Shown here piece after piece: positions 1 through 41,575 of a stretch of DNA of 41,575 bases. Position 1 is the first letter of the stretch; each line of letters opens with the position of its first letter. Location: NCBI GenBank assembly GCA_045593485.1, contig JAZNWS010000157.1, positions 1-41,575 on the forward strand, written 5' to 3'. The translations under genes and the position numbers were made by a program. A model generated the notes under the pieces. That model searched no databases. It worked only from the letters and a program-made list of their open reading frames with translations, and had not been told where the DNA came from. Source of the stretch: Eubacteriales bacterium. Its GTDB lineage: Bacteria; Bacillota; Clostridia; Oscillospirales; CAG-272.

Positions 1-536
1 GAGTGCGTGGGAACGTCGGATTCGGACTCGAAAAATCTCGCGTTTGCCTTTATGGTGCTTTCGGTCAGCTTTTCAACGTGGGTGAAGGGGACGGGATTAT
101 CCGTAGGCTCGTTAAAGCCGATATGTCCGTTCTGACCGATACCAAGCACCTGAATGTCCATACCGCCAAGACGGTCAATGGTGTCCTCGTGAGCCTTGCA
201 GGCTGCCTCGGCATCCTCTGCCATTCCGTTGGGCACGTGAGTATTCTTTTTGTCAATATTGACGTGATCAAACAGATGATAATTCATAAAATAGCGATAG
301 CTCTGGTCGTTGTCGGGGGAGATGGGATAATACTCGTCAAGGTTTACGGAGCTTACCTGAGAAAAATCCAGCTCGCCGTTTTTGTAAAGCTCCACGAGGT
401 TTGCGTAAAGACCCTCGGGGGTGCTGCCCGTTGCGAGCCCGAGCACGCAATCAGGCTTGTTTTTGATAACTGCGGCAAGCATTTCTGCCGCTTTGTCTGA
501 CATTTCGTTGTAGTTTTTTACAACAATAACTTTCAT
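1..536 (-). CDS. nagB: glucosamine-6-phosphate deaminase (C-terminal part runs off the left window edge)
   Basis: Absent from the ORF track because it is truncated. Manual reverse translation from ATG (536-534) gives MKVIVVKNYNEMSDKAAEMLAAVIKNKPDCVLGLATGSTPEGLY..VNLDEYYP..VLGIGQNGHIGFNEP. These are the NagB-fold motifs. The plus-strand ORF 3..500 is its antisense shadow. Confidence 0.85.
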   Translation of the reverse strand, partial: MKVIVVKNYNEMSDKAAEMLAAVIKNKPDCVLGLATGSTPEGLYANLVELYKNGELDFSQVSSVNLDEYYPISPDNDQSYRYFMNYHLFDHVNIDKKNTHVPNGMAEDAEAACKAHEDTIDRLGGMDIQVLGIGQNGHIGFNEPTDNPVPFTHVEKLTESTIKANARFFESESDVPTH

Positions 537-554
537 AATTTACCTCACAAAAAA

Positions 555-1706
555 TCAGATTACTCGCACGCGGATAATACCGTCTGTGGAGTTAAGCTTT
601 GCAATAATATCGTCGTTTGCGTAGCCGACGATGTCAAGGATGGTATATGCTGCGTCTCCGCGAGATTTGTTGGTCATATTTTCAATGTTTATCTTGCACT
701 CCGAGAACGCCGCGGTGATAGTTGAGAGCATCGCGGGGATGTTTCTGTGGAGCACGCAGATACGGCAGTCTGCGCTTCGGGGCATTGAGACTGCGGGGAA
801 GTTGACGCTGTTTTTGATGTTTCCGTTTATAAGATAGTCGTCAAGCTGGAGGGCCGCCATGACTGCGCAGTTGTCCTCGGACTCCTCGGTGGATGCGCCG
901 AGGTGAGGGATAGCCACGACACCATTGACACCAAGTATTTCCTCGGTGGGAAAGTCGGTGACGTACGCGGACACCTTTCCGCTTGCAAGAGCGGACTTGA
1001 GGTCGTCTGCATTAACAAGGTCTGCGCGGGAGAAGTTGAGAATTTTCACGCCGTCCTTCATAAGCGCGATGGTTTCCTTATTTATCATACCCTTTGTCTG
1101 AGGCGTGGAGGGGACGTGAAGCGTGATAAAATCCGACTCGGTGTAAATGGTCTGGTACGTTGCGCCCTTGCGAACGTGGTGATTTAAGTTCCACGCGCCC
1201 TCAACAGAGAGGTAGGGGTCACAGCCAACGACGTCCATGCCGAGATGGACGGCGGTGTTTGCCACAAGTCCACCTATCGCGCCAAGACCGATAATTCCGA
1301 GAGTCTTGCCAAGCACCTCTGTGCCTGCGAATTGACTCTTGCCTTTCTCGACTGTCTTTGCGACGTCACTTGTCAGCGTCTTTGCCCACTCGATACCGCC
1401 TGTGACGTCACGAGCCGCGAGCATAAGACCGCAGATTACAAGCTCCTTGACTCCGTTTGCGTTTGCTCCGGGGGTGTTGAAAACTACGATGCCGTAGTCC
1501 GTGCACCTGTCAAGGGGAATGTTATTCACGCCTGCGCCCGCTCTTGCTATCGCGAGCAATTCGGGGTTGAATTCGTAGTCGTGCATAGCGGCAGAGCGCA
1601 CCATAATTGCATCGGGCGAATTGACGCTATCACCTACGTTGTATTTGTGTGCGGGAAGTCTGTCTGTTCCCACCTTTGCGATTTTATTGAGAAGCTTGAT
1701 GTTCAT
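555..1706 (-). CDS. serA: D-3-phosphoglycerate dehydrogenase with C-terminal ACT domain
   Basis: 383 aa. NAD-binding GxGxxG (LGIIGLGAIGG) and the 2-hydroxyacid dehydrogenase catalytic region (IPHLGASTEES). The C-terminal ~70 aa look ACT-like. It lies directly downstream of serC on the same strand. Confidence 0.9.
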   Translation of the reverse strand: MNIKLLNKIAKVGTDRLPAHKYNVGDSVNSPDAIMVRSAAMHDYEFNPELLAIARAGAGVNNIPLDRCTDYGIVVFNTPGANANGVKELVICGLMLAARDVTGGIEWAKTLTSDVAKTVEKGKSQFAGTEVLGKTLGIIGLGAIGGLVANTAVHLGMDVVGCDPYLSVEGAWNLNHHVRKGATYQTIYTESDFITLHVPSTPQTKGMINKETIALMKDGVKILNFSRADLVNADDLKSALASGKVSAYVTDFPTEEILGVNGVVAIPHLGASTEESEDNCAVMAALQLDDYLINGNIKNSVNFPAVSMPRSADCRICVLHRNIPAMLSTITAAFSECKINIENMTNKSRGDAAYTILDIVGYANDDIIAKLNSTDGIIRVRVI

Positions 1707-1726
1707 GCCTGTGGTTCCTTTCGCGC

Positions 1727-2824
1727 TTACGCCTTAGGATTTTCCTGTGCGAATTTTTTCATAAACTCAACGAGAGCGACGACTCCCTCGTAGGGCATGG
1801 CGTTATAAATTGACGCTCTCATGCCACCTACCGAGCGGTGTCCCTTGATGTTTTTAAGTCCTGCCGCCGACGCCTCGGACGCGAACTTTTTATCAAGCTC
1901 CGCATCTCCTGTGACGAACGTGACGTTCATAAGTGAGCGGGACTCGGGGTTTACGGGCGCTATGTAATAGGACTGACTGTCGAGGTAATCGTAAAGCAGC
2001 TTTGCTTTCTTTACGTTCATTTCTTTCATTACGTCAAGACCGCCAATGGAGAGAATCCATTCGTAAACCAGACCTGCCATATAGATAGCATAGCAGGGAG
2101 GAGTGTTATACATAGAGGCGCTGTCAGCCATAACCTTCCAATCAAGCATAGTGGGAATAGACTCGTCGGCATATCCGAGAAGATCCTCGCGGACTATGAC
2201 GAGCGTAAGGCCTGCGGGAGCCATATTCTTTTGAGCTCCTGCGTAGATGACGCCAAACTTTGACACGTCAACAGGCTCGGAGATAATGCAGGACGAAAGG
2301 TCTGCAACCAGCACAACGTCGCCCGTGTCGGGGATCTCGGGGAACTTTGTGCCGTAGATGGTGTTGTTAAAGCAGATGTGGAGATAGGAAGCGTCCTGAT
2401 CCACCATATCCCTTGTAATCGTGGGTACGCGAGTGAAATTCTCGTCCTTTGTTGTGGCGATACACCTTGCATCAAAGCCCATCTTCTGTGCTTCCTTATA
2501 GGCCTTGCCCGAGAACTGACCCGAAACTGCGTAAAGAGCCTTTTTTGCAGGCTTGAGGTTTATAAGGTTGAGCGGTATTGCCGAGAACTGCGTTGACGCG
2601 CCGCCCTGAAGAAACAGCACCTTGTAGTTGTCGGGAATATTCATAAGCAAGCGGAGATTTGCCTCAGCATCTGCAATGATTTTCTCGTAGTCGGGTGAGC
2701 GGTGGCTCATCTCCATTACCGACATACCCGAGCTGCCGTAGCACAAAAGCTCGCTCTGCGCGCGCTCAAGGACGGGGATGGGGAGCATTGATGGACCTGC
2801 CGAAAAATTGTAAACTCTGTTCAT
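1727..2824 (-). CDS. serC: phosphoserine aminotransferase
   Basis: I placed the start at the internal Met (MNRVYNFSAGPSMLP), which is preceded by GGAGG. PLP-lysine region GAQKNMAPAGLT. 365 aa. Confidence 0.9.
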   Translation of the reverse strand: MNRVYNFSAGPSMLPIPVLERAQSELLCYGSSGMSVMEMSHRSPDYEKIIADAEANLRLLMNIPDNYKVLFLQGGASTQFSAIPLNLINLKPAKKALYAVSGQFSGKAYKEAQKMGFDARCIATTKDENFTRVPTITRDMVDQDASYLHICFNNTIYGTKFPEIPDTGDVVLVADLSSCIISEPVDVSKFGVIYAGAQKNMAPAGLTLVIVREDLLGYADESIPTMLDWKVMADSASMYNTPPCYAIYMAGLVYEWILSIGGLDVMKEMNVKKAKLLYDYLDSQSYYIAPVNPESRSLMNVTFVTGDAELDKKFASEASAAGLKNIKGHRSVGGMRASIYNAMPYEGVVALVEFMKKFAQENPKA

Positions 2825-2886
2825 AGGAAAGACCTCCGCGGGAAAACGCGAAGCCTTGCGTCCGCGCAAGACTTATATTAATACTC

Positions 2887-2915
2887 ATTATATATCAAAA
2901 GCGGGGAGCAGTCAA
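2887..2915 (-). promoter_or_regulatory. sigma-A type promoter for serC-serA (TTGACT-17-TATAAT)
   Basis: Read on the minus strand: ttgact gctccccgcttttgata tataat, about 60 nt upstream of the serC ATG. Confidence 0.5.
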
Positions 2916-3047
2916 TAAATAAATTTTAAGTTTGTATATTTTAACATAAAAAGGCGGAGGATAATTAGAATTTTATGCACTTTTAAAGGCTTTGCAAAAG
3001 CACGTAAGGCTTAACGCACCCCACCGCCTCAAACTTGCAGAAAATCA

Positions 3048-3076
3048 TTGACAAGGCTTACTTTTTTTGATATAAT
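3048..3076 (+). promoter_or_regulatory. consensus sigma-A promoter with extended -10 (TTGACA-17-TGnTATAAT)
   Basis: ttgaca at 3048-3053, a 17-nt spacer ending in tga, and tataat at 3071-3076. It lies upstream of the isomerase-cysS-gtrA unit. Confidence 0.55.
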
Positions 3077-3160
3077 TAGATTAGCTATGAGCAGTTGAAG
3101 GGCTGAGTGTGTCAGCCAACCCCGAAGACTGCGAGAAATTCTACAAAAAGGAGGAATATC

Positions 3161-4018
3161 ATGTCAAAAATCAGAATTTGCGCGCCGTCAAGAATATATT
3201 CGGATCATCCAAGCGGAAGATTTTCCGTCACGGGAATGATAGATTATATGTCGAAAATAGGATTTGACGGCGTTGATATGTCGTTCGACGGCCTGAGCGC
3301 GTCCGACGATTCATACAAGACGGTGCTTTATGCGGCAAAGCAAAGAGCGATGCAGAAAAATCTGGATATTCCGTCCTGCCATTTGCCTTTTTATATGCCG
3401 GACCCAATGGATAAGGTCGCGATGGAGAGATACTCGCGCGATGTAAGAGCGGGAATAGACGCGGCGGCTAAAATGGGCATACCGCTCGCGGTCATACACC
3501 CCATCGCGCTCCATCAAAAAAGATTTGGCGCAGAGGTGTGGGCAAGAGCAAATATGGAATTTTTGACCCCTATATGCGAGTATGCTGATAAAAAGGGAGT
3601 AAAGCTTTGTATTGAAAATATGGCAAGCTCCTGCGAGGATAACGGAGACCACCTTTTCGGATGTACCGCGGCGGAGATTCTGTCGCTTGCAGAGGCGCTT
3701 GACGCGGGAGTTTGCTGGGACTTCGGCCACGCAAACATTTCGGGAAGACCCATAGACGACGTTTTGTGTCTGAAGGACAGACTTATGACGGTCCACGCGC
3801 ATGATAATAACACTTATACCGATTCACATATGATGCCCTTTGACGGTAGGATAAATTGGGAGGCTGTAGCAAAAGCGCTTTCGCAGATCGGATATAACGG
3901 ATATCTCAATATCGAGGTCAGAGCGTGGGATATACCGAGTGACGCCCACGTGCGCGAGGATTTTGGGCGAAGGATACTTTTCGTCGGGCAGAAAATTGCC
4001 AGACTTATTGAGAGCTGA
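3161..4018 (+). CDS. sugar phosphate isomerase/epimerase (xylose isomerase-like TIM barrel family)
   Basis: Start at MSKIRICAP, preceded by AGGAGG. 285 aa. Typical family pattern (GFDGVD, AVIHP, LCIEN, DFGHAN, HAHDN, LNIEV). Confidence 0.8.
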   Translation: MSKIRICAPSRIYSDHPSGRFSVTGMIDYMSKIGFDGVDMSFDGLSASDDSYKTVLYAAKQRAMQKNLDIPSCHLPFYMPDPMDKVAMERYSRDVRAGIDAAAKMGIPLAVIHPIALHQKRFGAEVWARANMEFLTPICEYADKKGVKLCIENMASSCEDNGDHLFGCTAAEILSLAEALDAGVCWDFGHANISGRPIDDVLCLKDRLMTVHAHDNNTYTDSHMMPFDGRINWEAVAKALSQIGYNGYLNIEVRAWDIPSDAHVREDFGRRILFVGQKIARLIES

Positions 4019-4030
4019 TAGGAGAAAATT

Positions 4031-5482
4031 ATGATTTTATATAATTCTGCAACAAGAAAAAGAGAAGAATTTATACCGCGAGAGGCGGGTAAGGTCAGCA
4101 TGTATACCTGCGGACCTACCGTTTACCATTTCGCGCATATAGGAAACCTCCGCACCTATATTATGGAGGACGTGCTGGAGAAATATTTTGCGTACAGCGG
4201 ACTTGACGTCACACGCGTTATGAACATTACCGACGTTGGACACCTGTCCAGTGACGGTGACACGGGTGAGGATAAGATGCTCAAGGGAGCGAAGCGTGAG
4301 AAAAAGACGGTGCTTGAAATAGCAAAATTCTATACCGACGCATTCTTTGCGGACTGCGAAAAGCTCAACATCAAAAAGCCCGATATAATTGCGCCCGCAA
4401 CGGGATGTATTCCCGAGTTTATTGCGCTTGTTGAGGGACTTCTTGAGCGAGGATTTGCTTACGTGGCGGGCGGAAATGTTTATTTTGACACGTCAAAGCT
4501 TGAGCAGTATTACATTTTCAACGACTTTGAGGAGGAGGACCTTGAGGTAGGTGTCCGAGAGGGAGTTGAGGGTGACGATAACAAGAAAAATAAGGCGGAT
4601 TTCGTGCTTTGGTTTACAAAATCCAAGTTTGATTCGCAGGAGCTCAAGTGGGATTCCCCCTGGGGAGTTGGTTATCCCGGCTGGCATATTGAGTGTTCGG
4701 GAATAAGTATGAAATATCTTGGCGAATATCTTGATATACACTGCGGCGGAATTGACAATCAGTTCCCTCATCATACAAACGAGATAGCGCAGACCGAGTC
4801 GTTTGTGGGACATAAGTGGTGCAATTATTGGTTCCACGTATATCACCTCAACACAAGCTCGGGCAAGATGTCAAAGTCCGCGGGTGAATTCCTGACGGTC
4901 TCCTTGCTTGAATCCAAGGGATATGACCCGCTTGCATACAGATTCTTCTGCTTGCAGTCTCATTACAGAAAGAATCTTGTTTTCTCTTATGAAAACCTTG
5001 ATAACTCAACGGTTTCCTACAACAAGCTCATAGCAAGACTCGCTCAGCTTGACGAAAATGACGGTGAGCTTGACGTCGAGGCCTTCGAGCGGGGCAAAAA
5101 GAGATTTACAGACGCGCTTGACAACGACCTTAACACCTCGCTTGCGATAACCGCGCTTTACGACGTTCTCAAGCTCAAGACCAACGGAAGAACAAAGCTC
5201 GCGCTGGTTGCGGACTTTGACAGGGTTCTGTCCTGCGGACTTATTGAGGCGGCGGCAAAGGTAAGAGACGAGAAGAAGGCAGAAGAGGCAAAGGCAAAGG
5301 CGGCTGTGTCTTACGACGAGAGCGATCCGTTCGTTCAGGAAATTCTTTCGCTTATTGAGCAGAGAAAGCAGGCAAAGAAGGACAAAAATTTTGCCGAGGC
5401 AGACCGCATTCGTCAGTATCTTCTGGACAAGGGCGTCACGCTTATAGACTCTCGCGAGGGAACGACATTCAAAATCGGATAA
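4031..5482 (+). CDS. cysS: cysteine--tRNA ligase
   Basis: 483 aa. MYTCGPTVYHFAHIGNLRTY (HIGH-type motif), GKMSKSAG (KMSKS) and WHIECS. Confidence 0.95.
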   Translation: MILYNSATRKREEFIPREAGKVSMYTCGPTVYHFAHIGNLRTYIMEDVLEKYFAYSGLDVTRVMNITDVGHLSSDGDTGEDKMLKGAKREKKTVLEIAKFYTDAFFADCEKLNIKKPDIIAPATGCIPEFIALVEGLLERGFAYVAGGNVYFDTSKLEQYYIFNDFEEEDLEVGVREGVEGDDNKKNKADFVLWFTKSKFDSQELKWDSPWGVGYPGWHIECSGISMKYLGEYLDIHCGGIDNQFPHHTNEIAQTESFVGHKWCNYWFHVYHLNTSSGKMSKSAGEFLTVSLLESKGYDPLAYRFFCLQSHYRKNLVFSYENLDNSTVSYNKLIARLAQLDENDGELDVEAFERGKKRFTDALDNDLNTSLAITALYDVLKLKTNGRTKLALVADFDRVLSCGLIEAAAKVRDEKKAEEAKAKAAVSYDESDPFVQEILSLIEQRKQAKKDKNFAEADRIRQYLLDKGVTLIDSREGTTFKIG

Positions 5483-5494
5483 TTGGAGAGAAGA

Positions 5495-6016
5495 ATGTCT
5501 AAAATAAAGGAATTTTACGAAAAACACAGGGTTGTAATAAAATATCTTTTCTTTGGAGTTTGCACAACCATCGTATCCTTTTCGGTTTTCTATCTTACGC
5601 TTTGGATAGGCAAGGTCGTCTTTGGCGCGCTTGAGAACGGAAAGGACAGCGCAAGATATCTCGCGACGAATATTATCGCAAACATTCTCAAATGGTGCTC
5701 GGGTGTCCTGGTCGCGTTTTACACCAACAAAAAGTGGGTGTTTACCGAGGCGGACAAGGACGTGTCCACAGGCAAGCAGCTCCTGATTTTTGCCGAGGGC
5801 AGAGTTCTGACGCTGCTGCTCTCGCTCGTGCTTCAGTATCTGCTTGAGCTTTTGTTTGCGTCAATAATTACGAGAGACCTCACGCTGCTCGGAATAACTC
5901 TTTCTGCGGAAATACTCGGCACGACGGCTGCGCTTGCGATATACTCCGTCATCGAGATAATAGCCAATTATTATTTCAGCAAATTTTTCGTATTCAAGAG
6001 CAAGGCTCAAAAATAA
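5495..6016 (+). CDS. GtrA-family membrane protein
   Basis: I preferred the ATG at 5495 (GGAGAG upstream) over the TTG at 5483. 173 aa with four hydrophobic segments. The N-terminus (KYLFFGVCTTIVSFSVFY) and C-terminus (ANYYFSKFFVFK) are typical of GtrA-like proteins. Confidence 0.7.
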   Translation: MSKIKEFYEKHRVVIKYLFFGVCTTIVSFSVFYLTLWIGKVVFGALENGKDSARYLATNIIANILKWCSGVLVAFYTNKKWVFTEADKDVSTGKQLLIFAEGRVLTLLLSLVLQYLLELLFASIITRDLTLLGITLSAEILGTTAALAIYSVIEIIANYYFSKFFVFKSKAQK

Positions 6017-6029
6017 TATAAACACAGGT

Positions 6030-6070
6030 CATGTCGGAGGGGAAAATACCCCCTTCGGCATGATTTTTGT
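6030..6070 (+). terminator. intrinsic terminator after gtrA-like gene
   Basis: catgtcggagggg / ccccttcggcatg hairpin followed by TTTTT. Confidence 0.6.
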
Positions 6071-6122
6071 GTGCAAAAGCGAACAAAGAATGAACATTAA
6101 GTAAATAATTGTTCACAAAAAC

Positions 6123-6151
6123 TTGACAAGATATTGAAAGCATATTAAAAT
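6123..6151 (+). promoter_or_regulatory. candidate sigma-A promoter (TTGACA-17-TAAAAT) for the yicC cluster
   Basis: ttgaca at 6123-6128 and taaaat at 6146-6151. Confidence 0.4.
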
Positions 6152-6188
6152 AATTATATATGCGCAAATTTACGCGGGAGGCTGATTT

Positions 6189-7073
6189 ATGCTGAAAAGT
6201 ATGACGTCCTTCGGGCGAAGTCGCCAGACGGTCGGGGGAAAGGATATTACGGTCGAGATAAAGTCTGTCAATAACAGATATTTTGACTGTCAGGTAAAGC
6301 TACCGAGAGTTTATTCTCATCTGGAGCAAAAAATAAAGCCCTATCTTCAGGGAAAGGGAATATCGCGCGGTAAGGTGGACGTATTTATTTCGGTTGAGTT
6401 TACCGAGTCAGCGGATACCGAGATCACGGTAAACACCGAATATGCACAGAATTATATAGCGGCTCTGAAAAAGCTCAAGGAGGACTTTGGGCTCTCGGGC
6501 GAGATAACTGTGATGGACGTGGCAAAGGCGCCCGACGTGCTGACCTTCAGAAAAAAGGATGATGACACACGCGATTGGGAGGACCTTGAAGCAGTTCTTT
6601 CTGCGGCTGTGGATGCGTTTATAGGAGCGAGGATTTCCGAGGGCGAAAGAATAAAGAGCGATCTTGCTGCCAAGGCGGCTCACATACAGACCGTTGTGGA
6701 AAAGATAAAGGAATTATCCGAGCAGGACATTGGCGGATATAAGTCGAGGCTTGAGGAAAAGCTCCGCGCGGTGCTTGCCGATAATAACGTGACGGTGGAC
6801 GAGAGCAGAATTCTTACCGAGTGCGCCATCTATGCGGATAAGGCGGCGATAGACGAGGAGCTTGTAAGACTCAATTCGCATTTTGTAGCGTTCTACAATT
6901 ATCTTGACTCAAACGAGCCTGTGGGAAGAAGTCTTGACTTCTTGCTTCAGGAAATGAACCGCGAGATAAATACGACGGGCTCAAAGTGTGTAAATTCCGA
7001 TATCGCAAGGCTTGTTGTAGAGGTCAAGACAGAGCTTGAAAAGATCCGCGAGCAGATACAGAACATAGAGTAA
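6189..7073 (+). CDS. yicC: YicC/YloC family stress-induced protein
   Basis: 294 aa. N-terminus MLKSMTSFGR...EIKSVNNRYFD and C-terminus EMNREINTTGSK..EVKTELEKIREQIQNIE are hallmarks of the YicC family. Confidence 0.85.
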   Translation: MLKSMTSFGRSRQTVGGKDITVEIKSVNNRYFDCQVKLPRVYSHLEQKIKPYLQGKGISRGKVDVFISVEFTESADTEITVNTEYAQNYIAALKKLKEDFGLSGEITVMDVAKAPDVLTFRKKDDDTRDWEDLEAVLSAAVDAFIGARISEGERIKSDLAAKAAHIQTVVEKIKELSEQDIGGYKSRLEEKLRAVLADNNVTVDESRILTECAIYADKAAIDEELVRLNSHFVAFYNYLDSNEPVGRSLDFLLQEMNREINTTGSKCVNSDIARLVVEVKTELEKIREQIQNIE

Positions 7074-7110
7074 GAGCAGAGAGCAACAAAGATAGCCAAA
7101 AGGAGAAAAA

Positions 7111-7383
7111 ATGAAATTTATAAATATCGGATACGGCAACATGATAGCCGTTGAAAGAATAGTTGCAATCGCGAGTCCCGAGAGCGCGCCTATAAAGCGT
7201 CTTATTCAGGACTCAAAGGACGCAGGCAGAGTTATTGACGTCACCTGCGGAAGAAAGACCAGAGCGGTGGTAATAACCGACTCCGACCATGTGATACTCT
7301 CAATGCTTCAGGCGGAGACTATCGCAAACAGACTTGACTCCGAGGATACGCTTGTTGAGGAAGACGCGACCGACGAGGACTAA
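7111..7383 (+). CDS. remA: RemA/YlzA (DUF370) regulator
   Basis: 90 aa. [59 protein letters not shown]. The position after yicC is conserved. Confidence 0.85.
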
Positions 7384-7429
7384 AAAAAGAAAAAACAAAT
7401 CAATTTATATAACGAAAGAGGAAAATTTT

Positions 7430-7732
7430 ATGCTTTATCCAACGATAAACGAGCTTACAAAGGGACAATTCAACAGATACGAGCTTTCGCTTGCAACCGC
7501 AAAGTGCGCGCGCATAGTGACAGACGAATACGTAAAGCAGCGTGAGGATGCGGAGCACGCAAATGCAAACGGCAAGGATGGAGATCATCCCGTCAACAAT
7601 ATGATCGACAAGGAGCTTCGCGACGATAAGGCGGTAAAGACCGCTATAAGAAGAATTCACGAGGGCGACTACGTTATCGTCAGACGTGAAAATCAGAGCG
7701 CGGCAGCAGAGGTCGAGGAAGATTTCGAATAA
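7430..7732 (+). CDS. rpoZ: DNA-directed RNA polymerase subunit omega
   Basis: The internal ATG at 7430 follows AAGAGGAAAA. 100 aa. MLYPTINELTKGQFNRYELSLATAKCARIV is typical of clostridial RpoZ. The position before priA is conserved. Confidence 0.8.
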   Translation: MLYPTINELTKGQFNRYELSLATAKCARIVTDEYVKQREDAEHANANGKDGDHPVNNMIDKELRDDKAVKTAIRRIHEGDYVIVRRENQSAAAEVEEDFE

Positions 7733-7776
7733 TTCTCACAGCAAAAAGAGTGGGGATACTGTAAGGAGGTGTAGCT

Positions 7777-10251
7777 ATGCAACAGGGATCTTGCGCAAAT
7801 TACGAATACGTATCGGTGTATTTGCTTGACAGTCCGTATGCAATAGACACCTCCTATGATTATTTTCTGCCTATTGATCTGCGCGGCAAAATACAAAGAG
7901 GCTCGTTTGTGACAGTGCCATTCGGCCGCACGAACCGCAAGCAAATGGCAGTAGTCTGGGAGCTTATGAGCGCAAGCCAGCACAAAAATCCCAAGGCGGT
8001 AATAGATATTTGTCCCGACAGGGCGCCCTTGTCCGACGAGATGCTGGGGCTTTGTATGTATATGAAGACACAGACTCTTTGTACGATGGGAGATGCGGTA
8101 AGATGTGTTGTCCCCGCGGCGGCGCTGGGCAGACTTACTGAGTATTATTCGCCGATCGCAGAGATGATGCCAAACGCCTCTGCGGGATTTACACCTGCGG
8201 ATCTGTTTGTTTACGACTATATTTTGTCAAAGGGCTCTGTGAGTCTGGATATGCTCAAGGGCAGATTTGGCGCGGTCGCGGCAGGTGAGTCTGTTGAAAA
8301 ACTGCTTTCAAAGCAGGTTATAAAAAAGACCGTGGAAAGCGGCAGAGTTTCGGGCGAGATATACGAAAACTTTTATTATCTTGACAAGGCTGCGCTTGAA
8401 AACATGAAGATAACCGCTCAAAAGCAGAAAATAATAATTGAGATACTTTCGGATGGCAAGGAAAGAAAGCTTGAGGAAATACTTTCTGTAAGCAACACGA
8501 CCGACGCGCCCGTAAAGACTCTTATTCAAAAGGGAGTCATAATAAAACGTCGCGAGCGCAGATACAGAGAAGCTATATCGGGGGATATAGGACAGCCGAC
8601 GCAGTACGTGCTGAATACAGAGCAAAAGGCGGCGGCGGACAGAATATGTGAGCATATAAGCTCGCGTAAGCCTAAAGCCGTATTACTTCACGGAGTCACG
8701 GGAAGCGGAAAGACCAGCGTTATCGTGACTGCCATTGACAAAGCTATAAAAGAGGGCAGAGGAGTAATAGTGCTCCTGCCCGAGATAGCGTTGACACCGC
8801 AGACGCTTGGTATATTCCGTTCAAGATACGGACAGCGGGTTTCTCTCGTTCACTCGGGACTTTCCGCGGGCGAGAGATTTGATGCCTATTCGAAAATAAA
8901 GTCGGGCGAGGCGGATATAGTTATCGGCACGCGCTCGGCGGTGTTCTCTCCCGTAAAAAATCTTGGACTTATAATTATAGACGAGGAGCACGAGGCTACG
9001 TATAAATCCGAAAGCTCCCCGAAATATCACGCAAAAGATATTGCGAGATACAGATGCGCGTATAGCGGAGCGGTGATGCTTTTGTCGTCGGCGACTCCGT
9101 CGCTTGAGAGCTACTCAAAGGCTCTTGAGGGAAAATACGAATTACTCAAGCTCACAGAGAGATACGGGAACGCCAAGCTTCCCGAGGTAAAGGTATACGA
9201 CATGCGACGCGAGGCGAGAGTTGGCAACACCTCGCCACTTGGGTCGGAGCTTATAGGCAGACTCAAGGAGGTTATCTCGCGCGGCGAGCAGGCAGTGCTG
9301 TTTTTAAACAGGCGCGGATATAATACCGCGGTGAGCTGCAGAAGCTGTGGCGAGGCGGTGCTTTGTCCTCATTGCTCGGTGTCAATGAGCTACCACGCGG
9401 AGCAGGGCGACCACGAAAGAGGATTTTTGTTCTGCCATTGGTGCGGAACTAAAATGAGAATGCCCGAGACTTGTCCGTCCTGCGGATCGGAGCATATGGC
9501 GCGCATCGGATTTGGCACGCAGAGAATAGAAAAGGAGCTTTCGCTCCTTCTCCCCGAGGTAAGAATACTGCGACTTGACGCGGATTCCACGTCGGGTAAA
9601 AACTCATCGCGCGAGTTGCTTGACAGCTTCCGCAGAGGCGAAGCGGATATTCTGCTTGGTACTCAGATGGTCACAAAGGGACACGATTTTCCAAACGTCA
9701 CATTGGTCGGTGTGCTTTTGGCGGATATGTCGCTTTATCTTGACGACTACCACGCAAACGAGCGCACGTTTTCAATGCTTGCTCAGGTAATAGGCAGAGC
9801 GGGACGAGCCGAGAAGAGCGGAGTTGCGGTTATTCAGACGAACAACCCCGACAACGACACTATAAAGCTTGCCTGCGCACAGAATTACGAGGAGTTTTAC
9901 AAGTCAGAGATAAGACTTCGCAAACTTTTGACGTTCCCGCCCTATTGCGATATTGCGGTACTTACTGTCGTATCGGCAGACGAGAAGCAGGCGCTGCTTA
10001 TCTCAACAAAGCTGTCGAGCGAGATAAAGAGGCTGACCGAGAATGGCTTTTCCGATATTCCGCTTGAGGTGTTCGGGCCGTTCGAGGCGCCCGTATATAA
10101 GGTCGAGGAAAAATACAGACTGCGTATGATAATAAAATGCCGACTTACCAAAAAGAGCCGACTGTTCTTTGAGGAGCTTATGCGGAGCTTCAGTAAGGAA
10201 GGAAAGGACAAGAGTATACTTAGCATAGACTTTAATCCCACGGGACTTTGA
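7777..10251 (+). CDS. priA: primosomal protein N' (replication restart helicase)
   Basis: 824 aa. Walker A GVTGSGKT, DEEH box and a Cys-rich zinc region CRSCG..CPHC..CHWCG..CPSCG. Confidence 0.95.
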   Translation: MQQGSCANYEYVSVYLLDSPYAIDTSYDYFLPIDLRGKIQRGSFVTVPFGRTNRKQMAVVWELMSASQHKNPKAVIDICPDRAPLSDEMLGLCMYMKTQTLCTMGDAVRCVVPAAALGRLTEYYSPIAEMMPNASAGFTPADLFVYDYILSKGSVSLDMLKGRFGAVAAGESVEKLLSKQVIKKTVESGRVSGEIYENFYYLDKAALENMKITAQKQKIIIEILSDGKERKLEEILSVSNTTDAPVKTLIQKGVIIKRRERRYREAISGDIGQPTQYVLNTEQKAAADRICEHISSRKPKAVLLHGVTGSGKTSVIVTAIDKAIKEGRGVIVLLPEIALTPQTLGIFRSRYGQRVSLVHSGLSAGERFDAYSKIKSGEADIVIGTRSAVFSPVKNLGLIIIDEEHEATYKSESSPKYHAKDIARYRCAYSGAVMLLSSATPSLESYSKALEGKYELLKLTERYGNAKLPEVKVYDMRREARVGNTSPLGSELIGRLKEVISRGEQAVLFLNRRGYNTAVSCRSCGEAVLCPHCSVSMSYHAEQGDHERGFLFCHWCGTKMRMPETCPSCGSEHMARIGFGTQRIEKELSLLLPEVRILRLDADSTSGKNSSRELLDSFRRGEADILLGTQMVTKGHDFPNVTLVGVLLADMSLYLDDYHANERTFSMLAQVIGRAGRAEKSGVAVIQTNNPDNDTIKLACAQNYEEFYKSEIRLRKLLTFPPYCDIAVLTVVSADEKQALLISTKLSSEIKRLTENGFSDIPLEVFGPFEAPVYKVEEKYRLRMIIKCRLTKKSRLFFEELMRSFSKEGKDKSILSIDFNPTGL

Positions 10252-10310
10252 TAGAGTGCAGAGCGCAGAGTATAACGAAACGAAATTAACAAGAAAGAAG
10301 GTTTATATAA

Positions 10311-10787
10311 ATGGCAAAGCTGAAAATAGTAAAAAAAGGCGATGATACCTTAAGAAAAAGATGCAGAGAGGTGGAGGAGATAACCCCCAGAGTACTTACT
10401 CTGCTTGACGATATGGTAGAGACTATGAGAGCGGCAAACGGCGTAGGCCTTGCGGCTCCTCAGGTCGGAATACTTCGCAGAATTGTAGTAGTTGAGGTCG
10501 AGGAAGGCGAGGTTTACGAGCTTATCAACCCCAAAATAATCGCCTTTTCGGGCGAGCAGGAGGGGCTTGAGGGCTGTCTTTCGGTTCCCGGTGAATGGGG
10601 AATAGTAAAAAGACCTATGCACGTGACTGTAAGAGCTATGAACAGACACGGAGAGATCGTGGACTACACGGGTTCGGAGCTGCTTGCGAGATGCTTCTGC
10701 CACGAGCTTGACCACCTTGACGGCAAGCTGTATATTGACAGAGCCGAGAGAATGGTATCGCCCGACGAGTTGGATTTTGAAGACTGA
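10311..10787 (+). CDS. def: peptide deformylase
   Basis: GVGLAAPQVG, EGCLSVPG and HELDHLDG motifs. Confidence 0.95.
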   Translation: MAKLKIVKKGDDTLRKRCREVEEITPRVLTLLDDMVETMRAANGVGLAAPQVGILRRIVVVEVEEGEVYELINPKIIAFSGEQEGLEGCLSVPGEWGIVKRPMHVTVRAMNRHGEIVDYTGSELLARCFCHELDHLDGKLYIDRAERMVSPDELDFED

Positions 10788-10804
10788 TAAGCGGGAGAGA
10801 TAGA

Positions 10805-11734
10805 ATGAAAATTTTATTTATGGGAACGCCCGACTTTGCGCTTGAGTCACTCAAGGCTCTTTGCGAGGCGGGATATGACGTCGCGGCTGTAATAACCCAG
10901 CCCGACAAGCCGAAGGGCAGAGGGCATCACCTCACCCCTCCGCCCGTTAAGGTTTATGCGCGGGAAAAGAACATCCCCGTGCTTCAGCCCCTGACGCTTC
11001 GCGGAGATGAGTTTGCCGCAACTCTTGCGGACATTGCCCCCGAGCTTATAGTCGTTGTGGCTTACGGCAGAATACTTCCTAAAAATGTACTTGACTACCC
11101 CAAGTATGGCTGCGTGAACGTTCACGGCTCGCTTCTTCCCGAATACAGAGGGGCTGCACCTATGCAGAGAGCGATAATTGACGGAAAGACCGTCACGGGA
11201 ATTACCACCATGCTTATGGCAGAGGGGCTTGACACGGGCGATATGCTTCTCAAGGCAGAGGCGAAGATAGAGGAAAACGATAATTTTGAGGTCATACACG
11301 ACCGACTTGCAAGCCTTGGAGCTTCGCTTCTGATTGAGACTGTAAAGGGTCTTGAGAGCGGCAGTATTACCCCCGTCGTTCAGGGCGAGGGCGCGACGTA
11401 TGCCGCAAAAATTGAAAAGAGCGACTGCCTTATCGACTTTTCAAGACCCGTTTGCGAGATACACAACCTCATACGCGGTCTTTCTCCCATACCGCTTGCG
11501 TTTACGCACACGCCTGACGGGAAATTGCTCAAGATAACAGAGAGCCGAATTTTTTCAAAGGAGACTGTAAACACTCCTTGCGGAACGGTGATCTCCACCG
11601 ACGGAGAGATAAGAGTTGCTTGCGGCGACGGAATAATATCCATCCTCGGAGTTGTTCCCGAGGGTAAGGGGAAAATGAAAGCATCGGATTTTATCAACGG
11701 CAGAAAGATAGTCACAGGAGACATTCTCTCCTAA
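10805..11734 (+). CDS. fmt: methionyl-tRNA formyltransferase
   Basis: 309 aa. MKILFMGTPDFA and HGSLLPEYRGAAPMQRAI. It follows def. Confidence 0.95.
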   Translation: MKILFMGTPDFALESLKALCEAGYDVAAVITQPDKPKGRGHHLTPPPVKVYAREKNIPVLQPLTLRGDEFAATLADIAPELIVVVAYGRILPKNVLDYPKYGCVNVHGSLLPEYRGAAPMQRAIIDGKTVTGITTMLMAEGLDTGDMLLKAEAKIEENDNFEVIHDRLASLGASLLIETVKGLESGSITPVVQGEGATYAAKIEKSDCLIDFSRPVCEIHNLIRGLSPIPLAFTHTPDGKLLKITESRIFSKETVNTPCGTVISTDGEIRVACGDGIISILGVVPEGKGKMKASDFINGRKIVTGDILS

Positions 11735-11753
11735 AAATCCAACTTGAAAATTC

Positions 11754-11850
11754 TGATTACAATCTGTAGAACAATAAAAAAATTCGAGAAAGTTTTTTGG
11801 AAAGGCGCGGAAAACCCTTTTTACAAAAAAAGGTTTTCCGCACATTCTCC
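11754..11850 (+). repeat. copy A of a ~100-nt intergenic repeat with a long A/T-centred hairpin
   Basis: tgattacaa...ttcgagaaagttttttggaaaggcgcggaaaaccctttttacaaaaaaaggttttccgcacattctcc. It aligns by eye at roughly 75-80% identity with the reverse complement of 14221-14323. Confidence 0.65.
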
Positions 11851-11867
11851 AATAGAAAGGAAACACC

Positions 11868-13169
11868 ATGAATCCAAGAGGGCTTGCTTTTGACGTTTTG
11901 AAAAAGATATATTCAAGCGGACAATATTCAAATATTGCGGTTGACAGGGCGTTGAGCGCGAGTGACCTTGGCGAGAGTGACAGGGGACTTTTCACCGCCA
12001 TAGTTATGGGCGTTGTGGAAAGGCGTATCACTCTTGATTTTTTCATAGACAGACTTGCCGCAGAGCCGTCAAAAATCGACGCAGACACAAGAATTTTATT
12101 AAGAATAGGTCTTTATCAGCTTATGTTTCTTGACCGCATACCCGAGTATGCGGCGATAAACGAGACTGTGGATATGGCGCCGAGACGCACAAAGGGCTTT
12201 GTGAATGCGATACTTCGTTCTTATCTAAGAAAAAGAGAGAAGATACAGCTTCCCGACAAGAAAAATGACACGGTAGATTATTTGTCTGTTAAATACTCGT
12301 TTCCGACTGAGCTTTGTAAGAGATTTTTGAGTGTTTTCGGGTTTGAGAGGACCTGTAATATTTTTGAGTGCTACAATCAGACTCCGCCTGTGACTCTGCG
12401 AGTCAATACGCTGAAGATAAGCCGTGAGGACTACGCAAAGCTACTTGACGCTGCAAACATAAAATACGAGCTTACCAAAAATTCACCCTATGGAATAAAC
12501 ACATACGGCGCTTCCTATACGATGTTGCCCGGAGCAGATGAGGGATTGTTTTTTGTTCAGGACGAGGCTTCGCAGATATGCGTTGAGGCGGCGGGTGTTA
12601 AGGCGGGAGATTTTGTGATCGACTGCTGCTCTTGCCCTGGCTCAAAGTCCTTTGGCATGGCGATAAATATGAAAAATACCGGCAAGATGCTTTCCTGTGA
12701 TCTGCACAAGAGCAAGCTTTCGCTTGTAGGCGCGGGTGCGGAGAGACTTGGCATTGATATAATAAGCGTTCGCAAGGCGGACGCAAGAAAATTTGATCCC
12801 TCGCTTGAGCAGTCTGCGGACGTACTGCTTTGCGACGCGCCCTGCTCGGGATTTGGCGTTGTGGCAAAAAAGCCCGAGATAAGATACAAGGACTTGTCCG
12901 AGTCGGACAAGCTCCCGCAAATTCAGGCGGATATTTTGGAAAACGTTTCAAAATACGTAAAAATCGGCGGCGCGCTCATTTATTCCACCTGCACGGTTTT
13001 CCCCGAGGAAAACTGCGGAGCGATAAGCAAATTCCTTGAGGCGCACCCCGAATTCGTCGCTGAGGATTTTTGTGTGGGTGAGCTTGCTTCAAGTGGCGGT
13101 ACACTCTCACTTTATCCCGACACACACAAAACCGACGGATTTTTTATTGCAAAATTGAGAAGAATATAA
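11868..13169 (+). CDS. rsmB: 16S rRNA (cytosine967-C5)-methyltransferase
   Basis: 433 aa. NusB-like N-terminus, SAM site DCCSCPGSKS and catalytic Cys motifs LCDAPCSGFGV and YSTCT. Confidence 0.9.
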   Translation: MNPRGLAFDVLKKIYSSGQYSNIAVDRALSASDLGESDRGLFTAIVMGVVERRITLDFFIDRLAAEPSKIDADTRILLRIGLYQLMFLDRIPEYAAINETVDMAPRRTKGFVNAILRSYLRKREKIQLPDKKNDTVDYLSVKYSFPTELCKRFLSVFGFERTCNIFECYNQTPPVTLRVNTLKISREDYAKLLDAANIKYELTKNSPYGINTYGASYTMLPGADEGLFFVQDEASQICVEAAGVKAGDFVIDCCSCPGSKSFGMAINMKNTGKMLSCDLHKSKLSLVGAGAERLGIDIISVRKADARKFDPSLEQSADVLLCDAPCSGFGVVAKKPEIRYKDLSESDKLPQIQADILENVSKYVKIGGALIYSTCTVFPEENCGAISKFLEAHPEFVAEDFCVGELASSGGTLSLYPDTHKTDGFFIAKLRRI

Positions 13170-13178
13170 AGGGACGTT

Positions 13179-14219
13179 ATGCAAAACATATATTCATATT
13201 ACCCCGCAGAGCTTGAGGAGCTTATGCTCTCACTGGGCGAGCCTAAATACCGCGCGCAGCAGATCTTTTCTCAGCTTCACAAAGGGATATTGCTCTCGGA
13301 AATGACAAACGTGGGCAAAAAAACAAAAGAAAAGCTTTCGGAGATAGTGGACGCGTCGTTGCCTACCGTTAAAAGAAAGCTGGTTTCACAAATAGACGGC
13401 ACGGTAAAATATCTGTTTGAGCTTTCGGACAAAAACTGTATAGAGTCCGTGGTTATGAAATACGAGCACGGATATACCATTTGTGTTTCCTCGCAGGTGG
13501 GTTGCAGAATGGGATGTAAGTTCTGCGCGTCAACCTTGGGCGGCAGAGTACGAAATCTTGAGGCGGGAGAAATTCTCGGACAGGTGCTTGCCGCAAACAG
13601 AGACCTTAACATCAGAATTTCTAATATAGTAATGATGGGAATAGGCGAGCCGCTTGATAATTTTGACAACTCCGTGAGATTTTTAAAGCTCGTCAATCAC
13701 GAGCAAGGAGTCAACATCGGCTACAGACACATCTCGCTTTCAACCTGCGGAGTCGTGTCGGGAATATATAAGCTCGCGGAGCTTGATTTTCCCATCACGC
13801 TTTCAATCTCTCTGCATGCGCCCGACGACGAGACGCGCTCGGAGATAATGCCCGTAAACAACCGTTGGGGAGTGGCTGAATTGCTTTCAGCCTGCCGTGA
13901 CTATTACAAAAAGACGGGACGCAGAATTTCATTTGAATACACGCTTATTTCGGGCAAAAACGACTCCAAACCTCTTGCCGAAAAGCTCGCGCAGGTGCTC
14001 AACTCCTCGCTTCGCTCAAAGGACGAGTCTATGCCCATACACGTAAATCTTATCCCCGTAAACGAGGTGGACGAGACAGGCTTCAAGCCCGCCGACAAAA
14101 AAGGCATATCGCAGTTTGCCGCGACCCTTGAGTCTCGCGGTATACGCGCGACAGTCCGCCGCAAGCTCGGCTCGGACATCAACGCCTCCTGCGGTCAGCT
14201 CAGGAGAGAGGACGGTTGA
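13179..14219 (+). CDS. rlmN: 23S rRNA/tRNA (adenine-C2)-methyltransferase, radical SAM
   Basis: 346 aa. CxxxCxxC (GCRMGCKFCAS), MGIGEPLDN and C-terminal ASCGQL. Confidence 0.95.
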   Translation: MQNIYSYYPAELEELMLSLGEPKYRAQQIFSQLHKGILLSEMTNVGKKTKEKLSEIVDASLPTVKRKLVSQIDGTVKYLFELSDKNCIESVVMKYEHGYTICVSSQVGCRMGCKFCASTLGGRVRNLEAGEILGQVLAANRDLNIRISNIVMMGIGEPLDNFDNSVRFLKLVNHEQGVNIGYRHISLSTCGVVSGIYKLAELDFPITLSISLHAPDDETRSEIMPVNNRWGVAELLSACRDYYKKTGRRISFEYTLISGKNDSKPLAEKLAQVLNSSLRSKDESMPIHVNLIPVNEVDETGFKPADKKGISQFAATLESRGIRATVRRKLGSDINASCGQLRREDG

Positions 14220-14220
14220 T

Positions 14221-14323
14221 GGGAGAGGAATATGCGGGAAACCTTTTTTGTAAAAAAGGGTTCCCACACCCTTCCAAAAAACTTTATCGCGAAAAAAATA
14301 TTAGAGACCCCATTTTGTAATCA
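14221..14323 (-). repeat. copy B (inverted) of the ~100-nt intergenic repeat
   Basis: The reverse complement reads tgattacaa...ttcgcgataaagttttttggaagggtgtgggaacccttttttacaaaaaaggtttcccgcatattcctctccc. The hairpin is retained with one G-U pair and one mismatch. Confidence 0.65.
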
Positions 14324-14362
14324 AAGATATAGTATAGTACATATTCAAAACAGAGGTGTACT

Positions 14363-15115
14363 ATGCGAAAAAACAAGACGAAAAAAAGCAACAAAATCTC
14401 CAAAAAGCTGATAATCGCGGCAATTATATCCACCGTCGTATTTGCAGCAGTAAGCGCGGCGGTATTCTACACGCTTTTTTACCGCAAGTCCGACACCTAC
14501 GAGCTTATGTTTCCCGACCTTGTGGGATCGTATGAGCAGGACATAAAAGCCGATTCGAGATTCAGCATAGAAAAAAATTATATTTTTTCGGACATATACC
14601 CCAAGGGCGTTGTAATATCCCAAAGTCCAAACGGACTTTCGGCTCAAAAAATACCGAGCGGCACGAAACCTGTGCTGACAGTCAACATAAGTCTTGGCAG
14701 AGAAAGCTTTTCTATGCCCGACCTGACAGGGAGCTCGCTCGCCGAGGCGCAGAGAAGGATTCGTCAGATGCAATGCTCCGCGCGGATAGTGAGAATATAT
14801 GACGACTCGGATGAATTTTTTCAGGAAACCGTCACGGGAAGCTATCCCGAGGCAAATAGGACGGTATCTGTCGGTGATGAGGTTATAATTTATATAATAA
14901 CGCCTCGCAAATCGCCGAAAATTTTGCTCCCCAACCTTGTTGGACTTGATGTTGATGATGCGATAGACCGTCTCGCAGGTCTTGGCATAAATTACGAAAT
15001 AACAGAAGGCTTTGACTCAAACGCGGCGGAGTGGGAGGTTATAACGCAATCCCCTGCGCCAAATAATTATATAGATAAAACTACCACCGTGACAATAACG
15101 GTAAATTCAGATTAA
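14363..15115 (+). CDS. membrane-anchored PASTA-domain protein without kinase domain
   Basis: 250 aa. Basic N-tail, one TM segment (LIIAAIISTVVFAAVSAAVFYTLFY), then three PASTA-like repeats that begin FPDLVG, MPDLTG and LPNLVG. AGAGGTG RBS. Confidence 0.8.
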   Translation: MRKNKTKKSNKISKKLIIAAIISTVVFAAVSAAVFYTLFYRKSDTYELMFPDLVGSYEQDIKADSRFSIEKNYIFSDIYPKGVVISQSPNGLSAQKIPSGTKPVLTVNISLGRESFSMPDLTGSSLAEAQRRIRQMQCSARIVRIYDDSDEFFQETVTGSYPEANRTVSVGDEVIIYIITPRKSPKILLPNLVGLDVDDAIDRLAGLGINYEITEGFDSNAAEWEVITQSPAPNNYIDKTTTVTITVNSD

Positions 15116-15126
15116 GAGAGGTATCC

Positions 15127-16035
15127 ATGGCGGAAAGCTCAAAAGGAAGGATAATCCACGGCGTCGGCGGACTTTACACCGTCCGTCTGCCCGAGGCGGA
15201 CGTAAAATGCAGAGCCAGAGGCTCTTTCAGACACGCAAATATTACCCCGCTTGTGGGGGATTTTGTAAATATAGGAATTGACGACAACGGAAACGCCGTC
15301 ATAGACGAGATATGCGAGCGCAAAAACTCGCTTATCCGCCCTCCGCTTGCCAATATTGACTATGTTTTTGTCACTATGGCGGCGGCGTCGCCAAAGCCAA
15401 TGCTTGATATGACGGACAAGCTGTGCGCCATACTCGAGCACAACTATATCACCCCCGTGATAGTAGTAGGCAAATGCGAGCTTGACAGGGAATATGCTGA
15501 GCAGATAAAGAAAATATACTCAAAGGCGGGATATGACGTGTTTATACTGTCTTGCGCGACGGGAGAGGGAATAGACGAGATACAAAAATTCGTAAGCGAA
15601 AATCTCTCGGGCAAGCTTTCAGCGTTTGCAGGCGCGTCGGGCGTTGGAAAATCCACGTTGCTCAACAAGCTTTTCCCCGATCTTGAGCTTGGCACGGGCG
15701 AGATAAGCCGAAAGGTTGAGCGAGGCAAGCATACGACTCGCGCCGTGACTCTTTTTGAGGTCTGCGGCAAGGACGGATACCTTGCCGACACCCCGGGCTT
15801 TTCAATGCTGGATTTTGACCGCTTTGATTTTTTTGATATTGAAAATTTACCCAACGTTTTCCCCGAGATACACGAGTGTGTTGGGCTTTGCAAATATACA
15901 AAATGTACTCATACAAAAGAGGAAGGGTGCGCGGTGCTGAAAAAGGTGAGGCGCGGTGAAATGGCAAAATCCAGACATGAAAGCTACATAGAACTCTACA
16001 ATGTGTTGAAAAATAAACAAAAGTGGAATAAATAA
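15127..16035 (+). CDS. rsgA: ribosome small-subunit-dependent GTPase A
   Basis: 302 aa. GASGVGKSTLLN, DTPGF and C-terminal zinc knuckle CKYTKCTHTKEEGC. Confidence 0.9.
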   Translation: MAESSKGRIIHGVGGLYTVRLPEADVKCRARGSFRHANITPLVGDFVNIGIDDNGNAVIDEICERKNSLIRPPLANIDYVFVTMAAASPKPMLDMTDKLCAILEHNYITPVIVVGKCELDREYAEQIKKIYSKAGYDVFILSCATGEGIDEIQKFVSENLSGKLSAFAGASGVGKSTLLNKLFPDLELGTGEISRKVERGKHTTRAVTLFEVCGKDGYLADTPGFSMLDFDRFDFFDIENLPNVFPEIHECVGLCKYTKCTHTKEEGCAVLKKVRRGEMAKSRHESYIELYNVLKNKQKWNK

Positions 16036-16036
16036 T

Positions 16037-16663
16037 ATGAAAAGAGCATTTATATACACGGGCGGAGAGATATTTCCGCAGTACATAACAGAAAGACCCG
16101 AGGAGGATGACATAGTCATCGCGGCGGACTCGGGATATGAAAGCGCCAAGAAAATGGGAGTCAATGTCGATATTCTGATAGGCGATTTTGATTCACTCAA
16201 GGGCGAGCTTCCAAAGGACGTGCCTGAAATATTACAGGTGCCCGTAAAAAAGGACCTGACCGACACGCAGCTTGCGGTCGAAAAGGCTGTTGAGAAGGGA
16301 GCTTGCGAGATATTTATCATAGGTTCAACTTCGGGAAGGCTTGATCACACGCTTTCCACCCTCGCAATTCTTGAAAATCTCTGGGAAAGACACAAAAGAG
16401 GGTATATAATCAGCGGACAAAACAGAATTTCCTATATAAAAAACACCAATCACATAGTTTTGAGAAGTGATTATAAGTATTTTTCGCTTATCGCGACGGA
16501 TGTTGCCAAGGGAGTCAGCATTGAGGGCGCGGTGTATCCCCTCAAAAACAAGACGCTTGACAGAAAGCTTCAATATGCAGTATCCAATCAGATAGAGGGC
16601 AACGCAGCGCTTGTCACAGTCAAAAAAGGCGGACTTTACATTATAGAATCCAGGGATATTTAA
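16037..16663 (+). CDS. thiN: thiamine diphosphokinase
   Basis: 208 aa. IAADSG, LIGDFDS, KDLTDTQLA and GRLDHTL. Confidence 0.85.
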   Translation: MKRAFIYTGGEIFPQYITERPEEDDIVIAADSGYESAKKMGVNVDILIGDFDSLKGELPKDVPEILQVPVKKDLTDTQLAVEKAVEKGACEIFIIGSTSGRLDHTLSTLAILENLWERHKRGYIISGQNRISYIKNTNHIVLRSDYKYFSLIATDVAKGVSIEGAVYPLKNKTLDRKLQYAVSNQIEGNAALVTVKKGGLYIIESRDI

Positions 16664-16863
16664 GGGCAAAACCCATATATTTGCGCAGCATTTAACAAAA
16701 ACTCATCCTTTAGCATAATATATCAGTGAATAGAACTGCTATGGAGGTAGAGTATGAAGATAGTTCTTGTCCGCGCGCCGAGTATAGTTTCGCCCATATT
16801 GCGTAAAATTTTTAAAATAAAGAAAGAAAAACCCCCAAAATAAGCAATTTTATTGGAGAAAAA

Positions 16864-18849
16864 ATGAAGGATAACAGATTTCTTCCCGTAAATGCAGAGG
16901 AGATGAGGGAGCTTGGCTGGGATGCGCCTGACTTTGTTTACGTAAGCGGTGACGCATATGTTGACCACCCCACGTTTGGTGCGGCAATAATCACGAGAGT
17001 CCTTGAAGATAAAGGATTTCGTGTGGCTATGCTCTCTCAGCCTGACTATAAGTCCTGCGAGGACTTCAAGCGGTTTGGCAGACCTCGTCTTGGCTTTCTC
17101 GTCAGCGCGGGAAATATAGATTCCATGGTGGCGCACTACACAGCCGCCAAAAGAAAAAGAAATAACGACTATTACTCCCCCGGCGGCAAGGCGGGCAAGC
17201 GCCCTGACCGTGCGGTCATAGTCTATTCCAACAGAATACGCGAGGCGTATGGTGACGTGCCGATAATTCTTGGCGGTCTTGAGGCGTCGCTCCGCCGCTT
17301 TGCGCACTATGATTATTGGGACAATAAGGTGCGCCGCTCGGTGCTTGTTGACAGCCGCGCGGATATTCTTACGTACGGAATGGGAGAAAATATACTTATT
17401 CGAATAGCAGAGCTGCTTGATAAAGGTGTTCCCGTCAAGAAAATACGTGACGTGCGAGGCACGGTGTATCTTTGCTCGCCTGAGGACAAGGTGAATTTTC
17501 CCGTTGCGGCAACATTTGATTACAATATATTAAAGGAAGATAAGCGAGAATATGCTCGCGCCTTTGGCGTGCAGTATAAAAATCAGGATTCCATTAACGG
17601 ACAAGCCATTTGCGAGATATACGACAACAAAATGCTCGTACAAAATCCTCCTATGCCGCCGCTTGAGCGCGAGGAGCTTGATCACGTTTACAGTTTGCCA
17701 TACGCGAGGACGTATCATCCTATGTACGAAAAGGATGGCGGCGTTCCCGCTATTGAGGAGGTTCAATTCTCGATAACTCACAACAGAGGCTGCTTTGGCG
17801 CTTGTAATTTCTGCGCGCTGGCGTTCCATCAGGGAAGGACCGTGCGCTCGCGCAGTATAGAGTCCTGCGTGAGAGAAGCGGAAATTATAACAAAAATGCC
17901 TACGTTTAAGGGATATATACACGACGTCGGAGGACCGACGGCGAATTTCCGTTATCCGTCCTGCGACAAGCAGCTTAAGGACGGAGTCTGCCCGAGCAGA
18001 AAATGTCTTGCTCCCAGCCCCTGCAAAAATTTGAAGGTGGATCACACGGAATATATAAAGCTGATAGAGGAGATCGAAAAGATCCCCAAGGTGAAAAAGG
18101 TATTTATCCGTTCGGGAATTCGCTTTGATTACCTTATGTGTGACAAGAATGACGCATTCTTCAGAAAGCTTGTCCGCGATAACGTTTCGGGTCAGCTCAA
18201 GGTTGCCCCAGAGCATTGCTCAAGCCCTGTTCTTCGCTGTATGGGCAAGCCTGATTTCGAGGTCTATCAGGGCTTCCGCAAAAAATATTTTGATCTGTGT
18301 CACGAGGCGGGTAAGGAGCAGTATCTTGTACCTTATCTTATGTCGAGTCACCCTGGCTCAACCTTGCAGGATGCGGTAAATCTTGCGGTCTGCCTTAAGC
18401 GCGACAACTATGCGCCCGAGCAGGTCCAGGACTATTATCCTACACCGGGCACGGCGTCAACGGTTATGTATTATACGGGAATAAATCCGCTTGATATGAA
18501 GCCTGTTTACGTAGCCTCGGACTACCATGAAAAGCAGCTCCAGAGAGCGCTTTTACAGTTCAACCGTCCGCAAAACGCCGCGCTTGTACGCGAAGCGCTC
18601 AGATGCGCGGGCAGGGAGGATCTTATAGGCTTTGGAAAGGATTGCCTTGTCCGTCCCGAGGGCAGCGCGAAGGGATCCGATAACGCTCGTCGCGACAAGG
18701 GCGCCGGCAAAAAGGATGCTGCCGGGCAAAACGGAAGACGAGCGGACAGCACGCGCAAATCCTCCTCGGACAGCCTACGCGCAGGGCAGCATAGGAACAA
18801 AAAAGCCTTGCCAAAAGCTAAATCAAGTCAAGCAAAACGCAAAAGATAA
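16864..18849 (+). CDS. ygiQ: YgiQ-family (UPF0313) radical SAM protein with basic low-complexity C-terminal tail
   Basis: 661 aa. N-terminal GWDAPDFVYVSGDAYVDHPTFG and radical SAM CxxxCxxC (RGCFGACNFC). The last ~65 aa are K/R/S/G-rich. Confidence 0.9.
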   Translation: MKDNRFLPVNAEEMRELGWDAPDFVYVSGDAYVDHPTFGAAIITRVLEDKGFRVAMLSQPDYKSCEDFKRFGRPRLGFLVSAGNIDSMVAHYTAAKRKRNNDYYSPGGKAGKRPDRAVIVYSNRIREAYGDVPIILGGLEASLRRFAHYDYWDNKVRRSVLVDSRADILTYGMGENILIRIAELLDKGVPVKKIRDVRGTVYLCSPEDKVNFPVAATFDYNILKEDKREYARAFGVQYKNQDSINGQAICEIYDNKMLVQNPPMPPLEREELDHVYSLPYARTYHPMYEKDGGVPAIEEVQFSITHNRGCFGACNFCALAFHQGRTVRSRSIESCVREAEIITKMPTFKGYIHDVGGPTANFRYPSCDKQLKDGVCPSRKCLAPSPCKNLKVDHTEYIKLIEEIEKIPKVKKVFIRSGIRFDYLMCDKNDAFFRKLVRDNVSGQLKVAPEHCSSPVLRCMGKPDFEVYQGFRKKYFDLCHEAGKEQYLVPYLMSSHPGSTLQDAVNLAVCLKRDNYAPEQVQDYYPTPGTASTVMYYTGINPLDMKPVYVASDYHEKQLQRALLQFNRPQNAALVREALRCAGREDLIGFGKDCLVRPEGSAKGSDNARRDKGAGKKDAAGQNGRRADSTRKSSSDSLRAGQHRNKKALPKAKSSQAKRKR

Positions 18850-18859
18850 TTGAGCTTTG

Positions 18860-18889
18860 GCCCGCCGATTTGAGTCGGCGGGCTTTTTT
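18860..18889 (+). terminator. intrinsic terminator after ygiQ
   Basis: gcccgccga / tcggcgggc hairpin followed by TTTTTT. Confidence 0.7.
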
Positions 18890-18976
18890 GTCGAAAAATA
18901 ATGTATTTTTTGGAATATATTATAATTTATAGGAAAAATTTTCATTAAAAATAATGCAAAAATCTGTTTTAAGTGC

Positions 18977-19005
18977 TTGACAAGTCAAATGCTTTGTGCT
19001 ATACT
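18977..19005 (+). promoter_or_regulatory. sigma-A promoter with extended -10 (TTGACA-17-TGnTATACT) for the giant lipoprotein gene
   Basis: ttgaca at 18977-18982, a spacer ending in tgc, and tatact at 19000-19005. It sits ~110 nt upstream of the ATG at 19115. Confidence 0.55.
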
Positions 19006-19114
19006 TGTAAATAAGGTAGAATCTCTCAAAGTGGGCTAACTATCCCTATTTTAGAGATAACTTAAAAAAATAATGTTTTTTGGAAGAACCCAAAAACAAA
19101 ACATGGAGGTATTT

Positions 19115-22100
19115 ATGAACCGTAATTTCGCGAAAATTTCGGTGGTCATCGTTGCCCTCGTGCTTGCTCTTGCTTTCTGCTTGACAGGCTGTAAGGTTGA
19201 CGATGTTGCCGCGGACCTCGGCACAACAAAGGACGAGGTTTCCGCTAACAAGGCTGATGCCGCGAAGGCGCTTGAAGAGGCAGTAAAAGCTCTTGAAGCG
19301 AAGATTGCCGCAAACGAAGCAGATTGTGCTGCTGAGATTGCTGCTTTGAACGCAGCTCTCGAAGAAGCAAAGACTTCCGGTGCGGTTACCGTTGCAGACC
19401 TTGAGGCTGCAGAGAAGGCTCTTAACGATGCTATCGCAGCAGTAAGAGCAAGCCTCGACGCAGCTAAGAAGGATCTTAGTGACAAGATCACAGCAAACGA
19501 TGCAAAGATCAATGCTGAAGTAGCAGCTCTTAACAAGGCTATTGCAAATGCAGAAGCAGCACTTAAGGCAGCAGCTGCTGCTGACAAGGCAGCTCTTGAG
19601 TCTTCTCTTGCAGCAGCTAAGGCAGAGCTTGAAGCAGCTGTTGAAGCACTTAAGGCTGATATGGATAAGCTCACAGAGTTTGTAAACTCTGCAGTAGCAG
19701 ATCTTAAGGCTGACATCGCAGCAGAGAAGAAGGATATCACAGATTCCATCGTAGCTCTCGAGAACGCTCTCTTGATCGCAAAGGGCGAGGCAGCAGATGC
19801 AGACGCAGCTGTTAAGGCAGAGCTTGAGCAGGCTATCGCAGAAGCAACCAAGGCTATCGTTGAGGTTCTTGAAATTGCTGACGCAGAGCTTGAGGAAGAG
19901 CTCAGAGAGGCTATAGATGGTCTTGCAGAGTCCATCACAGCTCTTGAAGAGGCTCTCGGCATCTACGAGGCAACAACCGAAAAGGTTATTGCAGTATGGA
20001 ATGAGATCTATGAGATCTACGGTGAGTGGAATGCGCTTTGCGTAGAGCACAACGTAGACGCAAAGGTTAAGGCTCCTGTTGACAAGGCATACCAGCTCGT
20101 TCAGGTTCTCCTTGGCAGAGCAGTTAACGCTGAAGAGGTTGATGCTGTAAAGGCAGACTTCATAGCAGTTGTAGCTGGCGCTCAGGTTGAAGTTCCTACA
20201 CTTAACAATCTCAATAAGATTTATGAAGCTCTTGTTTCCGCTGAGGAAGAGCTTGCAAACGAAGAGACAGACCTTGCCGCTGTAAGAACAACTCTTCTTG
20301 GCGTAAAGGCTGAGCTCGCAACAGTTACTCTCGACGTAATTCTCGTTGACGGTGTAGTTGTTGATCTCTCCGAAAAGTATGATGAAGTTTGCGACGTTTA
20401 CAACGCAGAGAGAGTTGCAGCTGTATATGCGCTTATCGACAGCGTTGCAGCAGAGATCGTCGCAGTTGACAATTACAATGCTATCTGGGATGCACAGAAT
20501 AAGGCATTTGACGTAGAGCCCGTTATCGACGCTCTCGTTGCTGATGTAGAAATCGCAGTTGACGTTGAGGACACTGACGCTCTCTACGACGCATACAACA
20601 GCCTCTGCGCTCTTGTTCCCAACCAGCTCCTTGACATTGCCGTTAACGTTTACCTTGCAGGCGGTGATATTGAGCGTGCAGAAATCTGCCTCGAGGATGC
20701 AGTATACGAAATCGGTTGTCTCCCTGCAGAGACTGAGGGTCTCGCAGAGCTCAATGCAAAGGCAGTTGAGGTTGAAGCGGCTATCGCTTCCGCTTACATC
20801 GAGCTTGCGCTCGTAGCTGTTGAAAACGCATCCGATATCGAAGCTCTTAAGAAGGCTATCGCTGATATCGACGCTAACCTTGCAGAAGCAAAGGCTGATA
20901 TCTTTGCTATGGTAGACGGTGAGGCAAAGGAAGCAGTTATAGCTCAGTACGTAGCAGCTCAGCAGGCTAAGCTTGCTAAGATGGAAGCAGTAGCTTACGT
21001 AGCACTTGACGCAGCTGTTGATCTCAAGGACGTAGAAGTAGTTGAAAGCTACAAGAGCGAGATCGGTATGGCTATTCTCGCAGTTATGATGGACGAGGTT
21101 GGAGTTAACGTAGACGACTTCGGCATGACATACAGCAACCTTTCTATGGCAGCAGCTGAAAAGGTTCTCGCATTCGCAGCAGCAGCTATCGAAAACGCTG
21201 AGACCGCAGATGCAGTTGCAGCAGTTGCAGAAACTCTCGCAGCAGCAAAGGCTAAGATCGACGTTCTCGCAGCAGACGCAGTTCTCGCAGCAGACGCAGC
21301 AAGCGCAGAGAGAATCGCAGCTATGACAGCTAAGTACGAACAGTACACAGGTCTTGTTGCTCTCGTTGAAGAGGGTAAGGCTATTGCAAACATCATTGCA
21401 GGTCTTAAGGCTGACGCTATCGTAGGTACAAAGACAGAATCCGAGATAATCACAGAATACAACGTTGCAGCAAAGGCTTGGGTAGAGACTCTCGATAAGC
21501 TCTACACCTTTGAGACAAAGACAGGCTACGAAACTCTCAGAGCTCTCATCAACGAGGCTAAGGCAGAGGAACTTATAGCTGCATTCGAGGCTAAGATCGC
21601 TAACCTCGTAGAAATCGCTACAGATCTTATTAACAAGATCAAGGCAATCAACGCAAAGGTTACCGAGGACGGTTACACCTTCGCATTGATCACAGATATT
21701 GAGGCTGTAAAGGCTGCCTTCAGAACTTGGGAGCAGAACGCAACCGACGCTGACGGTGTAGGCTTCGTTATCGCTTACGTTTCCGACGGTGAGTACACTA
21801 ACGAAAACCTCAATACAGTTATCGTTACTATCCAGACAGAATACAACGCATTCGTTAAGGGTGCTCAGGACGCATGGACCAACTGCTACACAGACTACTA
21901 CAAGTCTCTTACAGTTGAGAACCTCGTTTGGAACGAAACAGCTCTTACAGCAGTAAGAGAGTGGTTCACAAAGTACGGCACAGAGGCAGCTGATTATGAG
22001 ATCGCAGGTGTTGGTACATCTGTTGAGGAAGCAGCTCTCGTAGTACTTGAAGAAAAGCTTGCAGCTCTTAAGGCAGAGCGCAAGGCTCTCGTTGAGAAGT

Positions 22101-24160
22101 TTGCAGCAGACGCAGCAGCTCTCCAGGAGAGAATTGAGGCACTTGGATTTATTACAACAGATTCCGCAGAAACAGTTAAGGCTCTCAGAGCTGACGTTGA
22201 TGCTTGGAACAAGGCTGTTGTTGACAATGCAATTGATTTCACAGCAGAATTCGGCAAGGCAGTAGTTATCGACGAGACAAAGCTCGTAGAGGCTGAGGCT
22301 AAGCTCGTTGACCTTGCAGCTCAGATCGAAAACATCAAGGCTCTCATCGAGGCTCTTGAGATTCCCACTATCGGTACAGACATCGCAGCTCCTTACTTTG
22401 CTGACGTAGCAGCTAAGGATGCATACGTTGCACAGGTTAAGGCTATCACTGATGCAATCGCTAAGTTCAATACAGACAACGATGGCAACAGAGGCTGCAT
22501 CTCTGATGAAGAGCTTGCAAAGGTAGTTGAGGCTGATTCCGATCTCTTCGTTGCTAAGTATGAGGCAGCTCTCAACGCTTACAACACATATGCAAACGCA
22601 GTTGCAGGTGTTGCAAACGACACAGTTCTCGCAAAGCTCGAGGCATATCTCGTAGCTGTAAGAAATGAAATCAACGCAGTAGGCGTAGCTAGAGCTACAT
22701 ACGCTGAAACAATGGCTGCAATTCTTGCTCCTTACAATGCAAGAGTTGAGGCAACAGTAGCAGTTTACAACGAGTATGTTGAGGCTTGCACAGGTGTTGC
22801 AAACGATACACTTCTCGCTAAGTTCGAGGCATTCCTTAAGGAAGCTGTAGCAGCAATTGCTGGTGCAGAGGTTGAGGGTATCGACGCTATCGTTGAGCTC
22901 TACACTCTTAAGTTTGAGACCGCTGTAGTAGTTTACAATGCATACACAGAGACAACTAACGGCGTTTCTGACGCAGAGATCCTCGCAATTATGGATACAT
23001 ATTTCAATGAGGCTCTCAGAGAAATCTCCACAGCTAACCTTAACACACCTAACTACAAGGCATACATCGCTCAGATCGGCACAAATGCTGAGAGCAAGTT
23101 CAATGACATAAAGGAAGGCAACGGCCTTCCTGTATGTCAGGAGCATACATATGATAACGCTTGCGACCCCGTTTGTAACGTTTGTTACTACACACGCGTT
23201 CCCGCAGATCACGAATACGACTTCGATTGTGACGTAGACTGTAACGTTTGCGGCGCAGTTCGCGTAGTTGAATGTTCTGATGGCGAGGTTCACGACGGCG
23301 TTTGTGAGTGCGGCAAGAAGGTATATGGTACTCTTGAAGCTCCCCTTACCACAACAGGCGCATACACAGCAAACACAGGCCTTGCTAAGGATGAATTTTC
23401 CGCAGAAAAGTACTATGTAACAGGTGTTGTTACAGAAATCGGCTCAACAGGCAAATACTACAGAAACGTTTACATTACCGACGGTACAACAAAGTTCTTT
23501 ATTTACTCCATCAATATGGGTGACGGTATTGACGGCTTTGGCGTTGGTGATACTATTACAGCATACGGTTATATCCAGAATTACTATGGTGATACCATTG
23601 AGATGACAGGTAAAAACGGTGATTATCCTTATGCACTTGTTGTTGTAAAGCACACCTGCGTAGCGGATGGTGAGGCAACCTGTACAAAGGCTGCTAGATG
23701 TACTGCTTGCGGCACAGTAATGACGGAAGCTCTTGGCCACACAACCGATGATGGTACATGTGAAAGATGCGGCGAGGAAATCAGTGCTGAAAGTACAGTT
23801 GGTCAGACCTTGGTACTTGAAATCACTAAGGAAGACTTCACTAGCGTAAGCTATGCTGACAATAACAAAGCACATACCGAAAATGGTTATACCTACACAT
23901 CTAACCAGGTAATGAATCAGCAGGGAAATATGCAGTGGCAGAAGAACAAGGGTTATATTACCATAACCTCCGCTGATATAGTTAAGGTAGAAATGAAGGT
24001 TTCCGCTGGTACATTTACCGTAACAGTTGGCGGTTCTACCGTTCATGGAACAACCGTTGATGGTGTGACAACATACGATCTTACCGGTGCAACAGGCGAA
24101 ATTAAGATTTCTGTTGGTGGTGCAACTGGAAAGGTTGATTACGTTAAATTCTATAAGTAA
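19115..24160 (+). CDS. giant (1,681 aa) alanine-rich predicted coiled-coil lipoprotein with Cys-rich/OB-like C-terminal region; function unknown
   Basis: GGAGG lies 7 nt before the ATG at 19115. MNRNFAKISVVIVALVLALAFCLTGC is a signal peptide plus lipobox. A strong promoter lies upstream and a terminator downstream. The in-frame upstream ATGs at 19073 and 19103 lack an RBS. Confidence 0.85.
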   Translation: MNRNFAKISVVIVALVLALAFCLTGCKVDDVAADLGTTKDEVSANKADAAKALEEAVKALEAKIAANEADCAAEIAALNAALEEAKTSGAVTVADLEAAEKALNDAIAAVRASLDAAKKDLSDKITANDAKINAEVAALNKAIANAEAALKAAAAADKAALESSLAAAKAELEAAVEALKADMDKLTEFVNSAVADLKADIAAEKKDITDSIVALENALLIAKGEAADADAAVKAELEQAIAEATKAIVEVLEIADAELEEELREAIDGLAESITALEEALGIYEATTEKVIAVWNEIYEIYGEWNALCVEHNVDAKVKAPVDKAYQLVQVLLGRAVNAEEVDAVKADFIAVVAGAQVEVPTLNNLNKIYEALVSAEEELANEETDLAAVRTTLLGVKAELATVTLDVILVDGVVVDLSEKYDEVCDVYNAERVAAVYALIDSVAAEIVAVDNYNAIWDAQNKAFDVEPVIDALVADVEIAVDVEDTDALYDAYNSLCALVPNQLLDIAVNVYLAGGDIERAEICLEDAVYEIGCLPAETEGLAELNAKAVEVEAAIASAYIELALVAVENASDIEALKKAIADIDANLAEAKADIFAMVDGEAKEAVIAQYVAAQQAKLAKMEAVAYVALDAAVDLKDVEVVESYKSEIGMAILAVMMDEVGVNVDDFGMTYSNLSMAAAEKVLAFAAAAIENAETADAVAAVAETLAAAKAKIDVLAADAVLAADAASAERIAAMTAKYEQYTGLVALVEEGKAIANIIAGLKADAIVGTKTESEIITEYNVAAKAWVETLDKLYTFETKTGYETLRALINEAKAEELIAAFEAKIANLVEIATDLINKIKAINAKVTEDGYTFALITDIEAVKAAFRTWEQNATDADGVGFVIAYVSDGEYTNENLNTVIVTIQTEYNAFVKGAQDAWTNCYTDYYKSLTVENLVWNETALTAVREWFTKYGTEAADYEIAGVGTSVEEAALVVLEEKLAALKAERKALVEKFAADAAALQERIEALGFITTDSAETVKALRADVDAWNKAVVDNAIDFTAEFGKAVVIDETKLVEAEAKLVDLAAQIENIKALIEALEIPTIGTDIAAPYFADVAAKDAYVAQVKAITDAIAKFNTDNDGNRGCISDEELAKVVEADSDLFVAKYEAALNAYNTYANAVAGVANDTVLAKLEAYLVAVRNEINAVGVARATYAETMAAILAPYNARVEATVAVYNEYVEACTGVANDTLLAKFEAFLKEAVAAIAGAEVEGIDAIVELYTLKFETAVVVYNAYTETTNGVSDAEILAIMDTYFNEALREISTANLNTPNYKAYIAQIGTNAESKFNDIKEGNGLPVCQEHTYDNACDPVCNVCYYTRVPADHEYDFDCDVDCNVCGAVRVVECSDGEVHDGVCECGKKVYGTLEAPLTTTGAYTANTGLAKDEFSAEKYYVTGVVTEIGSTGKYYRNVYITDGTTKFFIYSINMGDGIDGFGVGDTITAYGYIQNYYGDTIEMTGKNGDYPYALVVVKHTCVADGEATCTKAARCTACGTVMTEALGHTTDDGTCERCGEEISAESTVGQTLVLEITKEDFTSVSYADNNKAHTENGYTYTSNQVMNQQGNMQWQKNKGYITITSADIVKVEMKVSAGTFTVTVGGSTVHGTTVDGVTTYDLTGATGEIKISVGGATGKVDYVKFYK

Positions 24161-24170
24161 TAATAATTCA

Positions 24171-24205
24171 AAACCCGCACCCCTCGGGGTGCGGGTTTTA
24201 TTTTA
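24171..24205 (+). terminator. intrinsic terminator after giant gene
   Basis: aaacccgcacccc / ggggtgcgggttt hairpin followed by a T-run. Confidence 0.75.
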
Positions 24206-24206
24206 T

Positions 24207-24246
24207 AAAAAAGCGCGGAGCTTTATTAAAGCTCCGCGCTTTTTTG
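24207..24246. terminator. bidirectional hairpin terminator (serves the minus-strand acidic protein gene)
   Basis: aaaaaagcgcggagc tttattaaa gctccgcgctttttt. An A-run and a T-run flank a 10-bp GC-rich stem. Confidence 0.7.
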
Positions 24247-24254
24247 TTTTTTAA

Positions 24255-24731
24255 TTATTCCTCAACGGGTGTTACGTCGTCGTCCTCAATTATGCAGCCG
24301 AGGGTTGCGCCGCAAGCGGGGCACATGAGCTCCTCTGCGTTTACGGAATCGTCAAAGCAAACTGTCTCGCCGCAGGAGGGGCAAACTATCTCGTAGTATT
24401 CCTCGTCCTCGTAGAGATCACAGTCATCGCAATCCTCGCACTCGTCGCAGAGATCGCAGCATTCGCAATCGCCGTCGCACTCATCCCAATCGTCATCCTC
24501 GTCGTCGAGGTCGAGAAGAACCTCCTCAACGTCGCCAAGGTCCTCGTCAAGCTCTTCGCAGTAGTCTGCAAGCTCAGCAATATCGTACTCAACGTCGTCG
24601 ATCTCCTCAGCCATCTCTGTGCAAAGCTCGATGAGAGCCTTGATGAGCTTTGCTTCAGCCGTGTCCTTCTTATCAAGGTCAAGACCCTCTGCAAGACCCT
24701 TTATATAAGCGCATCTTTCTGTAAGTGTCAT
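24255..24731 (-). CDS. highly acidic Cys-cluster protein with C-terminal zinc ribbon (possibly the clostridial CD1247-N-terminal-domain family)
   Basis: 158 aa. Helical N-terminus (ERCAYIKGLAEGLDLD), a long D/E run, CDGDCECCDLCDECEDCDDC, then CPSC-x16-CPAC. The family name is from memory only. Confidence 0.7.
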   Translation of the reverse strand: MTLTERCAYIKGLAEGLDLDKKDTAEAKLIKALIELCTEMAEEIDDVEYDIAELADYCEELDEDLGDVEEVLLDLDDEDDDWDECDGDCECCDLCDECEDCDDCDLYEDEEYYEIVCPSCGETVCFDDSVNAEELMCPACGATLGCIIEDDDVTPVEE

Positions 24732-24755
24732 TTTTTTATACCATCCTTTTTTATT

Positions 24756-24793
24756 TTAAAAACGGGAAATCCACGTATAATATGGATTTCCCG
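24756..24793 (-). terminator. intrinsic terminator after efp
   Basis: Minus strand: cgggaaatcca tattatacg tggatttcccg followed by TTTTT. Confidence 0.65.
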
Positions 24794-24817
24794 AGTTTTT
24801 CAGCTTTTAGCTTTAAA

Positions 24818-25375
24818 TTAAGCTCTGGAGAGATACTGACCGTCGCGAGTATCAATCTTGAGAACGTCACCAACGTTGATGAAGAGCGGAACCTTGATTA
24901 CCGCGCCTGTCTCAAGAGTTGCGGGCTTGAGTGTGTTTGTAGCAGTGTTGCCTGCAAAGCCGGGGTCTGTCTCTGTAACCTCAAGCTCAACGAATGTGGG
25001 AGGCTCAACTCCGAATACGTTGCCCTTGTAGGAGATGATCTTACACATCATTTCTTCCTTAACGAACTTGAAAGCGTCACCGAGCTTGTCTCTGTTAAGA
25101 GGAAGCATATCGAATGTCTCCATATCCATGAAGTAGTAAAGGTCACCGTCAGTGTAGGAGTACTGCATGTCCTTTCTTTCGATATACGCGTTTTCATACT
25201 TGTCTGTGGGGCTGAAAGTCTTTTCAACAACCGCACCTGTGATTACGTTCTTAAGCTTCGTACGAACGAAAGCGGCACCCTTACCGGGCTTAACGTGCTG
25301 GAACTCGATAACCTGGAATACGTTACCGTCCATTTCAAATGTAATGCCATTCTTAAAATCGCCGGCTACTACCAT
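24818..25375 (-). CDS. efp: elongation factor P
   Basis: 185 aa. [23 protein letters not shown], with full-length EF-P pattern. Confidence 0.97.
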
Positions 25376-25430
25376 TGTTTTATACCTCCAAAATTAGATA
25401 CTTATTTTTTTACGTATATATTTACATTTC

Positions 25431-25459
25431 ATTATATCACGGCAGAAAAAAATTGTCAA
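25431..25459 (-). promoter_or_regulatory. consensus sigma-A promoter with extended -10 for efp (TTGACA-17-TGnTATAAT)
   Basis: Minus strand: ttgaca atttttttctgccgtga tataat. Confidence 0.6.
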
Positions 25460-25487
25460 TAGGGCAATTGGATAAAGCCTAAATTTT

Positions 25488-26036
25488 TTATACCTTTTGG
25501 ACGTCTATGAGCGCCCCGTCAAGCGAGAATATGCAAAATTCACTCTTTTCATATATCGCGTACGACTTGGGATTGCCACCCTTTGGCAGACTCACCGAGC
25601 CGGGATTAAGGCAGAGAATGCCGTCCTTTTCCACAAAGCCGAGCAGGTGCGTGTGACCATAGAGGAATACCGAGCCCTCGGGCAACGGAGGGAGGTTTTC
25701 GGGGTTATATTTGTGTCCATGCGAGAGATATATAGATAGGTCCTTCTCACTATCGTATATCCAACCGAAGTCGGAAAGCACGGGGAAGGATAGCACCATC
25801 CCGTCGACCTCAGCCTCGCAGTTTCCCTTGACGCACAAGAGCTTATCGGACACCTTGTTGAGCATTTCAATAACCTTTTTAGGCGCGTAATTTTCAGGCA
25901 GGTCATTTCTCGGTCCGTGGTAGAGAATGTCTCCAAGCAATACTATTTTTTCCACTCCGCGAGAGGTTGCCTCGTCGAGTATTTTCTGACAGCAGACTGC
26001 GTCGCCGTGTATATCCGATGCTATGAGTAGTTTCAT
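25488..26036 (-). CDS. YfcE-type metallophosphoesterase (MJ0936 family phosphodiesterase)
   Basis: 182 aa. SDIHGD, LGDILYHGPRN, KGNCE and YGHTH. Confidence 0.85.
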   Translation of the reverse strand: MKLLIASDIHGDAVCCQKILDEATSRGVEKIVLLGDILYHGPRNDLPENYAPKKVIEMLNKVSDKLLCVKGNCEAEVDGMVLSFPVLSDFGWIYDSEKDLSIYLSHGHKYNPENLPPLPEGSVFLYGHTHLLGFVEKDGILCLNPGSVSLPKGGNPKSYAIYEKSEFCIFSLDGALIDVQKV

Positions 26037-26069
26037 ATATTTACCGCCTTACTTGTTTTTCTTACTTGT

Positions 26070-26098
26070 ATTATAACATAAAATTTCACACATTTCAA
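26070..26098 (-). promoter_or_regulatory. sigma-A promoter (TTGAAA-17-TGnTATAAT) for the phosphodiesterase gene
   Basis: Minus strand: ttgaaa tgtgtgaaattttatgt tataat. Confidence 0.5.
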
Positions 26099-26177
26099 CA
26101 AGCCAAGGCTAAGTTTTGCTTTGCGGCAGGGGTTTTTATTTTTTCCAAAGTTTTCAAAAAGTTTATACGTAATCCCC

Positions 26178-26206
26178 TTGAAAAAGAAGTGCGAAAATGG
26201 TAAAAT
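26178..26206 (+). promoter_or_regulatory. sigma-A promoter (TTGAAA-17-TGnTAAAAT) for MBOAT-DHHW operon
   Basis: ttgaaa at 26178-26183, a spacer ending in tgg, and taaaat at 26201-26206. Confidence 0.45.
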
Positions 26207-26254
26207 AATTATAGGCTATAAGCCACAATTTTTCAGACGGTCAGGGCGAGCATA

Positions 26255-27676
26255 ATGGTATTTTCAAGTATGTTTTTTGTTCTTGTTTTCCTCGTTTTGT
26301 GCTACGGAGTTTATCTTCTCGCAAAAACGATGAAGCAGAAAAATATAGTTCTTTTAGTTTCATCACTTATATTTTACGCATGGGGCGGTCCGGTCCTGTG
26401 CCTTTTGCTCTGCCTTGAAACTTTTATTTGCTATATTGGTGCGAGAATAATTGACTTCACGAAAGAGAAAAAGCAGCGCCTTGCGCACACGTGGGTGACG
26501 GTGCTTGTTTGTCTTGGGCTTCTTGTTTTCTTCAAATACACGGGATTTTTCGCGAGCAATTTTATAAGTCTTTTCCACCTTGATGCAACAGCCCCCTCAA
26601 TAGTCCTTCCAATAGGTATATCTTTTTACACCTTCCAGCTTATATCTTACGTTATTGATGTTTACCGTAAGGAAACAAAAGCGCAGAAAAAATATTGGAT
26701 GCTCCTGCTTTACGCGTCGCTTTTCCATCAGTGTATCGCGGGTCCTATCGTGCGCTATTCGGACGTAAACGAGGAGCTTGAAAGCAGACAGATGACGCTT
26801 GAGGGCATAAGCCAGGGCTTTACGAGATTTTCTGTGGGACTTGCAAAAAAGGCGGTGCTGGCTAACGGCTGCGCGGCTATTGCAGATACGCTTCTTAAGC
26901 TTGAAGGACTTGAGAGCCAGTCCTCGCTCGGCATAATTCTCGGTGTTTTTGCCTATGCGCTGCAGCTTTATCTTGACTTTTCCGCATACTCTGATATGGC
27001 AATAGGCATGGGTCTTATGGTCGGATTGCACTACAAGGAAAACTTCAATTATCCTTACGTGGCGCATTCGGTGACTGACTTCTGGCGTCGTTGGCATATG
27101 TCGCTGTCCTCGTTTTTCCGTGATTACGTTTACATACCGCTCGGCGGAAACAGGGTTTCCGTTCCAAGACATATGTTAAACCTCTTTATCGTCTGGGCGT
27201 TGACGGGATTCTGGCACGGCGCGTCGTGGAATTTCGTGCTCTGGGGAATATTCTATTTTGTGTTCCTGGCGCTTGAAAAGTTCGTGTTGAGATTCAAAAA
27301 TCAGCCTAATGCCATCACAAGAATACCCAGAACACTCTATACGCTCGTCGTGGTATTCTTTGGCACTATGCTTTTCAAATTTACAAGTCTTTCGGCCTTT
27401 GGCACTGCATTTGTTGGCATTTTCTGCGGAAACGGCAACAGCTTTTCCAATATGCAGGTCAAGAGCGAGTTTATGGGCAATATATTCTTCCTTATCGTAT
27501 GCGCGCTTGCCTGCACGCCGATAGTTCCTTATGTATCAAGATTTCTTGAGAAAAACAAGAGCACAAACAAGGTAAGGCTCGTCATTTCTGCGATAGCTCC
27601 CGCCGCGCTTATAATACTGTCGCTTTTGGCTCTTGCGGGAGACAGCTACAACCCCTTTATCTATTTCCAATTCTGA
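26255..27676 (+). CDS. MBOAT-family membrane O-acyltransferase (AlgI/DltB/PatA-like)
   Basis: 473 aa and polytopic. Conserved WRRWHMSLSSFFRDYVYIPLGGNR block with the catalytic His. Confidence 0.9.
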   Translation: MVFSSMFFVLVFLVLCYGVYLLAKTMKQKNIVLLVSSLIFYAWGGPVLCLLLCLETFICYIGARIIDFTKEKKQRLAHTWVTVLVCLGLLVFFKYTGFFASNFISLFHLDATAPSIVLPIGISFYTFQLISYVIDVYRKETKAQKKYWMLLLYASLFHQCIAGPIVRYSDVNEELESRQMTLEGISQGFTRFSVGLAKKAVLANGCAAIADTLLKLEGLESQSSLGIILGVFAYALQLYLDFSAYSDMAIGMGLMVGLHYKENFNYPYVAHSVTDFWRRWHMSLSSFFRDYVYIPLGGNRVSVPRHMLNLFIVWALTGFWHGASWNFVLWGIFYFVFLALEKFVLRFKNQPNAITRIPRTLYTLVVVFFGTMLFKFTSLSAFGTAFVGIFCGNGNSFSNMQVKSEFMGNIFFLIVCALACTPIVPYVSRFLEKNKSTNKVRLVISAIAPAALIILSLLALAGDSYNPFIYFQF

Positions 27677-27688
27677 TGGGTATATAAA

Positions 27689-28951
27689 ATGAAAGAAATA
27701 TTTAGCAAGGAAAACACACGTGGGTTCGAAAACAAGACCCACCTGATAAAAATAATATCCTCTACGGCGATCATTTGTGTTTTCGCCGTTGTTGGACTCT
27801 GCTTCTTTTTCAGACCGACGTACTCTGAAAACGAAAAGAGAAATCTTACCGAGTTCCCGAAATTCAGCTTTGAGTCATTTTTCTCGGGCGACTATTTTTC
27901 GCAGATAAGTCTGTGGTACTCCGACACGTATCCTTTGCGCGAGTCAATGATAAACGCAAACTCGGGTATTCAGTCGATGTACGGTGACCGCGAGGACCAG
28001 CTCATAATCCCGTCGGGAGGAAACACTACAATTGAGAACGGCGGCGCGGTTGAAAATTTCGGCGGAATCTGGATACAGAACGACACAAAGACCGCATACG
28101 AGATCTTTTACAACAGACAGTCTGTAAACGATAGATATATTGCCGCGATAAACCAGGCGGCGCACAAGCTTGGCAAGGACGTGAACGTCTATAATATGGT
28201 CGTGCCGCTTCATTATACCTATAAGCTGACCGATGAGCAGATAGCCCAGGTGGGCGCGTCGGACTGTGTGGATGTTATGAACTATATTTACAGCGGGCTT
28301 GACAAGAGTGTGACCTCGGTAAATATACATGATCAGCTTCTCTCGCACAAGGACGAATACATATATTTCAGAACCGACCACCATTGGACAGCTCGCGGCG
28401 CGTATTATGCCTACGTTGCCTTTTGTGAGGAGAAGGGAATTAAGCCCACACCCCTCGAGGACTATACAAAGCTTGAGTTTGATAACTTCCTTGGCACGTT
28501 CTATTCGCAGTCGGGGCAGAATAAGACACTCAAGAATAATCCCGATTACGTCGAGGCATTTATTCCCAACGGAACTAATCTGTTGACCGCGATCACGCAG
28601 GACGGACGCGAAACGGAATATGCTATAGTTTATAAGAAAGCGGACAAATACAGCGCGGCTAATAAGTATATGTGCTTTATCGGCGGAGATAATCCCGTGT
28701 CCACTATCCACAACGACAATATAAACGACGGCTCATCCATAGTCGTTATAAAGGAGTCGTACGGAAACGCCTTCGTGCCGTTTATTGTGGACTCGTACGA
28801 GTATGTTTACGTAATAGACTACAGATATTTTGACGGTAATCTTGTTGACTTCGTTGAGGACAACGGCATAAAAGACGTGCTTTTCCTCAACTATATCTCC
28901 ACCACCTCTACCGAGTCAAAGATCGGTCAGATAGAGGACATTATAGGATAA
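27689..28951 (+). CDS. DHHW-family protein (AlgJ/AlgX/PatB-like extracytoplasmic acyltransferase partner)
   Basis: 420 aa. N-terminal TM anchor and the eponymous FRTDHHWTARGAYYAY motif. It starts 13 nt after the MBOAT gene. Confidence 0.85.
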   Translation: MKEIFSKENTRGFENKTHLIKIISSTAIICVFAVVGLCFFFRPTYSENEKRNLTEFPKFSFESFFSGDYFSQISLWYSDTYPLRESMINANSGIQSMYGDREDQLIIPSGGNTTIENGGAVENFGGIWIQNDTKTAYEIFYNRQSVNDRYIAAINQAAHKLGKDVNVYNMVVPLHYTYKLTDEQIAQVGASDCVDVMNYIYSGLDKSVTSVNIHDQLLSHKDEYIYFRTDHHWTARGAYYAYVAFCEEKGIKPTPLEDYTKLEFDNFLGTFYSQSGQNKTLKNNPDYVEAFIPNGTNLLTAITQDGRETEYAIVYKKADKYSAANKYMCFIGGDNPVSTIHNDNINDGSSIVVIKESYGNAFVPFIVDSYEYVYVIDYRYFDGNLVDFVEDNGIKDVLFLNYISTTSTESKIGQIEDIIG

Positions 28952-28953
28952 AT

Positions 28954-28989
28954 AAAGAGCATCTCACAATTTGTGAGATGCTCTTTTTC
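28954..28989. terminator. bidirectional terminator between the convergent DHHW and folT-folC genes
   Basis: aaagagcatctcaca attt gtgagatgctcttt followed by a T-run. Confidence 0.7.
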
Positions 28990-30813
28990 TTATTTTCCAA
29001 CCGCCCTATAGACCTCGCAGTACATATAAAGCGAGCCGAGGCAGATTATGGGTTTGTTTTCCTCAAGCGCCTTTTGCTTGGCAAGGGAGATAGCTTCGCT
29101 AACGCTCTCGCAAGGTGTTGCGGAAATTCCGAAGCCCTCAAAGGTCGCCGCAAAATCAGTGGCGGGCAAAGCTCTTGGATTGTCGGGGGTGACGGTGAAG
29201 GCGAATGAGGCAACCTCACTCATTTTTTCCGCCATATATTTGTAGTCCTTGTCAGCCATAACGCCTGTGACTATAATTACCTTTTCGTCGGGAAAATACA
29301 GCTTTACGCTCTCTATTGCCGCTTCGATTCCCTCGGGGTTGTGACCGCCGTCGGAAATAATTGTCGGTGAGTCGGATAGTTTTTCAAATCTTGCTTTCCA
29401 CTCGACTGTGGCAAGACCGTTGTAAATTGCCTTGTCGGAAATTTCAAGACCCTGTGCCTTGAGAATGTTTACCGCCTCCAGCGCGTTGCAGGCATTGTGC
29501 GGCTGATACGAGCCGAGCAGTGGGATTTTTACGTCCTTATAATCGTAAAAATCAAAGATTGAGCCGTCAAGACTTGTGGCTTTGAGGGCAAATGAGGAGC
29601 GGTCTACCTCAAAATAGTCCGAGCCGCACTCATCTGCCTTAGCTTTTATGACCTCTGCCGCCTCGATGTTGTCTGAGCAGAAAAGAACGGGTATGCTTTC
29701 CTTTATAATACCAGCCTTTTCTCTTGCAATCTCGGGGATAGTGTTGCCGAGAAATGATGTGTGGTCAAAGGAAATTCCCGTTATGACCGACAGAAGAGGT
29801 GTTTTTATGATGTTTGTGGAGTCAAGTCTGCCGCCCATTCCGCACTCAAGCACCACGACGTCGCAGCCTTCTCTTGCAAAATACTCAAACGCAATAGCGG
29901 TTATAAGCTCAAACTCGGTGGGGGAATCCTCCATAGAGTCAGCAAAGGGCTTTACGTACTCGGTAATTTTTGCAAGCTCCGTGTCGGGAATATCCTGACC
30001 GTTTATCTTCATTCTCTCGTTGAAGCGAAGCACGAAGGGGGAGGTGTAAAGCCCCACCTTGTAGCCTGCCTCCTTGAGAATGTTTGCGGTCATAGAGCAG
30101 AACGAGCCCTTGCCGTTAGTTCCCGCAACGTGAATGAATTTGAGCTTGCTTTGCGGATTTCCCATTTTACCGAGCAATTCAGTCGTGCGCTCAAGTCCCG
30201 GGCGAGAGCCCTTCCAGCACACCGAATGAATATAATCAAGAGCCTCGCTGTAGGTCATTTTATTTTTCCTTTCTCTTGGGAGCATTTTGTCCACTTGCTT
30301 GACAAACGCCACGTTGTTGCAAAGCAGACAGACGACGGCGCACTCCGCCGCGCCGACGACTGTGTAGGTGAGAAGACGCCACAACCCCGTTTCAACAAGG
30401 GGCAGGGAGTAGAACAGCGAAAGCCCGACTGTTTTTATTACGACCGAGCCGAGCAGATGCGATATTGACACGGACAGGATCACGCAGGCGGTATTCTTTT
30501 TTCTGAATATAAGCGGGAAAATACCGCTGATAAGACCGACACACGCCGCGCCCGCCGTAATTATTGGGTTTATAGTGTATCCGACCATAAGACATCCAAG
30601 AATATCTGCCACCGCACCCACCGCCGCGCCGACTATCGGGCCGAAGAACACGCCCGAAATTATCACAGGCAGATTTTCAAAGCTTATGCGGATGGACGGC
30701 GTGAGATTGAATGCAAGATATTTTCCAAGCACAATACTCATGCCCGCAAGGATCGCCGCGCAAGCCATCACCTTAAGACTGCCGAAAATAAGTCTTTTTG
30801 ATTGCTTTTTCAT
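28990..30813 (-). CDS. folC: fusion protein: folate-family ECF transporter S component (FolT-like, N-terminal ~180 aa) + folylpolyglutamate synthase/dihydrofolate synthase (FolC)
   Basis: Start at ATG 30813, preceded by GAGAGGAGG. 607 aa in one frame with no stop. The N-terminal part has ~6 TM segments (ENLPVIISGVFFGPIVGA). The FolC part starts MTYSEALDYIHS.. and carries the P-loop HVAGTNGKGS. Confidence 0.85.
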   Translation of the reverse strand: MKKQSKRLIFGSLKVMACAAILAGMSIVLGKYLAFNLTPSIRISFENLPVIISGVFFGPIVGAAVGAVADILGCLMVGYTINPIITAGAACVGLISGIFPLIFRKKNTACVILSVSISHLLGSVVIKTVGLSLFYSLPLVETGLWRLLTYTVVGAAECAVVCLLCNNVAFVKQVDKMLPRERKNKMTYSEALDYIHSVCWKGSRPGLERTTELLGKMGNPQSKLKFIHVAGTNGKGSFCSMTANILKEAGYKVGLYTSPFVLRFNERMKINGQDIPDTELAKITEYVKPFADSMEDSPTEFELITAIAFEYFAREGCDVVVLECGMGGRLDSTNIIKTPLLSVITGISFDHTSFLGNTIPEIAREKAGIIKESIPVLFCSDNIEAAEVIKAKADECGSDYFEVDRSSFALKATSLDGSIFDFYDYKDVKIPLLGSYQPHNACNALEAVNILKAQGLEISDKAIYNGLATVEWKARFEKLSDSPTIISDGGHNPEGIEAAIESVKLYFPDEKVIIVTGVMADKDYKYMAEKMSEVASFAFTVTPDNPRALPATDFAATFEGFGISATPCESVSEAISLAKQKALEENKPIICLGSLYMYCEVYRAVGK

Positions 30814-30821
30814 ATAAAAAT

Positions 30822-30852
30822 ACCTCCTCTCGCCATATGGCAGAAAGGAGGT
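30822..30852 (-). promoter_or_regulatory. SD-sequestering hairpin (expression platform of the THF riboswitch)
   Basis: Minus strand: ACCUCCUUUCUGCC AUAU GGCGAGAGGAGGU. A ~13-bp stem whose 3' arm contains the folT GGAGG. Confidence 0.55.
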
Positions 30853-30877
30853 ATAGTAAGCCTCTTTGGGTGCCGTA

Positions 30878-30990
30878 TGAAGCGGGATGCAAAGCCGAGA
30901 CCGCATTGATGCGCTATATGTGCCATCAAAATTCGTCCGCAAGACAACTCCCCGTTCTCGCGGCACTTACGCCTTGACTTTTACTCTTCA
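30878..30990 (-). promoter_or_regulatory. THF (tetrahydrofolate, folT-motif) riboswitch aptamer
   Basis: Minus strand: UGAAGAGUAAAAGUCAAGGCGUAAGUGCCGCGAGAACGGGGAGUUGUCUUGCGGACGAA...UGCAUCCCGCUUCA. It shares the remembered hallmark blocks of the THF-I class (GAGAGUA, GCGU(U)AAGUG, the GGGA-containing P3 loop, ACGAA, the GCAUCC pseudoknot partner and P1 closure). It lies directly upstream of a folT-like gene. Confidence 0.7.
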
Positions 30991-31014
30991 AGATTTGTGG
31001 TTTTCCACAACATT

Positions 31015-31042
31015 ATTATATCACTATTTTTTTCAATGTCAA
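31015..31042 (-). promoter_or_regulatory. sigma-A promoter with extended -10 (TTGACA-16-TGnTATAAT) driving riboswitch-folT-folC
   Basis: Minus strand: ttgaca ttgaaaaaaatagtga tataat. It fits in the short gap after the birA stop. Confidence 0.5.
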
Positions 31043-31048
31043 TAGAAT

Positions 31049-31810
31049 TTAATCATTTGACAAGTCATTTGTGGGGCGAATTGTGACCTCACCGCTGAAA
31101 ATTCTTATCGGGGCGGTATCTCCGTCGCGCAAAAGCAGTAATGCGCCGTCGTCATCAACGCCCGCAACCAATCCGCAGACAGTTTCACCGTTCTGTGTGG
31201 CCGAGACTTGCTTGCCCATAAGCATAAAATGCTCTCTGTAAAGCTCCATATACGAGCGGTCGGAGGTGTTGCTTGCAAACTCGCGCAAAAGGCTTATAAT
31301 TTTTGCGATAAGCTCTTCTTTTGAGGACCTCAAGGTGACAGCCCCCGCAATATCCCGTATCTCCTTGGGAAATCTGGTCTTGCCAATATTTATTCCGATT
31401 CCGACGATAATATAGTTATCATCGCCAATACCCGAGACCGCCTCGGTGAGAATTCCGCAGACCTTTTTGCCGTTCTGATATATATCGTTGACCCATTTTA
31501 TCTGAAAATTGCCCTCACAACACTCACAAAGAGCCTTTGTGACTGCCGCAGCCGCTGCGGTCGTGACAGAAACAGAGTTGCACACACAGTCGGACTTAAA
31601 GGCGAATGACATATATATACCTCTGCCTCGGCTGTAAAATTTTCTGCCCATACGGCCTCTGCCAGATGTTTGTTTGTCCGCAATATACGTAAAGGGAAGG
31701 CGCGCGCCCTCAAAAATCTTTTTGCGCGCTTGGGTGTTGGTCGAGTTTACAAGTAAATTCCAATATACGTCCACTCCTGATAGAGCATTTATTTTGTTTA
31801 TATCAAGCAT
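31049..31810 (-). CDS. birA: biotin--[acetyl-CoA-carboxylase] ligase, group I (no N-terminal HTH domain)
   Basis: GRGRMGRKF and KWVNDIY motifs. I preferred the ATG at 31810 (GAGGA 8 nt upstream, 253 aa) over the TTG at 31840 used by the ORF track. Confidence 0.85.
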   Translation of the reverse strand: MLDINKINALSGVDVYWNLLVNSTNTQARKKIFEGARLPFTYIADKQTSGRGRMGRKFYSRGRGIYMSFAFKSDCVCNSVSVTTAAAAAVTKALCECCEGNFQIKWVNDIYQNGKKVCGILTEAVSGIGDDNYIIVGIGINIGKTRFPKEIRDIAGAVTLRSSKEELIAKIISLLREFASNTSDRSYMELYREHFMLMGKQVSATQNGETVCGLVAGVDDDGALLLLRDGDTAPIRIFSGEVTIRPTNDLSND

Positions 31811-32759
31811 TATTCTGTCCTCGATCTGTTTTATTGGCAAGCAGAGAAATAAGCTTTATACAGAAAGCAACAGTTCCTATCGCCATAATTCCAAGTATGA
31901 CGCCCATCTCGATAGGCAGCGACACCGAGAACGCGATAAGGAAAAGCGGTTTTCCTATGTGTACCATAAAGTCGGGATACGTGCTTTCAAGAACCTCGAG
32001 CAGAGTAGCAAAAATTATATTTATCGCAATTCCCGAGCAGAGCGTGATTATCTTTGCCATAGCCGGAATATCTCTCTTTTCTGGCTTGAATACAAGGAAA
32101 CCAAGATTCATCATGGGTACAATGAACACCCACAAAAGCAAGAATATATATCTGAAATCGTAAAAAGCGTTTTCAAACGCGCTGAACGTCGCGTATATTG
32201 ACGCGCCGCTGAATACGAATACAACTATTGCAAGTATGCAAAGAGGGATGTATTCCCAAACGCGCAGCTTGAAAGAGCCTGCCATCCTAAGACCTTCTTT
32301 GAATTTTGCCGCCTGTGACGTTGGAGAGATCACCGTTGCGATATTAAATACCTGAAGCGCGATCAATACAAAGTGAATGACGATTACATCGTAGGGGAAG
32401 TGCAAAAAAATACTCGGCAGAGCGTCATAGACGCCGAATTTGTTGTTGCTTATATAAAGCTCTATGTTCTTGAAAACAAATATAAGGCAAATTGCAGCGT
32501 ATAAGATTACAAATACACTGTAAATGATTTTTGCCACCTTTTTTGTGCCCTTTACGTAGAAATCATAAAAGTAGAAAAGAAAGCAAATAACGGGCAAAAG
32601 GTATGAAAGTACCATCGGCAGCATAACGGACGGCTCTCTGAAGCCGTTTGCGATAAAGCCTGACAGGCACTTGTAAAAGTCATACATAAAAAAGCAAGCG
32701 AACAACAGTGCAACACAGGTAAAAGCATTTGTCAGGCTGGCTTTAAGATTAGTCTTCAT
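31803..32759 (-). CDS. polytopic membrane protein of unknown function (8-9 predicted TM segments)
   Basis: 318 aa, very hydrophobic, with no motif I recognise. The start overlaps the upstream stop by 11 nt and the stop overlaps the birA ATG by 8 nt. Confidence 0.7.
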   Translation of the reverse strand: MKTNLKASLTNAFTCVALLFACFFMYDFYKCLSGFIANGFREPSVMLPMVLSYLLPVICFLFYFYDFYVKGTKKVAKIIYSVFVILYAAICLIFVFKNIELYISNNKFGVYDALPSIFLHFPYDVIVIHFVLIALQVFNIATVISPTSQAAKFKEGLRMAGSFKLRVWEYIPLCILAIVVFVFSGASIYATFSAFENAFYDFRYIFLLLWVFIVPMMNLGFLVFKPEKRDIPAMAKIITLCSGIAINIIFATLLEVLESTYPDFMVHIGKPLFLIAFSVSLPIEMGVILGIMAIGTVAFCIKLISLLANKTDRGQNNA

Positions 32760-33906
32760 AATGCTCGTACCCTCCCGTTATATTTACAAAATTCTCTTTG
32801 ATATTCTCTATTGAAACAAACTCCTCCCTGGTCATACCGTCCTTGAGGGTTATGGTTTTATAGCCTATCATATCGGTGTCGTGATAGAGCTGATTTGTCG
32901 CCTTGACGCCATACGAGAAAATCGCCTTGTCGTCTATACTGTCGCTGTGCGCGTTGTAGATAAAATCGCCGTAGTTTATATGGTCGTGTCCGCAGAAAAA
33001 GGCGAGAATATTAGCCTTGCGGAGCAATTCGTACGAGCCGTTATTCTCATAGCCGTAAAGCACATGCTCACGATATTCACCCTGACCCACGAGCGACGAG
33101 TCGTCTGCCGCAAGATACTGATCCCACGCCTCCTGATACTCGTAAAAGGGAATATGGAAGAACGCAAGACCTATGTAGTCCTTGTCCTTGGTCGCGTTCT
33201 GATATATCTCGTTTGCGTGGTCAAGCTGCTCGGGGTGTATGACGTCATAGTCGTAATCAAGCCCCATATAGTGATATGTATTTGAGTCTATAAGATGTAT
33301 TCTGTATTTGACGTCGACCTCGTCAGCTGATTTTGTCGCATCATCTACCAAATCGATATAGTAATTAGTCAAACCAAAGAGATTATCGTCCTCATAGTCC
33401 ACGAAAGCAGCGTATTTCGAGTCGGCTATTTCCTGTCCGTCCTTGGTGGCATAAGAGCTTATGACCTCGTTTATAAAATATCTTGGGTAGTCGCCTTGAT
33501 TGTCGTGGTTTCCAAACGTGACGGCAAACTTCGTAAGACGGCCGCCTCTTTTCTCGGTGAGCGCCTTGCATTCGTTGTTCAAAAAAGCAAACAGACTTTC
33601 GACCACGCCCTTTGAGGCGTACATAAAATTGTCACCCGTCAGAATAATGAGGTCGGGCGAGCTTTCGTTGATTGCCTTTTTGATTATATCAAGCTGAAGC
33701 GCTATATTGCTTTCAATTCCAAAGTGAAGGTCAGCCAGCTGCAAAATTTTGAAATCATCGTAAAACTGCATCACAGTTCTGTATTTGTCAACCGAATAGT
33801 CTGTTTTGCCAACAGCCTTTGGCGTATCTCTGTATGCTGAAAAGCACCCTGACAGTAAAGCCACGGTCAGACATAGCACAAGGATAGCCAATATTGTTTT
33901 TTTCAT
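32749..33906 (-). CDS. lipoprotein metallophosphoesterase (calcineurin-like)
   Basis: 385 aa. Signal peptide plus lipobox (LTVALLSGC). LADLHFG, LTGDNF, FGNHDN and CGHDH. Confidence 0.85.
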   Translation of the reverse strand: MKKTILAILVLCLTVALLSGCFSAYRDTPKAVGKTDYSVDKYRTVMQFYDDFKILQLADLHFGIESNIALQLDIIKKAINESSPDLIILTGDNFMYASKGVVESLFAFLNNECKALTEKRGGRLTKFAVTFGNHDNQGDYPRYFINEVISSYATKDGQEIADSKYAAFVDYEDDNLFGLTNYYIDLVDDATKSADEVDVKYRIHLIDSNTYHYMGLDYDYDVIHPEQLDHANEIYQNATKDKDYIGLAFFHIPFYEYQEAWDQYLAADDSSLVGQGEYREHVLYGYENNGSYELLRKANILAFFCGHDHINYGDFIYNAHSDSIDDKAIFSYGVKATNQLYHDTDMIGYKTITLKDGMTREEFVSIENIKENFVNITGGYEHYED

Positions 33907-33977
33907 ATCTCATCCTCCAAAAACAATTCTAATTTATTTATATCATAATTTGACAAAAATATCAAGTGAAAGTTAAC

Positions 33978-34012
33978 AAAAAGGCAGGATTCGTAAGGAA
34001 TCCTGCCTTTTT
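33978..34012 (-). terminator. intrinsic terminator after spoIIE (palindromic, flanked by A/T runs)
   Basis: aaaaaggcaggattc gtaa ggaatcctgccttttt. Confidence 0.7.
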
Positions 34013-34022
34013 GTATTAAGTA

Positions 34023-36743
34023 TCATGCGGAAATCAGCACGACTGAGACGGAAATGTCATCCTTGTGTCTGCCATCGGGAGTATTTTCAATAGCAAGAGA
34101 TAGAATCTTGTTTTTGACCTCCCCCGTAAATCTTTCAAGGATTTCGGGAGACGGCTCATTTTTAGGTATGCTTATCTCGGATAGGTAGTCCACAAGCCAG
34201 GGACAGTCCTCGCTGTCGGGACAGCAGCCGTCGCTCACCATTACCACCATATCCCAGGGACTTGTATCAAAGCGAGTGAGTTTTGCGTCGGCTTGCTTGA
34301 TAATTCCCACGGGCATTGTGCGGGAGTTGATCTTATAGACCGTCTGCTCGCGGCAGATAAACGTTGGAGCTGCGCCACTTTTTATGAACGACGCGCAGCC
34401 ATTCATAAGGTCAAGCTCAAAAAGGTCAAGCGTTGCCGAGCACTCCTCTCCAAGACCTATATTTTCAGAGCGCAGAAAGTTGTTGAGCATTCGGACGGTT
34501 ATGTCCGCGCGGTTGCCCGCCATAAGCATTTTTTCAACGAACATGGACGACACCTCGCTGGCAAGTGCGGCAGACGGGCCGCTACCCATTCCGTCGCTGA
34601 TTAGCGAGTAAAAATAGGAGTTTCCATTCACAAAGACCCTCGTGCAATCACCACAGGAATCCTCCTTGAAAAATTTTATCCCGTCAGACTCAAGAATTTC
34701 AGCGTAAAAGCTATCCTTGTCAATATCGGCGGCAAGTCGTCCGTGAGAGCATATTGCACTGAGCTTGGGCTTTGAATAAAACGTCATAACCGTCTCATCG
34801 GCGGACATTTCAAAGATAGGGCCGATAAGACTAATACCCACTATGTCGCTGATTTTTTTGCAAAGCTCGCCGCCCGAGAGAGGGGGAGATTTTTGTGTCG
34901 CTGAGCCCTTGACAAGCACCCGTCTGTTGCGCTTGCCGCAAACAACGACGCCCTTTATTTTATAATTTGCCTCTGTCAGCATATCAAATATCTGCTCGCC
35001 AAGCGCGAGATCACATTCATATTCCTCTCCGTCGTCCTCCAGCGCGTCTCTCAGAATTGCGCCGATATCGTCAAAATTTGAGGCGAAAATGCCGATCTTC
35101 TGATTTTGAATAAGGCTTTCGGTGGCGGATCTGCACTCGCCGTTGACGTCGGTGACTATCCTCTGAGCGCGGGGGCAGGAGGACGTAAAGGTATTTGGCA
35201 GGTCGGCGAGCTCGACGTCTCCGCGAGTGTGCAGGCAGGACGTGATTTTATTTATGACCTCAAGGGTTTCGCTGTACCCCACGCCCCAGCAAACGTCTCG
35301 GTTTCTGCATCCCTCGCAATTTTTTGAGAATGCGTTGTCGGATATTTTTTGAATTCCGAGGATGTCGGGACGTCGAAATCTGTCAACGAGGTCGTTGAAG
35401 GTTTCAGAGAGCGAGGAAAACGCCTCGGAAAGCGCGCCAAGCTTGTCCGTCATGCCCTCATTCTTTTCTCTCTCGGTCACAGCCTCGGCAAAATACACGC
35501 CCGCGCTCGTCCGCGCCTTTTGTTCAAATATTTTACTTACCGCGTCGCTCTCCTCACAAGCTCGCTCGGGGAATATGACGGCGTAATATTTGTCAGCCAC
35601 AAAAAATACGGGAATAGAAACAAGCATAGGAGTGAGAGTGCTGACAAGTCCCGTTGTGCCCCCAAAATAGTAGCACCATAAAACCACGCTAAAGCTTACC
35701 AGCCCCAAGGCGATACCTTTTCGCAAGGGGGAAATAAGGCCGTATATGAGCGCGCAGATAAGAAGCAGCGGAGCGTAGAGTGGGTTGTATATAAGACCGA
35801 AGGTAAGACCCGCCAAGGCTCCCGACACTACCCCTCGCGTGCCTGTAATAAAAAGTGTAAATAGGGTTGCCACAAAGGGCGCTATGGGAATTCCAAGAGC
35901 CATTGCGCCGTCTGCCGACCAGACGGCAGCGCACAGTATCAAAAACCAGGAGATCGAGTGCCGCCACGAGCGAAGGCTCACGTCCTCACAGTCCGCGCCC
36001 GAAAACAGCAAAACTATTACGGGGGAGAGAAGAATCAGACAGAGCGCGCCGAACATATTAAAAAAAGCGTAATTTCCGTCAACCAGAGAAAAAAGACCGC
36101 AAACGAAACCGCCGATGCTCGCAAAGAGCGCCTTTGCGGCAAGGCTTTCGTTGTATTTATGACTTTGTGTGGTCGGGAGCTGCTGAGACGGAGTGTTTAT
36201 TCCTAAAATTTTTTCCGCAAAGGATTTAGAAGGAATAAAAACTCCTTCCTTGAAGCCTTTTTTCTTTGTCACCTCACCCTCGATCATCAAAAGCTCGTCT
36301 TCCATAAATCCGTCGAGATTTATGGTCGTGGCTTTTATGGAGTCTTTATTTTTTTCGTGAAAGTCGGGGACAAATGAGATAATTATTCTGAATATAAGAA
36401 TGACGAGTCCGCCCCATAAAACGGGCAAGCCAACTCTTCCCATAAGCGCCGCGACGGCGATGCCCAAAAAGGCGGGAACGAGATTATTTTCCGTGACACA
36501 CAAAAAACACAATGCAAAGGGCTGCGCCCCAAACACGAGCATACCGCCGGATAATATCCAGGAGAGAAAAAAGCTACAAAACCATGAAACAAATTTTTGA
36601 AGCCGCGCTCTCGCTTTGTCTCCCGACGGGGATATTTTGGATATTATTTTTTCTATGTAGGCTTGTCCCTTTTGCTCACGGGCATTTTGTTTTGCGGACG
36701 TCTTACCTCTTTTAGCTGTGTCCTTGTTTTTTTCTTGTTGCAT
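34023..36743 (-). CDS. spoIIE: stage II sporulation protein E (membrane PP2C phosphatase)
   Basis: I preferred the ATG at 36743 (GGAG upstream) over the TTG at 36770. 906 aa. About 10 N-terminal TM segments and a C-terminal PP2C domain with SDGMGSG and VMVSDGC. Confidence 0.85.
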   Translation of the reverse strand: MQQEKNKDTAKRGKTSAKQNAREQKGQAYIEKIISKISPSGDKARARLQKFVSWFCSFFLSWILSGGMLVFGAQPFALCFLCVTENNLVPAFLGIAVAALMGRVGLPVLWGGLVILIFRIIISFVPDFHEKNKDSIKATTINLDGFMEDELLMIEGEVTKKKGFKEGVFIPSKSFAEKILGINTPSQQLPTTQSHKYNESLAAKALFASIGGFVCGLFSLVDGNYAFFNMFGALCLILLSPVIVLLFSGADCEDVSLRSWRHSISWFLILCAAVWSADGAMALGIPIAPFVATLFTLFITGTRGVVSGALAGLTFGLIYNPLYAPLLLICALIYGLISPLRKGIALGLVSFSVVLWCYYFGGTTGLVSTLTPMLVSIPVFFVADKYYAVIFPERACEESDAVSKIFEQKARTSAGVYFAEAVTEREKNEGMTDKLGALSEAFSSLSETFNDLVDRFRRPDILGIQKISDNAFSKNCEGCRNRDVCWGVGYSETLEVINKITSCLHTRGDVELADLPNTFTSSCPRAQRIVTDVNGECRSATESLIQNQKIGIFASNFDDIGAILRDALEDDGEEYECDLALGEQIFDMLTEANYKIKGVVVCGKRNRRVLVKGSATQKSPPLSGGELCKKISDIVGISLIGPIFEMSADETVMTFYSKPKLSAICSHGRLAADIDKDSFYAEILESDGIKFFKEDSCGDCTRVFVNGNSYFYSLISDGMGSGPSAALASEVSSMFVEKMLMAGNRADITVRMLNNFLRSENIGLGEECSATLDLFELDLMNGCASFIKSGAAPTFICREQTVYKINSRTMPVGIIKQADAKLTRFDTSPWDMVVMVSDGCCPDSEDCPWLVDYLSEISIPKNEPSPEILERFTGEVKNKILSLAIENTPDGRHKDDISVSVVLISA

Positions 36744-36880
36744 TTTTACTCCGTTCTGCCAAAATGGCAACTGATGATTTTTGCGAGGTCTGTCCGAATA
36801 AAATCAAAAAACACTCTGTTTTAAGTGGATTTGAAGGCATTTCGCGAGCAAATTGCGTCACGGCAGACATCAACATATAT

Positions 36881-36914
36881 ATTATAAAGGATTTAGGGGG
36901 AGAAGTATGTCGAA
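36881..36914 (-). promoter_or_regulatory. candidate Spo0A-activated sigma-A promoter of spoIIE (0A box TTCGACA - 21 nt - TATAAT)
   Basis: Minus strand: ttcgaca tacttctccccctaaatcctt tataat. Two more 0A-like boxes lie upstream at 36942-36948 and 36982-36988. Confidence 0.4.
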
Positions 36915-37069
36915 GTAAATTTGTGCTTTTGCGGGTTGTTTTGTCGCAAATGGGGTTTGCGAGGGGAATTTGGCGGTTGTTTGTCAAAGTAGATGTAAGT
37001 ATTTGACGGGGAGTGTAGAAAAAAGCAGAAGGATGCCGAGCGAAATTACGGAAAAATAAGAAAAATCTA

Positions 37070-37098
37070 TTTACTTTTGTTCTCGTCCGTGTTAAAAT
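37070..37098 (+). promoter_or_regulatory. candidate sigma-A promoter (TTTACT-17-TAAAAT) for the SLOG gene
   Basis: tttact at 37070-37075 and taaaat at 37093-37098. Confidence 0.35.
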
Positions 37099-37129
37099 TA
37101 TTTTACTACTTAAATGGGAGGGCAGGACA

Positions 37130-37612
37130 ATGACGGTCTGTTTTACGGGACACCGAAAGCTTGAGCCACATAACATAGTGCAGACTGTAAGCCTGCTGGA
37201 AGAAAAAATAGAGAGGCTTGCAGGGACGGGAGCCGCTCTTTCGGAGAATGTTGATTTCCGCGCGGGCGGAGCGGTGGGGTTTGACACGCTTGCGGCGCTT
37301 TGCGTCTTGTCCGCAAAAGAAAAATTTTCAAACGTAAGACTTCATCTTCTTCTGCCGTGCAGAGATCAGACCTACGGCTGGAGCGATAGTGACATTGAAA
37401 AATATAACTATATACTCTCGCAGGCGGACTCGGTAAGATACGTCAGCGAGACACGGACGTCGGGATGTATGCTCAAGCGCGACAGAGCGCTTGTTGACGG
37501 CGCGGACCTTTGTATAGCCTATTGCAACAAGACCACGGGCGGCACGGCATATACGGTATCATACGCCAAGGAGCACGGAGTTGAGGTTGAAAATATATAT
37601 ATAAAAAATTGA
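37130..37612 (+). CDS. SLOG-family protein, YpsA/DUF1273-like
   Basis: 160 aa. N-terminal CFTGHRK (compare TGYKP in B. subtilis YpsA), GGAVGFDTLAA and C-terminal GGTAYTVSYAKEHG. GGGAGG RBS. Confidence 0.65.
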   Translation: MTVCFTGHRKLEPHNIVQTVSLLEEKIERLAGTGAALSENVDFRAGGAVGFDTLAALCVLSAKEKFSNVRLHLLLPCRDQTYGWSDSDIEKYNYILSQADSVRYVSETRTSGCMLKRDRALVDGADLCIAYCNKTTGGTAYTVSYAKEHGVEVENIYIKN

Positions 37613-37639
37613 GGCAGCGTATACGCTGCCTCAATTTTG
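37607..37639. terminator. bidirectional terminator between the convergent SLOG gene and spoIIR
   Basis: aattgaggcagcg tata cgctgcctcaatttt. Confidence 0.7.
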
Positions 37640-37641
37640 TT

Positions 37642-38262
37642 TTAATCCGAGCCTAAAGCGCGCTGGATAATCTCAAGGATCTTGAATCGCGCTTTGTATT
37701 TGGGAGTGTCCGTCTCGGTTATGATCTTATACTGCTCGCCCGTAAGGCCCACGGATATGAATGCGTCCTCGTTTTCCTCTCGGCTTGTTGCTGATGATAA
37801 GCAGAGCGGAGGGAACAGACAGCACCACCAATTCTGCCCCTCGCCATCTCCGATGATTATGCGCAGAGACATATATTTGCCCTCGGGAAAGCTGCAGCTT
37901 TCATATTCCTTGGTTGGATAATATTCCTTATCTATGACAACGTCAACAGGGTAGGAATACCCCTCTGCTTTTATGACCTCCGCGGCAGTTTCCTTTATTT
38001 GTGGAATAAGCTCCGAGAGGATTTTTTGCGCATCCTCGCGTGAGGCGCAGCCATCAAGCGCGGGGGCAGTGACAAGTAATACCTCGTCACGCACCTTGAG
38101 CTTCAATGCCTGGTCATCCTCGCTGTCAGAGTTGGCGAGCACGTGAAAGCGCACGACGGAGTCGTATATTTTCTCCTCTCCGTGAACGGGCAGAGCGCTG
38201 ACTATAAACATTGCCGCCAGACAAACGATACATAAAATAAGTAATTTTTGAGCAAATTTCAT
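37642..38262 (-). CDS. spoIIR: stage II sporulation protein R
   Basis: 206 aa. Signal/anchor sequence, then the hallmark VVRFHVLANSDSEDDQALKLKVRDEVL. Confidence 0.9.
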   Translation of the reverse strand: MKFAQKLLILCIVCLAAMFIVSALPVHGEEKIYDSVVRFHVLANSDSEDDQALKLKVRDEVLLVTAPALDGCASREDAQKILSELIPQIKETAAEVIKAEGYSYPVDVVIDKEYYPTKEYESCSFPEGKYMSLRIIIGDGEGQNWWCCLFPPLCLSSATSREENEDAFISVGLTGEQYKIITETDTPKYKARFKILEIIQRALGSD

Positions 38263-38340
38263 TTTTTACCTCCAATAATGTATTTCCTATATAGGATTTC
38301 CGAGGTTGGTTTGTTTTATTCACTCGAAAAATAAATATTA

Positions 38341-38372
38341 TAAAAAAAGCCAACGCCTATGGGCGTTGGCTG
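38341..38372 (-). terminator. intrinsic terminator after the antiporter gene
   Basis: Minus strand: agccaacgcc cata ggcgttggct followed by TTTTTTT. Confidence 0.7.
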
Positions 38373-38378
38373 AATTTA

Positions 38379-39713
38379 TTACATATGCTCGGGGTTTTTG
38401 ATTCTGCGCGAGTGATTTGCGGGCTTGGGGGTAATATCTCCCGCCTTTGTGAGAGCCCATTTTGTGAGCACGGGGCCTACTATTTCATATACCAGGACAC
38501 TGAACAAAATTACGAAACGCACAGTGTTTGCAATTTCCGTGCCGCCAAGCATTGAGTCGTTTGCGACGGTGCTGACCATACCAAGCGCGACTCCCGCCTG
38601 GGGGAGCAGGGTGACGCCAAGGTAATTTAAAATGTTGTGGTCACAGCCCATGAGCTGTGAGGAAAACCTTGCGCCGAAGTATTTTCCCGCGGAACGGAAA
38701 ATAATGTATATGATACCGATAAGCAGAAATTCGGGCTTGAGGAAGACGCTAAGGTCAAGCTCCGCGCCGCTGACGACGAAGAACAAAATAAGCAGAGGCT
38801 TTGTCCAGCTATCCGCACGGCTCATCATCTCGTCTGAGCATTCGCAGACGTTGCAGAACACCGTTCCGCACATCATACACGTCAGAAGAGACGAAAATCC
38901 AATGTGTACAGTTCCTATATGCAGGTTTTTGAGCGCCGTTATAGCAACCGTGATAAACACGAAAGCTATGACGAGCGACAAACGGTTGCTGTTTGAATGG
39001 AAGAGCTTTTCAAGCTCGGAAAGTATCAGTCCGAGAATAGCGCCGATAATAAGCGAGGCAACTATTTCAATAAGCGGCTCTATAATTATGGAGGTGATGC
39101 TTGGATCTCCGCCGCTTATTGCTTTTGCGATTCCCATAAGCACCGCAAAAATTATAAGACCTACCGCGTCGTCAAGCGCAACGATGGGGAGCAGCATATC
39201 CGTAAGCGGTCCCTTTGCCTTATACTGACGTACGACCATCAGGGTTGCCGCGGGAGCGGTGGCTGACGCTATCGCGCCGAGTATCAGTGCCGCGGGCAGG
39301 GGAAGAATGTCGTTTCCTGTCGCGCTGAGAAGAATATAGTGCAGACCTACAAGCGCACCGCAGACCACGAGCGAGGCAACTATTGCCTGAAAGCAGCCTA
39401 TAACAGCTACGTGTTTACCCGTCTTTTTCAAATCGGAAAGCTTGAACTCGCTACCTATTGAAAACGCGATAAAGCCGAGCGCCACGTCAGAGAGTATGCC
39501 GAGCGTGTGAACGTCTGTGAAGTCCTTTGAGGAAAATCCGAGATGATATCCACCCGGTAATGTCACTCTGCCAAGACAGAAGCAGCCGATAATAACTCCC
39601 GCCACAAGATATCCCGTTACCGCGGGGAGCTTGAGTAGCTTGCAGATTCGGGACATAAGCAGTCCGACCATCACGCAAACGGAAATTGAAAGTAAAATCT
39701 GTGTCGTATCCAT
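38379..39713 (-). CDS. cation:proton antiporter (CPA2 / Na+/H+ exchanger family)
   Basis: 444 aa with ~12 TM segments. The N-terminus LLMSRICKLLKLPAVTGYLVAGVIIG is typical of the family. Confidence 0.8.
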   Translation of the reverse strand: MDTTQILLSISVCVMVGLLMSRICKLLKLPAVTGYLVAGVIIGCFCLGRVTLPGGYHLGFSSKDFTDVHTLGILSDVALGFIAFSIGSEFKLSDLKKTGKHVAVIGCFQAIVASLVVCGALVGLHYILLSATGNDILPLPAALILGAIASATAPAATLMVVRQYKAKGPLTDMLLPIVALDDAVGLIIFAVLMGIAKAISGGDPSITSIIIEPLIEIVASLIIGAILGLILSELEKLFHSNSNRLSLVIAFVFITVAITALKNLHIGTVHIGFSSLLTCMMCGTVFCNVCECSDEMMSRADSWTKPLLILFFVVSGAELDLSVFLKPEFLLIGIIYIIFRSAGKYFGARFSSQLMGCDHNILNYLGVTLLPQAGVALGMVSTVANDSMLGGTEIANTVRFVILFSVLVYEIVGPVLTKWALTKAGDITPKPANHSRRIKNPEHM

Positions 39714-39728
39714 AATAAAGTTATCCTA

Positions 39729-40106
39729 TCAATCTATTTCAGCTATCGCTTCGACCTCCACGAGCACGTTCTTGGGGAGGGCTTTTGCCGCAACGCAAGA
39801 GCGTGCGGGCTTTGATGTAAAGTATGTTGCGTATACCTCGTTGAAGGCAGCAAAGTCTGCCATATCGGAAAGAAAGCAGGTGGTCTTTACTACTCGTGTT
39901 ATGTCCGAGCCTGACGCGTCGAGGACCGCCTTGAGGTTCTTGCAGACCTGCTCCGTCTGTCCCTTGATGTCGGTCGCCTCCACCTGACCGCTTGCGGGGT
40001 TTATCGCTATCTGACCTGACGTAAATACGAGTCCGTTTGCTCGTACTGCCTGGCTATACGGTCCTATTGCGTCGGGCGCGTTTTTAGTATATACTCTTTC
40101 TGACAT
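39729..40106 (-). CDS. ridA: RidA-family reactive enamine/imine deaminase
   Basis: Start at MSERVYTKNAPDAIGPYSQAV (AAGAGG upstream). 125 aa. The ATG lies 1 nt after the ilvA stop. Confidence 0.9.
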   Translation of the reverse strand: MSERVYTKNAPDAIGPYSQAVRANGLVFTSGQIAINPASGQVEATDIKGQTEQVCKNLKAVLDASGSDITRVVKTTCFLSDMADFAAFNEVYATYFTSKPARSCVAAKALPKNVLVEVEAIAEID

Positions 40107-40107
40107 A

Positions 40108-41316
40108 TCAATTACCTCTTTCGTTATGTAAGTGCAATCCTGCATCAAGCAGAGCCTTGTTTATTTCATATATATGCTCGTAGTTTCGGGTCTCAAGAAT
40201 GAGTCGGAGGAAGCAGCCGTTGATGTCCTCGGTCTCGCTTCCGCGCTCGTGGCTGACGGAGATGACGTTTCCGCCCTTGGACGCGATTATCTCTGCAACC
40301 TTCTGAAGCTGACCGGGTTTATCCATAAGTTCAATGCAAAGCTCGCAGGAACGTCCTGTTTTATAAAGACCGCGCTTGATGACTCGAGATAGAATTGTAA
40401 CGTCGATATTACCGCCTGAAACCAAGCAGACCACGTTCTTGTTCTTTACGGGAATCTTGTTGAACATTACCGCCGCGACGGAAACTGCGCCAGCGCCCTC
40501 GGCGATCATTTTATGCTGCTCGATAAGAGCGAGGATAGCGGAGCATATCTCGTCCTCGGTGACGGTCACGATGCCGTCAACGTATTGGGTTACAAGCTCA
40601 AAAGTATTTACACCGGGCTGCTTGACCGCAATACCGTCGGCTATCGTGGAGATAGACGAGAGACGCTCTATTCTCTTGTTTGCAATTGAGTTGAGCATAC
40701 TGGGCGCGCCTTGCGCCTGAACGCCGTAGACCTTGCAGTTCGGCTTGAGCTTTTTAATCGCGCAAGCCACACCCGAGATAAGTCCTCCTCCGCCAACGGG
40801 GACAACTACCGCGTCCACGTTCTCAAGGTCGGAGAGAATTTCAAGACCTATGGTGCCCTGACCCGCGATAACTCGCTCGTCGTCAAATGGGTGGACAAAC
40901 GTGTAGCCAAATTCGTCGCGAAGCTCAAGAGCCTTCTTGTATGCGTCGTCATATACTCCCTTGACAAGACAGACCTCTGCGCCATAGCCTTTGGTTGCCT
41001 CGACCTTGGAGATTGGCGCGCCGTCGGGAAGGCAGATGAGAGACTTTATGCCGTATTTGGTTGCAGCGAGAGCCACGCCCTGCGCATGATTTCCCGCGGA
41101 GCAGGCGATAACGCCGCGAGCCTTTTCCTCATCGGTGAGCTGAGAGATCATATATCCTGCGCCGCGCACCTTAAATGAGCCTGTGAGCTGGAGGTTTTCG
41201 GGCTTTAGGTAGACGTTGCAGTCTGGGTTTATGGCAGGGGAGTAGACGAGATTTGTTTTACGCACAACGTCCTTGAGGACGAATGACGCGTGATATATCA
41301 TATCTAAATTAAGCAT
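40108..41316 (-). CDS. ilvA: threonine ammonia-lyase (short form with one C-terminal ACT-like domain)
   Basis: 402 aa. PLP-lysine motif GSFKVRGA, plus SAGNHAQG and PVGGGGLISG. Confidence 0.9.
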   Translation of the reverse strand: MLNLDMIYHASFVLKDVVRKTNLVYSPAINPDCNVYLKPENLQLTGSFKVRGAGYMISQLTDEEKARGVIACSAGNHAQGVALAATKYGIKSLICLPDGAPISKVEATKGYGAEVCLVKGVYDDAYKKALELRDEFGYTFVHPFDDERVIAGQGTIGLEILSDLENVDAVVVPVGGGGLISGVACAIKKLKPNCKVYGVQAQGAPSMLNSIANKRIERLSSISTIADGIAVKQPGVNTFELVTQYVDGIVTVTEDEICSAILALIEQHKMIAEGAGAVSVAAVMFNKIPVKNKNVVCLVSGGNIDVTILSRVIKRGLYKTGRSCELCIELMDKPGQLQKVAEIIASKGGNVISVSHERGSETEDINGCFLRLILETRNYEHIYEINKALLDAGLHLHNERGN

Positions 41317-41347
41317 AATTGGACTTCCTTTTTATAATATATTCTAT

Positions 41348-41376
41348 ATTATAGTCCTAAAGACTTTTTTTGTCAA
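41348..41376 (-). promoter_or_regulatory. consensus sigma-A promoter for ilvA-ridA (TTGACA-17-TATAAT)
   Basis: Minus strand: ttgaca aaaaaagtctttaggac tataat, ~30 nt upstream of the ilvA ATG. Confidence 0.55.
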
Positions 41377-41443
41377 TATGAATTTTGAAATTGATTGGTT
41401 TTCCTTGTGACTTTGCCAGCAGCTGCAAAGTCACCAAAAAGCC

Positions 41444-41484
41444 ACAAAAGGAAAGGGAGGTTGCGATTCCTCCCTTTCCTTTTG
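41444..41484. terminator. hairpin terminator, probably ending a minus-strand gene beyond the right edge
   Basis: ggaaagggagg ttgcgatt cctccctttcc with T-runs on both strands. Confidence 0.5.
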
Positions 41485-41575
41485 ACTCCTATCCCACACA
41501 AACGCTTTTTGAGTTATCGTTTATATTATTAGGACATAAAGTTATTGCTTTCCATAGAAACTATTATGTTGTGTG

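Follow-up and report, generated by a model that had tools for sequence, protein, structure and literature searches.

In the window, i.e., the whole stretch of 41,575 nucleotides of Clostridia DNA analysed here, an open reading frame on the forward strand (19073..24160) codes for a giant protein whose features are collected in Table 1. The start was placed at the ATG at 19115, 5 nt downstream of a GGAGG ribosome binding site (RBS, 19106-19110), giving a product of 1,681 aa; in the homologues, gene callers chose an upstream ATG (MEVFMNRNF...) that overlaps the RBS. The terminator of the upstream gene is located at 18859-18884, and the transcription start of the giant gene was deduced from the -10 box of its own promoter. 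The stem-loop in the 5' UTR has a minimum free energy of -22.4 kcal/mol (z = -2.3 relative to shuffles), and a search of this UTR against Rfam found no known cis-regulatory RNA family. The stop codon is followed by two terminators and then by a convergent gene, so that the giant gene forms a monocistronic unit. The open reading frame, strong promoter, GGAGG site and signal peptide with lipobox that the initial annotation had described were all confirmed in the sequence. Among the inverted repeats around the promoter there was no convincing invertible element that would provide an inversion mechanism, and the search for DNA tandem repeats (TRF) detected only trivial ones of 9-18 nt, with no slippage mechanism.

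Table 1. Features of the giant gene and its product (positions in the window; aa numbering of the 1,681-aa precursor).
Feature	Position	Strand	Remarks
Sigma-70-type promoter TTGACA-17-TATACT, extended TG	18977..19005	+	11/12 match, best of the region
5' UTR, ~105 nt, with 5'-proximal stem-loop (~19014-19063) and GGAGG RBS	19012..19114	+	
CDS, 1,681-aa protein	19115..24160	+	mature form ~176 kDa, pI 4.2
Signal peptide with lipobox L23-T-G-C26, plus conserved Cys at -4 (C22)	19115..19192	+	
Membrane-proximal Ala-rich spacer, aa 27-283	19193..19963	+	31% Ala, 0 Pro
Variable middle helical region, aa 284-724	19964..21286	+	predicted short-helix bundles, one beta-hairpin (aa ~408-417)
Conserved family-defining helical core, aa 725-1215	21287..22759	+	conserved in all members
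Three helical repeat copies, ~56-63 aa spacing, aa 1146-1320	22550..23074	+	K.E..V.VYN.Y....V.ND..LAK.E.YL.EA...I
Cys-rich mini-repeats H-x-Y-D-x-x-C-D-x-x-C-N-x-C, body-head junction	23135..23314	+	low pLDDT (44-74)
Replaced cassette: head from aa ~1366 to stop, plus 3' terminators	23213..24254	+	no nt match in closest genome
OB-fold-like beta-barrel, aa ~1404-1514	23324..23656	+	pLDDT 89-97
Second Cys-knuckle pair (C1515, C1523, C1529-x2-C1532, C1549-x2-C1552)	23657..23770	+	pLDDT 53-89
C-terminal beta-sandwich, CBM-like, aa ~1564-1681	23804..24157	+	pLDDT 84-97
Two intrinsic-terminator-like hairpins after the stop codon (24170-24199, 24205-24247)	24170..24247	.	first bidirectional

The codon usage of the giant gene correlates with that of efp (RSCU, r = 0.84) far better than does that of most other genes in the window (0.13-0.57; the exception is the CD1247_Nterm ORF, with 0.80), and its Nc is 36.1 versus 43-55 for most of them. 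Synonymous divergence is suppressed as it is in efp, with dS values of 0.15-0.30 compared to 0.64-0.92 in ordinary neighbours. Among six orthologous loci the promoter hardly varies, even in the one (L007) where the N-terminus of the protein is only 42% identical, and the stem-loop region of the 5' UTR is nearly invariant across the same loci. Taken together, codon bias, suppressed dS and the near-invariant promoter and 5' UTR indicate that the gene is probably highly expressed. Both the efp-like codon usage and the high expression had been put forward in the initial annotation; the former holds and the latter can now be considered probable.

The signal peptide is composed of the n-region MNRNFAK (R3, K7), 15 hydrophobic residues and L-T-G-C (Cys26). 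The lipobox Cys is kept in 27 of the 27 family members checked. The canonical pattern [LVI][ASTVI][GAS]C is matched by the window protein and by 15 of its 26 relatives; position -3, which is L, M or F in the family, carries Met or Phe in the remaining 11. The strict PS51257-like and G+LPP expressions are matched neither by the window protein nor by most relatives, only because the conserved Cys occupies position -4, and the two relatives without it (P0032 and P0061) satisfy both. This failure of the strict patterns is what could be said for a protein that is not a lipoprotein at all, with a signal-anchor that stays uncleaved or a signal peptide for SPase I, held by a transmembrane segment or released, e.g., as a secreted polymer-binding or matrix protein. 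We consider this very unlikely, given that L-T-G-C is a textbook lipobox core, that no member, down to ~25% identity, has lost the +1 Cys, that P0032 and P0061 pass, and that n-region and h-region have typical lengths. An N-terminal membrane tether, as originally claimed, is well supported, most likely through lipidation of Cys26. Regarding the envelope of the host, the window contains an ORF with a PASTA domain and a SpoIIE match, although a weak one (186.8 bits against a cut-off of 490.8), which suggest a monoderm spore former.

Behind the anchor extends a body of helix-favouring composition. Over the whole protein Ala reaches 19.1%, Val 10.4% and Glu 9.8%, with 0.8% Pro, and aa 27-1340 contain 45 Gly and 10 Pro. 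The AlphaFold model of the body, which spans aa 281-1340 (1,060 aa, pTM 0.45) and leaves the spacer (aa 27-280) outside, has a mean pLDDT of 82.8 and is 77% helix, arranged as ~42 helices with short loops between them, the longest of 39 residues. The composition and the very long all-alpha region anticipated by the initial annotation are thus borne out, but its ~1,270-residue coiled-coil stalk is not: the model contains no uninterrupted helices of hundreds of residues, and a sustained 3.5-residue hydrophobic periodicity, sought along the body, was nowhere consistent. On these two grounds we discarded the idea that the entire body is a heptad coiled coil. Within the proposed stalk only the spacer is both Ala-rich and repetitive, and even there the hydrophobic periodicity (aa 27-250) peaks at ~3.65 residues (11/3) and not at the heptad value. 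Foldseek of the 1,060-aa model against the PDB gave nothing below E 1e-3 and only generic helical-repeat and rod proteins (TM ≤0.26), an unsplit multi-domain elongated model being a poor query.

Four segments can be distinguished along this body, with repeats defined by eye and from homologues (self-BLAST for internal protein repeats found none). The spacer opens with a conserved KVDDVAADL motif and holds about three degenerate repeats of 62-65 aa (aa 61-122, 123-187 and 188-251); its equivalent measures from 241 to 780 aa among homologues. The same repeat type is found directly before a C-terminal transmembrane anchor in the unrelated proteins P0023-P0026, and also in P0028-P0030. Since the Ala-rich repeats adjoin the C-terminal anchor in P0023-P0026, they are membrane-proximal in both topologies. 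The middle region, modelled mostly at pLDDT 85-95, shows 35-88% identity in comparisons of genomes that are 90-100% identical in the flanking genes, and its length varies from 300 to 904 aa across the family. The core has a near-constant length of ~440-490 aa (602 in the divergent P0022) and holds a W-x3-ATDxDGVGF motif (aa ~872-886) together with invariant Trp, Tyr and Gly residues. The segment downstream of it (aa 1216-1340) ranges from 23 to 242 aa in homologues.

The last 341 aa have a different character, with 16 of the 26 Cys of the mature protein, 39 Gly and 6.7% Ala. At the junction there are two clear copies of the Cys-rich mini-repeat (aa 1344 and 1366) and a degenerate third. This motif recurs many times in P0008-10, P0043 and P0044, and precomputed Pfam dockerin matches were found in P0043 and P0045, which carry related Cys repeats. 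The beta-barrel that follows has no Pfam match, and its model retrieved many lysyl-tRNA synthetase N-terminal OB, RPA and CST structures with Foldseek (E ~1e-3, prob 1.0). The knuckles behind it have homologues in P0046-58 with precomputed Pfam C1_1 (PF00130) matches. For the terminal beta-sandwich the best PDB matches of Foldseek were 5fu5, a cellulosome CBM of R. flavefaciens (E 4.9e-4, TMt 0.45), and 8x8h, a CBM from a pectate lyase (E 8e-4, TMt 0.52), while no CBM was detected at the sequence level by the PDB profile search or Pfam. The same domain, at 49-71% identity, terminates many other modular Clostridia proteins and is also N-terminal in a 2,388-aa Bacteroidales protein, so by its sequence relatives it is a module used promiscuously in other multidomain proteins that are secreted. 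A profile of the head against PDB sequences yielded a weak RPA2 match (E 0.036) and nothing better than E 0.004, including a spurious match to a spike glycoprotein. The predicted CBM and OB similarities are of fold level only, with marginal E-values (~5e-4 to 1e-3) and TM of 0.45-0.52. The structural prediction and Foldseek search that the initial annotation had proposed for this region thus give CBMs and OB folds as best PDB matches, and its Cys/Gly/Tyr/Thr-rich globular C-terminus is predicted, with pLDDT above 90, to form an OB-fold-like barrel and a CBM-like beta-sandwich. A phage origin of the head was considered and rejected, since its Foldseek matches among viral structures were only weak ones (tail fibre, lectin and OB) and the genomic context is housekeeping.

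Searches of the full protein with Pfam and NCBIfam at E up to 1 gave nothing above curated cut-offs, only sub-threshold coiled-coil noise (e.g., Lectin_N, CCDC90, TraP), with no SLH, CWB2, LPXTG-type, cell-wall-binding or enzyme domain. Neither did Pfam find SLH, CWB2 or other S-layer domains in the six homologues scanned, where sub-cut-off Apolipoprotein and Baculo_PEP_C matches fell in the Ala-rich part only. Pfam shows no C-terminal anchor in the window protein, which ends ...VDYVKFYK, and a search with the full protein against PDB sequences returned no match. The OB domains that Pfam recognises in P0040 are distinct from that of the window protein. In an exhaustive scan of 1.84 billion proteins with the core alone as query we found 16 related clusters (at 50% identity), all from Clostridia MAGs. 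A profile search with the core alignment (A4) came back empty even for known members, probably through saturation of its 8,000 candidates by Ala-rich sequences, and is uninformative. The giant protein is thus a member of a tiny, undescribed family of uncultured gut Clostridia, in keeping with the initial statement that no family or surface-anchoring or enzyme motif could be assigned. The host organism is itself uncultured; lipidation, surface exposure, abundance, extended shape and ligand binding, like all functional statements made here, are properties that we infer from sequence.

Family members range from 809 to 2,830 aa, and about half of the homologues (P0013-P0021, P0059-61) stop right after the helical body; one of these headless proteins, P0015, was confirmed as complete on a 77-kb contig. 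What the family conserves is the helical body, especially aa 725-1215; a head may be present or not, and can be exchanged. The design of a stalk with a distal head, which the initial annotation had described, is hence present in the window protein but does not define the family. With half of the family headless, neither the ancestral nor the core function can be ligand binding.

The giant gene always lies between ygiQ and efp, in a context of housekeeping genes, and occupies this same position in seven genomes; in sister lineages it is absent from there. A functional link to the neighbouring CD1247_Nterm ORF was rejected, since this ORF remains beside efp in lineages without the giant gene. 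Between relatives the flanking genes are 90-100% identical, whereas segments of the giant gene are 31-94% identical, and dN/dS is 0.18-0.46 in the giant gene versus 0.00-0.11 in the flanks. These data (mean dN/dS <1) show relaxed or heterogeneous constraint in addition to recombination, and stop short of positive selection. P0003 and P0006 are 100% identical across 722 aa with heads 32% identical, and in the pairs P0001/P0005 and P0002/P0007 heads that are ~70% alike sit on bodies with 36-38% identity. To judge from these alignments, the segments of the gene reassort independently. The closest genome (L001), otherwise collinear, has 86-89% nucleotide identity to the window over 9100-23213 and 24255-33907 and none between. 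The breakpoint at ~23213 falls inside the Cys mini-repeats. The window head is absent as a cassette from the 80%-identical orthologue, the two heads being 35% identical over a partial alignment. We propose that the gene is inherited vertically at a fixed core-genome position while its segments diversify and reassort via homologous recombination, with the Cys-repeat junction as one breakpoint. Such variation is what one would expect of an exposed molecule on which phages, host immunity or shifts in substrate exert pressure.

The explanation that we favour, with moderate confidence, is a helical surface protein, abundant and lipid-anchored, that forms a fibril or coat and has an optional, exchangeable ligand-binding tip. 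The Ala-rich membrane spacer, different in length among relatives, is followed by a long acidic chain of predicted short-helix bundles (aa 284-1340) and then, in the window strain, by the distal module of Cys-knuckle linkers, OB-fold-like barrel and CBM-like beta-sandwich. As a fibril or coat element the helical body would reach from the membrane through and past the wall, and the tip may confer strain-specific binding of a polymer, most likely a glycan.

The headless half of the family would also suit an S-layer-like or shield coat, in which the body self-associates via its conserved core into a dense layer that guards against phages, bile or host factors, the head being a secondary accessory and the hypervariability reflecting evasion of phages or antibodies and not choice of ligand. 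Also in line with such a coat are the very strong expression signals, of the kind that S-layer genes have (a strong promoter, a 5' UTR that is long and conserved and bears a 5' hairpin, strong terminators and codon bias), the acidic pI of 4.2 and the cassette-like replacement among strains, for which slpA cassette switching in C. difficile is a parallel. However, there is no SLH, CWB2 or other domain for S-layer anchoring or lattice formation, an all-alpha elongated body would be atypical of known Firmicute S-layers, and self-association via the core is a proposal only. We regard this alternative as rather unlikely, with the remark that it overlaps largely with the fibril or coat protein that we favour and differs from it mainly in emphasis.

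A lipid anchor followed by a helical rod of varying length could also belong to an intramural scaffold or spacer between membrane and peptidoglycan (the inner wall zone), i.e., a structural ruler or organiser that would be a giant functional analogue of Braun's lipoprotein. The invariant aromatic and Gly residues of the core could then contact wall polymers, and the location among housekeeping genes would be in agreement. We find this improbable: fast divergence and mosaic recombination would be unusual for an internal structural component, the CBM-like and OB modules, which are shared with multidomain proteins that are secreted, point to an exposed location, proteins with related Cys repeats also carry dockerins, and the existence of sister lineages without the gene means that it is not an essential part of the envelope.

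Fibrillar adhesins have been defined by their length, a repetitive rod-like stalk, an adhesive region distal to the anchor and a known cell-wall anchor (PMC9210967). The giant protein resembles those of Gram positives (M protein, antigen I/II, SasG/Aap) in its great length, a repetitive, putatively elongated region adjoining the anchor, a putative binding end far from it and fast evolution. However, they carry a C-terminal LPXTG or wall-binding domain, and with the N-terminal lipobox in its place the topology is inverted. In addition, their stalks are made of Ig-like or Rib/SasG-type repeats or of heptad coiled coil, whereas here we have degenerate repeats (three of ~64 aa and three spaced ~56-63 aa) in a predicted chain of short-helix bundles (pTM 0.45), no known stalk or adhesive Pfam domain and a head that is optional in the family.

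Ebh and Embp of staphylococci are giant surface proteins with a rod of FIVAR-GA helical bundles, held by the membrane and not by sortase. By analogy, the giant protein would resemble them as a membrane-held surface protein with a rod of many small alpha-helical bundles. Nevertheless, they have a C-terminal transmembrane helix instead of an N-terminal lipid, the helices of the giant protein are not near-identical tandem repeats, and no FIVAR or GA module was matched by Pfam at E up to 1. The variable surface lipoproteins of Mollicutes (Vsa, Vlp, Vsp), with a proposed role as shield and modulator of adhesion, are likewise lipid-anchored at the N-terminus, abundant, size-variable and hypervariable among strains, but their hosts are wall-less and they vary by DNA tandem repeats and site-specific inversion, while the giant gene varies via allelic recombination between genomes.

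Firmicute S-layer proteins such as SlpA of C. difficile share with it the strong monocistronic unit, codon bias, acidic character and cassette replacement, and differ in that the giant protein has a predicted all-alpha body and no SLH/CWB2 anchor. Braun's lipoprotein (Lpp) is also lipid-anchored and alpha-helical, with a length that could set an envelope distance; it is, however, a 58-aa trimeric heptad coiled coil of diderms, linked covalently to peptidoglycan, none of which is seen for the giant protein. As for the head, the folds of its two confidently modelled domains appear to be those of the cellulosome CBM from R. flavefaciens and of tRNA_anti-codon/BOF-type OB domains, but at marginal Foldseek E-values and with no membership at the sequence level.

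Somewhat more tentatively, the locus could reveal an unrecognised design for the outermost layer of a walled Gram positive: a very abundant lipid-anchored, all-alpha, wall-spanning fibril that acts as a modular display platform, whose spacer length, middle rod and binding cassette (Cys-knuckle linker, OB fold and CBM-like domain) are each swapped on their own between strains, through recombination at one fixed site of the chromosome. Read as a display platform, it might, again as a tentative analogy, be to lipoproteins what cassette switching is to S-layers and what fibrillar adhesins are to LPXTG proteins. If true, some uncultured gut Clostridia would spend much of their translational effort on a surface molecule that no domain database recognises, built from a lipid anchor and a helical-bundle rod and not from the textbook sortase or SLH anchor and beta-rich stalk. 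Domain curators would gain several new families: one for the helical core, one for the Ala-rich repeat near the membrane, one for the HxYDxxCDxxCNxC mini-repeat and one for the beta-sandwich at the C-terminus. With its clean mosaic of modules at a fixed locus, the gene would be a natural marker of how strains diversify in gut communities, those of ruminants among them, a process that could be driven by phages, immunity or substrate, and the OB and CBM-like tips, being exchangeable, are candidates for strain-specific attachment to dietary or host glycans.

Judging from the sequence, the giant protein belongs to an undescribed, tiny and lineage-restricted protein family. Pfam and NCBIfam gave nothing above any cut-off, and PDB searches with the sequence of the protein or its head (the C-terminal part) found nothing meaningful, so the initial annotation was correct in not assigning it to a family. 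It was equally right about SLH, LPXTG-type, wall-binding and enzyme domains, none of which was found with Pfam or NCBIfam. A word-indexed search retrieved 22 true relatives (P0001-P0022) and further proteins related through the Ala-rich repeat alone, while an exhaustive HMMER scan with the core (aa 725-1215) found 16 clusters in 1.84 billion representative proteins, three of them shorter members of 809-949 aa. Where named, the sources were MAGs of Clostridia, Oscillospiraceae or Eubacteriales, and the genomes related to the window came largely from ruminant hindguts. About half of the members are headless (the relative P0015 was confirmed as complete on a 77-kb contig) and therefore the helical body defines the family, the head being an add-on.

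The gene most likely starts at the ATG at 19115, with GGAGG 5 nt before it, giving 1,681 aa. The promoter, ribosome-binding site and lipobox described initially are all present. The flanking terminators and the convergent next gene indicate that it is its own transcription unit. Two alike A/T-rich 17-mers, AAAATAATGTATTTTTT (18895-18911) and AAAAAATAATGTTTTTT (19065-19081), lie on either side of the promoter with 153 nt between them; a 76% inverted pair was reported by the repeat finder, a direct-repeat reading is also possible, and the likeness is probably due to chance in A/T-rich DNA.

Table. Features of the giant gene and protein, segment variation (length across the family; identity to relatives) and other elements of the window
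Feature	Position	Strand	Remark
Terminator of preceding ygiQ-type radical-SAM gene	18859-18884		
Sigma-70-type promoter	18977-19005	+	TTGACA-17-TATACT with TG extension; best in region
5' UTR with 5'-proximal stem-loop	19012-19114	+	-22.4 kcal/mol, z = -2.3
Giant-gene ORF	19073..24160	+	ORF call
Second Cys at -4 of lipobox Cys (C-L-T-G-C)	aa 22-26, 19178-19192		kept in almost the whole family
Spacer	aa 27-283		241-780 aa; 73-95%
Middle region	aa 284-724		300-904 aa; 36-88%
Core	aa 725-1215		about 440-490 aa (602 in divergent P0022); 49-94%
Short helical repeats	beyond aa 1215		23-242 aa
Head	C-terminal part		0-1,328 aa; 31-43%
OB-like beta-barrel	aa about 1404-1514		pLDDT 89-97
C-terminal beta-sandwich	aa about 1564-1681		pLDDT 84-97
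Two terminator hairpins 3' of stop codon	24170-24247		
PASTA ORF	14363-15115	+	250 aa
CD1247_Nterm ORF	24255-24731	-	158 aa
Putative FolT-FolC fusion ORF	28990-30966	-	
THF riboswitch	30878-30990	-	RF01831, 67.5 bits
SpoIIE-like ORF	34023-36770	-	915 aa

The N-terminus reads MNRNFAK followed by 15 hydrophobic residues and L-T-G-C26, and a common signal peptide, with a conserved C-K-x-D-D-V-A-A-D-L motif, opens every member of the family. Strict lipoprotein regexes fail on it, the sole reason being the conserved Cys at -4; however, with a canonical LTGC box and an invariant Cys present, it is unlikely that the protein is not lipidated. Ala makes up 19% of the protein, Val and Glu 10% each and Pro 0.8%. 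Of the mature protein's 26 Cys, 16 fall within the last 341 residues, which also contain 39 Gly.

Two confident structure models, of body and head, were predicted with family alignments. The body model (aa 281-1340, mean pLDDT 82.8, 77% helix) contains 42 helices of 4-39 residues with short loops between them and one beta-hairpin, indicating a chain of small helical bundles rather than a single coiled coil. The body showed no sustained 3.5-residue hydrophobic periodicity, in agreement with this short-helix model, which had no significant structural neighbor in the PDB. Thus, of the coiled-coil stalk and distal head proposed initially, the very long helical region and the globular head stand but the single coiled coil does not. 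Only the spacer is of the typical repetitive kind: it lacks Pro, contains 31% Ala and roughly three degenerate repeats of 62-65 residues, and has a periodicity of about 3.65 (11/3), like that of apolipoprotein-like or right-handed helical assemblies. The same repeat type is found in unrelated multidomain proteins (P0023-P0030), and in P0023-P0026 it directly precedes a C-terminal transmembrane anchor. Since the repeat adjoins a membrane anchor there as well as in the giant protein, it is membrane-proximal in both topologies, and this position is the best argument that the spacer would span the wall. That the giant protein as a whole is an intramural spacer seems improbable.

The head model (aa 1335-1681, mean pLDDT 84) begins with two to three HxYDxxCDxxCNxC mini-repeats, modeled at low confidence, and has a second Cys-knuckle pair between the OB-like barrel and the terminal sandwich. 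Among PDB structures compared with Foldseek, the sandwich matched best a cellulosomal carbohydrate-binding module of Ruminococcus flavefaciens (5fu5, E 4.9e-4) and next a pectate-lyase CBM (8x8h, E 8e-4), while the barrel matched OB domains of lysyl-tRNA synthetases, RPA and CST (E about 1e-3); these modeled likenesses are at fold level only. The sandwich is also C-terminal in many other secreted multidomain proteins of Clostridia (49-71% identity), which marks it, by sequence, as a promiscuous module. A 2,388-aa Bacteroidales protein (locus L002, 9926-17092, +) opens with the same sandwich, 43% identical to aa 1565-1672, and downstream has segments ('Y.V.G.V') whose sequence looks OB-like by eye. 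Giant surface proteins of more than one phylum therefore carry the sandwich, and possibly also its combination with OB. Among the relatives P0008-P0010 and P0043-P0045, some family members have the mini-repeat (HxYDxxCDxxCNxCG) in a large number of tandem copies, and it also occurs in proteins with precomputed dockerin Pfam hits (P0043, P0045); the copies in the window protein matched no Pfam model.

In the related genomes examined that carry it, the giant gene always has ygiQ on one side and a small CD1247_Nterm ORF, then efp, on the other, in housekeeping surroundings (priA, def, fmt, rsmB, rlmN, rsgA and thiamin pyrophosphokinase upstream, efp downstream). In sister lineages (ygiQ about 82% identical) ygiQ is directly followed by the small ORF and efp, and other lineages carry unrelated small inserts, so the gene is specific to its lineage, at an intergenic site that is prone to insertion and looks like a hot spot. 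The site is empty in five of the loci compared (L010, L012, L014, L019 and L020); after ygiQ, L011 has a 219-aa membrane protein (12779-13438), L015 four ORFs (12232-14587) including, by eye and from sequence only, a possible ABC-transporter-like pair, and L018 several small ORFs (12034-13213). The CD1247_Nterm ORF (NCBIfam, 71 bits) is very acidic, 97-98% conserved and has a C-terminal CxxC...CxxC ribbon; no other ORF of the window shows so strong a codon bias (Nc 30.4; RSCU correlation with efp, 0.80). Its link is with efp and not with the giant gene, because it adjoins efp also where the giant gene is missing. Elsewhere in the window, an ORF between rlmN and rsgA, conserved at 245-272 aa in relatives, has PASTA repeats as its only Pfam match, and no kinase domain was seen in it. 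The SpoIIE-like ORF scores 186.8 bits with TIGR02865, far short of the cut-off of 490.8, and could encode a divergent sporulation phosphatase; both ORFs hint at a spore-forming monoderm host. The THF riboswitch occupies the 5' end of an apparent fusion ORF, in which the S component of a folate ECF transporter (FolT family, aa 62-217) is followed by FolC (aa 257-653). Because the riboswitch covers the GTG listed as start codon, translation must begin further downstream.

Compared with five related genomes, the giant protein was far more diverged than its flanking proteins, mostly 90-100% identical (yfcE 86-88%). Against L001, the closest genome, nucleotide collinearity of 86-89% ends at 23213, within the Cys mini-repeats, and restarts at 24255, indicating that the whole head and the terminators were replaced. 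The segments reassort independently: the relatives P0003 and P0006 are 100% identical across 722 residues with heads 32% identical, while P0001 and P0005 (71%) and P0002 and P0007 (69%) have common heads and middle regions only 38 and 36% identical, respectively. Pairwise dN/dS was 0.18-0.46 versus 0.00-0.11 in the neighbors, pointing to relaxed or heterogeneous constraint with a pairwise mean below 1. Neither tandem DNA repeats nor a convincing invertible promoter turned up at the gene, and its variation is allelic recombination and not phase variation.

The efp-like codon usage from which high expression had been suspected was confirmed (RSCU correlation 0.84 versus 0.13-0.57 for most genes; Nc 36.1 versus 43-55), and further indirect signs point the same way. 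dS was held at efp-like levels (0.15-0.30 versus 0.64-0.92 in ordinary neighbors), and there was hardly any variation in the promoter and the 5' UTR of roughly 105 nt, even at a locus with a 42% identical protein N-terminus. Together these would be an indirect signature of very high expression. The 5' UTR matched no Rfam family, and its stem-loop could be an mRNA-stabilizing or regulatory element.

We infer that the giant protein is a surface fibril or coat protein. Its predicted body resembles the helical-bundle rod of staphylococcal Ebh, and the protein also resembles the size-variable shield lipoproteins of mycoplasmas and cassette-switching S-layer proteins, but it is without the defining domains or mechanisms of each group. 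An S-layer-like shield with the head as an accessory is a less likely reading, and such rivals differ mainly in emphasis. The picture to which we give about an even chance is that of an abundant, acidic protein that would be held in the membrane by its N-terminus, with Ala-rich spacer and helical-bundle body reaching outward across the wall of a spore-forming monoderm and, in the window strain, an exchangeable putative binding module (OB and CBM-like) at the far end. We propose that it works like a fibrillar adhesin, defined by large size, an adhesive region, a rod-like repetitive stalk and a surface anchor (PMC9210967). However, it falls outside that group on two counts: it has no known domain for either anchor or stalk, and its orientation relative to the membrane is the reverse. 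Four results go beyond the initial annotation: the architecture of helical bundles; the assignment of the domains in the head; the very small family, restricted to one lineage; and the strikingly modular hypervariability of a gene that keeps its core-genome position and bears signs of very high expression. Although its function is inferred, the giant gene offers a promising starting point for work on surface biology and on how strains diversify in uncultured gut Clostridia.
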